From assembly GCA_050950765.1 (NCBI GenBank), contig JBMNIF010000002.1:256001-320000 (forward strand): a stretch of 64,000 bases of DNA, in the 5' to 3' direction. The notes beneath the pieces were generated by a model that ran no database searches, was not told the origin of the DNA, and was given only the letters and a program-made list of their open reading frames with translations. How positions within the stretch are numbered: the first letter of the stretch is position 1; every line of letters starts with the position of its first letter. Source of the stretch: Bdellovibrionota bacterium (lineage in GTDB: Bacteria > Bdellovibrionota_C > UBA2361 > JAAYZI01). The translations under genes were made by a program, and so were the position numbers. Of the stretch, positions 1 to 64,000 are shown in pieces.

Positions 1-335
1 GATAAGAGCTTTTTTCTATTATCAGCAGGAGTACAAGGGTCTCCTGCATATCTAGCAGAAAGAAGCCCTGGTGCACCATTTAAAGCAGCGACCTCTAAGC
101 CTGTATCATCAGCGATAGCAGGTAAGCCACTCCATTTAGAGATAGCATCAGCCTTTAGTTTGGCATTCCCTTCATAAGTATCTGCTGTCTCTTCTACATC
201 AGGCGGATTCTGCAATCCTCGTTGCACAAGATCTAGAGGTGATAAGACCTTAATATTAAATCTTGTCGCTATCGCCTGCATCTCTTCAAGTTTACCTTTA
301 TTAGCAGTTGCAAATACAAACTCTTTTTCAGCCAT
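1..335 (-). CDS. rdgB: Non-canonical purine NTP pyrophosphatase RdgB/HAM1 (3' part runs off window start)
   Basis: Hand translation from ATG at 335: MAEKEFVFATANKGKLEE...VEETADTYEGNAKLKA...AIADDTGLEVAALNGAPGLLSARYAG, classic Ham1 motifs; absent from the ORF track. Confidence 0.92.
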   Translation of the reverse strand, partial: MAEKEFVFATANKGKLEEMQAIATRFNIKVLSPLDLVQRGLQNPPDVEETADTYEGNAKLKADAISKWSGLPAIADDTGLEVAALNGAPGLLSARYAGDPCTPADNRKKLL

Positions 336-415
336 ACAACCTCAACAACTTTTTAGCGTTCTTTACCCTAACCACCACTAATTTGGAGCACCTCTTTTAT
401 GTAACTATAATAATC

Positions 416-1321
416 CTAAAGTTCTTTGACTCTCTCATCTTTAGAGAAGATCGAAGAAAAACGTACACCACAATAGATCACCAGAAAGGTAATCCCCAGT
501 GCCAACCAAGCTTCCGGCTGTCCGACCACAAAATAACGTTCCCCCGCACCGGCAGGAATGGAGATAGAATCACTTATCTTGGCAGTATACTTCACCAACT
601 TCATTCCGATAATAAAACCGGAATGTAACCCCACACATAAAGCAAAGGACTTTGTCTTATGAATTGTGTAACACAAAAGTAACCCGATACTGACCATTCC
701 AAAGTATGGAGCTAAAAAACCTGGTTGCAGCATCCGCAAACAAACCTCTTTGAGATACACAAATCCAGCCCAAAAAGAGAACTCCTCATAAACAAAACTT
801 TTAACAGGGGTGATAAAATGCACAACACCGTACACCATAGCAGAGATTAAAGCGGCTACTATTACATTAAAGCGTTGCTTCAGACGATTAAAGAAGAGGA
901 CTCTAAAAAAACCTTCTTCAAGAAGTGAGATTAAAATAGCGCTCCCAAAAACCCCTAACATTTTTAAAATAAAGTGTGCATTGACGCTCTCTATGGTTCG
1001 CACCATTTTTCCATTATGTAAAACGCACGCCAATGCTACGGCAACAAGGGTAGAAGTTATAACAGTTCCTAAAAGTAGCCGCGTTATTTTTAATTTTAAG
1101 TTTGCCTTTGAAAAATACCCTTCAAAACCGGAAAATTGAAATTCTTTTCTATAAATAAGGACAAAAAGCGCCAGCACAACCATAGCAACTCTGTCGAAGA
1201 CACGTGAAAAGGGATAGCCAAAATCAGGATAAACACTACAAATCAGAGAAAAAACTGGCGGGGTAAGTAAGGCACTAAAAAAGAAAGTCCCCACGATTAA
1301 AATAAATAACAGTTGAACCAT
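416..1321 (-). CDS. CPBP/Abi family intramembrane glutamic endopeptidase
   Basis: Multi-TM protein with LEEGFFR, YGVVHF and GLHSGF motifs. Confidence 0.85.
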   Translation of the reverse strand: MVQLLFILIVGTFFFSALLTPPVFSLICSVYPDFGYPFSRVFDRVAMVVLALFVLIYRKEFQFSGFEGYFSKANLKLKITRLLLGTVITSTLVAVALACVLHNGKMVRTIESVNAHFILKMLGVFGSAILISLLEEGFFRVLFFNRLKQRFNVIVAALISAMVYGVVHFITPVKSFVYEEFSFWAGFVYLKEVCLRMLQPGFLAPYFGMVSIGLLLCYTIHKTKSFALCVGLHSGFIIGMKLVKYTAKISDSISIPAGAGERYFVVGQPEAWLALGITFLVIYCGVRFSSIFSKDERVKEL

Positions 1322-1705
1322 GTAAAAATCCTTTTGTCAGAAATGAAAATAAAAGGGATAAAAAGCTTCTGTTCAAAACAGGGCTTACCTTTTACTGATT
1401 AAGCGCACACCTTCTCCTGTCTCTAAGAATTCAGAGAACCCCTCGCCTATAAAAAGACGCACCAACCCTTTCCGTACCAACGGTCTCAAAATAATGGGAA
1501 AGATACCATTGAAACTTATAGAAAGATTACGACCAGCTTCCAAAGATCATGGTAAGCACCATTATGCTGACGCAAAGAAAAGCTGTTACTTCAAAAACAC
1601 CCATATCAAAATCTTCCTTAAAGTGACATCCAAAGACACCAAAAGTTACTTATAATTGATATTTTCAAATCAGTAAATAGGGCTAGTAGCTAACATATTG
1701 ATTTA

Positions 1706-1755
1706 ATTAAAAAGAGGGTATCAATAGAAACTTTTAAAATCTCTACTGATACCCT
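1706..1755 (-). terminator. Probable intrinsic terminator downstream of sigma factor gene
   Basis: AGGGTATCAATAGA...TCTACTGATACCCT inverted repeat (13/14), followed by a T-run on the minus strand. Confidence 0.6.
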
Positions 1756-1787
1756 TAACCGGGAAAGATAGAAAAAACTGTTACGCT

Positions 1788-2663
1788 TTAAGCTGCTGCT
1801 TGTGCTTGAACGGCAGCAGATCTGGCAGCACGCACCTGTAAAATTTTTTGTGAGCGGGGTTTTCTACGATGAATCTGACGACATTCCAAGATATCACTAT
1901 CATCTTCACCCTCTAAAGGTTTGAAATTCTCTTGAAATATAAGACACATCTCGCGCTGCAATGTTTCTAAAGCTTTTCTTTTCACCCTTGAAATATGGCA
2001 TCGGCTATAACCGAGAGAAACCGCTATATCGATCAGCCTTCGTCCTTGAATGTAGAGTTGAAAAATTACTTCCTGCTCCAACTTATCTAACTTTTTACAA
2101 ACTGAAGTGCTGACCTTTACTAACTCTTTTTTTAATAAAATCTGATCTGGAGTTTCGTTTTCTTTACCGGAAAGTGACTCAACAGCATCAATGGCATCAA
2201 TGACACCTAATGCTCCTCCATATTTACTACTATTATAAAATCTCTCTTCTTCGTTATTTAAAATCGAAATAATATTTCCGTTAGCTGCACCAGAGATACT
2301 TCTTATCAAATTTCCTCGCAGATGATAGAAAAGAAAAGTTATAAAACAAGCTCCCTTAGCAGGATCGAAGCGTGAAACAGCTTCGCATAAAGATAGATCC
2401 ACCACACTATGAAGTTCATCATCATCTAATCTGGAATGCCATTTTTTAAGTATGCTACGCGCTAACTTACGTGCCTTTAAACGATACTCCAAAACCATTT
2501 TTTTGTTTTCGTGCGTTGTCCTTATTCCACAAAGTCCATTTAAAACAGCAACCTTTTTATTTGTCTTAGCCACACTACTTAAGCGCTCGGCATCAGCCAT
2601 TGTCATCTTCAACTTACAACTTTTGACTTCTGACATTACTTCCCCAACTTGCAGCACAACCAC
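1788..2663 (-). CDS. Sigma-70 family, FliA/WhiG-like alternative sigma factor
   Basis: Region 2 (LCEAVSRFDPAKGACFITFLFYHLRG) and region 4 HTH (LDKLEQEVIFQLYIQGRRLIDIAVSLGYSRCHISRVKRKAL). Confidence 0.85.
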   Translation of the reverse strand: MVVLQVGEVMSEVKSCKLKMTMADAERLSSVAKTNKKVAVLNGLCGIRTTHENKKMVLEYRLKARKLARSILKKWHSRLDDDELHSVVDLSLCEAVSRFDPAKGACFITFLFYHLRGNLIRSISGAANGNIISILNNEEERFYNSSKYGGALGVIDAIDAVESLSGKENETPDQILLKKELVKVSTSVCKKLDKLEQEVIFQLYIQGRRLIDIAVSLGYSRCHISRVKRKALETLQREMCLIFQENFKPLEGEDDSDILECRQIHRRKPRSQKILQVRAARSAAVQAQAAA

Positions 2664-2676
2664 TTAAAAACTATTT

Positions 2677-2958
2677 TTAATGATCTTCAAGCTGATAAGC
2701 TCTGATTACATCCTCAACGCCTGTCACAACATCAAGGCAATACGCTTGAATCATCAAACGTGAGTTTGATTCCATAATGCGATCACACTCTTGTAATATG
2801 GGCGCAATTTTACTGGCGATCTCTGCTCTTAAAATTTTAGCAATAGGATTCTTAACAGCAGAAGCTTCGGACCCAACAACTTCCAACTCTTCCATACGAC
2901 CCTCACAAAAAAAACCAAACACATCCTCTACTCTGTCAAAATAAAAAGTTCGCTTCAT
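2677..2958 (-). CDS. Small hypothetical protein co-transcribed with sigma factor (start may be ATG 2895)
   Basis: ORF 13 bp upstream of the sigma gene on the same strand; no recognised motif. Confidence 0.5.
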   Translation of the reverse strand: MKRTFYFDRVEDVFGFFCEGRMEELEVVGSEASAVKNPIAKILRAEIASKIAPILQECDRIMESNSRLMIQAYCLDVVTGVEDVIRAYQLEDH

Positions 2959-3095
2959 TATTTTTATAAATATTTGCTAACTACCTATAAATAGTTGTTA
3001 TTTTATTGATAATTTTTGCTCCTTTTTGAAGCGTTGTAACATCTACTTTAATTGTTACTAGAATTAGCCAGCTAAGGCTAAGAACAGGTTAGATT

Positions 3096-3890
3096 ATGGG
3101 AAAAGAAGAAGATACGCAGGAAACAGTCCTCTCCATTGAAGAGGCAAATGACTTAATCCTTGAACATCGTGGCTGGGCAGAGAGTATTGCTAAGTCTGTC
3201 GCCCGTTCTTGGAATCTGGATTGGCAGTTAGATGGATTGGATGGTGCTGCTATGGAGGCACTTATTTTTTGTGCACGTAGATTTGATCCTGCTCGGGGTG
3301 TGCCCTTTAAAGGTTATGCTAGAAAACGTATTCATGAAGCAGCGACAGAAGCCTCTCGTCGTTCAAAAGGTTGGCGACGCGGAGGAAATACTTCCGCTCG
3401 CACAGAACGTTTAGCGCGTGAGGTATCCGTAGAGCTCTTTAACATCTTCCCTGAGTTACATGCGGGGCTACTCCCCTATGCTGGAGATGAAGATGCAGAT
3501 CAAGATACTCGCATCGCCTTACAAAGATTATTGATAGGAGCTTCTGTTATCGCCACGAAACAAGGGATTGAAGCAGCCTTGCCGGATGATGCCCTTGATT
3601 TTAAACGCATGATAGAATCGATCTGTTCTATGGAGCCATTACATCAAACGTTAATCTGGAAAGTATATTGGGAAGGATTTTCATTGCGGAGTGTAGCTGG
3701 AGAGTGGGAAACTGATGAACTAAATGTTATCCGTGAACATAAAGTTATTCTGGATTATCTGCAGAAATTTTTTGGCAAGGGGCGGAATACAAAGTGTCCA
3801 AGGATAAGACCTGGATTAAGGGAGGTTGCGGTAAAATTAAAACGACAAGATAATATGGTAGATTTCAGCCAAATAATGACAAAGGAGTAA
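3096..3890 (+). CDS. Divergent sigma-70 (FliA-like) factor
   Basis: Region 2 (AMEALIFCARRFDPARGVPFKGYARKRI) and a degenerate region 4 (MEPLHQTLIWKVYWEGFSLRSVA). Confidence 0.75.
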   Translation: MGKEEDTQETVLSIEEANDLILEHRGWAESIAKSVARSWNLDWQLDGLDGAAMEALIFCARRFDPARGVPFKGYARKRIHEAATEASRRSKGWRRGGNTSARTERLAREVSVELFNIFPELHAGLLPYAGDEDADQDTRIALQRLLIGASVIATKQGIEAALPDDALDFKRMIESICSMEPLHQTLIWKVYWEGFSLRSVAGEWETDELNVIREHKVILDYLQKFFGKGRNTKCPRIRPGLREVAVKLKRQDNMVDFSQIMTKE

Positions 3891-3896
3891 ACCACG

Positions 3897-4250
3897 ATGT
3901 CCAAGAACTCTAAAGATAAAAGCTCAAAAGTAACGGGAATCAAAGCCCCACGTGTCCCCACTGCCATTGAACAACTCAGTGGAGTTTCAAGTGTTGAAAA
4001 AACGCAGAAAACTTCTGCTATCTCTGCTGTTCACGGACTAAGTGGCACATCTAGAACACATTCTATAAACTCCATTACGGCTGCTAATCGAGAGGTGCTT
4101 CACAAAATGGTTCATGAAGAGGCTGATAAACTTTTCGGGAAGACTCAAACACCGAGTCAGAAACGTGAGGTTATTGAGAAAGCAGTTAAGATGGCGATTG
4201 ATGCAGTTGCTATCGAAGAGGAAAACGATTCTTCCTCCAAAAAGAGCTGA
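3897..4250 (+). CDS. Small hypothetical protein, S/T/K-rich N-terminus, helical C-terminus (possible anti-sigma)
   Basis: 6 bp after the sigma gene, with a GGAG RBS. Confidence 0.6.
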   Translation: MSKNSKDKSSKVTGIKAPRVPTAIEQLSGVSSVEKTQKTSAISAVHGLSGTSRTHSINSITAANREVLHKMVHEEADKLFGKTQTPSQKREVIEKAVKMAIDAVAIEEENDSSSKKS

Positions 4251-4270
4251 TATAATTTTAAAGCAACTTG

Positions 4271-4309
4271 AGATAGAGCTCTATCTTTAAGAGCAACGCC
4301 GTCGCTCTT
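4271..4309. terminator. Hairpins between convergent genes
   Basis: Perfect 16-bp palindrome AGATAGAGCTCTATCT, then the stem-loop AAGAGCAAC-GCC-GTCGCTCTT. Confidence 0.45.
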
Positions 4310-4323
4310 GAACAAAGCACAAC

Positions 4324-4785
4324 TTATGCGCGCGACTGATAACGGGCTAGCTGCATCCGATGAAAACGGAGCGCATTAGGCGACTCGATGCTGCCACTCT
4401 CTATCTTATCACTTACCTCCCCCAGATAGGTACCAGCAGCGTTGTAGTCACCATTCGATAACAGACTAGCTACAAAGAAAAGAATAACTTCAATTGAATC
4501 AGGACTTAAACGATAGGCCTGATTTGCCGCTTGCAACGCTAAATCATTATTACCATTTTGCAAATATATACAGGTCAATCCCATCCAAGATGGAGCGAAA
4601 TCAGGCGCAACATTAACTAACCCTAACAAGATCGCTTCAGCACGATGCACATCTCCGTTCTCAAGACAGAACCTACCCAATTCGTAAATACTCACCACCT
4701 CCTGCGCTGAATATCCCCCTCGCTTTGTACAGTTTTGCAGATATTTTTCACGATAGATCTCTCTGGTATTACGTCTAAAGTTCAC
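4324..4785 (-). CDS. TPR protein, SycD/LcrH- or YscY-like T3SS chaperone
   Basis: YSAQEVVSIYELGRFCLENGDVHRAEAILLGLVNVAPDFAPSWMGL TPR pattern; GTG 4785 overlaps the upstream TGA; T3SS context. Confidence 0.65.
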   Translation of the reverse strand: MNFRRNTREIYREKYLQNCTKRGGYSAQEVVSIYELGRFCLENGDVHRAEAILLGLVNVAPDFAPSWMGLTCIYLQNGNNDLALQAANQAYRLSPDSIEVILFFVASLLSNGDYNAAGTYLGEVSDKIESGSIESPNALRFHRMQLARYQSRA

Positions 4786-5039
4786 TTTTTCCCCTCTATA
4801 CTGATAGACAACCAATCAAGCACATGCTTAAGCATCGCCTCTTCTGCTAATATTTTTCTGTAATCATCAGAATCAACGGCACCAGCGAAACCCTTCTTCA
4901 TCAGATTTACTTTTTCATACCGTGCAAACATAGAGTTCGACATCTGTTCAAGATCGCTGACAGAACCCAAAACAGGAAGAAGTGCAAGAAAGGGAGATAT
5001 CGAAAAGTTATCCGGCGCTGAATATTTTGATTTTTCCAT
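4782..5039 (-). CDS. Small hypothetical protein coupled to TPR chaperone
   Basis: 85 aa; GTGA stop/start overlap with the TPR gene. Confidence 0.55.
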   Translation of the reverse strand: MEKSKYSAPDNFSISPFLALLPVLGSVSDLEQMSNSMFARYEKVNLMKKGFAGAVDSDDYRKILAEEAMLKHVLDWLSISIEGKK

Positions 5040-5145
5040 AACAACTACTTACATAAAGGTAGGACAAGCAAAGTTTATTTTAACAACCATTTTATATTTC
5101 TGCCAATCCTAAATAATATCTAAACAAACAGGATAAAATACGCGC

Positions 5146-5772
5146 CTACTCCATCTCTCGTTCCAACTCCTCTCTGGACATCCTATTTTTAAATAAAAAG
5201 AGATACTTTGCACCTAGTAAAGAAGCGCATACTAAACACAACGCTAAAGTAGCAAGAATAGGTAAAGCGCTTTGCATTAAATGGGACGGAATAAAAATTC
5301 CTGTTTCCGCTCGAGTAGTGAGCATCTTTTTTATAATGCCGACACCTACTAAAAAAACTCCGTATGTTACACCACAAAGGCACACGATTTCTAAACAATC
5401 TCTAATAAACAGCCGCAAAATCTCTGTTAAAGAAAATGTTTTTTCAAAAGGATTGACTCTCTGCATTGTCGGCACAATAAAGTTAAGGCGAAAAAGAAAC
5501 TTTACTTGAAACAATATAGACAATATTACAGAAAAAAATACTACTAACGCCGGAAATAACAATAATTCAACAAAAGTCCAAACCTTCTCTCTTGCAGCCG
5601 TTAAGGTGTTTGGAGGTGAAAATATCTGCATTAAATCTCCACGGATCCAAAAAAAATATCCGCACAGTGCCATAAAAATAAGGCAAGTAGTAGCAAAGTG
5701 AGAATAAGAAGTGATTCCACTTTCCCTTAAATTTTCAAGTTTTCTCTCTGTGGGCCATTCTTCTTTAAGCAT
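5146..5772 (-). CDS. SctU/FlhB-family export protein, membrane domain only
   Basis: EEWPTERKLENLRESG N-terminus, QRVNPF motif, 4 TM segments; ends at KNRMSREELEREME with no NPTH domain. Confidence 0.8.
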   Translation of the reverse strand: MLKEEWPTERKLENLRESGITSYSHFATTCLIFMALCGYFFWIRGDLMQIFSPPNTLTAAREKVWTFVELLLFPALVVFFSVILSILFQVKFLFRLNFIVPTMQRVNPFEKTFSLTEILRLFIRDCLEIVCLCGVTYGVFLVGVGIIKKMLTTRAETGIFIPSHLMQSALPILATLALCLVCASLLGAKYLFLFKNRMSREELEREME

Positions 5773-5784
5773 CTGCCACCTATT

Positions 5785-6408
5785 TTACTGATCGGACGTA
5801 ATATTTTTCTGCACAATTTCTGTAAAGCGTTCCGAATTCGGAGCTAAATTTTCTACAAAAAATGTTGCTATCGTATGGATAAACACCGTTAACAATAAAC
5901 AGACGAGTGTTGGACGCAACGCCGTAAAAGGTACAAACACTCGACTACGTAAAGCTCTACTAATCCACAAAAAAGGTAACTCAACTAACCAAAGCAAAAA
6001 GATAATACCTAAAGCCACAACAGATCCACACAAGCAAGCGCCATTTATTATTGCTATCAAGATTAACAATTGTTGTGGAAAAGTTGCAGCTGCTAAGGCT
6101 GCCTCTACAAAAGTAAGCGCCATATCGGAAGAAAACGCAAAATAGCAAGCACCACCAAAGATAACAGTGTGCAAGATCTGTTTATTACCGTTCTCCCAAG
6201 TAATATTATCTAAGAGAAGAGCGGTAACATAAGCAGAGAAAGGAACTGCTGCTAAAAATGTCATAAGTAATATGTAGCTACAAAGCGATAAGTCGATAGA
6301 CAATGCACTAAAAAAAACGCACCCTGCAAATACTATGGCTAACAGTCCGCTCCACCAACCTGAGCACATAATAGAGAATAATAAGAATATAGCAGCACAA
6401 AATATCAT
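5785..6408 (-). CDS. Divergent SctT/FliR-like export membrane protein
   Basis: Multi-TM; lies between SctS and SctU; C-terminal VFVPFTALRPTLVCLLL resembles the FliR C-terminus. Confidence 0.55.
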   Translation of the reverse strand: MIFCAAIFLLFSIMCSGWWSGLLAIVFAGCVFFSALSIDLSLCSYILLMTFLAAVPFSAYVTALLLDNITWENGNKQILHTVIFGGACYFAFSSDMALTFVEAALAAATFPQQLLILIAIINGACLCGSVVALGIIFLLWLVELPFLWISRALRSRVFVPFTALRPTLVCLLLTVFIHTIATFFVENLAPNSERFTEIVQKNITSDQ

Positions 6409-6422
6409 TACTTAAACACTTT

Positions 6423-6662
6423 TTAACTCAAGCTCTTTGTCGCCAAATCCATAATCCAACTTACAACAGGGCTACACAAAAAATATAAGATTACCAAAAC
6501 AGTGATAAGTCGTAGTGCATAACTCGCACTTTGCTCTTGAACACTCGTGGCTGCCATTAAGGTTGAGGCGATAGTACCAACTAAAAGAACACCGATTATT
6601 AACGGGAAATTTATTAAGAAAAGTATCCTCAAAGCTTCCTGAATCAATTCATGAACTTCCAT
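6423..6662 (-). CDS. SctS/FliQ export protein
   Basis: PLIIGVLLVGTIASTLMAATSVQEQSASYALRL matches the FliQ QAxTQxQEQTL pattern. Confidence 0.85.
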   Translation of the reverse strand: MEVHELIQEALRILFLINFPLIIGVLLVGTIASTLMAATSVQEQSASYALRLITVLVILYFLCSPVVSWIMDLATKSLS

Positions 6663-6677
6663 AAGCCCCTCTTTCGT

Positions 6678-7313
6678 TTAGAGATAACCTGAGATTAATT
6701 TTTCTGAAAGTAACTGCCAACCATCAATGGCAAAAAAGAGTAAGACTTTCAGAGGTAGCGCCACAAAGTTATGTTGTATATTGGTAGCCCCTAACAGCAA
6801 CAAAACATTAGCCACAATCAGATCAAGCACAAAGAAAGGGATTAGTAACAAGAAACCGATCTTAAAAGCTTCTTTTACTTCTGTAAAAAGATAACTCGTC
6901 ACTAGGACAGCAAAGGTAGTATCAGAAGTAAGGGTTACCTCTGCTGTTCCTCCGCTTTGATCTGTAACCTCCGAGCCTTTTACGCCCTTTAATTTTTTTG
7001 CCAACTCGGTAAAACGTTCTAACGTTTTTGGCTCCGTATACTTTGTAAGAATTGGAGAGTATTTCTGATCCATTTCTGAAATACTTTTTAAAGGGGTAGT
7101 AAACAACTTCTCCAAACCACCAACGCCTTCAAGTTGCGGCGCAAGGATCATCATAGAGAGAGCAAAAGAGATAATGACCAATACTAACCCCACTCCGCTA
7201 CCATAAAACCCCAAGCCATAACGTAAAATGCTAAATGTCGTTACGCACTTGACGAAGGCACTAAAAAAGAAGATGACGATGATAGCTATAAGATACGGTT
7301 GTAGTGTTTCCAT
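6678..7313 (-). CDS. SctR/FliP export protein
   Basis: FVKCVTTFSILRYGLG; TEVKEAFKIGFLLLIPFFVLDLIVANVLL; LPLKVLLFFAIDGW; no FliP signal peptide, which is SctR-like. Confidence 0.9.
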   Translation of the reverse strand: METLQPYLIAIIVIFFFSAFVKCVTTFSILRYGLGFYGSGVGLVLVIISFALSMMILAPQLEGVGGLEKLFTTPLKSISEMDQKYSPILTKYTEPKTLERFTELAKKLKGVKGSEVTDQSGGTAEVTLTSDTTFAVLVTSYLFTEVKEAFKIGFLLLIPFFVLDLIVANVLLLLGATNIQHNFVALPLKVLLFFAIDGWQLLSEKLISGYL

Positions 7314-7445
7314 GAAATGGGATTATAGAAAAGATGATCCTAGTTTGACCAGTCCTAATATCGACACTCTTCAACAATAAAAATGCACCTAATTATGTTT
7401 TAATATACCTGACAACGAAGCAGGCTCCTGCTTCATATTAGAACT

Positions 7446-8474
7446 TTAACAGACGCTAATAACTAAGCTCCCTTGATAGGAGCGTAAAATAGCCTCTCCC
7501 ACTTTTTCGTTATTAACCACAATGGAAACCTTATCACTAACACGGATATTCGTATCAAAGGATGCTCCAACCTGTGCGACTTCAGCAGTCATCCCCGGTA
7601 CAAGTTGTGTTATACCGAATTCAAACGAAAGTTTCGTAGCACCTGCAGGTATTTTAACGGACGGAGGTGTTGTCGCCACAGTTTCTACTACAAAATTATT
7701 ATTAACGATCCCTAAGCGTGCTGGTAACCACGCCTTGTCATTAGCAATTAACGTTACGGAATCAGAAACTGGTATCTCAATATCATAAAAGACACCCGAC
7801 TTTAAGTATTCAGATAACATGGCAGGTGGTACAGTCAGATGCCCCACCTCTACTCTAACATTTGTTGGAGCAATTTTCGTCCCGATAGTTGAATGCAGCT
7901 GCCTACGCCACAATCCATCCATTTTCTCGAGCATAATCTTGCCCATCGTGATCCAGATAGTGATAGGTGTGCCGTTTACGTTTAACTGTAATTTAACGCC
8001 TCCGATCCCCCTGACAGAATGCGGATCTATATCGGATTCGAACTTGACAAGAGAAGACTCCGGCCCCGTCCATGATAACGCCAAACTTGAGATAAGGCGC
8101 ATCGCCAAATACTCCAAAACAACCTCCCTTGCTTTATTGCGAGCTCCAAGGATGATCATTTCAAGTAATGCCACAGCTGAATCATCTTCTAAAAAAACAC
8201 ACATCGGTTCATCATCGATCGATCCAGTAAAACCGTATTGAAAATTATGATTGCCACCGATAAAAGGTTTTGTCTCGACTAGAGAAAACTCCACTCCTAG
8301 TGAATGCGCTAATGGCTGCCACTGCATAGCAAAACCTGGAAACCATTTTTCTGGAGAACACCGCAAAAAACCGCAGGAATAACGCACCTCCAACGGATCA
8401 TATCTCCGCAGCAGCTTATTCGGCTTCCATGGATTCAATTTAACTTGATTATTACCCTGCGCACTATCTTGCAA
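7446..8474 (-). CDS. SctQ/FliM-like C-ring protein with SPOA-like C-terminal domains
   Basis: C-terminal KVSIVVNNEKVGEAILRSYQGSLVISV resembles SpoA; directly upstream of sctR. Confidence 0.6.
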   Translation of the reverse strand: MQDSAQGNNQVKLNPWKPNKLLRRYDPLEVRYSCGFLRCSPEKWFPGFAMQWQPLAHSLGVEFSLVETKPFIGGNHNFQYGFTGSIDDEPMCVFLEDDSAVALLEMIILGARNKAREVVLEYLAMRLISSLALSWTGPESSLVKFESDIDPHSVRGIGGVKLQLNVNGTPITIWITMGKIMLEKMDGLWRRQLHSTIGTKIAPTNVRVEVGHLTVPPAMLSEYLKSGVFYDIEIPVSDSVTLIANDKAWLPARLGIVNNNFVVETVATTPPSVKIPAGATKLSFEFGITQLVPGMTAEVAQVGASFDTNIRVSDKVSIVVNNEKVGEAILRSYQGSLVISVC

Positions 8475-8491
8475 TTTTTAAATCCCTTTTA

Positions 8492-8722
8492 CTATTCTAG
8501 CTCACTAAGAGCTGCCCTTAACGCCGTCCCGATAAAAACCATTCGCAATTCTGGCGACTGCGCCGCCAGATCCAAAGCCGCTTTTTGTAAAACTTCACCA
8601 TTAACAGTATCGCTTTTTAAATAAACCGCCGCCTCACGTCCGTCCAGCAAAACAGCCACAGCAACTAAAGCACGTTGTTTAGCTGGCAAAGCCCTGAACC
8701 GTTTTGCATCCGTATAATCCAT
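8492..8722 (-). CDS. Small helical protein between SctJ and SctQ (SctK position; weak FliG-N resemblance)
   Basis: 76 aa with RBS; LPAKQRALVAVAVLLDGREAAVYLK. Confidence 0.55.
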   Translation of the reverse strand: MDYTDAKRFRALPAKQRALVAVAVLLDGREAAVYLKSDTVNGEVLQKAALDLAAQSPELRMVFIGTALRAALSELE

Positions 8723-8737
8723 AGGATAAATCCTTTA

Positions 8738-9598
8738 CTAAACGACACTTTTCAGATCTGATTCATTTGAGTCAATATCATTACCATTTTTCTTGCGTAC
8801 ACTATATCTAAAATTAGCAAGTAGATAACCCAAAGTAGCACAAATAAATCCACTTAATAAAACTGCCGCAAAAAAGGTCATTATTAAACCGTATTGATCC
8901 CCCTCTACAACGTTCCAAAAGAGTAAGGAAACTAGAGGCACCTTTACGATCTCTCCGTTTTTAAGAGTAACTCCATTTACCAAAACTTCCGTCTCTTCTT
9001 GTACGGTCGAGATAACTTTTACTTTTTCCAGCGGGATATTCGGAAGAACCAGCTGCACGAGTTGCTCAATATCTTCCTGACTAAGAGCATCTTCTTTGCG
9101 CAACCGAACAATGATGGCAGCACCCTCTGAATCTGCCATCACAGACCTCTGTCTGACTATGGCTTTAGCCGAAATCACACCGGCATGGTTACTGAACAGA
9201 TCCTCAATCTGCACAGCCAGTGCTCTATCTGCACGCAGAGCTTCGATCTCTTTCGAATTCGAAGAAAGAAACCCACCTTGAGAAGAGAGGTATTTTAAAG
9301 AGGGATCCTCTTCTTCCGGCAAACCGTTATTATCCAAGATCTGTACAGCTTCTAAATATTTATTATGCTTAACCAAAACATGATAACCGTCAGACGATTT
9401 TCGTCCGCTCTTTTCAGCCGTAGCAGGGATGCCTTGAGCGCTCAAGACTGCAATGATTCTATTCGCCTGTTTATGCGAAAGCCCTTCGCCTGTAACTGAA
9501 ACCTCATTACAGGCGCAGAGGAAGAACGCCATCAACGGCAATAGAATATAGCGTACAGAATTTAATTTCATTATCATAAACCCGCTTTTACTTTTCAC
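8738..9598 (-). CDS. SctJ/YscJ/PrgK inner-membrane ring lipoprotein
   Basis: Lipobox FFLCAC; GLSHKQANRIIAVLSAQGI; AVQILDNNGLP; GVISAKA; C-terminal TM. Confidence 0.85.
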   Translation of the reverse strand: MKSKSGFMIMKLNSVRYILLPLMAFFLCACNEVSVTGEGLSHKQANRIIAVLSAQGIPATAEKSGRKSSDGYHVLVKHNKYLEAVQILDNNGLPEEEDPSLKYLSSQGGFLSSNSKEIEALRADRALAVQIEDLFSNHAGVISAKAIVRQRSVMADSEGAAIIVRLRKEDALSQEDIEQLVQLVLPNIPLEKVKVISTVQEETEVLVNGVTLKNGEIVKVPLVSLLFWNVVEGDQYGLIMTFFAAVLLSGFICATLGYLLANFRYSVRKKNGNDIDSNESDLKSVV

Positions 9599-11003
9599 CT
9601 ACATAAGGGATAAGTGTTACAAGAAATTCGACATCACCAAAGCGTACCCAGTCGCCATTTTCCAAAATGACGAGCTCCTCTTCTTTCTGATACGTATTCT
9701 CTCCACGTCGTCTGACGAAAATACCCCTATCACTCATCAGATCGTGCAATCTTAAGCCGTCTTCCGTACTAACCATCACCATGGCGTGCGGTGTAGAGAT
9801 GCTTTCATCCTCAAGGATTAAATCCGTACCTTTCAAGCTGGTACGCGTAATAAAAAACTTCCCTTCGCGTAGCTCGATCCCCTCTCCCGACGGAGTATTA
9901 TAACTGACAAACCAACCAAACAATCTACCCTTTTTAGAAGGTGCACGTTGCGGTGTCTGATCTTTTTTCTGAAATGGAGCATTCTGCTTCCTATCTTTAC
10001 CTTGTTGTGAAACGTTTTTCTGTTGTTTCTCTCTTCTTTCAAAACGTTTCTTTTCTTCACTTTCATTTTCTTCATACCTAGCAACGCTCTCTTTTTCAGA
10101 AGCACCTGACCTGCCTTCCTTTCTTGACTGTTGTTCAGATCTTTGTTGCTTATCAGGATTTGAGCTCCTATTATCTCTACGTCGTCTAGCTGAACGGGAC
10201 GTTCTCTCTGGCGTTTGTTGAACCTCTGCCGCTATCTCAGGAATTTCAAATTCAACATCTTCCACAACGCTTTCTTGAGACGACACTACATCTTCAATCT
10301 CTTCAGAGCTATCATCCCCAAGATCTTCAACAGTGACCTCTTCCTCTTCTTCTCCAACATTAAAATCGAAAGGTCCTACAAGCCCCCCTTCTACTTCATT
10401 AACTTCATAATTCACCACTTCTTCAGCACTATCATCCTCAACGGCAGACGCGGTTTCTACAAAACCACTTTCAGGATCTGATCTTACCTCAGAGACAACT
10501 CCACCGTAATCAAATCTGGTTTCAACATCTTCCACCTCTCTCGGTTCAAAATCAGCATATCCTTCGGGTTCTTTTGACTCTTCCTCTTGAGCGCCTGCAA
10601 ATTGAGGTGTTTCATCTTCAGCACCTATCGCTACGATACTATCATCTTCCATCTCCCCTTCTGAATCATCAGGGATTTCAACCTCCAGCTCTTCAATATA
10701 AGCACTAAGGGGATCATCCAACTGCATGGGGTCATCATTACTTACATCAGCCACCTGCTGAGTAGCACTGGCCACTTCATCTTCTCTGATTCGATCTCTG
10801 GTTTGTTCTAATTCTGCATCTCCCGCTGTGGACATCGTACGTTGTCGCACCCTAGCGGAAGGTTTCTGCGCAGGCTCCTCCGGTCGTTCGGAAGCAGAAT
10901 CTAAACTCGCTCCGCACATCCGACAACGAGTTGAGACTGCCGGTATTAAACTTCGACAAGATGGACATCTCACAAAGGTCAACTCATTATTATCTGTAGC
11001 CAT
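9588..11003 (-). CDS. Zinc-ribbon, long acidic linker, C-terminal FHA-like domain protein
   Basis: CPSC...CRMC; E/D-rich middle; ILEDESISTPHA...DLMSDRG...GDWVRFG. Confidence 0.75.
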   Translation of the reverse strand: MATDNNELTFVRCPSCRSLIPAVSTRCRMCGASLDSASERPEEPAQKPSARVRQRTMSTAGDAELEQTRDRIREDEVASATQQVADVSNDDPMQLDDPLSAYIEELEVEIPDDSEGEMEDDSIVAIGAEDETPQFAGAQEEESKEPEGYADFEPREVEDVETRFDYGGVVSEVRSDPESGFVETASAVEDDSAEEVVNYEVNEVEGGLVGPFDFNVGEEEEEVTVEDLGDDSSEEIEDVVSSQESVVEDVEFEIPEIAAEVQQTPERTSRSARRRRDNRSSNPDKQQRSEQQSRKEGRSGASEKESVARYEENESEEKKRFERREKQQKNVSQQGKDRKQNAPFQKKDQTPQRAPSKKGRLFGWFVSYNTPSGEGIELREGKFFITRTSLKGTDLILEDESISTPHAMVMVSTEDGLRLHDLMSDRGIFVRRRGENTYQKEEELVILENGDWVRFGDVEFLVTLIPYVGEK

Positions 11004-11042
11004 AATATCACTCCCTTTTTACTCAAAAAAAAACATACTTAT

Positions 11043-12434
11043 TTAAAATATTGCTCCACATAAAATAAACAATAAGAATATTAACAACGCATTGAGCAGT
11101 ATCATTATAAAAATGAACAACGCTTTTTTCGGCAGCGACAAAGCATTAAAGTACCGCTCCAAATCTTCTATTTTAACGAACCCTCTACCCGTGTTAAGCA
11201 TACTTTCCACCGTGTTTCTTGATACACGCGCACGTTGCATTTGTGGTGGTTGCAGAGAAGTCTCTTCCATAAAGCTTTCTGTTAATCCAACCTGCTTCTT
11301 TGTTTTTTCGACCTTAACTTCATTTTCTACAAAAGCATCTGCCGAACCGTTAGCATTCTTAAACTTCTCTTCCTGTTCTTTATTAAAACAGATCGCCACC
11401 GTTAAATTACCACCGAAGTTTAAAACTTTGGCTTCACCATCAAGCTCTAAAGTATGACCTTTCTTTAAGATACCGCCGTCATAAACGGTTCCGTTAGTGC
11501 TGGAATCTTCGACTGTCGTTATACCTGTCTGACTAAGAGAAACTGTACAGTGCCGCCTTGAAACGTGCGGAGCTCCTAACCACAGATCGCTACTAGGCTC
11601 TCTACCGATAGTGACACTTCCATCAACCGGCAAAACCAAACGTGCTGGTCTAGCCACCTCAGACATCGATAATAAGATCGGGTACCTTTGCAACGATTGT
11701 TGCGGAGCAACTTTTTCCACTTCCTTGTTGATGATTTTTTCCAAACCATCTTGAGAAACTACACCGTATATCGAAGTTTGCCCCCCTAAAAAGATAGGTA
11801 CATTTGGTTCTACATTAACACGCCCTGAGATCTGTTGATTGTGTACAAAAGTTCCGTTTGTTGAACCGAGATCTTCGATCCAAAACCTTCCTTCTTCAAA
11901 ACCTATACGTGCATGCTTGCCCGAGATATCCGCACCATCAAGTCGTACCGCACATTTATTAGAGCGCCCAATATAAGCTGGTTGATCTGGTGAAAAAGAA
12001 ACGACTATCGGAGAGGCTCCTGCTACAACAACAGCTGGGAACTCCGGAGTATCTAAAGCACAAGCCTGCCGCAATATCCGCACTCCAGCACGGTCTGGTG
12101 GTTCTCCTGCTTTTACCGCTAAGTCGGGATCCAATGAAGTCACTGTTAATTGCAGATTAGCAAGTTTTAATGAAGTAGATCCGTTAATCGCTCCATGCGG
12201 TATTTCAGGGATAGCGTTGATGTCGTTTGAATTTACCTTATCTAGCGTTTCAAGCTTGCAACGAAACTTTCTTCCGACACACTTCGTCAAACGGAGTTGA
12301 TAATTAAGATCTTTCATATCTTCTATATCAACGTGTGCTTCTTCAGAAGCACCGATCAAGGCTTGTGGACGACGCACAAGTATCATCATGGTTTGGGATA
12401 AGCCATCTTGAAAAGCTATTTCAAGAGCGAACAT
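11043..12434 (-). CDS. Tandem FHA-domain protein with C-terminal TM (SctD/CdsD-like cytoplasmic part)
   Basis: IGRS...ISGKHA...DLGSTNGT and IGRE...VSRRHC...DSSTNGT; terminal hydrophobic helix. Confidence 0.8.
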   Translation of the reverse strand: MFALEIAFQDGLSQTMMILVRRPQALIGASEEAHVDIEDMKDLNYQLRLTKCVGRKFRCKLETLDKVNSNDINAIPEIPHGAINGSTSLKLANLQLTVTSLDPDLAVKAGEPPDRAGVRILRQACALDTPEFPAVVVAGASPIVVSFSPDQPAYIGRSNKCAVRLDGADISGKHARIGFEEGRFWIEDLGSTNGTFVHNQQISGRVNVEPNVPIFLGGQTSIYGVVSQDGLEKIINKEVEKVAPQQSLQRYPILLSMSEVARPARLVLPVDGSVTIGREPSSDLWLGAPHVSRRHCTVSLSQTGITTVEDSSTNGTVYDGGILKKGHTLELDGEAKVLNFGGNLTVAICFNKEQEEKFKNANGSADAFVENEVKVEKTKKQVGLTESFMEETSLQPPQMQRARVSRNTVESMLNTGRGFVKIEDLERYFNALSLPKKALFIFIMILLNALLIFLLFILCGAIF

Positions 12435-12572
12435 GCACGTAATCCTTCAATAGGGTAAAAATCGACCTTAAATCCGTTAACAAACACCTGTTTATATATA
12501 GATAATTTCAACCGCAGAAAAATTCTCTACAGTATTATTAGAATCAAAAAACGGAGTAAGGATCCACTTTTT

Positions 12573-12600
12573 TTATCGAACACTACTAAAAGAATCTTTA
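12573..12600 (-). promoter_or_regulatory. Candidate sigma-28-type promoter for FHA/T3SS operon
   Basis: Minus strand TAAA-N16-TTCGATAA versus consensus TAAA-N15/16-GCCGATAA. Confidence 0.3.
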
Positions 12601-12892
12601 ATTTTTGTTACACATTAGTGCAAAAATAAGTGAGTCTTATTTCTGTCTTTTAACATCTCAAGACATGCTTAATTGCTAAAGGGATCCTTTAATAGAGATC
12701 TCTTTTGAGTGTATTAGGAGCTAAAAATAACAGATAAATAAATTCTGTTTAATAATTAGCTAGTTATGGAAGAAGATTTTTAGTGTTAGTTATGCACTTC
12801 GCTAAAAACAAACCGCTGTTTTATTACATAAAACACGCTAAAAACTTCTTGCGGTGAACGCTATAATATTTGTTAAGCAATAAGGTTAAACC

Positions 12893-13258
12893 ATGGACAC
12901 ACCAGCAACTATCTTGATTGTCGACGATGATGTAACAGCACTCGACATTGTTGATTACCTCTTTGAAGATAAAGGCTTTGAAGTAGTACGCAGAGCCGAT
13001 GGTCAATCTGCTATTGATTGTGTTGAAGAGATCAATCCGAATATCATTTTAGTGGATCTTATGATGCCGCGCCTAAGTGGTCAGGAAACTGTCCGGCAGA
13101 TGCGTGCTAAAGGTATTACCGTTCCTGTTGTGGCATTTACTGCCATAGATAATCCGGAGATTCATCAGGAGGCACTTGATGCAGGTTGCAATCTGGTGTT
13201 AACAAAACCGTGTCGTCCTAATATCTTAGTGAAACACATCGAAGATCTGTTACAATAA
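12893..13258 (+). CDS. Stand-alone receiver-domain response regulator
   Basis: ILIVDDD, ILVDLMMP, AFTA, TKP. Confidence 0.9.
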   Translation: MDTPATILIVDDDVTALDIVDYLFEDKGFEVVRRADGQSAIDCVEEINPNIILVDLMMPRLSGQETVRQMRAKGITVPVVAFTAIDNPEIHQEALDAGCNLVLTKPCRPNILVKHIEDLLQ

Positions 13259-13836
13259 AAAGTTGTAGTAAAAAGACTCTTTTGTCCTCAATTATTGCAC
13301 GTAATACTTCACCTAAGTAAAAGGTGTAAGTTGCATTAAAAAATTGCAAAAAAAACCTTTTATACCTCTTTTCTTTAATTTTCTTTAAACTTTCTTCAAA
13401 CGAAACACCTTCTTTGGGCGATCAGGCTTTGCAAAACCCTGTTTTATTTTTAAATATTTACTTTATATTAAAACCTACATTCTCTTTTACAGCATCTTTA
13501 GTTATACTGGTGTATGTGGCCATGAATGATGCTTTTATGTTTTTTGGCTCACGCAGGGCATATTTTCCCATCTGCTCTTCTCTCTACCGCAGCGGCTTGG
13601 TTAATGAAGAGCAATAACTATGGTGATAGTGCTACATAACAAGTTTAAAAATTTTCGGAATCATTGGATTTGGCAGCAGTTCTTAAAACAGATTTTATAT
13701 GAAACGGATACGATTTAAAAAATCAAAATAGTGATCTGGTTATAGTTTTTTATAGAGACATGACATTCCACAATACCAACACATATTCATTTGAACAGGC
13801 TTGCATCTCCTTGGTTCCTCTTATGAGGAAAAATCA

Positions 13837-15522
13837 ATGGATCGTCAAATGCTTATCAACGCCGTGCATCCTGAAGAGATCAGGATCGCCATCACTCAAG
13901 AGAATAGCCTTATTGAACTTGAGGTTGAATCAGATCTTGGTAAAAAGCTTAAAGGGAATATCTATAAAGCGCGCATCTCTCGCATAGAGCCCAGCTTACA
14001 AGCAGCCTTTATCGATATCGGAACTCAACGTAACGGCTTCTTACAGATTAACGACATTCATCCCGCCTATTTTAAAAACTACAAAAAGGGCAATGGCAAG
14101 GTTGCTATTCAAGATGTCCTAGAAGCAGGTCAAGAGCTGGTTGTTCAAGTTGTCAAGGAAGAGCGCGAATTAAAAGGTGCTACCCTTACGACGTACCTCT
14201 CTCTACCAGGGAGGTACATAGTGGTTATGCCGGGTAGTGATAGAGGCGGCATCTCTCGCAAGATCAGTGATAATGAGCAACGTCAGAAACTAAAAAAACT
14301 TGCTGCCGAATTAGAACTACCAACAGGGATCGGAATAATCGTTAGGACTGCTGGCTTAGATCGTTCTCAAAGTGAGTTGTCTCGAGACCTATCACTTCAA
14401 TTGAAGTTATGGGAACAGATCCTAGCCTCTGCCCAAACGGCAACCTCACCAACTCTACTTTATGGTGAGAGTGATGTTGCAACACGTGTTGTTAGAGATT
14501 ACTTCACACCGGAAATTCGAGATATTATTATCGACGATCGTGCCACCTTTGAAAGAGTCCGCAATTTTGTTTGGCAGGTTACGCCCAGATACCGTTCTCG
14601 TATTAAATTTTATGATAACGACCAACCTCTTTTTTCTCACTACAACATAGAAGATCAAGTTGAGAACACTTTAAAAAGTACCGTAAAATTAAAATCCGGC
14701 GGAGAGATCGTGATCGATTCTTGGGAAGCTTTAGTTGCAATAGATGTAAACTCCGGCAAATCAACCACAGGTGAAAATATTGAAGACACTGCTTACAGGA
14801 CAAACCTTGAAGCAGCTGATGAGATCGCCAAGCAGTTACGCTTACGTGACTTGGGTGGTTTAATTGTGATCGATTTTATCGATATGATGGATCGTAAACA
14901 TAAACTGGCGTTGGAACGACAGTTACAACTCGCTGTAAAAGATGATAAAGCACGTATAGAGCTCGGCAGATTATCCAAGTTCGGTTTAATGGAGATGTCG
15001 CGTCAACGGTTACGCGCTACCATTTCTAGTCAAAGTAATTTACGGTGCTCAACTTGTCGTGGAACAGGCGTGGTTCGCGGTAGCGAATTCGTGGCTTTAG
15101 AAGCTTTGCGACGTATTCAATCAGCTGTAATCGCTGGACATGTAAAATTAGTAAAAGCACGACTAGCACCTGCCCCTGCTCTTTTCCTACTAAATAATAA
15201 AAAGGTAGATTTAGCAGCATTAGAAACAAAGTATGGTGCGCTAGTATACGTCCTAGCTGATGGTAGACTTCGTCCTGATGAGTATCATTTCGAGATGGAA
15301 TCAGATCCCCTTGCCAGCATTGAATCTCAAAAGATTTCAGATCTAAAATCAAAAGAGAATAAGAGAAGCTCTGCTGTTACACCCTCCGGCAAAAGATCGG
15401 AAACCAGACAAACAGCTGCTGCTGCTACACAGAAAAGTCGTCTACGTCCGCGGGCACGGCTGCGTAAAAGGATAGATGAAAAGCGTGTGGCGCTCCAACA
15501 ACAAAGTGCTTTAAAAGAGTAA
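13837..15522 (+). CDS. rne: Rne/Rng family ribonuclease (RNase E/G)
   Basis: GNIYKARI..IEPSLQAAFID, AIDVNSG, DLGGLIVIDFIDM, CxxCxGxG Zn-link; ATG 13837 has a GAGGA RBS. Confidence 0.92.
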   Translation: MDRQMLINAVHPEEIRIAITQENSLIELEVESDLGKKLKGNIYKARISRIEPSLQAAFIDIGTQRNGFLQINDIHPAYFKNYKKGNGKVAIQDVLEAGQELVVQVVKEERELKGATLTTYLSLPGRYIVVMPGSDRGGISRKISDNEQRQKLKKLAAELELPTGIGIIVRTAGLDRSQSELSRDLSLQLKLWEQILASAQTATSPTLLYGESDVATRVVRDYFTPEIRDIIIDDRATFERVRNFVWQVTPRYRSRIKFYDNDQPLFSHYNIEDQVENTLKSTVKLKSGGEIVIDSWEALVAIDVNSGKSTTGENIEDTAYRTNLEAADEIAKQLRLRDLGGLIVIDFIDMMDRKHKLALERQLQLAVKDDKARIELGRLSKFGLMEMSRQRLRATISSQSNLRCSTCRGTGVVRGSEFVALEALRRIQSAVIAGHVKLVKARLAPAPALFLLNNKKVDLAALETKYGALVYVLADGRLRPDEYHFEMESDPLASIESQKISDLKSKENKRSSAVTPSGKRSETRQTAAAATQKSRLRPRARLRKRIDEKRVALQQQSALKE

Positions 15523-15716
15523 GTTGATACTTTATTTTTTAGAGTAAAGATATTTTTTACAACACAGATCGGAAGAACATTTAAAAAAATTTTGGACTTT
15601 TTTATCTATTGCTGGCATACAAGGTATCGAAGATAAAATTATCAATTTACAGGTAAAATTGATAATTTTAAGCTAGAGGCGCAAGTAGTCACTCAGGTCG
15701 TATCTCATATTATGGA

Positions 15717-16751
15717 TTGTGGCTTGATACGGTTCTTGATATTCTGACAGGACTTTTATTGTGGTGGTTGCCAGTGGGAATAAATTCAATAGCAGATCTA
15801 AAAAAAGATTTTTGTCGTTTGGCGTGTTTTGGAGCTAATATAACAGACTCTCACAGCTGTTTTATATTTTTACCTCAATGGATACTTCAGAACGATCTCA
15901 TGCCGCAGGCGGAATCGAATAACGAATTGGCTCTTGTCGGGTTCCACTCTTTAAGCTCTGAAATTTTTAACAACTGTCATATCGAAGCTGGAAACGGCGT
16001 TATCGGTTGGGTTGCTCAACATAAACAATCGATCCACATTGCGCCTTTTGAACGAGATAGTCGAACTCTCGGGATGTACAGAGCGCACTTATCACTAAAG
16101 AGCGTTATTGCAGTTCCAATTATGCTTGATTGTATAAATGCAGATACCTCTAATGGCAACCTTGCAGGTGTTTTAGCTTGTGACAGCAAAAAATCTTATG
16201 CCTTTTCTAAGTTACAAGGCAAACTCTTGGAAGATCTTTCATACGAGATTAGTAATACGTTGCGCTTATCTATGACTCCAAGAGCGGAGGGACAGCAATC
16301 ATGGTGCTCTTTTATTCAGCGTGGCATGAATCTTATTTCAACGCTTGGTAAAAACTCTGTGGATGTCTTACGCGTTCATCCAGAGAACTTAGACGCTATT
16401 GAAATTAAACAGGGAACTTCAGAAACGATTACGGCGGTAGAGCAGCTTTATAGATTAATTCAGCAATCTCTTTCACAAGAGTTTCCATCATACTGTCTTC
16501 CGAACGGGGATCTAATAATAATTCTAGATAATATGATGTCAGCATTTTATCAGAACAAGATAGATGCTTTAGCGAAATATGTAGCACGTGGCGGTGAAAC
16601 CATTGTATTTAGTTACCTTCGACAATCTTTTTCAGATCGTCAAAATAGGACAAAGACATTAGACGATCTAATAGCGGCTACAAACAGTACCTTAAAAACT
16701 GAATCCACTACCACAAGCACAAAGAGGTCCTATGTCTTCGGCAGGCGTTAA
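15717..16751 (+). CDS. GAF-domain protein with degenerate GGDEF-like C-terminus (start may be GTG 15774)
   Basis: GNGVIGWVA, KSVIAVPI, GVLACDSK..YAFS; NGDLII sits at the GGDEF position. Confidence 0.7.
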   Translation: MWLDTVLDILTGLLLWWLPVGINSIADLKKDFCRLACFGANITDSHSCFIFLPQWILQNDLMPQAESNNELALVGFHSLSSEIFNNCHIEAGNGVIGWVAQHKQSIHIAPFERDSRTLGMYRAHLSLKSVIAVPIMLDCINADTSNGNLAGVLACDSKKSYAFSKLQGKLLEDLSYEISNTLRLSMTPRAEGQQSWCSFIQRGMNLISTLGKNSVDVLRVHPENLDAIEIKQGTSETITAVEQLYRLIQQSLSQEFPSYCLPNGDLIIILDNMMSAFYQNKIDALAKYVARGGETIVFSYLRQSFSDRQNRTKTLDDLIAATNSTLKTESTTTSTKRSYVFGRR

Positions 16752-17799
16752 CACTCGTTTAAAGAAGTTTAATCCGCTACGATCAATCTTAGGCAATGCT
16801 TTCGGATACAATTTGGCTATGGATCTTGGGACGGCCAATACCCTCATCTACATTAAAGGTAAGGGAGTTGTTTTAAATGAACCGAGTCTTGTAGCGATGG
16901 AGGATAGTTCAAATAAAGCGGTGGCAGTAGGTCAAGCAGCGAAAGATATGTTCGGAAGAACTCCAAGTTCAATCAAGTGTATTCGTCCCCTGAAGGACGG
17001 CGTTATCGCCGACTTTAATGTGGCGAGCATTATGATTAAACACATGATTAATAAAGTTACTAAAAAACGTTTCTTAGCTAAGCCCCGTTTAATAGTCAGC
17101 GTCCCTTCCAGCATTACACAAGTTGAAAAACGTGCTGTTATACAAGCCGCCTACCTTTCAGGAGTGTACGAAGTACGTCTTGTTGAGGAACCTATGGCAG
17201 CCGCTCTTGGTCTAGGCTTACCGGTGGATAAATCTCCAGCAAATATGCTTATCAATATCGGAGGCGGTACTACCGAGATCGCTATTATTAGATCTAGTGA
17301 AACTGTTTATTCGAATTCAATCCGAGTCGCAGGAGATGTTATGGATGAAGCTATTCAGCTTTGCATAAAACGTAAATTTGATCTCCAGATCGGCATCCTT
17401 GAAGCTGAACGCATTAAGATAGCGATCGGTTCGGCGCTTCCTAGTACACAAAAAAGCACCACTCCCGTTTTCGGACGAGATCTGATCCGTTGTCTACCGC
17501 AAAAAATTGAGGTAGCAGACGATTTAATTCGTACTGCACTAAATGAATCGATTACTACGATTATATCTTCTATTATTACAGCGCTAGAGCAAACAGATCT
17601 TAAGGTTGCCCAAGACATCATCGAACGTGGAGTCTATTTAGCAGGTGGTGGCGCACTTTTATCTGGACTTCCGGAACGTCTTTCTCGAGAGGCAGGGGTA
17701 GCATTTCATTTAGCGCAAGATCCCACTAAGGCAGTAATTCATGGAGTTGGTCATGTAGCAGACAACTTAAAAGAAAATCATATCTATTGTGTAGCGTAA
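16732..17799 (+). CDS. mreB: MreB-family actin homolog (paralog, no mreCD)
   Basis: DLGTANT, NEPS, RPLKDGVIADF, EEPMAAA, NIGGGTTE, LAGGGALL. Confidence 0.9.
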   Translation: MSSAGVNTRLKKFNPLRSILGNAFGYNLAMDLGTANTLIYIKGKGVVLNEPSLVAMEDSSNKAVAVGQAAKDMFGRTPSSIKCIRPLKDGVIADFNVASIMIKHMINKVTKKRFLAKPRLIVSVPSSITQVEKRAVIQAAYLSGVYEVRLVEEPMAAALGLGLPVDKSPANMLINIGGGTTEIAIIRSSETVYSNSIRVAGDVMDEAIQLCIKRKFDLQIGILEAERIKIAIGSALPSTQKSTTPVFGRDLIRCLPQKIEVADDLIRTALNESITTIISSIITALEQTDLKVAQDIIERGVYLAGGGALLSGLPERLSREAGVAFHLAQDPTKAVIHGVGHVADNLKENHIYCVA

Positions 17800-17826
17800 A
17801 TATTTTCGTCAGCACCTTAAAACCCT

Positions 17827-19335
17827 CTAACAATCGTATTGAGAGAGGTAAGTTTTTATAGCTTTATTAGCTAATATACAGATTAAAATAGTATTAATAA
17901 TAATCAGTAAATATTTTGTCACTCCTTCTACCTCAAACCCTGCAAATGGTAGTGTCGCCAGATACAATATTATTTCGCTATTAAAATAAAGTGCGTCACT
18001 AATTGCCAATAGCAGCCATCCGGCGGGATCTACGCTAGTGTAATGCATTAAAATTGCGATGAACCCTATTTTACATCCGAGAACGGAGATAAGGGGAGCA
18101 AAAAGTGGATTACAGATAAACCCTATCAGAGAGAGATAATTAAACCAATATAAGACAAACGGTGTCGTAAAAGCGGAGGCATAGATACACACTCTAAGAT
18201 ATGCCATTAAAATTGAGTCAGTCTTTTGATATTGAGCTGCAACGTTAATCCCGCAGAGCGCTGCAAACGTCAATTGAACACCTGGATCTAAAAAAGATCC
18301 CGGCCAGATTAAATTCAGGATAAGGAACGCCACTGATATAGAATGCAGCATCCCCGTTGAGCGTTCAAAGGTTGCAGAAAGCACCACCACCAGAGCCGCC
18401 ACACCAGCACGTAGACTGGGGCCTTCAATACCTGCCAAACCGATAAAAGCAGCAGTTCCTAAGAGTGCTAACCAAGCTGGGATCTGGCGAAATTTTAGAC
18501 TCCTCCTCCTAAGAGGAAGAACCCTATAAAAAAAGTTAAAGGCTGCGAATAGAAAATAATACAACAACGTAATTTGATAACCGGAGAGGACTAAAAGATG
18601 TGCCAACCCTGTTTTTTTAAAGCCATCTTCTACATATTTACTAATCAGATCCCTATATCCGATTGATGCCGCAAGGAAGATCGCTCCTCGTTCTCCATCT
18701 CCGATAACGTTACGAATAATCTTAGCAAGATGTTTTTTTGCACGTACGAAAAACGGCGCTACCATCTTCTCCGTTATTAGAGCGTGCTTGATTTTACACA
18801 TCGCAATATAACCACGTCTTCTAAAATACGCCTCTTTTTCTTTAGGAAAGGGGGAGAGCTTGGCGTGAAAGGTGATAATATCTTCTTGATCAACACCGTA
18901 TAAATTTTTCCACGGTAGATAAACGCCGCTACAAAAAAGGCGTTCTCCTGTTATAGAGAGATCTTTTTTTGTTTCATCTTGTAAAACAGCAGAACTCTCA
19001 ATTACCTTAATAGAAAGTGTGATGCTTTCAGGTGCGAATCTTCGTGGAGGCTCATCAACACTCCCCTTAATAATTACCTCTTCATGTTTAATTTCATACT
19101 TTGCTGGAGAAACTAAAAGCGCCGCTATTATACCAACGAAGATCAGAGCGATGTTTTTACGACTCATCCATATCGAAAATAGAGCAAGGATAAAACAGAC
19201 TCCCCAACCCCAACTTGAACATTCTCCAAAGCCGATCATCTCACCGAGAGAAAGTAAAAATGCTGGTACAAGACACGGAAAGTCACTGCGTAAGCGTGCC
19301 TGTAAACGTTTATCTTTCAGTTTAAGGATGAACAT
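17827..19335 (-). CDS. comEC: ComEC/Rec2 competence protein (no C-terminal beta-lactamase domain)
   Basis: TGLAHLLVLSG, PSLRA, DPGVQLTF. Confidence 0.85.
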   Translation of the reverse strand: MFILKLKDKRLQARLRSDFPCLVPAFLLSLGEMIGFGECSSWGWGVCFILALFSIWMSRKNIALIFVGIIAALLVSPAKYEIKHEEVIIKGSVDEPPRRFAPESITLSIKVIESSAVLQDETKKDLSITGERLFCSGVYLPWKNLYGVDQEDIITFHAKLSPFPKEKEAYFRRRGYIAMCKIKHALITEKMVAPFFVRAKKHLAKIIRNVIGDGERGAIFLAASIGYRDLISKYVEDGFKKTGLAHLLVLSGYQITLLYYFLFAAFNFFYRVLPLRRRSLKFRQIPAWLALLGTAAFIGLAGIEGPSLRAGVAALVVVLSATFERSTGMLHSISVAFLILNLIWPGSFLDPGVQLTFAALCGINVAAQYQKTDSILMAYLRVCIYASAFTTPFVLYWFNYLSLIGFICNPLFAPLISVLGCKIGFIAILMHYTSVDPAGWLLLAISDALYFNSEIILYLATLPFAGFEVEGVTKYLLIIINTILICILANKAIKTYLSQYDC

Positions 19336-19449
19336 TAATTAAAGACTGTTTAAAAAAAAGAGAAAACGCCAACTATTTCAAGCAATTGCCAATCTATAAA
19401 AGTATTGCTAGCATCCCCTCTCGTAATTAATTGAAAAAGAAGTAGCTAA

Positions 19450-20166
19450 ATGCACCGCTACTTCTTTAAATTTTTGATAACCATGCAGACTTCGCACAAT
19501 TTCAGAATTTATTTCCTTTTTTGTCTCTGTTTTATCTTAAGCGCTTGTGGCTCCGCGCAAAAAAGTGAATTTAATGATTATCGGGATGGGCTACTACTAA
19601 CTCGAAGTATGATCTCTCGTTTCGGTGAATATTCTGGAGACACTACATATTTAACGTATCTTAAAACAAGGCTCCTCAAAAAAGCCCCTTTTTCAGATAA
19701 AACTAATTATAAGATCGTCGTGTTAGACACAGATCAAGCGTTAGCTTTTTCACCTGGTGGCGGATTTATTTTACTATCGCGCGGGATGATTAAGCGGTGT
19801 AAGACTGAATCTGAATTAGGGTTTATCATTGCACATGAGATCTCTCATCAATATCTTGGGCACACCTTGATCCTGCATGAATCGTTAGATTCTAAAGATA
19901 TCAATTCTTACAGCAAGGATCAGGAACTAGCCGCCGACAAACTTGCTATCGCATTAGTAGCAACAGCAGGTTACAACCCCAACACAGCTTTACTCGCTAT
20001 CGTTAATGCTTATTATAACAACCCCTATATTCACAATTCATACTCTCATCCAGATATGGAAGAACGGATCTCCGCTATTCGATCAACCATCGACTCCGCA
20101 AAATGGCTCCCCCCAGGAACGATTAATAGACGCGCTTTCCTTATATTTATCAACAAACTGCCGTAG
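19450..20166 (+). CDS. M48 family metallopeptidase, probable lipoprotein
   Basis: AFSPGGG, ELGFIIAHEISH, QELAAD, SHP..ERI; LSAC lipobox. Confidence 0.85.
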   Translation: MHRYFFKFLITMQTSHNFRIYFLFCLCFILSACGSAQKSEFNDYRDGLLLTRSMISRFGEYSGDTTYLTYLKTRLLKKAPFSDKTNYKIVVLDTDQALAFSPGGGFILLSRGMIKRCKTESELGFIIAHEISHQYLGHTLILHESLDSKDINSYSKDQELAADKLAIALVATAGYNPNTALLAIVNAYYNNPYIHNSYSHPDMEERISAIRSTIDSAKWLPPGTINRRAFLIFINKLP

Positions 20167-20220
20167 CTTTTTTAAATTTTCTAAGAGATAGCTAAAAAAG
20201 TTTAGCACTTAAAAAAGACG

Positions 20221-21789
20221 TTATCCTTGTGCCATATCTAATAATTGTTGCGGAGTTTCAGGAGAAGAATTTGAGATAGCGATCGTCAACTGATCTCCGG
20301 CAATAAGGCGAGTTCCGCCACACGGTATAAGTGGCTCCCCTGCTCTCGTAATGGTCAGCACTAGCGCGGCTGCGGGGAGATTTAGATCCATCAAACGTTT
20401 TCCTGCCATAAAAGATTGCGGCTCCACTACTAAATCTAACAATTTAGGCTCGTTGAACAATTCCAGTTTAGCTTTATCAGTAGAAAGAGTCGCTCTTAAA
20501 AGAGCCTCATAAACAGGTCTTCCGCCAACCATTTGAGCTACAAAATATGACAACATACACGCTACCATCAATGGAAATAAAAGATTATAACCTCCTGTCA
20601 TTTCGAACGTTAAAATCACACCAGTTAACGGTGCCTGTACTACCCCCGTAAAATAAGCAGCCATAGCAAGCACTGCCCAAGCTTGAAAGGGAATCGTCGG
20701 AAGAAAAGTTTGTAATAACAAAGCGAGGCACAACCCCATTAACGCTCCTTGCGCTAACATCGGAGTGAAGATCCCCCCAGGTGCTGAAATAGCATAACAA
20801 GCAATATTTAAAACAATTTTTAAAAGTAATAATGCAAAAACAACTACTAATGTTTGCTGTATACCCTCTCCAGACTGAAAGAACTCTTTAATAATAAGCC
20901 CTCCTGGACCTAACGAAATCGGTAGTAAAACTCCGATCAGCCCTACCGCAAAACCTACGATCAGAGCACGATTACGTACAAACCAAAGATTAGGATTTTT
21001 TTGAGTATAGCGTACTGTTTTAACTAACAGCATGCTGTAAGATCCTCCCATAACTCCAGCGCAGATCCCAACAACTATCGCAGCAGGCAGAATCTTTAAA
21101 CTCAATAACTCTGCTTCATTTTCCATAGGAATATAAAGAGAAGGTTGTGCTCCGATTACAACTCGTGTCACAACATCAGCTAAAACTGTTGCAACCAAAG
21201 CCGTCCCATAAGTTAAAGCAGAGAACTCTTTCCTTAATTCTTCAAGAACAAATACAAACCCTGCCAGTGGTGCATTAAAAGCAGCTGCCAGCCCCGCACC
21301 TGCACCACATGCCACATAATGCAGGCGCAGTTTGCTCGGGAGGTGTAATAATTTAGTTAAACCCAGCCCTATGGCTGCTCCAAGATGAACAGTTGGACCC
21401 TCCCTCCCTAAAGTGAAACCCGTTCCGATTACAAGCAAACCTCCGATAAACTTGACCCATAAAACTCTTAACCAACGAATGCTCCCAAGTTGAATCAAAA
21501 CACCTTTAACTTGAGGAATCCCGCTACCTGAAGCTTCTGGGCAATATTTTTTCGTTATTGTAACAGCAAGCCATGCACACAAAGCACAGAAGCAAGGAAA
21601 GACGACGATACCGAAGGTATGTTTTTCAGACCACCTTAAAAGCAAGTGTGCATATTCAAAGACTACTCCCAAACAGATCTGAAAAAGCACAGCTACAATG
21701 CCAACTGAAACTCCGACCAATGCGGCATGCCCGAACTGCAACCGTTTTCTTCCACGTAAAGATCTTAAACTTTTCCTATGATTAACCAT
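20221..21789 (-). CDS. clcA: ClC H+/Cl- exchanger with C-terminal TrkA-C domain
   Basis: GSGIP, GREGP, LEE, GGIFTP, PVY; RCK-C tail. Confidence 0.88.
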   Translation of the reverse strand: MVNHRKSLRSLRGRKRLQFGHAALVGVSVGIVAVLFQICLGVVFEYAHLLLRWSEKHTFGIVVFPCFCALCAWLAVTITKKYCPEASGSGIPQVKGVLIQLGSIRWLRVLWVKFIGGLLVIGTGFTLGREGPTVHLGAAIGLGLTKLLHLPSKLRLHYVACGAGAGLAAAFNAPLAGFVFVLEELRKEFSALTYGTALVATVLADVVTRVVIGAQPSLYIPMENEAELLSLKILPAAIVVGICAGVMGGSYSMLLVKTVRYTQKNPNLWFVRNRALIVGFAVGLIGVLLPISLGPGGLIIKEFFQSGEGIQQTLVVVFALLLLKIVLNIACYAISAPGGIFTPMLAQGALMGLCLALLLQTFLPTIPFQAWAVLAMAAYFTGVVQAPLTGVILTFEMTGGYNLLFPLMVACMLSYFVAQMVGGRPVYEALLRATLSTDKAKLELFNEPKLLDLVVEPQSFMAGKRLMDLNLPAAALVLTITRAGEPLIPCGGTRLIAGDQLTIAISNSSPETPQQLLDMAQG

Positions 21790-21976
21790 ATTATTTCTTA
21801 TCTCAATTTAGAGGTCTTCACGCTATAAGTTATAAAATACGACCCTTAAAAAGGTTTTACTCAAAATAGTTAGAGCGCATTTTAAAAATATTAGCGTTCA
21901 CCTCTAAGATATCTTTAGAATAATTCTCTTTAAAAAATAAGCTTCCCCATCAAAGCAGACCTTAAGTATTTACTAC

Positions 21977-22774
21977 TTATGGAAGTTTTTGACAGCACGG
22001 ACAGAAGTGTGTACCGCGCTGCCCCACGACAAGACGTTGAATTAAGGTCTTACAACGAGAACACGGCAAGCCGCTTCTCCCGTAAATCTGCGGAGTATAA
22101 TCCCCAACCACCACATTATCACCGAAATCAGTTCCTTCTGCTGAAATGGCTTCTTTTAACACTCTCTGAATTGATCTGTGTAACAACTTAACTTCGTTTT
22201 TTGTAAGAGTTTTAGCTTTTCGTAACGGATGGATTTTAGCACGCCATAACGCTTCATCAGCATAGATATTACCGATCCCAGCGATACTGTGTTGATCAAG
22301 TAAAAGTGTTTTAATCGGCATCTCCCGCTTACAGATCTCACCTAAAATCTTAGGAGAAAAGTGTGCAGCAAGTGGCTCTACCCCCAGATCTCCTAAAACA
22401 GAAGCGAGATCTTCAACATAGTAACACCTCCCGAATTTACGTACATCATCAAAACGTAACTGCCTAGAACTCTCAAAAGAGACCACTAGCCGTGTATGTT
22501 TGATAATTCCTGCACCTTTAGGTAACACTGCTAACTTTCCACTCATACGTAAATGAAATAATAGCCAACCGTTCTTATCTAATTCAAAGACAAGATACTT
22601 CCCTCTTCTCGTTAGCGCTGTGATCTCTCGTCCCTTTAGCTTCGTTTTAAACGTTTTCAGCGCTGGGCAAGCAATAGTATTATCCCAATACACCGTGACA
22701 GCACGAACCTTTTGTCCAACAACATCAGGTCTTAAACGACGAACTGTAGATTCCACCTCAGGGAGTTCCGGCAT
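21977..22774 (-). CDS. mutM: Formamidopyrimidine-DNA glycosylase
   Basis: MPELPEVE, RRGKYL, HLRMSG, GIGNIYADE, C-terminal zinc finger. Confidence 0.96.
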   Translation of the reverse strand: MPELPEVESTVRRLRPDVVGQKVRAVTVYWDNTIACPALKTFKTKLKGREITALTRRGKYLVFELDKNGWLLFHLRMSGKLAVLPKGAGIIKHTRLVVSFESSRQLRFDDVRKFGRCYYVEDLASVLGDLGVEPLAAHFSPKILGEICKREMPIKTLLLDQHSIAGIGNIYADEALWRAKIHPLRKAKTLTKNEVKLLHRSIQRVLKEAISAEGTDFGDNVVVGDYTPQIYGRSGLPCSRCKTLIQRLVVGQRGTHFCPCCQKLP

Positions 22775-22968
22775 AGTACAGATCCTAATCTTAAAAATAC
22801 GATCCTGACATTTATAAGGTAGCGCCTCGTCAGAATTGATATTTTATCTCTACTCAATTATAGATGCGGTCATATTGTGTAGAGCATATTCAGTATGAGA
22901 TACTTTTAACGTGTGCTGAGTTAACAAACAACACTCCCTTTTGTAAATAATAAAGATATAAGAAACTG

Positions 22969-23322
22969 ATGAAGAACCTTTCACCTGAAGAAATTACAAC
23001 TTTGACAGATCGTTATTTCCACGGTTCAGAACGGTATAACTGTGCGCAGACCGTCTTACGTATTATCCAAGAAATAATCGATTCCCCTATTAGTACTATC
23101 CAAACTGCCGCTGCTTGGGGTGGCGGTAGATCTCCTAACGGCTATTGTGGTGCTCTCTACGCTCTTTTATCTCAAGTACCAGAGGCTGAACACGAAGAAG
23201 TCATAAACACTTTTAAATCAGAAGTTGGTTCTCCCTACTGTCGAGAGATTCGCCGCAACAATACTGTCCCGTGTAGCAGATGCGTTATAACAGCTGCTAC
23301 TATTTTTAATACTCGTTCATAA
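22969..23322 (+). CDS. C_GCAxxG_C_C family redox-active protein
   Basis: YNCAQ, GGGR...CGAL, CREI, C..CV. Confidence 0.8.
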   Translation: MKNLSPEEITTLTDRYFHGSERYNCAQTVLRIIQEIIDSPISTIQTAAAWGGGRSPNGYCGALYALLSQVPEAEHEEVINTFKSEVGSPYCREIRRNNTVPCSRCVITAATIFNTRS

Positions 23323-23335
23323 AAAGAGAACGTTT

Positions 23336-24151
23336 TTAGAGCATCCCTCTTTTACTTAACATTTGAGTTAATGTTAAAGCGCGTTCCGGCGTCATAAGAG
23401 CAAGGATCTGCGCCATTCTTTTATCTGGCATCCTCTCTATCAATGAAAGTGAAATAGTGACATCAAGTTGCTCTAAGAGTTGCGCTGCTTCTTTAGGTCC
23501 CATCGAGGAGTAAACAGCTGCCAACTGATCAAGTTGCACATTACGTTTTCTATCTCCTTTTTCTCTCTCACCTTTAAGTTGTTCTGACAACTCTCGTAAC
23601 TGCGTTAAACGTGCAGCAAACTCCCGATCGCGCCTCTCTATCTCTTCTTCACGAACATCTAATTTTTTTCCACGCTCTTCAAGATCTACACGTCTTTCAT
23701 CAAGGCTTTTTAAAATGACCAACTCATCTTCACTAAATGTTGGGAGTGACACAACAGGAAGTGTCGCCATAGTAGCATCAACTGTCCCGCCTTGAATTAG
23801 TCCGGAAGCCGCCACTGCACCAAGTATTAATTTAAAAACTCCCACGCAGACAATACACAACAAAGCTGTGCGTTGTCCTGAAGCGCTCCGTCTTCTCGAA
23901 GTTATCGAAAGAGGTTTTTCAGGAGAGTTTAAAGGAGATTTAAGACCTATTCCGGATCTACCGATATCTCTAGAATCTAAAGCTGACTTGGCAGAAACAG
24001 AAGATATTTTTTGCTGTGTAGATTTCTCTTTTTTATCGTTCTCAATTAGAGATTCCAGCCTTTTTTTGCCGTACTTACTCTCCATAGCACTTTTCAATGA
24101 ATCATAGAGTTGATTAGCTTCTTCTCTGGTCATTCCTTTTTTCACTACCAT
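23336..24151 (-). CDS. MotE/FlbB-like flagellar protein (MgtE N-terminal-like domain)
   Basis: TM, coiled coil, then LAAVYSSMGPKEAAQLL...ILALMTPERA; follows fliJ. Confidence 0.75.
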   Translation of the reverse strand: MVVKKGMTREEANQLYDSLKSAMESKYGKKRLESLIENDKKEKSTQQKISSVSAKSALDSRDIGRSGIGLKSPLNSPEKPLSITSRRRSASGQRTALLCIVCVGVFKLILGAVAASGLIQGGTVDATMATLPVVSLPTFSEDELVILKSLDERRVDLEERGKKLDVREEEIERRDREFAARLTQLRELSEQLKGEREKGDRKRNVQLDQLAAVYSSMGPKEAAQLLEQLDVTISLSLIERMPDKRMAQILALMTPERALTLTQMLSKRGML

Positions 24152-24204
24152 ATAAGAACTCCTTTTCTTATAAACAAAACTCTCAAATACAAATAATAAA
24201 ACTC

Positions 24205-24645
24205 TTAAAAGTTCAACTTATTGTAAGCACTCCTTTGAGTCGTCATCTCATCAATCGCTTTTAGCTCCTCTTTATTAAGATAATCAGCATATTCCGCTTT
24301 GCGCTTTTCTTTAAGAGTTGCCAACGTTTCCTCGTCCTTTGCGGCTTCAATATAAGCATCTTCAGCTTTTGCAACCGCTTCCTGCGATCTCTCTATCTCT
24401 TCCTTTTGATGCTCAATATCTTCTTTTAGACGCTCTCCATAAGCACCTAAGAGATGAATTTCTTCTGCCGTAATTTGGATATTATCCTCAATAGTGTTGA
24501 GTAGAGCTGCCATCTCCAACTCTTTCAGATGCTCCATCTCTCCAAAAAGCTTATTTCTACTTAAGATCAACTCTTTAGTTTTCTCATCCTTAAGAAGTTT
24601 TCTATACTGCAAAACTCGCTCAAGCCTGAATTGAAATTTCTTCAT
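24205..24645 (-). CDS. fliJ: Flagellar export protein FliJ
   Basis: MKKFQFRLERVLQYR...LKEK...E.K.IDE. Confidence 0.9.
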   Translation of the reverse strand: MKKFQFRLERVLQYRKLLKDEKTKELILSRNKLFGEMEHLKELEMAALLNTIEDNIQITAEEIHLLGAYGERLKEDIEHQKEEIERSQEAVAKAEDAYIEAAKDEETLATLKEKRKAEYADYLNKEELKAIDEMTTQRSAYNKLNF

Positions 24646-24680
24646 AAAACCTCACTTCTGTTAAAAACCTTAGAACAACG

Positions 24681-26024
24681 CTACTCTCCTTCCTCTTTTA
24701 CGCTTTCCTCTTTAACGCCTTCCTCCAAAATCTTTGCTAATAACTCCCACGATTCCTTAATACCAAACCTCTCACCTGGTTTCTGCTTTAAAAATTCAAT
24801 TAACTTATCATTTAACGATACAGCTAAATCCACCTTCGGGTTTTGACCTCTTTTATAAGCTCCGATCGTTATAAGATCTTCATTGTCTCTATAAGTAGCT
24901 AGCAGATCTCGTGCCAAAGCTGCCAAATCTAAGACTCCATTCGGCACTATTTCTGACATAACACGAGAAACAGAATCTAAGACACTGATGGCGGGGAACT
25001 GACCTTTCGCTGCCAACTTTCGATCGAGGATAATATGTCCATCTAAGATACCACGAACGGCATCTGCGATCGGTTCATTCATATCATCGCCTTCAACCAA
25101 AACCGTATAAAGCCCTGTAATTGAGCCTTTTTCTGCAGTTCCTGCTCTTTCCAAGACTTTAGGCAACATTGCAAAAACTGATGGGGTATAACCACGTGTA
25201 CTAGGTGGTTCTCCGATTGCTAATCCAACTTCACGTTGAGCCATAGCTAAACGGGTAATAGAATCAATCATTAAGACAACCTGCTTACCTTGATCTCTAA
25301 AATATTCAGCGATAGTCGTAGCTAAAAAAGCTGCTCTAATGCGCATTAAAGCTGATTCATTACCTGTTGCGACAACCACAACGGATCGTTTTAATCCTTC
25401 TGGTCCCAGATCACGCTCGATAAACTCTCTAACCTCCCTACCACGTTCACCAACCAACCCGATTACGTTAATGTCACTGGTTGAATGTTTAGCAAACATA
25501 CCAAGCAAGGTACTTTTTCCAACACCGGAACCTGACATAATACCGACACGTTGCCCCTTGCCTACTGTCAAAATAGTGTTAATCGCTTTGACACCTAGAT
25601 CAAACGGCTCTTTGATACGTGTTCTTGTAATAGGATTTGGCGGATCTCGATAAAGTGGAACTAAAGTTCCGACCTCATCAAGTGTTGAGCCGTCAATCGG
25701 GTTGCCCATAGCATCAATCACCTTTCCGCACAAACTATCTAAAACCACCACATCAGAGCTGTCTCCCGTAGCAGTAATTATAGCTCCTGAAGCTAGACCT
25801 TGCGGCTCGGCATAAGGCATCAATAAAACCTTATCTTGACGAAACCCCACTACTTGCGCCTGAATAATATGTCCTCCGGAACGAATTGAAACTTGTGAAC
25901 CTACGGAAACAAACGGCCCCGTTCCTTCAATAACCAAACCTGTTACATCCGAAACCTTTCCGCGCAACTCATAATTACTAGCGAGTTTCATGGCGGCATT
26001 GGCTTCTGTTAATAAACTACCCAT
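24681..26024 (-). CDS. fliI: Flagellar export ATPase FliI
   Basis: GSGVGKST, VGERGREV, GEPPSTRGYTPS, ILDGHI. Confidence 0.93.
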   Translation of the reverse strand: MGSLLTEANAAMKLASNYELRGKVSDVTGLVIEGTGPFVSVGSQVSIRSGGHIIQAQVVGFRQDKVLLMPYAEPQGLASGAIITATGDSSDVVVLDSLCGKVIDAMGNPIDGSTLDEVGTLVPLYRDPPNPITRTRIKEPFDLGVKAINTILTVGKGQRVGIMSGSGVGKSTLLGMFAKHSTSDINVIGLVGERGREVREFIERDLGPEGLKRSVVVVATGNESALMRIRAAFLATTIAEYFRDQGKQVVLMIDSITRLAMAQREVGLAIGEPPSTRGYTPSVFAMLPKVLERAGTAEKGSITGLYTVLVEGDDMNEPIADAVRGILDGHIILDRKLAAKGQFPAISVLDSVSRVMSEIVPNGVLDLAALARDLLATYRDNEDLITIGAYKRGQNPKVDLAVSLNDKLIEFLKQKPGERFGIKESWELLAKILEEGVKEESVKEEGE

Positions 26025-26035
26025 CTTTAGAATCT

Positions 26036-26872
26036 CTATTTTGCTATTTTTAAAACTTTATCTTGAACTCGTTCCCAAGCGAGATCTAACTGATAATCGA
26101 TCTCCCCTGCTGAGGTCTCCACAATACAACCAGCTTTAATCGTTGGATCGGCCACAAATTGCCAGTTTTCTTGAAATCCCTTAACTGAATTGCCGACTCC
26201 AACAAGGTTGATAAATTCAAAATCCTGAGGACTAACTCGAATAGTTTTTACTTCTGCCGTTCCTCCCAATGCCACCGCTTTATTGATAATATCAACGATG
26301 TATTCGGGGTTAATTTCAACAGCATCATCAATAATTTTCTTTGAGATAGCGAGCGCTAGGTCAAGAGTTTGCCTCTCGATAGTTTTTAGATTTTCTTCTA
26401 TCTGTTTTTGAATATCAGAGAAAACTTCCTGCATTTTCTGTTTATAGATCTCATCCTGCTCCTGCAACTTTGCATTCATTTCAGCAGAAGCTACGGCATA
26501 ACCTTCATCATATGCCTCTTTTTTAACACCTTCTAACTCTGCTTCAGTTAAGGTTGTTGTCACTATTTCAGGTTCTTTACTCTTTTCTTCTTCGTCGTGT
26601 TTTTGATACGCCAACTCCTTTGGTAAATGCCAACGCACTTTTGATTCTATTGGAGGGAGACCACCGAAGTCTTCAAACATCGGATCCACTATTCCCTCAG
26701 ACCCTGCGACAACATCAAACTGAGTCGGCAAAAAATCTTCCGACAAATGCACTTCTCCGATCACTGGCCAAGAAGCATCTTGATACTCCGTCGGTTGATA
26801 GGTCGTTTGAGTAAGACTAAGATCCACTAAGTCTTCTTGTTCCTGTATTTGCTCTGATTCTTGATGATCCAC
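26036..26872 (-). CDS. fliH: Flagellar assembly protein FliH
   Basis: AYDEGY, LALAISKKII, IRVSPQD, DPTIKAGCIVETSAGEID. Confidence 0.85.
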   Translation of the reverse strand: MDHQESEQIQEQEDLVDLSLTQTTYQPTEYQDASWPVIGEVHLSEDFLPTQFDVVAGSEGIVDPMFEDFGGLPPIESKVRWHLPKELAYQKHDEEEKSKEPEIVTTTLTEAELEGVKKEAYDEGYAVASAEMNAKLQEQDEIYKQKMQEVFSDIQKQIEENLKTIERQTLDLALAISKKIIDDAVEINPEYIVDIINKAVALGGTAEVKTIRVSPQDFEFINLVGVGNSVKGFQENWQFVADPTIKAGCIVETSAGEIDYQLDLAWERVQDKVLKIAK

Positions 26873-26928
26873 GTAATGTTCTCCGATTAGATATTTCGTT
26901 TCAAAAGCAGATCTTTACTTACAAAAAT

Positions 26929-28581
26929 TTACATTCTTCCATCATTTAACCAATAACGGATCAAGAGTGCCGCCTGTTCTGGATTCTCTTTAACCATCTT
27001 CGAGTTTTCAGCCATAATTTCATTTAACTGATCCATATCAACACGTTGTTCAATTTCAGGAATCTTCGTGCGTTGTCTTTCCGCCTCAAGCTCAGCTTCC
27101 AACTCTGCAATACCCGTAGGTAACAAACGTGTTAAATCGATCTCCGCCTCAGTCGGTGTAGTCAGGTAGTTAATAAACGGTTTAATAACAATAACTAAAA
27201 ATCCGAAAAAAAGTAGTAGCGGAACTACATACGGCAAGATCCTATTTGCCCAATGCCACCACTGTTCACTACTGCTCCAAACCTCTTCAAAGTCCACAGG
27301 TTTTGTAGAGAACGGTACATTTTCAACTGTCACAACATCACCGCGGGAAGCATCATAACCAACGGCACTTTTTACCAATGATTCAATCTGTGCCAACATC
27401 CCCTCATCTAACGGTTTATAAACAGTCTTGATATTTTGACCTGCGGCATCAGTGACGTTTTCATAATTACCGTCAACACCTACTGCTACTGAAAGATTAA
27501 TCAATCTGCCGCGTGGTGCCGATACTTTTGTCACAGCACGTGAAACTTCATAATTTTTTAACATCTCTTTTTGTGATGATTTACTTTCATCAGATCCAGG
27601 AGGTGTAATTAGATCTGGATCATTACTAAGATTTGAAATCACACCTGGAATCCCGCCACGTTGTGAAAAGCCCGTTCCACGTTCTATACTTCTTTCCGAA
27701 CGTACGACTTGACCACCTGGATCGTAGATTTCTTCTTCTCTTTCATTAGCAGAGAAATCCAAATTCGCTGTAACACGTGCAATGATTTTTTCAGGACCAA
27801 GCACCTTCGACAACATCTGTTCTATCTGACGCACATAGCCCTTTTCTAAAGCAGTTTTGTATTGTAAGCGTGTGGCTTCTGCTACAAGCCCCTCCTCTTC
27901 ATCTTCATCAGGTGTGAGGAGATTCCCGTACATATCAACGATGGTCACATTCTCAGGAAGCAGCCCCTCAATAGAACCCGCTACAAGATTGGTAATACCT
28001 TTTATCTGTTTTTTTCCCAACTCAACACCTGGACGTAATGTTAACATTACAGAGGCGGTTGTCTGATTCTCTTTCTTTGAAAAAACCGACTTTTCAGGTT
28101 TGGCGATAGCTACTCGTGCTGAATTAACTGCATCCATAGCCTCAATTGTTCGTTGTAATTCACCTTGCACGGCACGAGTCCAACGGATCTTCTCTTCAAA
28201 TGTGGTGGTTCCTAAATTAGTCACATCAAAGAGTTCAAAACCTACCTTGCCTCCTTTCGGCACACCTTCAGCCGCAAGTGAGATTCTCAATTCATGTACG
28301 GCTTCCGGTGGAGTGATTGCGATCGTACCGCCATCTCCACGAATCTGATAAGCTATCTTCTGTTCCTTTAAGCGCTCAATAACTGCAGCAGAATCTGCCG
28401 GACCTAAATCTGTAAAAAGCACGGCATAACCAGGACGACTAGCGATATTTGAAACGAATACAATCCCCGCCACAGAACCTATAATCAGTAACGGATAGAT
28501 TATTTTTTGCAAAAGCGGCATCTTGAGATACCCCTCAAAAGCCTTTCCTAATGCTGCTCCTAAATCAATTTTCCCTGCCAC
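26929..28581 (-). CDS. fliF: Flagellar M-ring protein FliF
   Basis: VGFELFD, RAVQGELQRTI, ASVML, NYEVSR, AVGYDASRGD, C-terminal NPEQAALLIRYWL. Confidence 0.93.
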   Translation of the reverse strand: MAGKIDLGAALGKAFEGYLKMPLLQKIIYPLLIIGSVAGIVFVSNIASRPGYAVLFTDLGPADSAAVIERLKEQKIAYQIRGDGGTIAITPPEAVHELRISLAAEGVPKGGKVGFELFDVTNLGTTTFEEKIRWTRAVQGELQRTIEAMDAVNSARVAIAKPEKSVFSKKENQTTASVMLTLRPGVELGKKQIKGITNLVAGSIEGLLPENVTIVDMYGNLLTPDEDEEEGLVAEATRLQYKTALEKGYVRQIEQMLSKVLGPEKIIARVTANLDFSANEREEEIYDPGGQVVRSERSIERGTGFSQRGGIPGVISNLSNDPDLITPPGSDESKSSQKEMLKNYEVSRAVTKVSAPRGRLINLSVAVGVDGNYENVTDAAGQNIKTVYKPLDEGMLAQIESLVKSAVGYDASRGDVVTVENVPFSTKPVDFEEVWSSSEQWWHWANRILPYVVPLLLFFGFLVIVIKPFINYLTTPTEAEIDLTRLLPTGIAELEAELEAERQRTKIPEIEQRVDMDQLNEIMAENSKMVKENPEQAALLIRYWLNDGRM

Positions 28582-28609
28582 CTAAAACTCCCTACAAAAC
28601 CTAAAAAAG

Positions 28610-28930
28610 CTAAATCTGTGTTCTAATGATCTCTTGATACGCATTGATAATTTTCTGCTGCAAATTAGTCATGAACTGAAAAGTCACATCAGCTTTTTCA
28701 AGAGCTATCATAGCATCATGAATATTAGCGCCCTCTTTTTTAGTCATAACGTTTTCTATCTGCTGATCAGCGTCGAGTTGTAATCTATTAACATCGTTTA
28801 AAACCTGTGCTAGTACATCGCCGAAAGATGAACCGCTTTTATCAACACTACCTTGCACACCTTGTTGCTGTAACGGTTGAGAGATCGGCTTAATTGCTTC
28901 AAGTCCAAATTGTATCCCTTCAATACTCAT
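28610..28930 (-). CDS. fliE: Flagellar hook-basal body protein FliE
   Basis: SFGDVL, IHDAMIALEKA, KIINAYQEI. Confidence 0.92.
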   Translation of the reverse strand: MSIEGIQFGLEAIKPISQPLQQQGVQGSVDKSGSSFGDVLAQVLNDVNRLQLDADQQIENVMTKKEGANIHDAMIALEKADVTFQFMTNLQQKIINAYQEIIRTQI

Positions 28931-28945
28931 CGTTCTCTAATCTCC

Positions 28946-29383
28946 TTAAGCTTGTGTTACTATCCTACGGGCATCCTGATTCATCCTCTTTGCAGTATCT
29001 AGAGCAGTGGCATTAGCTTGATACAGCCTTGAAATAGTAATTAAATCAGTCATCGTAGAAACAACGTTAATGTTTGGATAAGCCACATTTCCATTTTCAT
29101 CAGCGTCAGGATGATTCGGCTCATAAACAAGACGCGCCGGTGAATTATCCTCAAGCACGCCTGCCACCATCGGTTTCTGCAAAGTCATCCGATCAAGTGT
29201 TGAGGCAAATCCGCTTTTTTCTTCATTGGCATAAACCACAACATCACGTCGTTTATAAGGACCTCCGTCAGAGGTACGTGTTGTCTGCGCATTAGCTATA
29301 TTGGATGCCAATACGTTCATCCTAGTACGTGCTGCGCTTAACCCACTTGCTAATACATCCATCACGTCATACATAACCGGCAT
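28946..29383 (-). CDS. flgC: Flagellar rod protein FlgC
   Basis: ASNIANAQTTR, GGPYKRR, YEPNHPDA, YPNIN. Confidence 0.93.
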   Translation of the reverse strand: MPVMYDVMDVLASGLSAARTRMNVLASNIANAQTTRTSDGGPYKRRDVVVYANEEKSGFASTLDRMTLQKPMVAGVLEDNSPARLVYEPNHPDADENGNVAYPNINVVSTMTDLITISRLYQANATALDTAKRMNQDARRIVTQA

Positions 29384-29398
29384 CTCCCTTTAGTAAAA

Positions 29399-29812
29399 TT
29401 ATCTACCACCCGTACGTATCGCCGTACGCAAAAAGGCCATCTTTTTACGTATCAGATCTGCAGCAAAGCCGAACTGGGTGGAGTTCTGCTCCAACTTACC
29501 CATCTGAATATCAAGGTCTACGTTATTACCATCAGCGCGAGTTACCCCTGAAAGATCTTCTACAAGATGTGCAAAGCCATCGGCTTCGCTATCAAGGTGT
29601 CTGGCGTTAGTTTTTAAAACAGGGCTGTTGTCACCTCCCGACATAGCTTTCTCTAACTCTCCTGCAAAGGTAAGATCTACTGCTCTATAACCAGGAGTTT
29701 CAGCATTGGTAATATTACTAGTGATAGCTTCGTTTCTACGATAAGCTAGATCCATCGCCTGCTGAATGCCGCTTATTTTTTGATCAAACAATCCGTCCAG
29801 TAAGCTACTCAT
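29399..29812 (-). CDS. flgB: Flagellar rod protein FlgB
   Basis: SNITNAETPGY, DGNNVDLD. Confidence 0.93.
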   Translation of the reverse strand: MSSLLDGLFDQKISGIQQAMDLAYRRNEAITSNITNAETPGYRAVDLTFAGELEKAMSGGDNSPVLKTNARHLDSEADGFAHLVEDLSGVTRADGNNVDLDIQMGKLEQNSTQFGFAADLIRKKMAFLRTAIRTGGR

Positions 29813-29885
29813 AATAAAAATCCCGTAAAAAGATTCTCTTCAGACTTTGTCAAAATAAGACAATAATCCTACACAGACCTCTTAA

Positions 29886-29979
29886 TGCAAGTAGCGTGCA
29901 CAACTTTAATCTAATAATATCAATATATTAGCCACTAAGCAGAGGGGTTATTCTTGGCAGCTCTGTCAATTTTTTGTCA
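29886..29979 (-). promoter_or_regulatory. Candidate sigma-54-like promoter plus FleQ-type enhancer box upstream of flgB
   Basis: Minus strand TGTGCACGCTACTTGCA (29902-29886) and TGACAAAAAATTGACA (29979-29964). Confidence 0.4.
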
Positions 29980-30377
29980 CTACTTTTAGTTATTTTCCTC
30001 CACGCAATCCCTCATCATTATTAAGGGCTATGAAGGAAAGATTTTGATTCTCCGATCAAAGTCGCCTCTCTTTCGATTCGAGCTACATATCCGTAGCTAT
30101 CGATTCAGGCTCTAGAAATTTAAAAGAGGTTTTAAATACTACGAAGAAAGTGCTGAAGCAGATAAGAACATTTATTAATAAAAACCTTCAGAGATAGAAG
30201 ATTAAAGAGACAATTTATTTAAAATAAAATCGTTAGAAAGAGTCCTTACCTTGTCAAGATCCATGCTTTTTATTAGTCTCAATAGAAGAGGCGATTTAAT
30301 TACCGTCCAATCTCTTTTTTTATTAACACTGTCGTTTCTGCACTAACATTAATTACATAGATATAAATTGATCATAT

Positions 30378-31367
30378 ATGGATACTAATTTACAAGAACT
30401 GGGAGAAGAGGTCGCACGCAAAAACCCTTTGCTACAACAGATCAAAACAGAGATCGGCAAAGTGGTGATCGGACAAGAACAACTAATAGAACGTTTAATA
30501 ATATCTTTATTGTGCAATCAACACGTTCTGATTGAGGGGTTACCTGGCTTAGCAAAAACTCTTTCTGTTACAACACTAGCAAAAACCATTCAAGCAACAT
30601 TCCACCGCTTACAATTTACTCCCGATCTATTACCGGCAGACTTAATCGGCACCCTCGTTTACAATCCGAAAAGTGGTGAGTTTTACACCAAGAAGGGGCC
30701 GATCTTTGCAAATATTATCCTTGCTGATGAAATCAATCGTGCACCTGCCAAGATTCAAAGTGCACTACTTGAAGCGATGCAGGAAAGACAGGTTACTATC
30801 GGAGATGAGAGCTTCCCGTTAGACGATCCCTTTATGGTTTTGGCAACACAAAATCCGATTGAACAGGAAGGAACTTATCCTCTTCCAGAAGCTCAGATTG
30901 ATAGGTTTATGTTTAAGTTGTTAGTTAGTTATCCAAGCAAAGAAGAGGAGCGTAAAATTTTACATACCCGTTCACGCTCTCTACAAGTTGATGATGTTAC
31001 TCCCGTTATCTCAACTACTGAAATCTTACGCCTTAGAGAGATCGTAGATAAGATCTATATCGACGAACGTATTGAAGAGTATATTGTCGAAATAATTGAT
31101 GCCAGTAGACATCCTGAAAAACACGGACTTAACATCTCAAATCTTATCCGTTACGGAGCTTCTCCGCGTGCTACTATTTTTCTAGCATTAGCAGCCAAAG
31201 CTCACGCCTTCTTTAACGGACGTGCCTATGTTGTTCCGCAAGATATAAAAGAGATCGGGTTTGATGTTTTAAGACACCGCATAGCTATTTCTTATGAAGC
31301 AGAGGTAGAGGAGAAATCTTCTCAAGATATTATTAAGCAGATATTTGATACTGTGAAGGTTCCATGA
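30378..31367 (+). CDS. moxR: MoxR family AAA+ ATPase
   Basis: EGLPGLAKT, QFTPDLLPAD, ADEINRAP, ATQNPIEQEGTYPLPEAQ.DRF. Confidence 0.95.
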   Translation: MDTNLQELGEEVARKNPLLQQIKTEIGKVVIGQEQLIERLIISLLCNQHVLIEGLPGLAKTLSVTTLAKTIQATFHRLQFTPDLLPADLIGTLVYNPKSGEFYTKKGPIFANIILADEINRAPAKIQSALLEAMQERQVTIGDESFPLDDPFMVLATQNPIEQEGTYPLPEAQIDRFMFKLLVSYPSKEEERKILHTRSRSLQVDDVTPVISTTEILRLREIVDKIYIDERIEEYIVEIIDASRHPEKHGLNISNLIRYGASPRATIFLALAAKAHAFFNGRAYVVPQDIKEIGFDVLRHRIAISYEAEVEEKSSQDIIKQIFDTVKVP

Positions 31368-32245
31368 TTCCAAAGGATCTCGCAAAAAAAATACGTGCTA
31401 TTGAGATCTATACCACTAAAGCTGCTGACGACGTCTTGGCAGGAGCTTATGAAAGTGTTTTTAAGGGACGTGGTATGGAGTTCGATGAAGTACGCGAATA
31501 CACACCTGGTGACGATGTCAGATCCATTGATTGGAATGTAACAGCTCGTGTCGGGCGTCCTTATATTAAACGCTACGTTGAAGAACGTGAATTAACTGTG
31601 ATGTTATTGGTAGACCTTTCAGCTTCAGGTAGTTTCGGTACCGCTCGGCAAACCAAAAACGAAACAGCTGCCGAACTGTGCGCACTACTCTCTTTTTCTG
31701 CTATAAAAAATAATGACAAGGTTGGTTTATTAGCTTTTACTGATGAAGTCGAGTTAAATATTCCACCTAGTAAAGGAACTACACATGTTTTGAAAATTAT
31801 CCAAAACATTCTGCATTTTACCCCTAAGTATCGCAGGACAAATATTCAAGCTGCACTAGAGTACCTTGCTCATATTATTCATAAACGGTGCGTAATTTTT
31901 TTAATTTCAGATTTTCAAGATCACGGCTATGAGAAGTTACTCCGCATTTTAGCTAAAAAGCATGACATCATTGCATGTCAAATTATCGATCAAGCTGAAA
32001 GAGAGCTGTCCGATCTGGGGCTATTACACTTAGAAGATGCAGAGACGGGAGAAAGCGCCATTGTTGATACATCTTCAGAAAAATGGAGCCTTGAGTTTTC
32101 TAAAAAAGCAGCAGCACAACAAGGAGAGTTAGATGCTTTTTTTAAACGAGAATCGATAGATCTCCTCAAAATTTTAAATGGCAGCGATTATATTAAAGAG
32201 TTACTAACTTTTTTCCGTAAACGCAAAGGACGTTTAGCCGCATGA
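31364..32245 (+). CDS. DUF58 (vWA-like) protein
   Basis: GRGMEFDEVREYTPGDDVRSIDWNVTAR. Confidence 0.92.
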   Translation: MIPKDLAKKIRAIEIYTTKAADDVLAGAYESVFKGRGMEFDEVREYTPGDDVRSIDWNVTARVGRPYIKRYVEERELTVMLLVDLSASGSFGTARQTKNETAAELCALLSFSAIKNNDKVGLLAFTDEVELNIPPSKGTTHVLKIIQNILHFTPKYRRTNIQAALEYLAHIIHKRCVIFLISDFQDHGYEKLLRILAKKHDIIACQIIDQAERELSDLGLLHLEDAETGESAIVDTSSEKWSLEFSKKAAAQQGELDAFFKRESIDLLKILNGSDYIKELLTFFRKRKGRLAA

Positions 32246-33213
32246 GAAAAGTATTAAAACTTATTATAAAATTTCTCTTCTGCTCTTTTTTTCTTATTCA
32301 GACTGCTTGTCACTCAGACCACTCTCAACAAACAACTTTTCAAGAAATAAAAACGTATGGAGAAAAAGAAACTCTTTCATTAGCTCTTTCAAAAAAAACC
32401 ATTACTACTGCTGAAACGGTAACGCTTCTTCTGACCTTAAGGGCAGCGGAGGATGTTGCCATAACTCCACCTGATCTCAGCAACGCTTTAGGTGGCATGA
32501 CGTTGCAATCTCGTAATGAAAGTACTCCACGTTTAAAAGATGGTTTTGTCACTATTGAGATTACTTATGAATTGCAACCTTTTTTAGCTGGTGAATATAC
32601 CATCCCTGAATTAACTGCTAAGTTTAGCACTTCTGATAGAACAGAGCTTGTCAAAAGCGACCCTATACAGATTACAGCAACCTCTCTTCTGACCCCTCAA
32701 GATACCGAGTTAAAAGATATCTTTGGGTTTAAGGATTCTTCCAACTTCTCTTATTATTGGTTCCTTTTAATTATCTTATTTTTACTACTCTTTGTGTTGT
32801 TACTACTCTACAAAAAACATCATAAAAAAGAGAGCGCTATTCCGCTACCGACACCAAAAGAGGTAGCTCTTACTGCACTGGACAATTTAAAGAAAGAAGA
32901 ATTGATTACTAAAGGTGAGCATAAACTTTTCTATATAAAACTTTCTTTTATTCTGCGTACTTTTATTGAAGATAACTTCGGCTTATCTCTTCCAGGAAAA
33001 ACAACAGAAGAGTTTTTAACAGAACTTCAAAAAAATCCACTTTTAAAAGATACAGAGCGTGCCCTACTTCAGGAGTTTCTGAAGCAATCTGATTTAGTTA
33101 AGTTTGCCAAGCACATTCCGCCCTGCGATAGCGCAGACAAAGCCTTAACACTTTGTTATGATTTTGTAATGAATACTTCAAACGTAACCGAGCTTTCAGA
33201 AGGAGTTGAATAA
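32242..33213 (+). CDS. Bat-operon membrane/lipoprotein (BatD-like N-terminus, TM, DUF4381-like)
   Basis: Position in the moxR-DUF58-batA operon; TTEEFL and DLVKFAK motifs. Confidence 0.7.
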   Translation: MRKVLKLIIKFLFCSFFLIQTACHSDHSQQTTFQEIKTYGEKETLSLALSKKTITTAETVTLLLTLRAAEDVAITPPDLSNALGGMTLQSRNESTPRLKDGFVTIEITYELQPFLAGEYTIPELTAKFSTSDRTELVKSDPIQITATSLLTPQDTELKDIFGFKDSSNFSYYWFLLIILFLLLFVLLLLYKKHHKKESAIPLPTPKEVALTALDNLKKEELITKGEHKLFYIKLSFILRTFIEDNFGLSLPGKTTEEFLTELQKNPLLKDTERALLQEFLKQSDLVKFAKHIPPCDSADKALTLCYDFVMNTSNVTELSEGVE

Positions 33214-34265
33214 TGTTCCGTTTTGAAAGCCCTTATTATTTGTTACTACTACCTCTTATCGTTCTTTTATTACTGTTCCTTCGAAAGAGGAAAAGACCTG
33301 CTATAATATATTCAAGCACAAGCACGTTCAGAGCACTTCCAAAATCTTTCAAGCAGCGCATCCTTTGGCTACCCACTCTACTCCGTTTATCAACATTACT
33401 CTGTTTAATAATTGCCTTAGCAAGACCGCAAATGGGGTTGGAGACCGTGCGCAGATCAACCTCTGGTATCGCCATAGAGGTAGTACTGGATCGTTCTGGC
33501 AGTATGCAGGAACAGATCTTATATGATGGAAAGGCAGCTACTAGATTGAATGTTGTTAAGGATGTTTTTAAAGAGTTTGCTTTGGGCAGCGCCAAAAGTG
33601 GTTTAGCAGGACGTAAAGATGATCTAATCGGCATTATTACTTTTGCGCGGCATGCTAAAACTGTCTGTCCTCTGACTTTAGCACATGGAGCCATAGAACA
33701 TATCCTTAAGACTATAACTTTGGCAAAAAGTAGAGAGGAAGATGGTACAGCTATCGGTGATGCTATTGCGCTGGCAGCAGCACGCTTACAAAAAGCTGAA
33801 GAGAGTATTGAGGCGCAAGGCGGTGACACTGAATACAAGATAAAAAGTAAAATTATTATCCTTTTAACGGATGGTCAGAATAATGTAGGCACTATCACTC
33901 CTTTAGCAGCTGCAGAATTAGCTGCAAAATGGGGGATAAAAATCTATACCATCGGAATTGGTGGAAACCTTCAAACGCGGCAGGGCGGATTTTTTGATTC
34001 TTTCTTAATTCCGTTCGGAACAAATGTTGATACCCGTTCATTACAAAGCATTGCTGAAAAAACGGGTGGTGCTTTTTATATGGCTGAAGATGCACAGTCA
34101 TTACGTAAGATCTACAAAGATATTGACCGACTTGAAAAAACAGAGTTTAAGGCGACTCACGATATAAAATATCGAGAATTGTTTGTTCCGTGGGCGTTTA
34201 CAGCTCTGTTACTGCTCCTTTTTGAAGTGCTACTGACAAATACTTATTTAAGGAGAGTACCGTGA
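33213..34265 (+). CDS. batA: BatA-like vWA protein
   Basis: IALARPQ, DRSGSM MIDAS, GTAIGDA, LLTDG. Confidence 0.85.
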   Translation: MFRFESPYYLLLLPLIVLLLLFLRKRKRPAIIYSSTSTFRALPKSFKQRILWLPTLLRLSTLLCLIIALARPQMGLETVRRSTSGIAIEVVLDRSGSMQEQILYDGKAATRLNVVKDVFKEFALGSAKSGLAGRKDDLIGIITFARHAKTVCPLTLAHGAIEHILKTITLAKSREEDGTAIGDAIALAAARLQKAEESIEAQGGDTEYKIKSKIIILLTDGQNNVGTITPLAAAELAAKWGIKIYTIGIGGNLQTRQGGFFDSFLIPFGTNVDTRSLQSIAEKTGGAFYMAEDAQSLRKIYKDIDRLEKTEFKATHDIKYRELFVPWAFTALLLLLFEVLLTNTYLRRVP

Positions 34266-34358
34266 TCTTATTTGACGTATTTTCTGTTTTGAAAAAACTA
34301 CTTGCAATAAGGTGTTATTATGCTCTTTTTAGAGCGTTATATTAATATTGATACTGTT

Positions 34359-35381
34359 ATGACATTTTTATCGGATAAAACCTTACTTTTACTCTGGCTA
34401 GTACCTATCCTGATAGGGTTATACATCTACGCTTACAAACAACGTAAAAAAACTTTATTACGTTTTGCTGACCCCGCACAATTTTCAAAATTAAACGCGT
34501 CTATCAATCACCGTCACAGATTTTATAAAGCTTCTCTTATAATTTTAACTTGCGTCGCTTTAATCTTTGCACTTTCACGTCCAAGTTGGGGCAAGAGAAC
34601 TCAAGAATCTGTCAAACAACGTGGCAGAGACCTAATCTTTATGCTTGATGTTTCTCGTAGTATGCTTGCCACTGATATCAAGCCGAACCGTTTAGAACGT
34701 GCCAAGATCGCTATTAAAGATGTTTTGCCACATTTAACGGGAGATCGCGTAGCGTTAGTAGTTTTTGCTGGAGATAACACACTCCTCTGTCCGCTAACTT
34801 TGGACTATGGATTTTTTAAATTAATGCTGGACGATGCTGGACCACACTCCGTAGGTAAGGGGGGAACTTTAATTGGTGATGCTCTGCGCATGATTTTAGC
34901 AGATGTTATTGATGAACAAGATACAAAATACAAAGACATTATCCTTATTACAGATGGAGAAGATCATGAGAGTTTCCCAGTTGAGGCAGCTGCGGAAGCT
35001 GGAAAGCGTGGCATCCGTTTATTTGCTATTGGACTTGGAGATGAAGTAGAAGGGCAGCGCGTTCCTATCAATGATGAGAGGAATCAACACAGTTTTGTTA
35101 AACATAACGGACAAGAGGTTTGGTCAAAATTAAATCCGACGACTCTTAGGCAGATGGCGAACGCCACACCTTCTGGTAGGTATTTAAATGTAGCAACGGG
35201 TGCCGTAGATCTCGGTGAAGTTTATAAAACTTTAATAGCATCTACTGAAAAAACTGAGACAGGCATAGATAAAATGACCGTTTCAGAAGAAAAATTTCAA
35301 CTCTTTATTGCACTAGCGATCTTTTTACTAATCTTAGAAATGTTGCTTAGCTCTAACTTATTAACCACCACCCAGCAGTGA
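34359..35381 (+). CDS. batB: BatB-like vWA protein
   Basis: ALSRPSWG, DVSRSMLATDIKPNRLERAK, PLTLDY, LITDGEDH. Confidence 0.85.
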   Translation: MTFLSDKTLLLLWLVPILIGLYIYAYKQRKKTLLRFADPAQFSKLNASINHRHRFYKASLIILTCVALIFALSRPSWGKRTQESVKQRGRDLIFMLDVSRSMLATDIKPNRLERAKIAIKDVLPHLTGDRVALVVFAGDNTLLCPLTLDYGFFKLMLDDAGPHSVGKGGTLIGDALRMILADVIDEQDTKYKDIILITDGEDHESFPVEAAAEAGKRGIRLFAIGLGDEVEGQRVPINDERNQHSFVKHNGQEVWSKLNPTTLRQMANATPSGRYLNVATGAVDLGEVYKTLIASTEKTETGIDKMTVSEEKFQLFIALAIFLLILEMLLSSNLLTTTQQ

Positions 35382-35399
35382 CACCTACCCTCTAGCCCT

Positions 35400-35774
35400 T
35401 CAAAGCAGGATCTGGCAGACGGGATCTGGCGGATTTGGCTGGGCTTGGATCTGGTGCCGCCCACCAGTTAAAAGGGCTTGGATCTGGGACACTTGAGCGG
35501 GCTGCAATTGCAAAACGAATCGGCTAGATCTGGACGGAGGTTAAAAATTTGCTGCCACCCTTCAGGGACACTTGAGCGGGCTGCAACTGCATATCGGGCT
35601 AGCTAGATCTTAGCGGAGGTTAAAAATTTGCCACCTACCAGTGACGATCGAACGGGGTAATACTACAAGACGAAGCAACTAGGTCTGTACGGAGGTTAAA
35701 AATTTTCACCCACTAGGGACGGTTGGACTGGTACAACTGCAGAACGAGTCGGCTAGATTTGTACGGAGGTTAAA
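35400..35774 (+). repeat. Tandem array of about 75-79 bp repeat units (4 copies) preceded by GGATCTGG micro-repeats
   Basis: Units start at 35486, 35565, 35641 and 35716; shared core GCTAGATCT..ACGGAGGTTAAAAATTT. Confidence 0.85.
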
Positions 35775-36744
35775 GATCTTTGGCTGCTTTTTCGAGTTTT
35801 ATCTGTTGTGCTAAACGTTGCAGATTCGGGTCTTTTTTGTTTATCGCAAGAGCTTCTGAAACTTCTTTATCAGCGAAGTCAAGTTTATCATTTAGCAGCA
35901 AGGCTTTTATATAGGTTGGAAAAAACTGATTTAGATAGCGATCTTTTCCGAATTTATTTTGTATTAGTGGTGAAATAACTTCCAGCGCTAACTTTACATC
36001 ATCATCATCAATTAGTGGATCTACATTAACTAAAAGGGTTTTAGCTAAAGCGCCTCTTAATGCTTCATTTTGTGGATCTCTATTTTGTGCTGTTTTTAAT
36101 AACGTTATAGCCTGTTTTTTTGCACCATCTGCAAAGTATATCTCCGCTAATTTTAGTGAAGCCAATGAATAAGCGGGATCGTTATTAAGCGCCTGATTAT
36201 AATTTGTCTTTGCAGCAGCAAGGTTCCCCTTGTTTTGATAAAAAACACCGATCTGATATAGCAACTCTGCCGTAGAGTGATCGCGTAAGTTTCCAAACCA
36301 TAAAGCTTCTTTAAATTTTTGAAAGGCTTTTTCACTATCCCCTGTGGCTAGGAAGGCGTATCCTAGCTCTGCAATAGCATCAGAGTTACTTCCGCGTAAC
36401 GCTAAAGATGATTGTAACGCCTTAACTGCTTCTTTAGCCCTCCCCATCTTCCTTAATGCTACACCTTTTAAATAGGCTTGTTGTTCCGGCGGCACAATTT
36501 TAACGGAGTGTCCTTTTTTCTGTCGTCTGATAATTTTTTTAGGTGCAGTAATTTTCTTTAACTCTTTTAATGCCTGCTCATAAGAGCCGTTATTAATGGA
36601 TTCTATCGCCTTTGTTAGATCTTCAGGATAACCTTCAGAGCTAATTAAATTCGAAGGTGTCGGAGTTACGATCGGTTTGGAGACCTCTGCTAAAGCAGAC
36701 AACGGAAGGATTAGGTAGATGATTATATAAACAGATCTTTTCAT
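35770..36744 (-). CDS. Exported TPR-repeat protein
   Basis: Signal peptide (LSALA) and several TPR helices (A..ELG..Y, YNQAL..DP). Confidence 0.8.
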   Translation of the reverse strand: MKRSVYIIIYLILPLSALAEVSKPIVTPTPSNLISSEGYPEDLTKAIESINNGSYEQALKELKKITAPKKIIRRQKKGHSVKIVPPEQQAYLKGVALRKMGRAKEAVKALQSSLALRGSNSDAIAELGYAFLATGDSEKAFQKFKEALWFGNLRDHSTAELLYQIGVFYQNKGNLAAAKTNYNQALNNDPAYSLASLKLAEIYFADGAKKQAITLLKTAQNRDPQNEALRGALAKTLLVNVDPLIDDDDVKLALEVISPLIQNKFGKDRYLNQFFPTYIKALLLNDKLDFADKEVSEALAINKKDPNLQRLAQQIKLEKAAKDL

Positions 36745-37027
36745 AGCCGCACATATTACGACAATCTCTCTCTTGCAACAAATCTATAAAATCCCCTTTT
36801 GTACAAAACACTACAAACGGTGCTCTTATTTGTACAACCTTACCAAGCAAGATAACATATTGTTATTACAGGATGTCCTATATTAACATTAAAAATTATC
36901 TGTAACGTTTTTGTACATTCCGGCATCTTATACAGGTGTTGGGGAGTGTTTTGCTCTTATACGGTGGTGTCTTGTGAAAATTAGGAAGTGTGAGTTGTAA
37001 CGTCACGGGTTTTATTGAGGTTGTAAT

Positions 37028-38437
37028 ATGTCAGAGTGTGGTGATATCCGTAAAAAAATTCTAATCGTTGATGATGAAAAAAACATTCGAGATTCCTTAC
37101 GATTAATCTTAAAAAACAATTTCAATATTGAAACAGCTGTTGATGGTGAGGAGTGTCTTAGTAAAGTTAATAGTACCAGTCCTGATATTATTTTATTGGA
37201 TGTGATGATGCCAAAGTTGGACGGTATCGATACATTACGAGCTTTAAGAGACCAGCAATCGAAAATCCCTGTCATTATGTTAACAGCTAGCAGTACAGTA
37301 AAGGATGCTGTTGAAGCTATGAAGTTAGGGGCTGTGGATTATTTAAATAAACCTTTTGATGTATCTGAATTAACAGATCTGATAATTAATACGTTATCTG
37401 TTCCCGCCGATTCAAAAACAGAGACTGAACATAGCATTCAAGGAGAACCACCTCAAAGCGTCTCCGACTCTATCATCGGGGATTCTCAATTAATGCAAAA
37501 TGTTTTTCAGAAAGTAAAACAGGTCGCCGTTAGAGACACCACTGTTTTAATCACAGGAGAGTCCGGAACAGGCAAGGAATTGATCGCACGACAGATTCAT
37601 GAACAGAGCCCAAGAAAATCCGCTCCATTTATTGCAATAAATTGTGCCGCCATTCCAGAAACTTTGATTGAATCAGAGCTTTTCGGACACGAGAAGGGGG
37701 CTTTTACCAGCGCAGTTGAACAACACATCGGATATTTTGAATTAGCTGACAACGGTACAATTTTTCTTGATGAGATCGGTGAATTAAATCTGACTGTACA
37801 GGTCAAGCTATTACGTTTTTTGCAGGAGCGTGAATTTTATCGTATTGGTAGAACAAAACCGATTAAAGTTAATGTCCGTATTGTGGCTGCCACTAATAAG
37901 CGGCTTGAAGAGTTGACTAAGGAAAAGAAGTTCCGTGAAGACCTTTATTATCGTATTAATGTAATTAACATTGAATTACCGCCGCTAAGGGATCGTTTTG
38001 AAGATATCCCTCTTTTAATTGATGCTTTTATGGCTAAATATGCAAACACTTATGGCAATCGTCAATTATCATTTGATAGTGCTGCCATGAATCGTTTAAT
38101 TGAATATCCGTGGCCGGGTAATGTCAGAGAGCTTGAAAACGTTGTAGAGAGTTTATTGGCGCTAGCTCCGCATGATCAGATTCGAGAAGATGATCTGCCG
38201 CCGAAACTAAAAGTTCCTCACACACTTAAGGAAAACAATCCTCATATCTTTGAAGGTAGTTTAAATTTTCAAGATGCAGAACGCACCTTTGAAACGGAGA
38301 TAATCCTTAAAGCTTTAAAAAAGACGAACTGGGTTCAAACCAGAGCCGCCGACCTTCTCGGCATTAGCCGTCGTATTTTAAAATATAAGATGGACAAACT
38401 TGGCATTACTGAAGAGCCCCTCCCTTCAGGTTCTTAA
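37028..38437 (+). CDS. Sigma-54-dependent NtrC-family response regulator
   Basis: REC domain, GESGTGKE, GAFTSA, WPGNVREL, Fis-type HTH. Confidence 0.95.
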   Translation: MSECGDIRKKILIVDDEKNIRDSLRLILKNNFNIETAVDGEECLSKVNSTSPDIILLDVMMPKLDGIDTLRALRDQQSKIPVIMLTASSTVKDAVEAMKLGAVDYLNKPFDVSELTDLIINTLSVPADSKTETEHSIQGEPPQSVSDSIIGDSQLMQNVFQKVKQVAVRDTTVLITGESGTGKELIARQIHEQSPRKSAPFIAINCAAIPETLIESELFGHEKGAFTSAVEQHIGYFELADNGTIFLDEIGELNLTVQVKLLRFLQEREFYRIGRTKPIKVNVRIVAATNKRLEELTKEKKFREDLYYRINVINIELPPLRDRFEDIPLLIDAFMAKYANTYGNRQLSFDSAAMNRLIEYPWPGNVRELENVVESLLALAPHDQIREDDLPPKLKVPHTLKENNPHIFEGSLNFQDAERTFETEIILKALKKTNWVQTRAADLLGISRRILKYKMDKLGITEEPLPSGS

Positions 38438-38462
38438 CTGGTTAACCCATTTAATAACAGCA

Positions 38463-38520
38463 GAACGGGCTGCAAGCAAAAACTGAATTAGCTAGATCTT
38501 TACGGAGGTAAAAAATTTGG
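38463..38520 (+). repeat. Single copy of the approximately 78 bp dispersed repeat
   Basis: GAACGGGCTGCAA...GCTAGATCTTTACGGAGGTAAAAAATTTGG between convergent genes. Confidence 0.75.
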
Positions 38521-38524
38521 GGTC

Positions 38525-40900
38525 TTAGTAATCGTACTCCATCTTTTCCCAAGCTAGATCTCGTTTTTTAGCTTCTTTATCAGTAACGATATCTTTCAAT
38601 AAAGTTCGTCCAAGTTTGGCATAAACTTGATCTAGTGTCATAGCTCGTCCATCGGGAGTTAGTGGATCTAAGAAATCAGGATGGAAGCGCATCATATGTT
38701 CAAGGACTGCCCTATCATGATCTGACTTTGAAATAATTGACCAGACATTACGTCCGATCTCACAAAAATCGGTAATATTCCACTCCAACATATTATTAAT
38801 GTAAAGCCCGATCTGTAACATCTCTTCCGGCGCAGGTGGTCTATCGAAACCGTAAGTACCACCACTGTAACGCATACGATCTACAACACCGATTAAGTTC
38901 GAAATCAATTGCGGATCACAATGATCCTTGAGAATCTTCTTCTCCAAATCTGCATTAAGGTAGGTAAATTGAACTGGATGAATACGTCTCAATAAAGCAT
39001 CATTTAAGTTTCGGATAAAGTTTTTAGTAAAGATCAGTAGGAGATTATCCGTATTAGCATCGATCGGAGGACGCGACTCTGGAAAAATTGTAGCATCCTG
39101 AATTGGACCTAAAAAGAAGGTATCAATTGCAGTATCGACTTTATCTATTTCATCGATTAAAAGGACAACAGGTTGGTTGTGCGATTTTAGAAAAGCTCTG
39201 GATAAAATACCTAGATTAACCATCTCCTCTTTTGCAGTAAACTTACGACCTGCCATAGCATTTGCTATGCCCATAATGCTAGGCACCTCTATCAGGTGTT
39301 GCGTATTCATACCTGCATAACAACTTAAACACATAAACTCAGCACCGCAGATCTTCGCCAAGCTTTTAGCCAAAAAGCTTTTACCGCAACCTGTTGGCCC
39401 TTCTAAGAGCAACGCTCTAACACGCTCAGTTGGAGTATTTAAAATTAAGCAAACCTGTGTAGCTAAAAATGGTAGGCATTGATACTTAACTTCTGCTAGC
39501 CGCTCTATTAACTGATCGGGAGTCCCTACATTTACTAAGCTGACTCGTTCCGGTTTATAAGCGTGTTCGCGGGCTTCATCTTCGGGATCATCAACGATAT
39601 TACGCAACACTATTCGCCCTAACTTGCCATAAACTTCATCTAGTGTGAGCAACCTTCCGTTAGGTCTTAACGAATCGTGATACTTGGGGTGATAGCGCAG
39701 CATTAATTCCAAGACGAACCTATCAGATTCACCTTTTGCCAAAAGATACCAAACATTTCTTCCAACGAAAGAAAAATCAACGATATCCCATTCCAACATC
39801 TGCCGCACATATCGTGCAACTTTCAACAACTCTTCTGGAGCAGGGGGTCGTTCAAATCGATAAGATCCGTCACCGTAACGCATGGTATCTGCAATCCCAA
39901 CTAGATTTTCAATCAAACGTTCATCACAGTGCGGTTTTAAAACTGCTTTTTCCAGATCTGAATTTAAATACGTCATTGCCACTGGGTGCAGACGACGCAG
40001 CAGCGCATCATTTAAGTGACGTTCATAGTTCTTCGTAAAGATCAGTAATAAATTATCGGTATTAGCTTCAATAGGATCGCGCGACTCAAGCCAGATACGT
40101 GCATCTTGAATAGGTCCAAGGAAGAAGGTATCAATACCGACTTCAACTTTATCAAGCTCATCGATCAGAAAGATAACTGGTTTTTCTTGAGACTTGAGGA
40201 ATGCTCTCGAGATAATACCGAGATTCATTAGCTCCTCTTTTTCTCCAGCGGCACGCCCTGTCATAGCATTAGCCATAGCAAGCGTTGACGGATATTCAAT
40301 CAGATGTTGAAGATCCATCCCTGGATAGCACGTTAAACACATCAGTTCGGCACCCGTGATCTTTGCCAAACACTTTGCCATAAAGCTCTTACCACAACCT
40401 GATGGGCCTTCCAGCAAAATTGAACGCACACTTTCAGTTGGGGAGTTTAGTAGTAACGCCACCTGTGCAGCATTAAACGGCAAACACTGATATCCAACAG
40501 CCTCCAATTTTAATGCGAGTTCTTCCGGAGTACCGACATTAGTTAAGCCGACCTTTTCAACGACGTATTCCTGCTCAAACTTTTCATTACGAACGGCAGC
40601 ACCTGCTCTAGCTTTGTAGATATCATCAGAGTAACCACCACGACGAAAATCTTCATCGTGTTCATCATACTCATCGAACTCTACTAACGGATAATCATCT
40701 TCATCTTCATCACTTATAAAACCGTCCGTATAGTTCTCATCATCCTGTGTGCCATTCCAATCATCTTCAAAAATCAATTCTTCTGTATCAATCTCATCGT
40801 CTAATTCTTTTAACGAAGAATTTTTAGCCTTTATTTTGTTGAGAGATTTAACCTCATCAACTTTTTCAAAACCCCTTTTCAAACCATTTTCACCAGACAT
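38525..40900 (-). CDS. Tandem-duplicated MoxR/CoxD-like AAA+ ATPase with acidic N-terminus
   Basis: Two copies of LLEGP(S/T)GCGKS, LIDE(L/I)DK, LNDALLRR and RPPAPEE. Confidence 0.85.
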   Translation of the reverse strand: MSGENGLKRGFEKVDEVKSLNKIKAKNSSLKELDDEIDTEELIFEDDWNGTQDDENYTDGFISDEDEDDYPLVEFDEYDEHDEDFRRGGYSDDIYKARAGAAVRNEKFEQEYVVEKVGLTNVGTPEELALKLEAVGYQCLPFNAAQVALLLNSPTESVRSILLEGPSGCGKSFMAKCLAKITGAELMCLTCYPGMDLQHLIEYPSTLAMANAMTGRAAGEKEELMNLGIISRAFLKSQEKPVIFLIDELDKVEVGIDTFFLGPIQDARIWLESRDPIEANTDNLLLIFTKNYERHLNDALLRRLHPVAMTYLNSDLEKAVLKPHCDERLIENLVGIADTMRYGDGSYRFERPPAPEELLKVARYVRQMLEWDIVDFSFVGRNVWYLLAKGESDRFVLELMLRYHPKYHDSLRPNGRLLTLDEVYGKLGRIVLRNIVDDPEDEAREHAYKPERVSLVNVGTPDQLIERLAEVKYQCLPFLATQVCLILNTPTERVRALLLEGPTGCGKSFLAKSLAKICGAEFMCLSCYAGMNTQHLIEVPSIMGIANAMAGRKFTAKEEMVNLGILSRAFLKSHNQPVVLLIDEIDKVDTAIDTFFLGPIQDATIFPESRPPIDANTDNLLLIFTKNFIRNLNDALLRRIHPVQFTYLNADLEKKILKDHCDPQLISNLIGVVDRMRYSGGTYGFDRPPAPEEMLQIGLYINNMLEWNITDFCEIGRNVWSIISKSDHDRAVLEHMMRFHPDFLDPLTPDGRAMTLDQVYAKLGRTLLKDIVTDKEAKKRDLAWEKMEYDY

Positions 40901-41128
40901 ACGTATCCTTATCGTTTTATTTTGATATGAAGACCCGAAACGACTAGTGCCTTCTCTTCTTTATTAACTATCGGCAAATTAACAGAAGTTACTTCAGGGG
41001 TATTTTTTATATTATATTAGATAAGATGTTGAAAAAATTAGTTGATTTTTTATAGTATACATTTTCCCTTTATTTACGCCACGTTAGCGTTATTTAGTGC
41101 CAAAAAAACAGGACTATCTCTACGTTAT

Positions 41129-41992
41129 TCAGATATCATCGACACTACCAGCAACAAAAACAGCTATTTTATTTTCATCAGCTCGTTTTATAAACTTATC
41201 AACATCTAGAATGATCGTTTTACCAACTTCAAGGACTAGAGCTGAAACTCCTGCTTTTTTAGCAATCTCTAACGTATCAAGCCCTACGGTAGGCAGATCA
41301 AGCCTTAGATCTTGCTGCGGCTTAGATAATTTGACGATTACGCAGCCCTGCCCAATTTTTCTGCGCGTTGTAGTACCTGCTAGATCTCCAGCTCTTAAAA
41401 TAGCAGCATCAGTCCCCTCAATAGCTTCCACAGCCACTACCAAACGTTGATGCACAATAACAGTCTGACCGATATCAAGGCGACCAAGCTCTTTTGCGAT
41501 CTCCCAACCGAGCCTAGCATCAACTTTTTCTTCCTCAGTTAAAGCACGTTTCGTTAGTAAACCTTTTTGCGAAACACTTTTTCGCAAAAAAATAGTGCCG
41601 TCAAAGATTTCGATGCCACAATTTTGCATCTCTCTTGAAACCTCTCTTAACAAGGCATCATCTCTGATAGATCGACACCTCGCTATAATCGAAATAGCTT
41701 TCAAATCTGGCTTAAAACCACCGAAGAGTTTAATTCTTTTCACACCACCAGCCAGAGCCGCCTGTTTTACGCCATGCTTTTTTAAAAAATCAATAGCACG
41801 CCCTACCTCACCGACCTTAAGCCATTTACACTGTTCAACCAGATCATTTAAACGTGGATCAGCCTCTCCGATAATTGCAACTGCAACGACAGATAATCCA
41901 GCAGCTTTGGCATTTTCTGCAAAATTTATAGGGAAACTACCATTACCTGCGATTAAACCTATTGGAGATACTAGATCTTCAACACGTATCAC
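41129..41992 (-). CDS. lpxI: UDP-2,3-diacylglucosamine pyrophosphatase LpxI
   Basis: GLIAGNGSFP, DIGQ, AVEAIEGTD, KPQQDLRLDLPTVG. Confidence 0.92.
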   Translation of the reverse strand: MIRVEDLVSPIGLIAGNGSFPINFAENAKAAGLSVVAVAIIGEADPRLNDLVEQCKWLKVGEVGRAIDFLKKHGVKQAALAGGVKRIKLFGGFKPDLKAISIIARCRSIRDDALLREVSREMQNCGIEIFDGTIFLRKSVSQKGLLTKRALTEEEKVDARLGWEIAKELGRLDIGQTVIVHQRLVVAVEAIEGTDAAILRAGDLAGTTTRRKIGQGCVIVKLSKPQQDLRLDLPTVGLDTLEIAKKAGVSALVLEVGKTIILDVDKFIKRADENKIAVFVAGSVDDI

Positions 41993-42798
41993 CCTTCGCC
42001 TCCTCGACGACGAAGAGACATCACACCACGCTCTGAATTAAGAATAAATTGAATAAAGGCGTTAGCTAACGGTTCATCACCATACTTCTCCTGTGCTAGC
42101 GCTAAACGTTGACTCATAGTTTTTGAACCCATAAAGATCTCTCTAAAGAGTCTGCGAATCAACTGAATCTGTTCAGGACTAAAGCCGTGTCTTTCAAGCC
42201 CAATCTGATTAATACCGACAAGCCCAGCGTGGTCTCCGTGTGTAATACAGTACGGCGGAACATCTTTTCCCACCATACTACCGCCACCAAGCATTGAAAA
42301 ATCACCAACTTTTACAAACTGATGAATCCCACACAACCCACCAACAATAACATTATTACCAACTGTAACATGCCCAGCCAGTGCGCAAGAATTGGCAAAC
42401 ACATTATTATTCCCAACTATTCCATCATGCCCGATATGGCTATACACCATAAAAAGATTATTGTTACCAACTTTTGTGAAGCCATGACCACCAGCAGTAC
42501 CTGGTTGCAACGTAGCATATTCACGAATAATATTTTTATCACCGATCTCTAAAAGAGTATCTTCTCCTTTATATTTCAGATCTTGTGGTGCAGCACCGAT
42601 AGACGCAAATTGAAAGATATTATTCCCTTCTCCAATTGTAGTACGTCCATCAATCACAACGTGAGAAGCGACTCTAGTCCCCTTACCTATCGTAACTTTT
42701 GCACCAATTACGCTATACGCTCCAACTGTAACATCATCAGCAATGGTAGCTCCATCAGCAATTATCGCCGTCGGATGTATATTCTTTGAATTCGACAT
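41989..42798 (-). CDS. lpxA: UDP-GlcNAc acyltransferase LpxA
   Basis: IHPTA, hexapeptide repeats, PQDLKY, LAGHV, IHQF. Confidence 0.95.
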   Translation of the reverse strand: MSNSKNIHPTAIIADGATIADDVTVGAYSVIGAKVTIGKGTRVASHVVIDGRTTIGEGNNIFQFASIGAAPQDLKYKGEDTLLEIGDKNIIREYATLQPGTAGGHGFTKVGNNNLFMVYSHIGHDGIVGNNNVFANSCALAGHVTVGNNVIVGGLCGIHQFVKVGDFSMLGGGSMVGKDVPPYCITHGDHAGLVGINQIGLERHGFSPEQIQLIRRLFREIFMGSKTMSQRLALAQEKYGDEPLANAFIQFILNSERGVMSLRRRGGEG

Positions 42799-42813
42799 AA
42801 TTTATTCTCCGAC

Positions 42814-43263
42814 TTAATCAATCTCTGAAACCATAGCGCTCAACTCACCACCTGCAACAAAAGTTCCATCAACCGTAGCTTCTGTCTGCACTACCCACAT
42901 ATGACGACGCCTTTTTAAAAACTTAACTTCGATCCTAAGCGTATCACCTGGGATAACCATTTTTTTCCAACGAAAGTTATTAACACCCACAAAATAAACC
43001 AATTTATTACTATCAACATCGTCTGCCATCTTCGCTAAAATAGCAGCAGCTTGTGCCATCGCCTCCATCACAAGCACCCCCGGCATCACAGATTTATTGG
43101 GGAAATGTCCATTAAAAAATTCTTCATTTGCTGTAACGTTTTTTATCGCAACAACACTTTCATCTTTTTTATACTCTATGACCTTATCAATTAATAAAAA
43201 CGGATACCGATGGGGTAAGATCCTCTTTATCTCTTCTATATCAAAAATAACTTCCTGACTCAT
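42814..43263 (-). CDS. fabZ: 3-hydroxyacyl-ACP dehydratase
   Basis: LPHRYPFLLID, GHFP, MPGVL..EAMAQ. Confidence 0.96.
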   Translation of the reverse strand: MSQEVIFDIEEIKRILPHRYPFLLIDKVIEYKKDESVVAIKNVTANEEFFNGHFPNKSVMPGVLVMEAMAQAAAILAKMADDVDSNKLVYFVGVNNFRWKKMVIPGDTLRIEVKFLKRRRHMWVVQTEATVDGTFVAGGELSAMVSEID

Positions 43264-43276
43264 ACTTTCCTCTTTT

Positions 43277-43804
43277 TTAACGACGTTGATCTAACAACTT
43301 AATAACCTTATCAGTTAAATCTAAACGTTCTTCAGCGTACACTATCAGGTGTTGCCCACGCTCAAGAACAAAACGATATCCCTCTTCTTTACACAGTTTT
43401 TTAATTACATTCTGCGTTTCATTAGCAATCTGTTCAACAAGAGAATTATTTCTTCTGGCAAGCTCTTGCATTTTTTTCGAAATCGCTTGTCGTAATTTTT
43501 GATCCTCTCTTCTAATCTCCTCTTGCTTAGCCTGTAAAGCACTCTTCGACAAAACCGCTGCCTGCTTTTTTAACGATTCATGCATCGCTCTAACGGCAGC
43601 CTGTTGTTTTTCAAGCTCAGCCTTCTGTTTTTTAGCATCTGCTTCAAAATTAGCCCTCGCCGCCTTTCCCCGTGCAGACTCCATCACCACTCGCTGCATA
43701 TCAACAAAATAGATGGTATTATCAGCAAAAGACTCACTTGGAAGCATGGCGATATATGCTACCAACAAAAGTAAGCTCCGAAGAGATCTAATACCCAGCT
43801 TCAT
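43277..43804 (-). CDS. skp: Skp/OmpH periplasmic chaperone
   Basis: Signal peptide, FVDMQRV, coiled coil, DLTDKVI. Confidence 0.88.
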   Translation of the reverse strand: MKLGIRSLRSLLLLVAYIAMLPSESFADNTIYFVDMQRVVMESARGKAARANFEADAKKQKAELEKQQAAVRAMHESLKKQAAVLSKSALQAKQEEIRREDQKLRQAISKKMQELARRNNSLVEQIANETQNVIKKLCKEEGYRFVLERGQHLIVYAEERLDLTDKVIKLLDQRR

Positions 43805-43940
43805 AAGCTATTTCCTCAATAAAAACAAAGCACTACTAAGCGCCAAAAAGTATATTGTATGACCTATATAATTGCAAACATTTAGGAATAGCAGCAGAAA
43901 CAACTATTCCACTATCCTAAAAAGCTTGTTTATTACTCTT

Positions 43941-46238
43941 TTAAAGCGGAGCTCCAAAGGAGAATTGTGTAACCATCGAATCTTCGCCCTTTTCTCTATC
44001 GATTGGGAAACCGAACTCTATCCTGATCGGTCCCAGCGGAGATGCCCAACGTAACCCCACACCGTAAGCCTCTCTTAAATCTCCCAGATCTAAACTTTCA
44101 TCATCATCAAAAGCTTGCCCCATATCGTAAAAGATGACTCCTTTCAATCCGGCAGAATTAACAATTGGAAAGATAATTTCTAAATTATTAACAAACTGTT
44201 TATTGCCACCATATTCATTTCCATCTTCGTCTTTAGGCCCTAATGTCCTATCATCAAAACCACGCACGGAATTTATCCCTCCTGGGAAGAAACGTCGGAA
44301 CAACGGAAACTCATCATCACTATCATAGGTTTTACCGTACCCGAAACGAAACCTCCATGAAAAAACCAGATCGCCCCATTCATCACTACGATAAATCGGC
44401 TGATACCATTGATTATGCACCTGCGCCAACCAGAACTCTTCAGAACCGCCCAATCCAGAAAGCTCAATTTCAGCAATCTGCCTAGATCCTTTTGTCGGGT
44501 TTATCGGATTGTTGATAGTATTACGCGTTAACTTGGGAGTAATAGAAGAGGAGGAAGAGGTGCCTTCAGATCTTAAAACAAGTGGCGCAGCGCTTTCATA
44601 ATTTATATCACTGATCTCGATATCTAAATACTCATATCTCATAGAATAGGAGATATCTTCTGCCCACTCACCGAAAGCCTCCTCTAACGGATAACTGGCG
44701 GTCACACCACCACCCATTAATTGTCTGTCAAAATCCGAAAACTCACGATCTGTTTTTAATAAATCAGCCCCCAATCCCCAGTAAGTATCATTAAAACGGC
44801 GATCATGCGCAGATAAGACGATATTATCGCGTTCCGTCCCCATATCTACATTTAATGACAACTGCCGCCCTGTTCCAAGAAAATTATTTTCGGATAAGCG
44901 CATATTAAAAAGAGCGCCATCAGAACTGGAGAATCCAGCACCAACACTAAAAGCCCCTGTGGAACCCTCTCTAACATTAACATCAAGATTTACCTCATCA
45001 TCCCTTTTAGTTTGCTCCGTAGTGATATTCACCTCTTCAAAATATCCCAACCTCTCGAGGAGAGTTTTGCTACGTTTGATCTTTGTTCCGGAGTAGATAT
45101 CTTGTTCATGAATTTTCAATTCACGTCTAATCACGTTATCGTAAGTCTTATTGTTACCGTGAATAACTATTTTATTAACCTTAACGGGCTTTCCTTTATT
45201 AACATTAAAATTAACATTAACTGTATTACGCTCACGATCGACAGCTGTGTTAGGAACCACGTTAACGTAGGCGTAACCGATATCAGAAAACTTCTCACTG
45301 ATCTTAAAAGCATCATTTCTAAGTGCGGTTGCACAAAAAGTATCGCCTGGTTCTGATTTAATACCTTTTAAAGTCTTTTCAGCAGAATAATCTATTAAGT
45401 CACCACTAACAGAGAGCCTTCCAACTTTATAAACTGCACCCTCAACGACATCAAAAACAACGATCAATCCAGCATCATCCTCAATCTTTTCAACAGCAGC
45501 TTCACTTACCTGCGCATCAATCAAACCATTATCAAAAAGGAACTGTTTGATAATATTGCGATCATTCTCCAGAGCATCTTTACTTAAACGACCTGTTGAA
45601 AACAACCACGAGTTCCACCACTTATAACGTTTAGTGGCCATCTTATCCCGCAGATCATCTTCATCTACTGTTTCTAAACCTCTAATTTCGACTTTCCTAA
45701 CTTTATAACGAGGACCTTCCACGACGGTGAACGTCACATCTACCTGATTCTCTCCAACAACGACCACAGAGTGTTCAAACGAAGCATCAAAATATCCACG
45801 TGTTTGATAAAATGCGATAGCTTTTCTAATTAAAGCACTAATGGCAGTTTTATCGACAAACCGTTTTTCACCGAAAGTCATTACTTCTGCCAACTCACTT
45901 TCTGAAATTCCTTCGTTACCTTTGATAAAAACCTTATGCGCAACAGGTTTTTCAATAACAGTATACTTTAAAACTTTACCACGAGGTTCCGTAACTATCG
46001 AAGCTGTGACCTGTTCAAAAAATCCTGTTTTGTAAAGCACCCTGATGTTGTTATCAATATCATCAGAAGAGATTGAACCGACTTTCTTTTTTATATTCTT
46101 GGTAATCGCTTCCGTATCAATCCGACGGTTACCCTCAACAGTAACCCCGACAATATTATATAAGGTGTCGTCAGCAAAACAGACCTGCCCTGCCAATAGA
46201 AACATTACAAGAAGACAAAGCATTCCCCTTATTTTCAT
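43941..46238 (-). CDS. bamA: Outer membrane protein assembly factor BamA
   Basis: POTRA repeats, VRGFD, SPLGPIRIEFG. Confidence 0.95.
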   Translation of the reverse strand: MKIRGMLCLLVMFLLAGQVCFADDTLYNIVGVTVEGNRRIDTEAITKNIKKKVGSISSDDIDNNIRVLYKTGFFEQVTASIVTEPRGKVLKYTVIEKPVAHKVFIKGNEGISESELAEVMTFGEKRFVDKTAISALIRKAIAFYQTRGYFDASFEHSVVVVGENQVDVTFTVVEGPRYKVRKVEIRGLETVDEDDLRDKMATKRYKWWNSWLFSTGRLSKDALENDRNIIKQFLFDNGLIDAQVSEAAVEKIEDDAGLIVVFDVVEGAVYKVGRLSVSGDLIDYSAEKTLKGIKSEPGDTFCATALRNDAFKISEKFSDIGYAYVNVVPNTAVDRERNTVNVNFNVNKGKPVKVNKIVIHGNNKTYDNVIRRELKIHEQDIYSGTKIKRSKTLLERLGYFEEVNITTEQTKRDDEVNLDVNVREGSTGAFSVGAGFSSSDGALFNMRLSENNFLGTGRQLSLNVDMGTERDNIVLSAHDRRFNDTYWGLGADLLKTDREFSDFDRQLMGGGVTASYPLEEAFGEWAEDISYSMRYEYLDIEISDINYESAAPLVLRSEGTSSSSSITPKLTRNTINNPINPTKGSRQIAEIELSGLGGSEEFWLAQVHNQWYQPIYRSDEWGDLVFSWRFRFGYGKTYDSDDEFPLFRRFFPGGINSVRGFDDRTLGPKDEDGNEYGGNKQFVNNLEIIFPIVNSAGLKGVIFYDMGQAFDDDESLDLGDLREAYGVGLRWASPLGPIRIEFGFPIDREKGEDSMVTQFSFGAPL

Positions 46239-46924
46239 TGCGCACGCCTCCCCCAAGTTATTAGGTCTCCCCCTGGCATCATCTCAAATACATCATCCAT
46301 ATTTTCCGCTAAATCGTGGCTATGTGTTGCTACTATCAAGGTACTTCCCACCGATTTATTCAGATCACACAAAAGTCTTTCTATCTCTTTTGCTGTCTTA
46401 ACATCAAGGTTACCCGTCGGCTCATCTGCCAACACCACATCGGGAGTATTAATCAGTGCTCTAGCAACTGCAACTCTCTGCTGCTCCCCCCCAGAAAGTT
46501 GTGACGGACGGTGAGTTGCTCTATCTAAGAGACCGACTTTCTTTAAGATCTCCTTTCCTCGCTCGATAGCCTTCCCCTCACTCTCTCCCGCTAGTAGAAG
46601 CGGCATATAGACATTTTCTAAAGCTGAGAATTCCGGCAGAAGGTGATGAAATTGAAAGATAAACCCTACATGTTTAGCCCTAAAAGCCGCTAAACCGTCT
46701 GGTGATAAGGTGCAGATATTCTGTTCATCGTACCAGATAGCCCCAGAATTCGGCAGATCCAACCCACCCAGAAGATGCAGCAAAGTTGACTTTCCGATAC
46801 CAGACGCACCAAGCAACGCCACTGTCCGACCCTCCGGAAAGGTAAAATTTAAAGACTCAATTACTGTCAAGGTGCGATCAGCATCGAGGTAAGACCTATG
46901 CAGATTAGAAACTGTTATCTCCAA
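46235..46924 (-). CDS. lolD: Lipoprotein-releasing ABC ATPase LolD
   Basis: GASGIGKST, FQFHHLLPEF, LSGGEQQR, DEPTGNLD. Confidence 0.92.
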   Translation of the reverse strand: MEITVSNLHRSYLDADRTLTVIESLNFTFPEGRTVALLGASGIGKSTLLHLLGGLDLPNSGAIWYDEQNICTLSPDGLAAFRAKHVGFIFQFHHLLPEFSALENVYMPLLLAGESEGKAIERGKEILKKVGLLDRATHRPSQLSGGEQQRVAVARALINTPDVVLADEPTGNLDVKTAKEIERLLCDLNKSVGSTLIVATHSHDLAENMDDVFEMMPGGDLITWGRRAQ

Positions 46925-46966
46925 TTCAGACCTCCCTTATTGAAGTTACAAGTATTTTTATCTTCT

Positions 46967-48250
46967 TTACTCATAACGTAACACCTCAGAAGGCGACAAG
47001 CGGCTGGCTCTCCAAGCAGGATAAATCGTCGAAACACAGCAGATTAAAAACGCTGAAACAGCCACAACTGCAAAATTAAAAAACTCTAATCTGACAGGCA
47101 CTGTCGTCGTTGGAAAAACACCTTCCGGCAATTGAAAACCGTACTCTCGTAATAGAACAGCACCCAAATATCCACCAACCGTACCGAGAACGGTACCAAC
47201 CGCTCCGATAATTGCCCCCTGCATCCTAAATATATTTGCCACGCTACTTGTAGTCGCCCCTAAGGTGCGTAACACGGCGATATCTTTACGCTTTTCTATT
47301 ACGATCATAATAAGAGCTGAAATAATGGTAAAGCTGGCTAAAACGATTAATAGTAAAAGTACGATAAAATAAACCGTCTCTTCTAACTGTAACGCCTCCC
47401 AAAGCTCCTTATTACGATTCTTCCAGTCTTGAGTGTAATAACCGCCACCTGGTAAAGTAGATAGAGCTTCATTAATGCGCTGCGCTGTTTCTGGAGCAAG
47501 GTCAATATTATTTACCGCCACATCCAAACCTGTAACGGTATCTCCGATCCTAAAGAACTTCTGCGCCGTCTCCAATCCGACATAAACTAACGTTTCTTCA
47601 TAACCCGCCATGCCCGATTTGTAGACACCTGAGACTGCAAAACGTTTAAAGCGCGGCACCAGTCCGAACGGACTTGAAGAGACTTGCGGACTAAGTAAGG
47701 AGACCGGTTCTCCGGCAAAAATTGAAAGTGCCTTCGCCAACTCCCTTCCGATAATTAAAGCTGGCAACTCAGCGACCTCTTTTTTACCGTTAGATAAAAA
47801 GACATCTATCTTCTGCGATGAAAAAAGGGTCTCAATATCAAACCCCGCCTCTAAGTATCCCGCGAGCTCCTCAGCTGCAACGCTATCTTTTTCCACTCCA
47901 CGAATAATAAGCCCCCGCGCCCGACCATCCATACTGAGTAAAGCTTGGTGTTGCGTAAACGGTGAAACAGTTTTGACATCAGGAACTTCTAAAACTTTTT
48001 TAGAAACCTCTCGCCAATCTCTAATAACACCACCAACTCTTAAAACTTGAACATGCGTATTTCCGACGATCTTTTTACGCAACTCATCTTCGAAACCACT
48101 CATGATGGCCATCGTCATATTTAAAACGATCACACCGATAGCTACCCCTAGTACTGCGATGATCGTAATAATAGTGATAAAAGCCTCTGATCTTTTTGAC
48201 CACAGATAACGCATCGCAATCTTACGCGAGAATCGCAGTGATGACATCAC
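46967..48250 (-). CDS. lolE: Lipoprotein-releasing permease LolC/E
   Basis: IMSGF, EKRKDIAVLRTLGA, YPAWRASRLSPSEVLRYE. Confidence 0.9.
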   Translation of the reverse strand: MMSSLRFSRKIAMRYLWSKRSEAFITIITIIAVLGVAIGVIVLNMTMAIMSGFEDELRKKIVGNTHVQVLRVGGVIRDWREVSKKVLEVPDVKTVSPFTQHQALLSMDGRARGLIIRGVEKDSVAAEELAGYLEAGFDIETLFSSQKIDVFLSNGKKEVAELPALIIGRELAKALSIFAGEPVSLLSPQVSSSPFGLVPRFKRFAVSGVYKSGMAGYEETLVYVGLETAQKFFRIGDTVTGLDVAVNNIDLAPETAQRINEALSTLPGGGYYTQDWKNRNKELWEALQLEETVYFIVLLLLIVLASFTIISALIMIVIEKRKDIAVLRTLGATTSSVANIFRMQGAIIGAVGTVLGTVGGYLGAVLLREYGFQLPEGVFPTTTVPVRLEFFNFAVVAVSAFLICCVSTIYPAWRASRLSPSEVLRYE

Positions 48251-49755
48251 CCCTCCACTTTTTCATCAGACACTTGAGTAGTATCCGTTAACGGTTTTAA
48301 TTGTGGGAAGAGCAAAACATCCCTAATAGTTGGCGAATCAGTCAGCAACATCACCAACCTATCGATACCGATCCCTTCACCTGCCGTTGGCGGCATACCG
48401 TATTCCAAAGCTCTTAAGAAATCTTCTTCAATCTCTTGCGCCTCTTCATCGCCTTTACGTTTTCTCTCAGCTTGTGCTTCAAAACGTGCTCGTTGATCTT
48501 CCGCATCATTTAACTCAGAGAACGCATTGACCAACTCCATCCCTGCTACAATCACTTCAAAGCGGTCTGTGACATCTGGATTTTGTTGATTTTTTCTGGC
48601 AAGTGGCGAAATTGAAAACGGATGATGCGTAATAAAGACCGGATTAACGATCTTATGTTCAACCAATTCACCCCACAAAGCATCCACGCACCGTCCCCAA
48701 TCTTGTGGCTCCGGCAACTCTACCTTATATTTTTCCGCAGCGGCATGCACCCCCTCAAGGGTATTCAGATCGAAGGTGCGTTCAACACCACCGATCTCAT
48801 AAATAGAATCAACCATAGAAACGACCTGCCACGGCGGAGTGAAATCTATCTCCTTATCTCCGAACTTAACTTTCAAGGTGCCATTAACTTTCTGACAGAT
48901 CCGTGACAACATCTCTTCAGTAAGTTTCATTAAATCTTCATAAGTTGCATAGGCGTGATAGAACTCCACCATTGTGAATTCCGGATTGTGTTTTTTGGAG
49001 AGCCCCTCATTTCTAAAAACTCTACCTATTTCATAAACTCTCTCGATACCGCCCACTACCAACTTTTTGAGGGGTAACTCTAATGAAATTCTAAGATTCA
49101 TATCAGCATGCAAAGCGTTATAATGCGTGCTAAAGGGTCTCGCATCTGCTCCGCCTGCGATATTATTAAGAACAGGAGTCTCTACCTCCACAAAATCATG
49201 CTCATTAAGAAATGCTCTTAACTCATTAATGATCTTAGCGCGCTTAATAAAGATCTCGCGCACTTCAGTATTTGAGATTAAATCCACATAGCGATAACGG
49301 TAACGTGCTTCAACATCAGTTAAACCGTGAAATTTCTCAGGTAGCGGAATCATGGATTTCGTCAACAATCTTACCTGCTCAACAAGTAATGTTTTTTCTC
49401 CTGTCTTTGTAAGAAAAACGTAACCGCTAACGCCGATAATATCGCCGATATCAAACTTTTTAACTTCTGCAAACGATTCCTCACCAACGATATCTTTTTT
49501 TATATAGAGTTGTAATTTACCTTTACGATCAAGGATGTGCGCAAATATCGCTTTTCCCATAACACGCATCTGCACCAAACGCCCCGCAACGGTTAGACGT
49601 GGCGCTTTTTCAACATCCTCGACGATAGTACTATTTAATACATCAGCCGTATTTGATGTTATCTGCATATCGTTAGGGAAGGCGAAGCCGTTAGCCCTCA
49701 GTTCTTGCAACTTCGCTATCCGCACCAGTTCCTGTTCAGATCGTTCTTCTGCCAT
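48247..49755 (-). CDS. lysS: Lysine--tRNA ligase (class II)
   Basis: RYRYRYVDL, GGADARPF, FRNEG, YGMPPTAGEGIGIDR. Confidence 0.97.
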   Translation of the reverse strand: MAEERSEQELVRIAKLQELRANGFAFPNDMQITSNTADVLNSTIVEDVEKAPRLTVAGRLVQMRVMGKAIFAHILDRKGKLQLYIKKDIVGEESFAEVKKFDIGDIIGVSGYVFLTKTGEKTLLVEQVRLLTKSMIPLPEKFHGLTDVEARYRYRYVDLISNTEVREIFIKRAKIINELRAFLNEHDFVEVETPVLNNIAGGADARPFSTHYNALHADMNLRISLELPLKKLVVGGIERVYEIGRVFRNEGLSKKHNPEFTMVEFYHAYATYEDLMKLTEEMLSRICQKVNGTLKVKFGDKEIDFTPPWQVVSMVDSIYEIGGVERTFDLNTLEGVHAAAEKYKVELPEPQDWGRCVDALWGELVEHKIVNPVFITHHPFSISPLARKNQQNPDVTDRFEVIVAGMELVNAFSELNDAEDQRARFEAQAERKRKGDEEAQEIEEDFLRALEYGMPPTAGEGIGIDRLVMLLTDSPTIRDVLLFPQLKPLTDTTQVSDEKVEG

Positions 49756-49917
49756 TAGAGCACCTCAAAACTCAAACTAAATTCCTCGTATAATTATAAA
49801 ACATCTTGAATAGTTCTTTATTAGAACAAAATTAGCAAGTGTTTAAGGAAACAAATAAAAAAGAGTGCCAAGTTTTTTCTCCTCTCTCTTAAAGAGGTGT
49901 TTTAAGATCTTCTAAAC

Positions 49918-49957
49918 AAAAACACCTTCAAATACATAGCATTGAAAGGTGTTTTTT
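49918..49957. terminator. Probable terminator downstream of typA
   Basis: AAAAACACCTTCAA...TTGAAAGGTGTTTTT hairpin. Confidence 0.55.
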
Positions 49958-50009
49958 GTAGAAAACCTCTATATTATCCACTAAAAGACACTTTTTAATC
50001 TGTATCGCG

Positions 50010-51815
50010 CTATAACGTATGTTTGCGCAACACTGCTGGCAATACGGTTTTACGCAAACGAATACTTTGCGGTGTTACCTCCACCATCTCATCTTCTCGA
50101 ATAAAATCTATCGCTTTTTCTAAGGTCGGCGGAATAATTGGGGTTAAACGAACAGCTTCATCCTTTCCCGCTGCACGCATATTGGTCAACTTTTTAGTTT
50201 TGCACGGATTAACATTCAGGTCCGTATCACGACAATGTTCGCCAATAATCATTCCTTCATAAACTGGCATACCCGGTAAAATAAAGAGCTCCCCACGCGC
50301 CTCTAGATTCCAAAGAGCAAACGGCACGGCTTCGCCAGCACGATCAGAGACGAGAGAACCGGACTGACGTAACGGAAAATCTCCGCGATATTCTTCATAA
50401 CCTGAAAGGTAGGAGCTAAGGATTCCTGTTCCTCTGGTATCTGTCAAAAATTGATTGCGGTATCCGATTAACCCCCTTGATGGGATCGAAAACTCAATTC
50501 GAGCACGTCCCGAACCGTGATTAACCATCCCTATCAGATAGCCCTTCCTTTGAGATAATTTATCAGTCACAATTCCGACATAATTCTCATCACAATCGAT
50601 ATAAACGTGCTCAATCGGTTCAAGGCGTTTACCATCAACCTCTTTATATAACACCTCTGGACGCCCTACACTTAACTCAAATCCTTCACGGCGCATCGTT
50701 TCGATTAAAACTGCTAGCTGCATCTCACCACGCCCTTTCACGATAAAAGTATCGCTGACATCTCCACGTTCAACTTGCAGAGCAACATTAAAGAGCGTTT
50801 CTTTCTGTAAACGTTCCCAGATACGGGGCGCTTGCACAAAGCGACCTTCCTTACCTGATAACGGTGAAGTATTAGTAGTAAAACGCATCGCTACGGTGGG
50901 CTCTTCAACAGAAAGACGTGGCAATTGGATCGGATTTTCCTTAGTACAGATAGTATCGCCGATCTCCACCTCTTCAACACCGGCAAGAACGATAATCTCC
51001 CCTGGTTGCGCTGTATCAATCTCTACAAATTGCGGCCCATCATAAGCATGAAGCTTAACTACCCTAAGTGGCACCTCTCGATTATTACGATCTATGCGCA
51101 CTAAAGCATCCCCTGCATGTACATGACCACTAAAGATACGTCCGATAGCTAAGCGTCCGAGATAATCAGAATAGCCTAAATTAGCGACAAGCATCTGGAA
51201 CGGTTGATCTGGATCGTAAGATGGCGCAGGTATCTCTGAAACTATCGTCTCCATTAACGGTGTCAGATCTTTACCTTCCTCCGTAAGGGTACGCTGCGCA
51301 ATTCCAGATCTACCGATAGAGTACAAAACTGGAAAATCGATCTGTTCATCCGTAGCATCAAGGTCAATAAAGAGATCGTAGATCTCGTTTAAAACCTCTT
51401 CAGGTCGTGCATCTTGTCTATCAATCTTATTAACACAAACTATGATCTTTAAATTAGCTTCTAAAGCTTTTTTCAACACAAATCTGGTCTGTGGCAATGG
51501 GCCTTCTGCAGCATCAACCAACAAGACCACACCATCAACCATCATTAAAGCACGCTCTACTTCACCACCAAAATCAGCGTGACCAGGGGTATCTAAGATA
51601 TTTATTTTAATGCCATTCCAATGAACAGCACAATTTTTAGCTGAAATTGTGATCCCTTTTTCCCTTTCGAGATCCATATTATCCATAACTCGGTCTGTTG
51701 TAACTTGACCGACACGATAGATCCCACCCTGTTTGAACATATAGTCGACGAGTGTTGTTTTCCCGTGATCAACATGCGCAATAATTGCGATATTTCTTAA
51801 ATTTTTGTTTTGCAC
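50010..51815 (-). CDS. typA: Translational GTPase TypA/BipA
   Basis: RNIAIIAHVDHGKTTLVD, DTPGHADFGGEVER, KLTNMRA, EVTP.SIRLRK; GTG 51815 is the likely start. Confidence 0.97.
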   Translation of the reverse strand: MQNKNLRNIAIIAHVDHGKTTLVDYMFKQGGIYRVGQVTTDRVMDNMDLEREKGITISAKNCAVHWNGIKINILDTPGHADFGGEVERALMMVDGVVLLVDAAEGPLPQTRFVLKKALEANLKIIVCVNKIDRQDARPEEVLNEIYDLFIDLDATDEQIDFPVLYSIGRSGIAQRTLTEEGKDLTPLMETIVSEIPAPSYDPDQPFQMLVANLGYSDYLGRLAIGRIFSGHVHAGDALVRIDRNNREVPLRVVKLHAYDGPQFVEIDTAQPGEIIVLAGVEEVEIGDTICTKENPIQLPRLSVEEPTVAMRFTTNTSPLSGKEGRFVQAPRIWERLQKETLFNVALQVERGDVSDTFIVKGRGEMQLAVLIETMRREGFELSVGRPEVLYKEVDGKRLEPIEHVYIDCDENYVGIVTDKLSQRKGYLIGMVNHGSGRARIEFSIPSRGLIGYRNQFLTDTRGTGILSSYLSGYEEYRGDFPLRQSGSLVSDRAGEAVPFALWNLEARGELFILPGMPVYEGMIIGEHCRDTDLNVNPCKTKKLTNMRAAGKDEAVRLTPIIPPTLEKAIDFIREDEMVEVTPQSIRLRKTVLPAVLRKHTL

Positions 51816-52012
51816 TAATACACCTTCATTTAAATACACCTACTCGTGTATATCTTTTTAACGCCTCAAATTACTTAAGACGAAAAAGAAACGCCGACAC
51901 CGTGCTTTTCTATATAATGCTCTCTTAAACGGAGATGAAACATGATGCTCTGCGGTAAAAACCACTTAGGAGATCAGGAGTCAGAACGTTCATCTCTTTG
52001 GATAAAAACAGA

Positions 52013-54694
52013 TTACATTAAAACATTCACCAATTTTGGCACTTTAGTACCACTCTGGTAGACAACAATAAAGCGGTTTGCTTCAGAAATTTTAAAGGCA
52101 GTTCCCTGCATAGCTAAAATTACCGCCTGTTTTAAGTCGTCTTCAGTAACATCAACCGCAACATCAATTAAAGCACGTTTTTTCCCCGCTACTTGAACGA
52201 CGACAGGAACGGTATCACGCTCCAATTTCGCTTCATCGTAAATAGGCCACGACACATAAGCCACCGTCTCAGAGTGTCCCAAAATCTGCCACAACTCTTC
52301 GCCCAGATGCGGCGCAAAGGGAGAAAGTAATAGGACGAAGTCTTCTAAAGTTTTCTTTGAAACCTGCTCATATGTTATGGCATTTAAAAACTCCATTAAA
52401 GCCGATATCGCCGTGTTAAACCTTAACGCATCAAGATTTTCCGTTACCTTCTTTATTGCGAGATGACGAGCCCGTAAGGCAGTTGCCGACTCCTCGGCAA
52501 CTACATCACGCTGCTTACCATCAGCACCCACTATAAAGGCGTAAGCTTTCTTAAGAAATCTAAAAACTCCATTTATCGCCTGAGAATCCCACATCTTCAT
52601 GGCTTCTAAAGGTCCCATAAACATCAGATACATCCTAAGAGTATCGGCACCATAAGTAGCGACAACATCATCAGGGTTAATCACGTTTCTAAGAGATTTA
52701 GACATCTTAGCTGTAATACGCTCAACAACTTCCCCACTTTCTTTTTTACGAGCGACACCGTGCGTATCTTCTTCCACTTCATCCACAGGGATAAGCACAC
52801 CACGACTATCTTTGTAAGCGTAGCTAACCAACATCCCTTGATTAAAGAGTTTCTGAAAAGGCTCTTTTGTAGAGACATACCCGAGGTCGAACAAAACCTT
52901 ATGCCAAAACCTCGCATACAATAGGTGCAATACAGCGTGTTCCGCCCCACCAACATAGAGATCTACGGGCATCCACTTTTTCTCAAGCTCAACATCCCAA
53001 GCAGCTTTATCATTCTTAGGATCGATAAAACGGAGGTAATACCAACAAGACCCCGCCCACTGTGGCATGGTATTAGTTTCGCGCCTCCCTTTCTTCCCTG
53101 TTTTAGGATCAACAACATTAAGCCATTCAGTTGCACGCGCTAACGGAGACTCTCCACTCTCCGACGGTTTGTACTCCTTGACCTCCGGCAACACTAACGG
53201 CAACTCATCCTCTGAAAGCGCAGTAGAGGTGCCGTCTTCCCAATGAATTACAGGGATAGGCTCCCCCCAATAACGTTGTCTTGAAAATAACCAATCTCTT
53301 AAACGGTAATTAATAACCCCTTTTCCGTGAGCATTAGTTTCCAACCATGCGGTGATTAAACGTTTAGCTTCTTCATTAGTTTTTCCAGCGATTCCGATCT
53401 CTTGCGCCACTGGAAAATCACACGGCAACATCTCTCCCTCTTCCGTCCAGCACATTTTACCTGCTGCTACACCTTTAATAGCCTCAGTATCTCCTGCGAA
53501 CGGCACTATGACAGGTCTAATCGGAATGTTATATTTTTGTGCAAAGGCAAAGTCTCTATCGTCATGAGACGGCACTCCCATCACGGCACCCGTGCCGTAA
53601 TTCATCAAAACGTAATCACCGATATATAACGGCACTCGTTCATCTGTAATTGGGTTAATCACATAACTTCCGGTGAAAACACCTGTTTTTTCGCGATTTT
53701 CCAAAGTTCTAGCAAGCTCACTCAACTTACTCGCTTTTGTACAATACTCCTCAACCTCTCTTCTCTGTTGTTCCGTAGTTACTTCCGCCACACACGGATG
53801 CTCTGGAGAGACTACCACGAAAGTCACACCGAATAATGTATCAGGGCGTGTTGTAAAAGCGCTGATACTACTCTCTTTCCCATCGATGCGAAAAACTATC
53901 TCTGCTCCGAACCTTTTCCCGATCCAATTACGTTGCTGCTCTTTGATAGCTTCCGGCCAATCAACATCGTTTATCTCTTTTAATAACCGTTCAGCATATT
54001 TTGTAATCCTAAGAAGCCACTGCTTCATCGGTTTTCTAATCACATCGTGTCCGCCACGTTCTGACTTTCCATCTATAACCTCTTCATTTGCCAAAACCGT
54101 TCCAAGTGCTGGACACCAATTCACCATCGCATCTGAATAGTATGCCAAACGGTGCTGTGCTTGATATTCGAAGATAGCTTTTTCGCCTTGTTGTTTAACA
54201 CCCTCCGGAATCGGCAACTCAGAGATGGGACGAGCTTTTTGTTGCTCTTCATCAAACCAAGAATTATAGATCTTAAGGAAGATCCACTGCGTCCATCTGT
54301 AATAATCTTGATCACAGGTGGCTAACTCCCGATCCCAATCGTAAGAGAAACCCAACTTCTTTAACTGTTCGGTGAACCTTTGACAATTAGCTCGCGTCAC
54401 CTTAGAAGGATGCTCTCCCGTGTTAATAGCGTGTTGCTCCGCCGGTAGTCCGAAAGCATCGTAACCCATCGGATGCAGCACAGAAAAACCTTGCATCCTT
54501 TTATAACGGCAGAAGATATCAGTTCCCGTATATCCGAGAGGGTGTCCGATATGCAGCCCTGCACCTGATGGATATGGAAACATATCCAAGACATACATTT
54601 TTTTCTCTTGAGGCTCTCCTACTGCAAAAGTTTTATTATCACTCCAAAAGGTCTGCCATTTTTGTTCTATGCTACTCGGATCGTATTCAGCCAC
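52013..54694 (-). CDS. leuS: Leucine--tRNA ligase
   Basis: [30 protein letters not shown]. Confidence 0.97.
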
Positions 54695-55059
54695 CGTCTT
54701 ATCTCCTCACAATATCACTGAAGCCGTTAAAAAACTTTTTTACACGATTCCTTTACTCAGTGTAAGCCGAGCTAACTATACTTGAATGACGAAAAAAATA
54801 ACACCCTTACGAAATATACAGTCAGAATTGCCCCAAAATTTGGGATCCTAAATCATTTTCAATTTTAATAGACTAAATTTTATTATTATTCCTCTGATTT
54901 CTTAGAATTATCAGATGATTGGCAGAGTAAGATCAATAATTAAATCTCTTCTCCCCCTAAATAACACCCCTCAAACAGTGCTAAAATAAGGTATTACAAA
55001 AATGCACCCTCCGAAGCACTTGCATCAATCAAGTTTTTCTTGTACAAACTAGCCCTACT

Positions 55060-55136
55060 GGAGTTGTAGTTCAGTTGGTTAGAACGCTTGCCTGTCACGC
55101 AAGAGGCCGCGGGTTCGAGTCCCGTCAACTCCGCCA
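55060..55136 (+). tRNA. tRNA-Asp(GTC)
   Basis: Cloverleaf with GGAGTTG/CAACTCC acceptor stem, CTTGC-CTGTCAC-GCAAG anticodon arm, TTCGAGT T-loop and encoded CCA. Confidence 0.97.
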
Positions 55137-55151
55137 CCACCCTTTTTCCTA

Positions 55152-55283
55152 CCGCGAGTTCAAGTCCCGTCAATTCTATTAGCGCCTTTTTCCGATCACG
55201 GGTTCAAGTCTTGTCGATCCTGTTAACGCCTTTTTCCAATCACGGGTTCAAGTCCCGTCAATTCTATTAACGCCTTTTTTCCA
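55152..55283 (+). repeat. Three tandem, roughly 44 bp degenerate copies of the tRNA 3' end plus flank
   Basis: CGGGTTCAAGTCCCGTCAA-type units at 55152, 55196 and 55240, versus the tRNA copy at 55107. Confidence 0.9.
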
Positions 55284-55337
55284 CCTTAATTTATTTATCA
55301 GTATTCAGACAATTCAATTTTCTTAGGACGCTCCACT

Positions 55338-55686
55338 ACGAAGGTCAAAAATTTGAATGGGCTGCAACTGCAGAACGGGATCGGCTAGATCTTGACGGAG
55401 GTTAAAAATCTGGTGCCACCCTTCAGATAAAAGTGGGTGTCCTAATTGGAAGGCTTCAGGGACGATTGTTAAAAATTTGGTGCCACCCTTCAGGGATGTA
55501 GAGGCTTTCAAATAGGACATCCAAACTTCAAAATTACAACATCAATAATATCAAGATGTTAGCAAAAGCTTAGGCTGGGCGAATTTGGTGCCACCCTTCA
55601 AGAACAGCTGAACGGGCTGCAACTGCAGAACGGGATCGGCTAGATCTGGACGAAGGTTAAAAATCTGGTGCCACCCACTAGTGACG
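55338..55686 (+). repeat. Cluster of full and partial copies of the approximately 78 bp dispersed repeat
   Basis: GGGCTGCAACTGCAGAACGGGATCGGCTAGATCT.GACG.AGGTTAAAAATCTGGTGCCACCC near 55359 and 55614, plus partial copies near 55454-55496 and 55573-55600. Confidence 0.85.
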
Positions 55687-55736
55687 CTTTAAAACGATCG
55701 TATCCTCTTTTTTAATTTTTACTAAACTCTAAAAAG

Positions 55737-55790
55737 TTATTGACATATGCCATAAATGGTGTGTAATATAGTAAATAACATATGTCATAA
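55737..55790 (+). promoter_or_regulatory. Sigma-70 promoter overlapped by two operator-like boxes
   Basis: TTGACA (55740), N18, TAATAT; boxes TGACATATGCCATAA and TAACATATGTCATAA. Confidence 0.6.
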
Positions 55791-55813
55791 ACTTTAAGGG
55801 GGTGAGAATAATT

Positions 55814-56071
55814 ATGCCTAGAAGAGATGGAACTGGACCGATAGCAGGAAGAGGCTTAGGTGTTTGCGCAGGTGCTAGTACAATAAAAGAGAGCAGCACC
55901 CTCACTGCAGTGAGAAGAGGTTTGGGACTTGCTTATAGACACGGCTGTGGTCGTCGTGGTTTCGGTCGATGTTTTGAAGGTAATCGAACTCAAAAAGAGG
56001 TGTTAGAAGAACAAAAAGCTGTATTACAAGATCGACTCGAAGTCATTAACAGGCGATTAGAGAACTTGTAA
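55814..56071 (+). CDS. DUF5320-like small Gly/Arg-rich protein
   Basis: MPRRDGTGP..GRGLG.C and C-terminal coiled coil ending KEVLEEQK...INRRL. Confidence 0.75.
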   Translation: MPRRDGTGPIAGRGLGVCAGASTIKESSTLTAVRRGLGLAYRHGCGRRGFGRCFEGNRTQKEVLEEQKAVLQDRLEVINRRLENL

Positions 56072-56135
56072 TGATCAACGAGAAGAATCGGAGCTCCCTC
56101 CGGTTATTTATATTTTAGAATGGAGGTGACTTACT

Positions 56136-56513
56136 ATAGCTAGACCAATGAAATGGAGAAGAGTTTGCTGCCTGCCTGAACGAAATAAATTCGGACCTCT
56201 CGATTCGCCTGCTGACGCAGAAAACCTTATAAAAATGAGTGTAGATGAGTATGAAGCTATAAGACTTATCGATCAGGAAGGCTTCACCCAAGAAGAGTGC
56301 GCCAAGCAAATGAACATCGCTCGCAGTACAGTTCAAGGCATCTATATAGAGGCTAGAAAAAAACTGGCGGATTCTTTGATAAATGGAAAGGTGTTACTGA
56401 TTGAGGGTGGTGAGTACCGACTTTGCGAAGGATCGAGAGATGGTTGCGGTCGCGGCTGTCAGAGACGTAGACGTAGGCAACGCTTTATAGATGACGTAGA
56501 TCAAGATAGTTGA
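56136..56513 (+). CDS. DUF134/UPF0251 HTH DNA-binding protein (expected start codon reads ATA)
   Basis: ARPMKWRRV...DEYEAIRLID..G.TQEECAKQMNIARSTVQ..Y..ARKK. Confidence 0.8.
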   Translation: MARPMKWRRVCCLPERNKFGPLDSPADAENLIKMSVDEYEAIRLIDQEGFTQEECAKQMNIARSTVQGIYIEARKKLADSLINGKVLLIEGGEYRLCEGSRDGCGRGCQRRRRRQRFIDDVDQDS

Positions 56514-56889
56514 TTATGTATTTGGAAAAACATTTGAGTATTTTATAAGTTTGCAAAATGCTCATATATCTATACCGAATGCAGCCTCAAAGAGGATTAT
56601 AAAAAACTTCTCTTTGGAGATTATCTGTTATTTAAAGATAAACACATTAAGGGGATCAGTTATCTTGTGTTTAAATATGGCGCTCCCAGCAGAGCATCCT
56701 GCATGACATCGATATTAAAGACAAGGCAAACCCCTCTCTTAAAGAAGACATTAAATATTACGGAAGGAGATATCGTTCAAGGTTTTAGGTGAAGTTCTTA
56801 AACATTGAACTACTCTGCTCAAACTTAGGTACGAATATACTACACAATGCAATTAAGAATTATTTAAAAATATAAAACGGAGGATTTTT

Positions 56890-57258
56890 ATGAGAATAGC
56901 AATTCCTGTCGATGAGAAAAACTTAGAATCGAACGTATGTGTATCCTTTGGTCGCGCCCCCTATTTCCTTATTTACGATATAGAAACTGAGGAAAGTATC
57001 TTTATTGATAACGATGCAGCAACAGATAAAGGCGGGGCAGGAATCAAAGCTGCACAAACGATCGTAGATAATAAAGCAGATGCTTTATTGACTCCACGTT
57101 GCGGACAAAACGCTGCTGATGTGATTAGTGCTGCCAATGTTAAGATCTATAAAGCGACCACTGGTTCAATCAAAGATAACATTGATGCCTTCACTGCAAA
57201 CAAACTTTCTTTACTCGACGAAATCCACAGTGGATTCCATAAGCACGGGAGCAACTAA
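56890..57258 (+). CDS. NifB/NifX-family (IssA-like) cluster-binding protein
   Basis: MRIAIP, FGRAPYFLIYD, GAGIKAAQ, CGQNA. Confidence 0.85.
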   Translation: MRIAIPVDEKNLESNVCVSFGRAPYFLIYDIETEESIFIDNDAATDKGGAGIKAAQTIVDNKADALLTPRCGQNAADVISAANVKIYKATTGSIKDNIDAFTANKLSLLDEIHSGFHKHGSN

Positions 57259-57259
57259 T

Positions 57260-58120
57260 ATGAAAATAGCTGTGCTAAGCGGCAAAGGTGGTACAGGAAA
57301 AACACTAGTATCAGTGAATTTAGCTGCTGCAGCGAAAATATCTACATATATAGACTGTGATGTCGAAGAGCCGAACGGACATCTGTTTTTCAAGCCTAAG
57401 GAGGTTCACCTCGAAGAAGTAACAGTAAAAATCCCTCAGGTGAATGAATTGTGCTATGGATGCCGTGATTGTGTTAATTTTTGCAAGTTTAACGCTCTCG
57501 CATATGTCAAAGATAAGTTGATTATCTTTGAGGAAGTTTGTCATTCCTGTGGTGGTTGTATTTTGGTCTGCCCTAAAAAGGCACTAACAGAGAAAGAAAA
57601 GATTATCGGCAAAATCCAAAGAGGGGTCTCTGAGCAAGTGTCGGTACATACAGGGATATTAAATATCGGTGAAGCCTCAGGAGTTCCTATTATTAAAAAG
57701 TTACTTAATGAAAAGAATTCTAAAACAGATACCTTAACTATTATTGACTGTCCCCCTGGAAGCGCCTGTATCGTAATGGAGAGCATTAAAGATACGGACT
57801 ATTGCATTTTAGTAGCAGAGCCTACACTCTTTGGTGTGCATAACCTAAACATGGTGTATGAGCTAGTAAAATTATTTAATAAGCCATTCGGCGTTGTCCT
57901 TAACAAATGTTTGTTGGGAGAAGAAAATCCAGCAGAAAAGTTTTGTCTAGAAAAAAATATTAAGATTTTAGAGCAAATTCCATTTGATAATGAACTCGGA
58001 GCTTTAAATTCCGATGCAGAGATTGTTGTAAGAAAAAATGAAAGATACCGCGAGTTGTTCTCTTCCTTGCTTGATAAATTAATAAAAGAGGTGCAGCATG
58101 AAGCAATTGCTAATTCTTAG
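57260..58120 (+). CDS. MinD-like P-loop ATPase with inserted 4Fe-4S ferredoxin domain
   Basis: SGKGGTGKT, DCDVEEPN, CxxCxxCxxxC twice, DCPPG. Confidence 0.88.
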   Translation: MKIAVLSGKGGTGKTLVSVNLAAAAKISTYIDCDVEEPNGHLFFKPKEVHLEEVTVKIPQVNELCYGCRDCVNFCKFNALAYVKDKLIIFEEVCHSCGGCILVCPKKALTEKEKIIGKIQRGVSEQVSVHTGILNIGEASGVPIIKKLLNEKNSKTDTLTIIDCPPGSACIVMESIKDTDYCILVAEPTLFGVHNLNMVYELVKLFNKPFGVVLNKCLLGEENPAEKFCLEKNIKILEQIPFDNELGALNSDAEIVVRKNERYRELFSSLLDKLIKEVQHEAIANS

Positions 58121-58973
58121 CGGGAAAGGTGGCACTGGAAAAACCACTATTGCAAGCGCATTTATAAAGCTTGCTGATGCCAAAGCATATGCGGATTGTG
58201 ATGTAGATGCGCCCAACTTACACCTTGCAATCGAATGGAGCATTGAGCCGAACAAAACAGACTATTATGGACTACACAAAGCAGAGATAAATCCAAAATC
58301 ATGCACCCGCTGTGATAAGTGCAGACAAAACTGCCGTTTTGATGCTATTTCAATAGAAGAAAACTACACGGTTAATCCCTTTTCATGTGAAGGGTGTGGT
58401 GTTTGTGAATATGTTTGTCCTGCAAATGCGATCACGATGAACCCGTCAGTAGACGGCGAACTAACCCTTTATTCTAACGCTGAAAAAGTTTTTTCCACAG
58501 CACAACTTAAGATGGGAAGCGGCACTTCTGGATTACTCGTCACAGAAGTAAAAAAACGGATGAAGTCAGCAGGAGTTGAGACTGAACTGGCTATTATTGA
58601 TGGCTCACCTGGTATAGGCTGCCCTGTTATAGCATCTCTTAGTGGTGTAGATATGGTTTTAATTATCGCAGAACCTTCCGTATCAGGGATTAGTGATATG
58701 GAACGCATCATAAACACTGCAGCAAATTTCGGAATTAAGACAGCCGTATGTGTAAATAAATTTGATACCAATATTGAAATTACGGAAAGGATAGAAAGTT
58801 TCTGCTATCAACAAGGTCTTGACTTTGTGGGTAGGATACCGTTTGACCCTAAAGCGATAAAAGCCGTCAATAGTGGTCAAACCATCGTAGATATAGATTG
58901 TGAGTCAGGGGCAGCCCTTAAAGAGGTTTATCACAAAACGATAAGTCTACTCCTTAAAAAAGTTGGTGTATAA
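58098..58973 (+). CDS. Second MinD-like P-loop ATPase with inserted 4Fe-4S domain
   Basis: SGKGGTGKTT, DCDVDAPN, CTRCDKC / CEGCGVC, DGSPGIGCPVIAS. Confidence 0.88.
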   Translation: MKQLLILSGKGGTGKTTIASAFIKLADAKAYADCDVDAPNLHLAIEWSIEPNKTDYYGLHKAEINPKSCTRCDKCRQNCRFDAISIEENYTVNPFSCEGCGVCEYVCPANAITMNPSVDGELTLYSNAEKVFSTAQLKMGSGTSGLLVTEVKKRMKSAGVETELAIIDGSPGIGCPVIASLSGVDMVLIIAEPSVSGISDMERIINTAANFGIKTAVCVNKFDTNIEITERIESFCYQQGLDFVGRIPFDPKAIKAVNSGQTIVDIDCESGAALKEVYHKTISLLLKKVGV

Positions 58974-58977
58974 AGTT

Positions 58978-59799
58978 ATGCTTATTAAAGCTTTGGTTGA
59001 AAATACAACTATATCAGATAATTTTGGCAACGAGCATGGTCTTAGCCTGTACTTAGAAACAGAGACAAATAAGGTATTATTTGATGTAGGTGCGAGCGAT
59101 CTCTTCTTCCAAAACGCAAAAAAACTTGATGTGAATATTGCTGAGGTTGATTTTCTCGTAATTTCGCACGGGCATTATGACCATGGCGGGGGTCTAGAAA
59201 CATTTTTAGAAGAAAACAGAAAAGCTAAAGTATTTCTACATGGACTTGCATTTGAACAATACTATGCTGTGCGCCCAAATGGTAAATTAGATTTTATAGG
59301 GCTTGATGAAAAGTTGAGGCAAAACCAACAGATTATTCTCACGTCAGAGCACTTCTTTATTAACAGTAAGATTCAGCTCTTTTCTAATATAGTTCAGAGA
59401 GAGCCGCTTCCAAAATCAAATAACAACTTACTTTTGAAATACAAAGGAGAGATGATACCTGACACCTTTAAGCATGAGCAAAACCTCGTGATAAAAGAAG
59501 ACGGTAAAATTTTATTGGTAACAGGCTGCGCTCATAATGGCATTATAAACATCCTTGAACATTTCCAAAAAATTATGGGACAAGTACCCAACTATGTAAT
59601 AGGTGGGTTTCACCTTTCCAGCCGCTCCGACGGTGATGTTGATTCTAAAATGATCGATGATATCGGTAGATACTTAATGAGCACAAAGGCAAGGTTTTAT
59701 ACCTGTCATTGTACTGGCATCGAGCCTTATAAAAGGCTGAAAGCCATTATGGGTGATAATATCAATTACCTATCAACTGGCGAGCAAATAAAAATATAG
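58978..59799 (+). CDS. MBL-fold metallo-hydrolase
   Basis: EHGLS, SHGHYDHGGG, GCAHNG, GGFHL, CHCTG. Confidence 0.9.
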   Translation: MLIKALVENTTISDNFGNEHGLSLYLETETNKVLFDVGASDLFFQNAKKLDVNIAEVDFLVISHGHYDHGGGLETFLEENRKAKVFLHGLAFEQYYAVRPNGKLDFIGLDEKLRQNQQIILTSEHFFINSKIQLFSNIVQREPLPKSNNNLLLKYKGEMIPDTFKHEQNLVIKEDGKILLVTGCAHNGIINILEHFQKIMGQVPNYVIGGFHLSSRSDGDVDSKMIDDIGRYLMSTKARFYTCHCTGIEPYKRLKAIMGDNINYLSTGEQIKI

Positions 59800-59884
59800 T
59801 GGCTATTATGATAAATTACTAAATAACTGAGTGAGTATATGGTAAAGTTTAGTGCGTTTACTTGAATTTTAATTTTTGCAATTG

Positions 59885-60174
59885 GTGCAATCTTTGCAAT
59901 CAGATTGTCACTATAACTTCACTACGGGAGTTAGTGTCGATAATTATTTTAAAAGGTGTAAAAAAACGGAGGTGATAAATATCCCTATTACGGTTCACTA
60001 AAAAACATGCTTACTTTAAATATCGTAATAACAACAATAGTTGTTAGATATTTAACGAAAGTCAGATTGAGGAAATTACTGCCAAACATAAAAGCTCTTG
60101 TTAAAATACCTACTCATCCGAAACTTTCAGTTGTATATGACAAAGGTACGCTAGATCTTTTCGATGGCGATTAA
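59885..60174 (+). pseudogene. Degraded C-terminal remnant of Mrp/NBP35 (ApbC) Fe-S carrier ATPase
   Basis: Frameshifted fragments IVTITSLRELVSIII.KGVK / EVINIPI / KNM / YFK / IFNESQIEEITAKH / KIPTHPKL...DKGTLDLFDGD*. Confidence 0.65.
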
Positions 60175-60218
60175 CTTAAAGTAGTTATAAAAACATTAAA
60201 AAATGGAGGAAGAATAAT

Positions 60219-60578
60219 ATGCTAAAAATTGCAGTTGCAAGTGATAATGGAATGGTGACGGAGCACTTCGGACACTGTGAAGAGTTTATGATTTTTGACA
60301 CCGAAAAAAATCAGATTATTAAAAGTGAGACTGTTGCCAACCCTGGACATAGACCTGGATTTTTACCTAATTTCCTTGCAGATCGTGGTGTAAATGTTGT
60401 CATTAGCGGCGGCATGGGTGGAGGTGCAGTTGAGATTTTTAATGAGAAAAACGTTGAAGTTATTGTAGGAGCTTCCGGCGATTCAAAAAGTGCCGTGGAG
60501 AGATATTTAAAGGGTGAACTTAAAACAACAGGTTCTATCTGTCAGGAACATTCGCACCAAGATAAGTGCAAAAAGTAA
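60219..60578 (+). CDS. NifB/NifX-family cluster-binding protein
   Basis: KIAVA, EHFGHC, NPGH.PG.LP, ISGGMG; GGAGG RBS. Confidence 0.88.
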   Translation: MLKIAVASDNGMVTEHFGHCEEFMIFDTEKNQIIKSETVANPGHRPGFLPNFLADRGVNVVISGGMGGGAVEIFNEKNVEVIVGASGDSKSAVERYLKGELKTTGSICQEHSHQDKCKK

Positions 60579-60634
60579 GGAGAATATCTACATTTAAAAA
60601 CTGTGCTGGCGCAAATAATAACTACCTTTGAGTG

Positions 60635-60752
60635 GGAGGTGTAAATAATTTTGTGTATTTTGCTATTTTAAAAAAGTGCTAACAACTAAACTACACTTTT
60701 AAACTAATACTGCATTCAATCTCTTGCTTTACACAAAATTTATTACACCCTC
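60635..60752. mobile_element. MITE-like element with IS256-family-type terminal inverted repeats
   Basis: GGAGGTGTAAATAATTTTGTGTA ... TACACAAAATTTATTACACCCTC; non-coding interior. Confidence 0.55.
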
Positions 60753-60770
60753 CCCTACTCACTTACAAAG

Positions 60771-63530
60771 TTATTTTTTTGGAACACTAGTAGTTGCAAA
60801 AGGACTCCATTTAGTGTTCCTCAAGAGGACACCGTCTCTGTAGATCTTTACTCGGTACCTAACTCGATAGGTTCCTTTTTGGCGTCTTCTGAAAACAACT
60901 CTATTTGATTCTACCACACGAATCTCTCTCCTCGGAGTGTTCCTATTTTTTGCACGACTAGAAACCTGCCTTATAAGAACTTCATATTTAAAGGTAAGAT
61001 TCTCCTCATTCGCTTGTTCAAAGCGCTGCATAAGAGCGATAATCCTTCTTCTTTTTACCTTCAGTTGTGGTGCAGCGAGTCCTGTCTCTGATATATCAGC
61101 ACAATCTTCATCAATCTCTCCGTCACAGTCATCATCGATACCGTTACCACAGATCTCAGCGATAGGTGCAACAATCGGTGCAGAACAACTTAAGACTCCA
61201 TTAGTGCAAACTGAAAGTGTGCCTGTCCTAGCGCACGCTCCCTTAAGCCCGTTACTACAAAGCACTCCGTAACCGGCAGCATCTGTATCTGTTTCACCAT
61301 CACAATCATCATCAACGCCGTTGCAAGCGATCTCATCACCTGGGTTTCCAGAAACGGCACTACACTTAACCACGTCTGTCGGCTTTTCTCCGGTGCACTC
61401 ATAGATACCACGCGCTTCACATAAGCCTCTACCACTAATACACGGGGTGGAAATATTTGAATAATTCGGATCCATACAACAAGCATCTGTACAGGTTATT
61501 GTTCGTTGAAGAACAATCTTAATTCCAGAGAATCTACCGTTCCCCCAACAATAAAGGCTACCTGCTGAAATCGCACAGGTATGATCATATCCTGCACTAA
61601 CATCAGAGACATCTGTTAAATTTAATACTTTCGTTGGAATTATTAATTGATCAGTTGTGGCTCCCCCCCCAAGCTGACCGTAATAATTATACCCCCAGCA
61701 ATAAAGGTCACCTCCTGAAATCGCACAAGTATGGGAACTATCTACACTAACACCAGAGACATCCATTAAATTTAATACTCTTGTTGGAAGTATTTGACTA
61801 GTTGTGGTTCCATTTCCAAGCTGACCATATTTATTATACCCCCAGCAATAAAGATCGCCCGCTGAAATCGCACAGGTGCAATAATCTCCTGCGCTAACAG
61901 CAGAGACCCTTTTTAAATCTAATACCTTTCTTGGAGCACTTTTATCAACTTTATCGCCATTTCCGAGCTGACCATAATCATTCCTCCCCCAACAATAAAG
62001 ATCGCCTGATGCCACGGCGCAGGTGTAACTATATCCAGCACTAACAGCAGAGACATTCGTTAAATTTAATACTTTTGTCGGAATTAATTTATCAGTTGCC
62101 GTTCCATCCCCAAGCTGACCGTATTTATTATCCCCCCAACAATAGAGAAGTTTATTTGAAGTAATTGCGCAGGTGTGATTATACCCAGCACTAATAGCAG
62201 AGACATCTGCTAACACCTTTACTGGAGTTAATTTCCTATCTGTCGTTCCATCCCCGAGCTGAGCGAATTCATTATCCCCCCAACAATAAAGGTCACCTGC
62301 TGAAATCGCACAGGTGCGCCCATTTTCTACACTAACAGCAGAAACATCCGTTAAATTTAATACTCTTGTTGGAAGTATTTGACTAGTTGTGGTTCCATCT
62401 CCAAGTTGACCTAAAGTATTATTCCCCCAACAATAAAGAAGTTTGTCAGATGAGATGGAGCAAATGTGAAGAGATCTTGCACTGATAGCAGAAACATCCA
62501 TTGGAGTTGGTACTTGTATTGGAATTAATTTATCAATTTTCGTTCCATTCCCAAGCTGACCAAAATCATTTTCCCCCCAGCAATAAGAACCATTCTCCGA
62601 AATTAGACAAGTATGGCAATCTCCTACACTAACAGAATAGATACCTGTCAAATTTAATACTTTTGTAGGAATATCTCTCTTAGAATTAGACCCATCCCCA
62701 AGTTGACCATAATAATTATCCCCCCAGCAATAAAGGTTATCTGACGATATGGCACAGGTGTGTCTACTTCTTGTACTAACAGAAGAGACATCTGTTAAAA
62801 CTAGTGTTGGAGATTCATGCCCATCATAATCAGATGTACCTATGCCAAGTTGACCATTAAAATTACCCCCCCAACAATAAAGATCACCTTTTGAAATCGC
62901 ACAGGTGTGCTCTCTTCCTACACTAACAGCAGTGACACCTTTTAAATCTAATACCTTTTTTGGAGCCCTTGTATCAGTTCTATCGCCATTTCCGAGCTGA
63001 CCAAAATTATTCCTCCCCCAACAATAAAGATCACCTTTTGAAATCGCGCAGGTATGGGAACTACCTGCACTAACAGCAGAAACGTTTTTTAAACGGCGTA
63101 CTATTTCAGAAGCAAATCTAATTTCCTTTTCTGAAGAAGTCCCAAGTTGACCGAATCTATTACCCCCCCAGCAATAAAGGTAATTAGTTGATGCAATAAC
63201 ACAAGTATGGGAACCACCTGCACTAACAGCAGAGACATCTGCGAAAACTCCTTTTGGAATTGGATGTGGATCATTATCAGAATATCCTAAGAGCTGACTA
63301 GAAAAATTACTCCCCCAACAATAAGCGTCACCTGCTGAAATGGCACAGGTGTGGAAATCTCCTGCACTAACAGCAGAGACCTTCGTTAAATTCAATACCT
63401 TCGTTGGGATTGATTTATCAATTGTAGTTCCATCTCCAAGTTGACCACAGTCATTTTCCCCCCAACAATAAAGGAGTCTATCCGCAGTAATTGCACAGGT
63501 GTGGCTAGACCCAGCACTAATTGAGCCCAA
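60771..63530 (-). CDS. RCC1-repeat (BLIP-II-like) protein with Cys/Asp-rich MopE-related repeats and basic C-terminal domain; 5'-truncated
   Basis: About 13 repeats of VSAG..HTCAI..G.LYCWG.N..GQLG.G; CNGVDDDCDG and CGNGIDDDCDG; begins mid-repeat with no signal peptide. Confidence 0.85.
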   Translation of the reverse strand: MGSISAGSSHTCAITADRLLYCWGENDCGQLGDGTTIDKSIPTKVLNLTKVSAVSAGDFHTCAISAGDAYCWGSNFSSQLLGYSDNDPHPIPKGVFADVSAVSAGGSHTCVIASTNYLYCWGGNRFGQLGTSSEKEIRFASEIVRRLKNVSAVSAGSSHTCAISKGDLYCWGRNNFGQLGNGDRTDTRAPKKVLDLKGVTAVSVGREHTCAISKGDLYCWGGNFNGQLGIGTSDYDGHESPTLVLTDVSSVSTRSRHTCAISSDNLYCWGDNYYGQLGDGSNSKRDIPTKVLNLTGIYSVSVGDCHTCLISENGSYCWGENDFGQLGNGTKIDKLIPIQVPTPMDVSAISARSLHICSISSDKLLYCWGNNTLGQLGDGTTTSQILPTRVLNLTDVSAVSVENGRTCAISAGDLYCWGDNEFAQLGDGTTDRKLTPVKVLADVSAISAGYNHTCAITSNKLLYCWGDNKYGQLGDGTATDKLIPTKVLNLTNVSAVSAGYSYTCAVASGDLYCWGRNDYGQLGNGDKVDKSAPRKVLDLKRVSAVSAGDYCTCAISAGDLYCWGYNKYGQLGNGTTTSQILPTRVLNLMDVSGVSVDSSHTCAISGGDLYCWGYNYYGQLGGGATTDQLIIPTKVLNLTDVSDVSAGYDHTCAISAGSLYCWGNGRFSGIKIVLQRTITCTDACCMDPNYSNISTPCISGRGLCEARGIYECTGEKPTDVVKCSAVSGNPGDEIACNGVDDDCDGETDTDAAGYGVLCSNGLKGACARTGTLSVCTNGVLSCSAPIVAPIAEICGNGIDDDCDGEIDEDCADISETGLAAPQLKVKRRRIIALMQRFEQANEENLTFKYEVLIRQVSSRAKNRNTPRREIRVVESNRVVFRRRQKGTYRVRYRVKIYRDGVLLRNTKWSPFATTSVPKK

Positions 63531-64000
63531 ACTTTCCCCTTTTTACGTATGTTAAGTAAGTAACAGTTCGGCTATTTTTAGCTCTGCTTTAGTTTGCTCG
63601 GCTAAATACCAAGAGTCCCCAAGCCTAACTTTTTTAATTTCAGATAACCTTCTGATAGCATCTTCTAATGATATTGAAGTCGAAAGTTTATGTTTTTTTA
63701 TTGTTTTTAATATTTCATAGCTCCACTGTATTGCTATGTGATTCACGAACATCCATCCCTGAAATTTATCATCATCACTCATATATGAAGCATCTGCTTT
63801 TAAAACAGTTTTTAACGTATCAAAAGATTGTTCAATAGATAGTCGCATTTTGTATAACGTGTATATTTCTTCTGCGGATGAGTCCAAATTTGAAAAGAAT
63901 GCAACAGTTCCTAGCCTCACTTTTTTTAAATCAACATCTGTTAAATTGTATTTTTCTGGATGAGATATTGTTAATGAAACTAAGTTATTTTCCTCTTCAC
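63526..64000 (-). mobile_element. IS4-superfamily (IS1634-like) insertion sequence, 3' part; transposase open to window edge (stop at 63552)
   Basis: IYTLYKMRLSIEQSFDTLK (Y-R-E-K motif); frame open from 64000; end-like sequence GGGGAAAGTTTGGG. Confidence 0.75.

Follow-up and report, generated by a model that had tools for sequence, protein, structure and literature searches.

The window, that is, the whole stretch of DNA that was analysed, spans 64,000 nucleotides and comes from anaerobic digester-type samples. Between positions 1788 and 12434 it carries eleven minus-strand ORFs in the order FHA2-TM, Zn-ribbon-FHA, SctJ, a 76-aa protein, SctQ, SctR, SctS, a 207-aa protein, the N-terminal half of SctU, an 85-aa protein and a TPR protein, and two sigma-28-like sigma genes adjoin this run. 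The preliminary description had reported this run with two FliA-like sigma genes, and it proved to be real, each ORF being intact where it had first been placed. The run is far beyond chance, and the same gene order recurs in the 14 loci of relatives examined (partial where contig ends cut the locus or where it is rearranged). The window genes given with coordinates below lie on the minus strand unless indicated otherwise.

Gate, ring and platform genes

The SctJ-type inner-membrane ring lipoprotein (8738..9598) matched Pfam YscJ_FliF with 41.3 bits and the NCBIfam SctJ model TIGR02544 with 76.9 bits, the cut-off of 162 not being reached. It displays a lipobox, LCAC (C30), and a C-terminal TM helix. 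The SctQ/FliN-like sorting-platform (C-ring) protein (7446..8474) exceeded the cut-off of Pfam FliMN_C (27.7 bits, cut-off 23.8), and orthologs were found in 11 loci of relatives. The export-gate subunit SctR (6678..7313) scored 112 bits with Pfam FliP. In NCBIfam the SctR models gave 108.6 and 106.7 bits vs 94.6 bits for FliP, all under the cut-offs. It has four TM helices, the first starting at residue 8, and carries no N-terminal signal-like extension, so that both the lipoprotein nature of SctJ and the signal-less SctR were described correctly at the outset. The subunit SctS (6423..6662) was recognized by Pfam Bac_export_3 with 43.5 bits.

The position of SctT is occupied by a 207-aa membrane protein with six hydrophobic helices (5785..6408). 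Pfam and NCBIfam searches were empty, no match was obtained with the SctT of a second gene set (set B, see below) by hhalign, and a PDB profile search returned 0 hits. Its AF2 model (pLDDT 80) gave no clear fold match, the SctT chains 7agx_1F and 8axk_F appearing only at E >1. Of the gene names first proposed, those of the FHA, SctJ, SctQ, SctR, SctS, SctU and TPR proteins agree with Pfam families, while this protein is the probable SctT by position and topology only.

The SctU gene (5146..5772) encodes the membrane half of the protein, as Pfam Bac_export_2 (68.2 bits) was matched at profile positions 3-219 of 335 only. It has four TM helices and stops just past TM4, the cytoplasmic autocleaving domain being absent. 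This truncation is kept in relatives, whose orthologs measure 206-284 aa. Genome-wide, the FlhB family consists of one full flagellar gene, two N-terminal halves and two orphan C-terminal domains. One orphan FlhB-C-like gene, at C3:236788 (contig C3), has clear orthologs in 13 of 24 relatives and is a candidate partner of SctU.

FHA proteins and small conserved genes

FHA2-TM (463 aa; 11043..12434) scored 102.8 bits with Pfam FHA in 2 stretches and 53.4 bits with Yop-YscD_cpl. Its FHA domains lie at about residues 147-218 and 264-342, and a single TM helix (439-457) forms a tail anchor at the extreme C-terminus, with only about six residues past it. As judged from its sequence, the protein is cytoplasmic, without a periplasmic domain, and therefore not a full SctD. 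Orthologs occur in 10 loci of relatives. The Zn-ribbon-FHA protein (471 aa; 9588..11003), found in 11 loci of relatives, has an N-terminal CxxC...CxxC motif (C13/C16/C27/C30), which a long acidic stretch of low complexity links to an FHA domain at the C-terminus (Pfam, 26.2 bits). A single-domain response regulator on the plus strand (12893..13258; Pfam Response_reg, 88.8 bits) is divergent from the FHA2-TM gene, and its strong orthologs adjoin that gene in 9 of 15 loci.

Between SctJ and SctQ lies a conserved 76-aa four-helix protein (8492..8722), with 58% mean column identity in its alignment (A4), an AF2 model of pLDDT 92.8 and a 75-aa counterpart at the matching position of set B. Foldseek gave FliG_N in 5tdy_B as the best match (E 4.7), and the best Atlas structure row was a cluster with FliG_M on 19% of its members. 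With the FliG of the same genome, hhalign reported a probability of 0.8%. As a weak lead, a FliG-like adaptor is possibly encoded here. The 85-aa protein (4782..5039; alignment A3, 16 sequences) is also conserved and is always followed by the TPR gene. It gave no meaningful match in PDB, Pfam and Atlas searches and is a candidate chaperone client or gate accessory. The TPR protein (4324..4815) matched Pfam TPR_19 with 37.5 bits and, under the cut-offs, NCBIfam SctY (29 bits) and LcrH_SycD (19.4 bits), which makes it a candidate T3SS class II or SctY-like chaperone.

Sigma factors and their neighbours

The sigma-70-family protein sigma264 (264 aa; 3096..3890, plus strand) is nearest to the FliA/WhiG group, scoring 23.1 bits with Pfam Sigma70_r2 (just under the cut-off) and 27.4 bits with TIGR02479 (under the cut-off). 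It is the best-conserved protein of the locus, with 55-61% identity to its orthologs (alignment A5). The second factor, sigma291 (291 aa; 1788..2663), is of FliA/SigB/SigF type. Its Pfam scores for regions r2 and r4 (21.4 and 21.6 bits) were just under the cut-offs, and TIGR02937 was matched over its cut-off (51.8 bits vs 42.9). In NCBIfam, FliA/WhiG was among the best specific matches of the window sigma genes, far under the cut-off.

Each sigma gene has a small neighbour on its own strand. Directly downstream of sigma264 lies the gene of a 117-aa protein (3897..4250, plus strand; alignment A2), with a disordered N-terminal half and a helical, conserved C-terminal half. Family searches found no FlgM, anti-sigma or other match for it. 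When its complex with sigma264 was predicted, the median score was 0.73 vs 0.01 for the best of 3 controls, a score that may partly reflect learned sigma/anti-sigma complexes. The runs shared at least 73% of contacts, with a partner pLDDT of at least 67. Among solved complexes, 116 of 157 reached the mark set for this score, as did 2 of 215 mismatched pairs. The modelling suggests that the 117-aa protein probably binds sigma264 as an anti-sigma factor. Directly upstream of sigma291, a 93-aa protein (2677..2958) without family match is a possible second sigma partner; phmmer found its orthologs in 4 of 15 loci. A promoter search revealed no shared motif and no sigma-28-type promoter upstream of the operon.

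Partner genes in the rest of the genome

The genome, which is flagellated and piliated, contains three copies each of FliP/SctR, FlhA/SctV (FHIPEP) and FliF/SctJ (YscJ/FliF). By gene content these correspond to a flagellum and two non-flagellar sets, namely set A, to which the window locus belongs, and set B on contigs C1 and C5. Set B includes a weak SctI-like gene (Pfam T3SS_basalb_I, 24.3 bits, under the cut-off).

On contig C3, the SctV gene of set A comes immediately after TadB-TadC; the cluster there reads PP2C-FHA-kinase-TadZ-RcpC-CpaF-TadB-TadC-SctV-kinase. The SctV protein scored 591 bits vs an NCBIfam equivalog cut-off of 692. In this Tad-like cluster, signalling is represented by a PP2C phosphatase, an FHA protein and a pair of Ser/Thr kinases, one resembling a membrane receptor. 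Together with the FHA proteins of the window, these genes bear out the tie to phosphothreonine signalling that had been proposed.

A non-flagellar SctL-SctN pair, the only one in the genome, was found at C3:100225-102224, unlinked to sets A and B. With an SLT gene it forms a trio spanning C3:100225-103327, whose orthologs (44-54% identity) were present in 27 of 40 relatives among the matches listed. Three relatives that carry set A (G021, G032 and G040) gave no non-flagellar ATPase at 1e-60. The single ATPase possibly serves set A.

These results modify the first picture of the locus. Its 'stripped-down' character applies to the window only, as SctV and the SctL-SctN pair lie on C3. The reported lack of SctC, SctV, SctN and SctL in the window stands for non-flagellar copies, but flagellar FliF, FliH, FliI and FliJ are present there. 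A canonical injectisome encoded elsewhere, with this run as a mere split locus, had been named beforehand as a finding against a distinct system; a split locus was indeed observed, a canonical injectisome elsewhere in the genome was not.

Genome searches found no SctF needle (best E 0.13) and no SctD periplasmic ring domain (best E 0.16). No T3SS or Tad secretin was detected in the genome, in line with what the preliminary description had stated for the window. Two secretins were present; judged by the genes around them, they are GspD and PilQ, of the T2SS and type IV pilus clusters. Within the scanned stretch of the Tad-like cluster there was no pilin, prepilin peptidase or secretin, and the outward route is therefore not evident.

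Conservation and ancestry

SctV directly follows CpaF-TadB-TadC in 20 of 20 relatives' loci examined, and an 814-aa kinase follows SctV in 18; of the remaining two, one is a contig end and one is different. Both halves of set A are joined in one relative (G002), in a single same-strand supercluster: PP2C-FHA-STK-TadZ-RcpC-CpaF-TadB-TadC-SctV-STK-FHA2TM-ZnFHA-SctJ-76-SctQ-R-S-T-U(N)-85-TPR. A member of the same family (G033) shows SctV-STK-FHA2TM...TPR. Of 90 other genomes of the order, 79 have an ortholog of the A-type SctV (E <= 1e-125), and none of the 33 genomes sampled from elsewhere in the phylum does. At least 12 families of the order retain the gene order and content, with protein identities of 30-60%.

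In the SctV tree (IQ-TREE, 62 rows), flagellar FlhA, including that of the order itself, was split from the non-flagellar clade with an SH-aLRT of 100. This clade includes A (10 rows, 100) and B (8 rows, 100), and FastTree runs agree. Likewise, the SctR tree (41 rows) split the FliP of the order, at 100, from named SctR, B and A. The window SctR, one of three copies in the genome, thus falls outside the FliP of the order, and the non-flagellar nature claimed for the locus is supported by both trees and by the copy numbers. Sets A and B are shown by their sequences to be of non-flagellar ancestry. The stem of the SctR clade is very long (3.0 changes per site). In the SctV tree, A and B group with four long-branch Myxococcota SctV and one Pseudomonas row (SH-aLRT 92); this may be long-branch attraction, and the deep placement is weak.

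Comparison with known systems

Set A shares homologous SctJ, Q, R, S, U and V with canonical injectisomes (NF-T3SS; Ysc, SPI-1 etc.), and its SctV and SctR branch with injectisome, not flagellar, sequences. In contrast to these systems, SctC, SctF, the translocon and the SctD ring were not detected, the locus is split, and all set-A proteins are under the NCBIfam equivalog cut-offs.

The likeness to secretin-less Myxococcales systems, pointed out in the preliminary description, was upheld. In Myxococcus xanthus a 'needle-less' T3SS* (mxan_2434-2464) reportedly works with the Tad-like Kil system, a report attributed to Thiery et al. in 2022. The T3SS* is described as lacking secretin, needle and translocon, and as recruited by and working with the Kil system (Herrou et al. 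2025, PMC12075869). FHA domains are described as abundant in Kil genes (Seef et al. 2021, PMC8460266), and two non-flagellar loci, 'long' and 'short', are described for Myxococcus (Abby and Rocha, PMC3459982). Going by this published description, set A is similar in having a non-flagellar gate, ring and platform while secretin, needle and translocon are missing. A Tad-like partner machine, many FHA proteins around the Tad-like genes and two distinct non-flagellar sets per genome are further common traits. Unlike in Myxococcus, the link is seen here in gene order, the core of the Tad-like cluster ending with SctV and the two clusters being fused in G002. The ATPase, of which there is one for the two sets, is encoded outside both loci; SctU is split or truncated; the SctD-like protein lacks a periplasmic part; and the Tad-like cluster shows neither secretin nor pilin in the scanned stretch. 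Moreover, the system includes its own Ser/Thr kinases, PP2C phosphatase and dedicated sigma factors, and the host is a flagellated Bdellovibrionota-affiliated lineage of anaerobic digesters.

The H1-T6SS of Pseudomonas aeruginosa is governed by the threonine-phosphorylation pathway PpkA/PppA/Fha1, which PMC8460266 also cites. As in that system, the genes of the secretion machine are accompanied by those for a receptor-type Ser/Thr kinase, a PP2C phosphatase and an FHA protein, and this analogy suggests a post-translational, contact-triggered activation. The machine controlled here would be T3SS-like/Tad-like, however.

Discussion

It is considered fairly probable that the window locus provides the larger half of set A, and that set A is a needle-less T3SS-like machine akin to the Myxococcus T3SS* and Kil/Tad, controlled by Ser/Thr phosphorylation. 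As far as its genes indicate, set A would consist of inner-membrane and cytoplasmic parts only: SctR, SctS, a probable SctT, the SctU half, SctV, the SctJ ring and the SctQ platform. In the proposed mechanism, the receptor kinase would read a surface or contact signal, and phosphothreonine marks would bring in three FHA proteins, one of them tail-anchored in the membrane. Once recruited, these may bring about assembly of the joint Tad-like/T3SS-like machine or activate it, upon which the gate would export proteins across the inner membrane. The Tad-like module would supply the outward route or the contact, on the model proposed for Myxococcus Kil/T3SS*. Expression would be driven by the two dedicated sigma-28-like factors, and the 117-aa protein, the probable anti-sigma factor of sigma264, may itself be exported, like FlgM.

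That last step could also be the whole function. In the flagellar FlgM/FliA checkpoint, the anti-sigma factor is exported through the gate. Set A resembles it in that a type III gate has a sigma-28-like gene beside it and in that the small adjacent protein, with its disordered N-terminal half, is predicted to bind the sigma; it differs in that the 117-aa protein is not similar to FlgM in sequence and the sigma factors are under the FliA model cut-offs. A comparable regulatory checkpoint, in which the gate would export only its own anti-sigma factor(s), e.g. the 117-aa protein, into the periplasm, so that a kinase-sensed signal reaches a sigma-28-like regulon with the Tad-like module as regulated output, is held to be unlikely. 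The two sigma genes conserved beside the gate genes, each with its small partner ORF, the top rank of sigma264 in conservation, the predicted complex and the outer-membrane parts not detected in the genome are consistent with it. However, to keep a full gate, ring and platform, plus an entire second paralogous set, would be costly for one exported regulator, the 117-aa protein has no FlgM similarity, and the operon lacks a visible upstream sigma-28-type promoter.

Distinctly unlikely is a machine that assembles another periplasmic or inner-membrane structure without attack on cells, e.g. a flagellum-related or pilus-base structure like the 'hat-like' fT3SS-related complexes of the inner membrane. 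An inner-membrane structure related to the flagellar T3SS has been reported (PMC9380563), only inner-membrane and cytoplasmic parts are present here, and the genome is flagellated and piliated. In two relatives, G021 and G032, sets A and B were retained while flagellar FlhA and FliP did not appear among the matches listed; this would suit such a machine, but it also means that the sets persist without flagellar gate genes and are not flagellar accessories. The gene-order fusion, moreover, involves Tad-like and kinase genes, not flagellar ones.

A scattered canonical, contact-dependent injectisome directed against eukaryotes (protists), with needle, translocon and secretin too diverged for detection, appears very unlikely. 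The loci are dispersed here, as T3SS loci are described to be in Chlamydiae (Abby and Rocha, PMC3459982). Small size and fast evolution are typical of needle proteins, and the weak SctI-like gene of set B would fit. Secretins, however, are well conserved, and the only two in this genome belong to the T2SS and type IV pilus clusters. Neither SctF nor the SctD ring domain was found, the few residues of FHA2-TM past its membrane helix make a periplasmic ring impossible, and SctU lacks the switch domain. Finally, the decay of a duplicated flagellar or injectisome set into a non-functional remnant, to which the low curated-model scores, the long SctR stem and the truncated SctU might point, is hardly credible and already disfavoured, as every ORF is intact, order and content persist across families, and the truncation itself is conserved.

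The interpretation first given to the locus is partly supported. What the window could not show is the main point: the missing SctV gene sits among Tad-like genes, and the genome carries another, paralogous non-flagellar set. On the favoured reading, a needle-less machine akin to T3SS* and Kil, a role in cell-cell attack may be envisaged, although this lineage is not known to be predatory. A type III gate gene inside a Tad-like cluster recalls the prey-killing apparatus of Myxococcus and has so far not been reported for this bacterial group.

Gene content of the window locus

The ORF listing and Pfam searches bore out the minus-strand run that the preliminary description had read, from the sequence alone, as an atypical and stripped-down non-flagellar type III secretion (T3SS)-like locus with its own sigma factors and FHA inputs. 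In order of transcription, the run comprises FHA2-TM (11043-12434), with two FHA domains, Zn-FHA (9588-11003), SctJ (8738-9598; YscJ_FliF, 41.3 bits), a 76-aa protein (8492-8722), SctQ (7446-8474; FliMN_C), SctR (6678-7313; FliP family, 112 bits), SctS (6423-6662; Bac_export_3, 43.5 bits), a 207-aa protein (5785-6408), SctU(N) (5146-5772; Bac_export_2, only profile positions 3-219 of 335), an 85-aa protein (4782-5039) and a TPR protein (4324-4815). The scores of SctJ, SctR and SctS exceeded the Pfam cut-offs, and the 76-, 207- and 85-aa proteins were assigned to no family. Two plus-strand genes face the run, a 117-aa ORF (3897-4250) and the gene of a 264-aa sigma protein, sigma264 (3096-3890). 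A 93-aa ORF (2677-2958) and a second sigma gene, encoding the 291-aa sigma291 (1788-2663), both on the minus strand, diverge from the sigma264 gene. On the other side, a single-domain response regulator (12893-13258, plus strand) is transcribed divergently from the main run.

With NCBIfam, the Sct models outranked the flagellar models for SctJ, SctR and SctU, and the FliQ model scored slightly above the SctS model for SctS; all these scores were far under the curated equivalog cut-offs. The sequence of SctJ displayed a lipobox and a C-terminal TM helix, as expected for the lipoprotein proposed earlier, and SctR was found to have four TM helices and no leader, again in line with the earlier reading. 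The window SctU gene ends directly after TM4, and the autocleaving (NPTH) switch domain that forms the cytoplasmic part of a full-length SctU is not encoded at the window locus; an orphan FlhB-C-like gene of 94 aa was located at C3:236788, unlinked to it. Zn-FHA (471 aa) combines a CxxC...CxxC motif at the N-terminus, an acidic linker and an FHA domain at the C-terminus (Pfam). FHA2-TM (463 aa) is tail-anchored, with a TM helix at residues 439-457 and the protein end about 6 residues later. Since nothing follows the helix, the protein cannot form an SctD-type periplasmic ring, and its assignment as a full SctD was ruled out by the absence of the periplasmic part.

The window also encodes flagellar FlgB/C-like proteins, FliE, FliF, FliH, FliI and FliJ at 23.3-29.8 kb, and otherwise ordinary genes. 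In the flagellar operon (26036-28581), FliH directly follows FliF with no FliG between them. The sole FliG gene (333 aa) lies at C1:5209-6210, about 11 kb from the SctJ-Q-V genes of a second non-flagellar set. A standard Bat/aerotolerance-type operon occupies 30378-35381 (plus strand), with a MoxR AAA ATPase, a DUF58/VWA protein, a BatD-like protein and two BatA/VWA genes. At 60771-63530 (minus strand) a 919-aa protein with approximately 12 RCC1 repeats and a MopE-type metal-binding motif is encoded, adjoined by a DDE transposase fragment (63552-63920).

Genome-wide inventory of type III genes

The genome studied (2.64 Mb, five contigs C1-C5, 94% complete), in which the window corresponds to C2:256001-320000, encodes three type III gates. 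Whole-genome family searches returned three FliP-family, three FHIPEP and three YscJ/FliF genes, while in the FlhB family only the single flagellar gene is complete, the other members being two N-terminal halves and two orphan C-terminal domains. The reported lack of a secretin held genome-wide: only two PF00263 genes were found, and their neighbours, a GspC/D/E/F/G cluster in one case and a PilM/N/O/Q cluster in the other, mark them as GspD and PilQ rather than SctC. The SctF needle (PF09392, best E 0.13) and the SctD periplasmic domain (PF16693, best E 0.16) were not detected in this genome, both being families without a positive control.

A non-flagellar, SctN-like ATPase of 449 aa is encoded at C3:100875-102224 and is a paralog of FliI (phmmer, 308 bits). 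Its recovery by phmmer with FliI as query overruled the suggestion from PF18269 that FliI is the sole T3SS ATPase. A FliH/SctL-like gene lies before it and an SLT lytic transglycosylase gene after it. This SctL-SctN pair (C3:100225-102224) is linked neither to set A, which consists of the window locus and an SctV gene on C3, nor to set B, the second non-flagellar set on C1 and C5; if it serves either, it would serve two gate sets. Of 40 relatives, 27 were listed with an ortholog of this ATPase, at 44-54% identity.

The MurJ-SctL-SctN-SLT genes are immediately preceded by a set for the maturation of iron-only hydrogenase (C3:91-96 kb; stretch L173, 116-4584), with HydE/G-like radical SAM proteins, HydF and a TM1266-like regulator, in keeping with anaerobic life and with the digester-type origin of samples containing this DNA. 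Among the relatives, G021 and G032 (family f21) and G019 carry A- and B-type SctV and lack a flagellar FlhA match, and no T3SS-type ATPase was found at 1e-60 in G021, G032 and G040; one of these genomes is just 82% complete. Gate sets may persist without a dedicated ATPase in some genomes.

SctV in a Tad-like cluster

The SctV of set A is a 700-aa protein encoded at C3:603815-605914 (FHIPEP, 594 bits; TIGR01399, 591 bits against a cut-off of 692). Its gene is flanked by TadC and by a gene whose 814-aa product combines a weak kinase domain with a single TM helix and an extended helical region at the C-terminus. On the upstream side of TadC-SctV, the same strand encodes TadB, a CpaF-like ATPase, two RcpC proteins and TadZ. 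Further upstream, beyond TadZ, come a Ser/Thr kinase of 522 aa (Pkinase, 180 bits), an FHA protein of 350 aa and a PP2C phosphatase. The SctV-kinase pair is directly followed by two same-strand genes for proteins of 758 and 601 aa (C3:594-601 kb; L018, 2558-6642), for which no Pfam or NCBIfam match was obtained; these are candidate cargo or structural parts.

The surroundings of A-type SctV were compared in 20 relatives from many families. SctV directly followed CpaF-TadB-TadC in all 20 loci, and the 814-aa kinase came next in 18; of the remaining two loci, one reaches its contig end at this point and the other has a different arrangement. TadZ was present in 18 loci, and the 522-aa kinase and the FHA protein in 14 each; many of these loci are truncated by contig ends.

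It had been considered that the window locus might simply be part of a split locus, with a complete canonical injectisome encoded elsewhere. The first part of this alternative was substantiated. In the relative G002, a single same-strand run (L264 joined to L044) reads PP2C-FHA-kinase-TadZ-RcpC-CpaF-TadB-TadC-SctV-kinase-FHA2TM-ZnFHA-SctJ-76-SctQ-SctR-S-T-U(N)-85-TPR, and in G033, of the same family, the order SctV-kinase-FHA2TM...TPR reaches the contig end. Because they are contiguous in these two genomes, the C3 cluster and the window locus together make up one unit, which is divided in two in the genome studied. The second part did not stand, as a canonical injectisome is absent from the rest of the genome. 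Judged by gene order, set-A SctV belongs to the same system as the window locus.

Phylogenetic position of SctR and SctV

The SctR tree (41 rows, quick, C20 PMSF) separated the order's FliP at a support of 100 from the named SctR, set B and set A sequences, and the set-A SctR sequences formed a clade of their own, supported at 100 and with a very long stem. The SctV/FlhA tree was computed with IQ-TREE (62 rows, LG+G4, quick search). The flagellar group, consisting of the order's own FlhA, five proteobacteria and some Myxococcota, split off at SH-aLRT 100, and FastTree runs agreed on this main split. Within the non-flagellar SctV clade (47 rows), the A (10 rows) and B (8 rows) sequences were each monophyletic at 100. 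Both fell together with one Pseudomonas row and four Myxococcota sequences on long branches (SH-aLRT 92); this grouping may be due to long-branch attraction. The non-flagellar character claimed for the locus is therefore upheld, SctR and set-A SctV standing apart from the order's FliP and FlhA at SH-aLRT 100. Given this placement and the three gate copies, the alternative that these genes are flagellar and the genome's only copies fails.

The A-type SctV alignment search yielded 600 candidate stretches, 584 of them confirmed, and the best 80 of these were used. A scan with the NCBIfam SctV and FlhA models covered 61 of 78 ORFs, six of which had no match owing to ORF problems. Bdellovibrionota-type proteins scored 521-579 bits with the SctV model (cut-off 692) and 472-534 bits with the FlhA model (cut-off 772). 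The SctV cut-off was passed by 43 of the 44 other proteins with any match, the exception being L087 with 656 bits.

Among 121 sampled Myxococcota genomes, 65 had an SctV-like match at 1e-60, the best merely 36-38% identical. Many of the Myxococcota SctV-like genes (L227-L242) share 45-55% identity with set A in the membrane domain and have diverged in the C-terminal domain. Ser/Thr-kinase or FHA-like genes were seen beside SctV in 5 of these 16 loci, where ORF calls are unreliable because of the high GC content.

Conservation and distribution

The window-type gene order recurred in the 14 relatives' loci examined, as response regulator, then FHA2TM-ZnFHA-J-76-Q-R-S-T-U(N)-85-TPR, then the 117-aa ORF with sigma264 and the 93-aa ORF with sigma291; in some genomes it is locally broken between SctQ and SctR. 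Within the order, 79 of the 90 other genomes carried an ortholog of A-type SctV (E <= 1e-125); outside it, the remaining 33 genomes of a 124-genome sample of the phylum had none. The closest named records were MAGs titled Bdellovibrionota, 'uncultured Bdellovibrionales' or Oligoflexia. A contig scan with the window SctR as single query found no close relatives. DNA nearly identical to the locus was present in 15 other metagenome runs, from anaerobic digester, bioreactor, biogas, landfill and wastewater sources. No RNA run was among those listed with the locus. Two metatranscriptome runs gave no matching reads, and two runs labelled 'RNA-Seq', which are probably DNA, showed scattered low-depth pieces.

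The second non-flagellar set

Set B is carried in two pieces. The C1 piece reads sigma-SctJ-75 aa-SctQ-96 aa-SctV-TPR-98 aa, adjoined by an FHA protein and two further sigma genes, and its order was kept in all 12 relatives' loci. The C5 piece reads SctI-like-300 aa-FliO-like-SctR-S-T-SctU(N)-GAF histidine kinase-SctU(C)-FHA; this order, including the kinase gene between the SctU halves, was kept in 7 to 8 of 8 loci. Set-B SctU is encoded by two genes, split approximately at the NPTH autocleavage site (C5:48-58 kb; L004, 8393-17281), with the N-terminal half covering profile positions 2-256 and the C-terminal half 262-333. The histidine-kinase gene that separates them encodes about 1000-1100 aa, and the FHA gene comes after the C-terminal half. 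The split-SctU/kinase/FHA arrangement was found in 7 of 8 relatives' loci (among L246-L253).

Small proteins and predicted sigma/anti-sigma pair

The 117-aa protein (alignment A2) has a glycine/serine-rich N-terminal half and a conserved, helical C-terminal half. When residues 50-117 were co-folded with sigma264 (alignment A5), scores of 0.78, 0.73 and 0.67 were obtained, against 0.00, 0.00 and 0.01 for three controls; a mark of 0.73 is attained by 116 of 157 solved complexes and by 2 of 215 mismatched pairs. Contact agreement was at least 73% and partner pLDDT at least 67. The modelling supports a predicted sigma/anti-sigma pair, to whose score solved sigma/anti-sigma complexes may contribute. 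As a candidate FlgM, the 117-aa protein gave no match in the per-member Pfam scan (E <= 10) or in the PDB profile search. A promoter search ahead of the FHA2-TM gene in 10 loci brought out no motif (best 12-mers 80, against 78-81 in shuffles). In the window, 56 GCCGATAA-like sites were counted against 43.6 expected, none of them placed upstream of the operon.

The 76-aa protein (A4) was predicted as a confident four-helix fold (pLDDT 92.8). Its top Foldseek match was FliG_N (E 4.7), and the leads to FliG-like domains were weak; in the wide VIA-align search, unrelated chains ranked first, with Z no higher than 4.5. As a candidate FliG_N, the protein reached a probability of 0.8% by hhalign against the genome's own FliG and gave no match in the per-member Pfam scan; a FliG-like nature is a weak lead only. 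The six-helix, 207-aa membrane protein (A6) occupies the SctT position; its orthologs are just 15-29% identical and its AF2 model had a pLDDT of 80. Comparison with SctT by Pfam, NCBIfam, hhalign and PDB profiles produced no match, and fold searches with Foldseek and VIA-align no clear one. For the 85-aa protein (A3) no informative relative was found, and neither the missing SctU C-domain nor a known chaperone client gained support as its identity.

Relation to the Myxococcus needle-less system

Among known systems, set A comes closest to the needle-less T3SS* of Myxococcus, which is recruited by the Tad-like Kil apparatus and acts with it in prey killing and lysis (PMC12075869). As in T3SS*, gate, ring and platform components are present in set A and no secretin, needle or translocon was detected there. 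As with T3SS* and Kil, set A is tied to a Tad-like apparatus, here at the level of gene order alone. FHA domains are frequent among the Kil genes (PMC8460266), and 'Myxo' loci have been placed at the base of the non-flagellar systems (PMC3459982). Set A differs from the known kind in that sctV is fused by gene order into a Tad-like module, in that kinase, phosphatase, FHA and predicted sigma/anti-sigma parts are built in, and in its SctD-like protein without a ring. Further differences are a split or truncated SctU, a single, unlinked ATPase, and the occurrence of two such sets beside a flagellum in this genome.

A 2025 review describes Kil/T3SS* co-occurrence as apparently restricted to Cystobacterineae (PMC12428579), and a 2024 paper infers T3SS* in Bradymonadia (PMC11509652). 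A term search of a 2024 comparative genomics study of Bdellovibrionota found none of 'type III', 'T3SS', 'Tad' and 'FHA' (PMC11656739). The literature searched yielded no account of a type III-like system from this group.

Set A would function in inner-membrane export under phospho-control and may have a role in cell-cell attack. It is conceivable, although we hold it to be rather doubtful, that the type III gate and the Tad-like inner-membrane platform are joined in a single hybrid machine. In such a machine, contact would be sensed by a receptor Ser/Thr kinase and FHA proteins would dock onto phosphorylated parts. The needle-less gate would then load proteins into or onto a Tad-type fibre standing in for the missing needle and secretin route, and export of an anti-sigma factor would report completion to the cell.

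The location of sctV inside a Tad-like cluster across a whole order of a Bdellovibrionota-affiliated phylum, together with the single co-oriented cluster that holds the complete Tad-like, kinase/phosphatase/FHA and type III sets in one family, provides independent gene-order evidence that two machines may be one functional unit. This bears on the question of how the Myxococcus T3SS* cooperates with the Tad-like Kil pilus, a partnership inferred genetically in Myxococcus itself. Likely control parts can be named, namely the kinases, PP2C, the FHA proteins and the predicted sigma/anti-sigma pair, and the small genomes of the order (1.5-4.8 Mb) are suited to testing such a unit. The deep-branching non-flagellar SctV and SctR lineages bear on the origin of injectisomes from flagella. 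If the hybrid machine exists, the order would be a natural case of the Kil/T3SS* partnership hard-wired as one operon, and it might preserve an ancestral, pre-injectisome state of non-flagellar type III secretion.

Follow-up and report, generated by a model that had tools for sequence, protein, structure and literature searches.

The role of the cleavage of SctU/FlhB has long been debated. To our knowledge, the cleaved domain of SctU counts as a universal component of type III secretion.

In Salmonella, a stop at residue 258 of FlhB or the loss of residues 270-383 was reported to result in FliK-independent late secretion with a block of early substrates, an effect which according to the accessible text needs loss of Fluke and overexpression (Chevance 2026, PMC13344023). 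The same source argues that removal of FlhB's C-terminal domain is itself the switch. For Xanthomonas HrcU, the available part of PMC3040844 describes that deletion of residues 265-357 impaired secretion and abolished pathogenicity. The T3SS* of Myxococcus xanthus is, in the accessible descriptions, needed for prey lysis and recruited by the Tad machine, and the available text of a 2025 review restricts the co-occurrence of Kil and T3SS* to the Cystobacterineae. A literature search limited to the literature outside subscription journals and supplements yielded no description of a natural membrane-only SctU or of a Tad-SctV-Sct cluster; neither is described in the accessible portions of PMC9163089, PMC13200544, PMC10469934, PMC11509652, PMC7688988 and PMC12248157.

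Results

The window, i.e. the whole stretch of 64,000 nucleotides that was analysed, is part of a genome (G000, 94% complete) with three FliP/SctR, three FlhA/SctV and three FlhB/SctU proteins, and in addition two FlhX-like genes, two type III ATPases and flagellins. The FlhB of the flagellar gate is full-length, and the flagellar set is separate and groups apart from the system of the window SctU, which we refer to as system C; the third system is called system B. In the window at 26036-28581 fliH directly follows fliF, with no fliG between them.

An earlier note on this DNA, made from the letters alone, had described sctU as a clean truncation with no GDP or NPTH continuation after the stop and the next gene about 100 bp on. 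All of this was borne out. With its 208 aa the protein comprises an intact SctU membrane domain and ends before the GDP linker and the NPTH domain. Its C-terminus is ...KNRMSREELEREME-stop, an ending also written RMSREELEREME; no GDP or NPTH was present downstream of the stop in any of the three frames, and 106 bp separate the stop from the next ORF. Of the 335 positions of PF01312 the protein covers 3-219 with an E-value of 1e-18 and 68.2 bits (cut-off 24.4). TIGR01404 scored 62.9 bits versus 48.2 bits for flhB, short of the TIGR01404 cut-off of 358, and a profile search aligned the SctU profile to FlhB residues 8-233 with an E-value of 4e-20. Thus the four-helix membrane domain homologous to FlhB_TM is present, while the whole-protein SctU score is not reached and the cytoplasmic alpha/beta domain is missing. 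Because the switch features (GDP, NPTH, cytoplasmic domain) are lacking, we do not file the protein as a switch protein; it is homologous to SctU and would probably serve as the gate subunit.

The position of the stop was the same in all seven members of the 90% cluster, six of 208 aa and one N-terminally cut fragment, and contigs of four runs from four studies, one of which may be the source of this DNA, spanned it without indel or substitution. Comparison of two strains showed that 9 of 15 changed codons were silent. A frameshift or read-through was rejected on the basis of the downstream frames, which contain no GDP or NPTH here and at the ortholog loci. An assembly artefact, which the earlier note had considered as a possible refutation, is excluded by the unchanged stop in independent assemblies.

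An AF2 model of the protein (pLDDT 93.8) consists of four long helices, with residues 5 and 198 bridged. The top Foldseek match was FlhB (6S3L chain K; probability 0.96, TM 0.48, E 0.3); a wide structural search returned generic helical matches only, with a best Z of 7.0. Among 146 sequences, conserved columns were found in the N-terminal arm (P7, L15, R16, G19, S24), in the gate loop between helices 2 and 3 (Q89 95%, F92 89%, R105 83%) and at the start of the linker (F192, R197, M198, E202, E206). The helix 2-3 loop aligns with FlhB without a gap. E5 aligns with E11 and E206 with E230 of Salmonella FlhB, so that the truncation falls just past the glutamate matching E230; an acidic residue occupies this position in 121 of 137 sequences tested. 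In the accessible text of Kuhlen 2020 (PMC7064499) the N-terminal arm, the helix 2-3 loop and the first linker turns lie under the gate and matter for secretion, and a genetic interaction of E11 and E230 in Salmonella FlhB is cited. Judging from sequence and model, the 208-aa SctU looks like a selected, minimal gate subunit.

The earlier note had asked whether orthologs end alike, and had seen in a full-length SctU of close relatives a second possible refutation. A search with the single protein matched 18 of 41 genomes of the order. The complete orthologs, found in 15 of the 40 other genomes, are 26-34% identical and all end 4-12 residues past an RM[ST]xxE motif. In a profile search of 1.84 billion representatives at 50% identity the best 150 matches were all short (181-254 aa, median 218), with NPTH in 0/150 and GDP in 0/150; NPTH was equally absent from the 49 SctU copies of system C loci. 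Some SctUs have shrunk further to 192-205 aa, where even the RM motif is gone. The named relatives are mostly MAGs of Bdellovibrionota, Oligoflexia or Deltaproteobacteria; the phylum comprises 124 genomes, all listed under one class, presumably GTDB class UBA2361. The syntenic SctU of sister orders measures about 247-290 aa; its end lies 8-16 residues past a degenerate GDP and short of NPTH, whereas the SctU of this order ends before the GDP-equivalent. Because the sister-order SctU stops between GDP and NPTH, the loss of the switch domain falls early within the class, and a further trimming, of the linker, followed in this order. The comparison of these sequences confirms that the truncation is ancient and not a recent pseudogene.

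A quick tree separated flagellar FlhB (support 100) from the system C copies both of this order (93) and of the sister orders (84). The system C branches are long, and the tree supports these groupings without ordering the deeper branches. The closest full-length match, P0006 of Myxococcales, had no system C neighbours in the 4 of its 32 loci inspected. Around full-length SctU genes related to P0006 (L148, L150) no large type III cluster is visible. A plasmid search gave SctV/FlhA matches only, which were about 34% identical.

Table 1. Genes of the system C cluster in the window.
Feature	Position	Strand	Features and evidence
Second sigma-70 family factor, cluster-linked	1788..2663	-	syntenic
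Sigma-70 family (FliA-like) factor, cluster-linked	3096..3890	+	syntenic
Conserved 117-aa protein after sigma factor	3897..4250	+	syntenic; no informative family match
TPR protein resembling type III chaperones	4324..4815	-	SctY E 1.2e-6, LcrH/SycD E 7e-4, both below cut-off
Conserved all-helical 85-aa protein downstream of sctU	4782..5039	-	helical model, no significant PDB match
Membrane-only SctU, 208 aa	5146..5772	-	N-terminal arm, four long helices, gate loop, first linker turns
SctT-like, shortened, highly diverged, 207 aa	5785..6408	-	assigned by position
SctS	6423..6662	-	PF01313 E 3e-11; slightly better on fliQ
SctR, degenerate methionine gasket	6678..7313	-	PF00813 E 4e-32; yscR 106.7 vs fliP 94.6 bits
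SctQ-like C-ring protein	7446..8474	-	PF01052 E 2.6e-6
Conserved 76-aa protein between sctJ and sctQ	8492..8722	-	syntenic, no family match; may resemble the FliG N-terminus
SctJ-like inner-membrane ring lipoprotein	8738..9598	-	PF01514; TIGR02544 E 1.6e-21, below cut-off
Zinc-ribbon and FHA protein	9588..11003	-	PF16697/PF00498; syntenic
Two-FHA membrane-anchored protein, like cytoplasmic part of SctD	11043..12434	-	PF00498, PF16697; syntenic

The genes around sctU are listed in Table 1. For SctU, SctR, SctJ and the linked SctV the Sct models outscore the flagellar ones, all below curated cut-offs; SctJ takes the place of FliF and the context is non-flagellar, which sets system C apart from a flagellar export apparatus. 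The injectisome core of SctR, S, T, U, V, J and Q is present, with SctT recognised weakly and SctV by synteny in relatives. The SctT-like protein of the window had no match in Pfam or NCBIfam; two of three sister-order genes at this position pass PF01311, and in a profile comparison it was weakly similar to the C-terminal half of these genes' products (E 0.003, probability 10%). SctT went from about 280 to about 205 aa in this order. The gasket window of SctR contains 0-1 Met in 46/46 system C sequences versus 2 in 4/4 of system B, the sole flagellar copy that was scored also having just 1.

In G002, G056 and G063 a single co-oriented cluster runs from PP2C, FHA, kinase, CpaE, CpaB, TadA, TadB, TadC and SctV through a kinase-like gene, two FHA genes, SctJ, the 76-aa gene, (SctO-like), SctQ, R, S, T and U to the 85-aa and the TPR gene. 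The Tad-SctV half of G000 lies on contig C3 at 601265-616592 (L073); this Tad operon includes PP2C, FHA, a Ser/Thr kinase, two CpaB genes, SctV and a kinase-like protein. The SctV linked to system C keeps the charged motifs of the FHIPEP region, and its closest solved structure is YscV. At L102 (G047) the TPR gene comes just after CpaE/kinase; tadBC, sctV and the Sct genes are missing from this locus and are perhaps located elsewhere.

Neither a CpaC/RcpA (Tad) secretin nor SctC was found in G000; the two secretins of the 94% complete genome pass the cut-off of the GspD or PilQ model. The system C cluster showed no gene for a needle, rod, ruler or ATPase; a needle, rod or ruler that is shared or very diverged is conceivable. 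An SctO-like gene was not found in G000 and is kept in sister orders. Three type III ATPases appeared in 1 of 91 genomes of this order versus 17 of 33 sister-order genomes; the scoring covered no more than 12 candidates for nearly every genome. There is one non-flagellar SctN for two systems in this order; in sister orders there are often two.

Among 64 system C loci, with some genomes counted twice, SctU was detectable in 49. Eight loci (L040-L042, L044-L046, L048, L085) carry a clean deletion of sctRSTU, by which sctQ adjoins the 85-aa gene, while sctJ, sctQ, the 85-aa gene, the TPR gene and the Tad-linked SctV remain. All five deleted genomes that were tested show neither a third FliP nor a short SctU, and all five keep the Tad-linked SctV. 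In one clade (L045, L055, L059, L091) a 240-aa putative lipoprotein is encoded between sctQ and sctR; it persists in L045 despite the loss of sctRSTU.

The 85-aa gene is adjacent in 62 of the 64 loci and better conserved than SctU. Its product is a possible substrate of the TPR chaperone. The candidate assignment as SctX had no support from family, Atlas, PDB-sequence or fold comparisons and is a lead only. Its reading as the missing switch domain was rejected (FlhB_CC profile probability 0.05; PF01312 in 0/28 members), and a likeness of its last helix to the last helix of FlhB was not supported by profile or fold. The TPR gene is single-copy in 39 of 41 genomes, and a sister ortholog matches LcrH/SycD at 7e-10. 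For the 117-aa protein anti-sigma is a guess; FlgM was dismissed, as no family match was obtained. Elsewhere in the window, at 38525-40900, a 791-aa protein with two tandem similar AAA-type ATPase modules is encoded.

Full-length, split at the cleavage site and membrane-only are the three SctU/FlhB classes of G000, and they recur in sister orders. The SctU of system B (C5:53342-54214) ends at VIVVE, exactly where NPTH would start, and an FlhX gene (C5:49844-50128, L075) is located 3.2 kb downstream. The two genes are linked in at least 31 of 41 genomes and adjacent in three; a GAF histidine kinase usually lies between them. System B thus appears to be a genetically split switch. Its genes are scattered (C1:16252-21917, L072; C5:55824-57281; C3:100225-102224). 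The SctV of system B is short (622 aa) and matches the Chlamydia PRK05910 model over most of its length. The loci further contain SctJ, a FliO-like, an SctI-like (E 4e-5) and a needle-like 96-aa gene (Atlas score 0.89, a lead only). The needle-like and rod-like genes are single-copy and located with system B, to which the SctL/SctN pair may belong as well. System B is kept in non-flagellated genomes.

A search of the genome for stand-alone FlhB_C proteins, proposed in the earlier note, was successful insofar as two FlhX-like proteins, both of 94 aa, were found, but neither is tied to the SctU of the window. One belongs to system B and the other probably to the flagellum. The second FlhX (C3:236785-237551, L076) is accompanied by a very conserved gene of 150-190 aa in 16 other genomes; of the 18 loci fetched, 16 show it beside this unrelated gene and the other two were system B loci, and in sister orders it is often near flagellar genes. 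In complete match lists it is absent from all six genomes that have no full-length FlhB (G032, G050, G052, G055, G067, G073), all of which keep the short SctU. G032, G040 and G073 (94%, 82% and 90% complete), each with a short SctU, gave no FlhX match. On the other side, genomes of this order in which the short SctU is well conserved commonly carry the second FlhX. The window SctU lacks the helix and the strand on which an FlhX-like domain docks; it ends about 37 Pfam positions before the strand preceding NPTH (219 vs 256), which the C5 paralog reaches. No FlhB_CC-like ORF was present in the 64 system C loci. Hence the suggestion of a separately encoded C-terminal domain found no support for the window gene, and the split-gene idea fits the paralog on C5 instead. 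There are two FliK-domain matches in the genome, both outside the system C cluster; one 614-aa protein with a FliK-like C-terminal domain (C2:214071-215915, L145) is encoded near secDF and is distinct from flagellar FliK.

Discussion

The machine without a switch, which the earlier note had offered as one of two readings, is supported. We lean slightly towards the view that a working membrane-only SctU wraps the SctR/S/T gate in a needle-less type III core that is assembled jointly with a Tad pilus. Where there is no filament to be measured, the switch would have been useless and the domain would have been lost. An early mode serves no purpose without a filament, which would account for the missing domain; a single fixed mode of the gate and docking of substrates at SctV are then to be expected. 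The gate would be locked in a state that other systems reach only once the cleaved domain is removed. Substrates would dock at SctV, perhaps on the TPR chaperone, and would then pass to the periplasm or the pilus, with timing set by phosphorylation and pilus assembly. By analogy to Kil/T3SS* of Myxococcus the role might be contact-dependent. Several points speak against a working, switch-free gate: the Salmonella alleles acted late-only just with Fluke lost and overexpression and retain more linker than the 208-aa SctU, the comparable deletion in Xanthomonas HrcU impaired secretion, the gate seems to erode (short SctT, weak Met gasket, long branches, loss of sctRSTU in 8/64 loci), its own ATPase and stalk are probably lost, and no Tad secretin was found.

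The strongest competitor, to which we assign a smaller though substantial share, is a gate that does not export in this order. SctU would then act as a structural collar within a scaffold of ring and gate, which would seal, position or signal for Tad; SctV, perhaps as an ion-conducting ring, would be what matters, and the gate would be lost stepwise. Some lineages do without the gate, so that a function as scaffold or in signalling has to be taken seriously: where sctRSTU is wholly lost, sctJ, sctQ, the 85-aa and the TPR gene are kept, the deleted genomes hold on to the Tad-linked SctV (5/5) without a third FliP or short SctU (5/5), and the probable loss of ATPase and stalk as well as the 192-205-aa SctUs without RM motif point in the same direction. 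Yet SctU is detectable in most loci (49/64) with its gate-contacting residues conserved. Moreover, NPTH is already gone in sister orders, although SctT is of full length there, an SctO-like gene is kept and a third ATPase often occurs. The loss of the switch thus dates from a stage at which the machine still looked more complete.

Provision of the switch domain in trans by a separate FlhX is improbable. The genome does carry two FlhX-like genes, the second one occurs in most genomes of the order with a well-conserved short SctU, and the accessible text of PMC3040844 describes that the cleaved domain can act in trans in Xanthomonas and Helicobacter; however, FlhX is encoded at none of the 64 loci, three genomes (G032, G040, G073) keep SctU with no FlhX match, the second FlhX is missing along with full-length FlhB in 6/6 genomes, and the docking helix and strand are absent. 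We consider it even less probable that the 85-aa gene took over the job of the lost domain, a proposal suggested by its adjacency in 62/64 loci and its conservation: the protein is unrelated in profile and fold, and its retention where sctRSTU is deleted indicates that it does not depend on SctU. Practically no weight remains for an assembly error or recent pseudogene. Only the short length would fit, but the stop is identical in independent assemblies, the best 150 of 150 relatives are short and 9/15 changed codons are silent.

A broader proposal builds on the switch-free working gate, and we regard it as rather doubtful in its entirety: the class would run a single Tad-plus-type-III machine, whose gate is permanently 'late' by deletion of the SctU switch and delivers chaperoned proteins into the periplasm or the pilus so as to contact other cells, plus a second system in which an sctU split into two genes replaces autocleavage. 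If true, both key switch experiments would exist in this class in natural form. Three states of SctU occur together in one lineage: full-length, divided exactly at the cleavage site, and lacking the domain. The deletion ends at the residue holding linker and N-terminus clamped together, which would make this the smallest SctU that selection keeps and gating separable from switching. A single locus joins Tad and type III genes outside Myxococcus, for which a physical connection of both machines is a proposal only. Should the gate simply be in decay, the locus would still be a record of a type III core being stripped down and reused.

Compared with FlhB/SctU (PF01312; PDB 6S3L; accessible text of PMC7064499) the window SctU has the same four-helix domain, a gate loop of equal length, the N-terminal arm and the RM.R.E start of the linker, but it is without the GDP linker, the NPTH site and the C-terminal domain. 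Because these parts are missing, there would be no docking site for early substrates or a ruler. The Salmonella FlhB stop-258 and delta-270-383 alleles (PMC13344023, as far as accessible) likewise form a gate without the cleaved domain, and the mutants are locked late and FliK-independent; they are laboratory mutants with about 25-35 more linker residues, whereas the loss described here is natural and class-wide. Stand-alone domains of the FlhX/HP1575 type (TIGR00789; Wand 2006 as cited in the available part of PMC3040844) resemble the two 94-aa proteins and the split SctU of system B. FlhX/HP1575 is described there as a spare part for full-length FlhB, while in system C neither a linked FlhX nor a docking segment is present.

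Kil (Tad-like) and T3SS* of M. xanthus (mxan_2434-2464; PMC12075869, PMC12428579, PMC3459982, in their accessible parts) share with system C an inner-membrane export core that appears to be without secretin, needle and translocon, a Tad machine and FHA proteins, a comparison that rests on published descriptions and not on M. xanthus sequences. The gene content of system C corresponds to the secretin- and needle-less export core of T3SS*. In M. xanthus, according to the same sources, Kil and T3SS* occupy separate loci and T3SS* has its own ATPase, whereas here the genes form one cluster in another phylum. Thus Kil/T3SS* of M. xanthus may serve as the nearest working analogy to the Tad-linked type III core with a membrane-only SctU.
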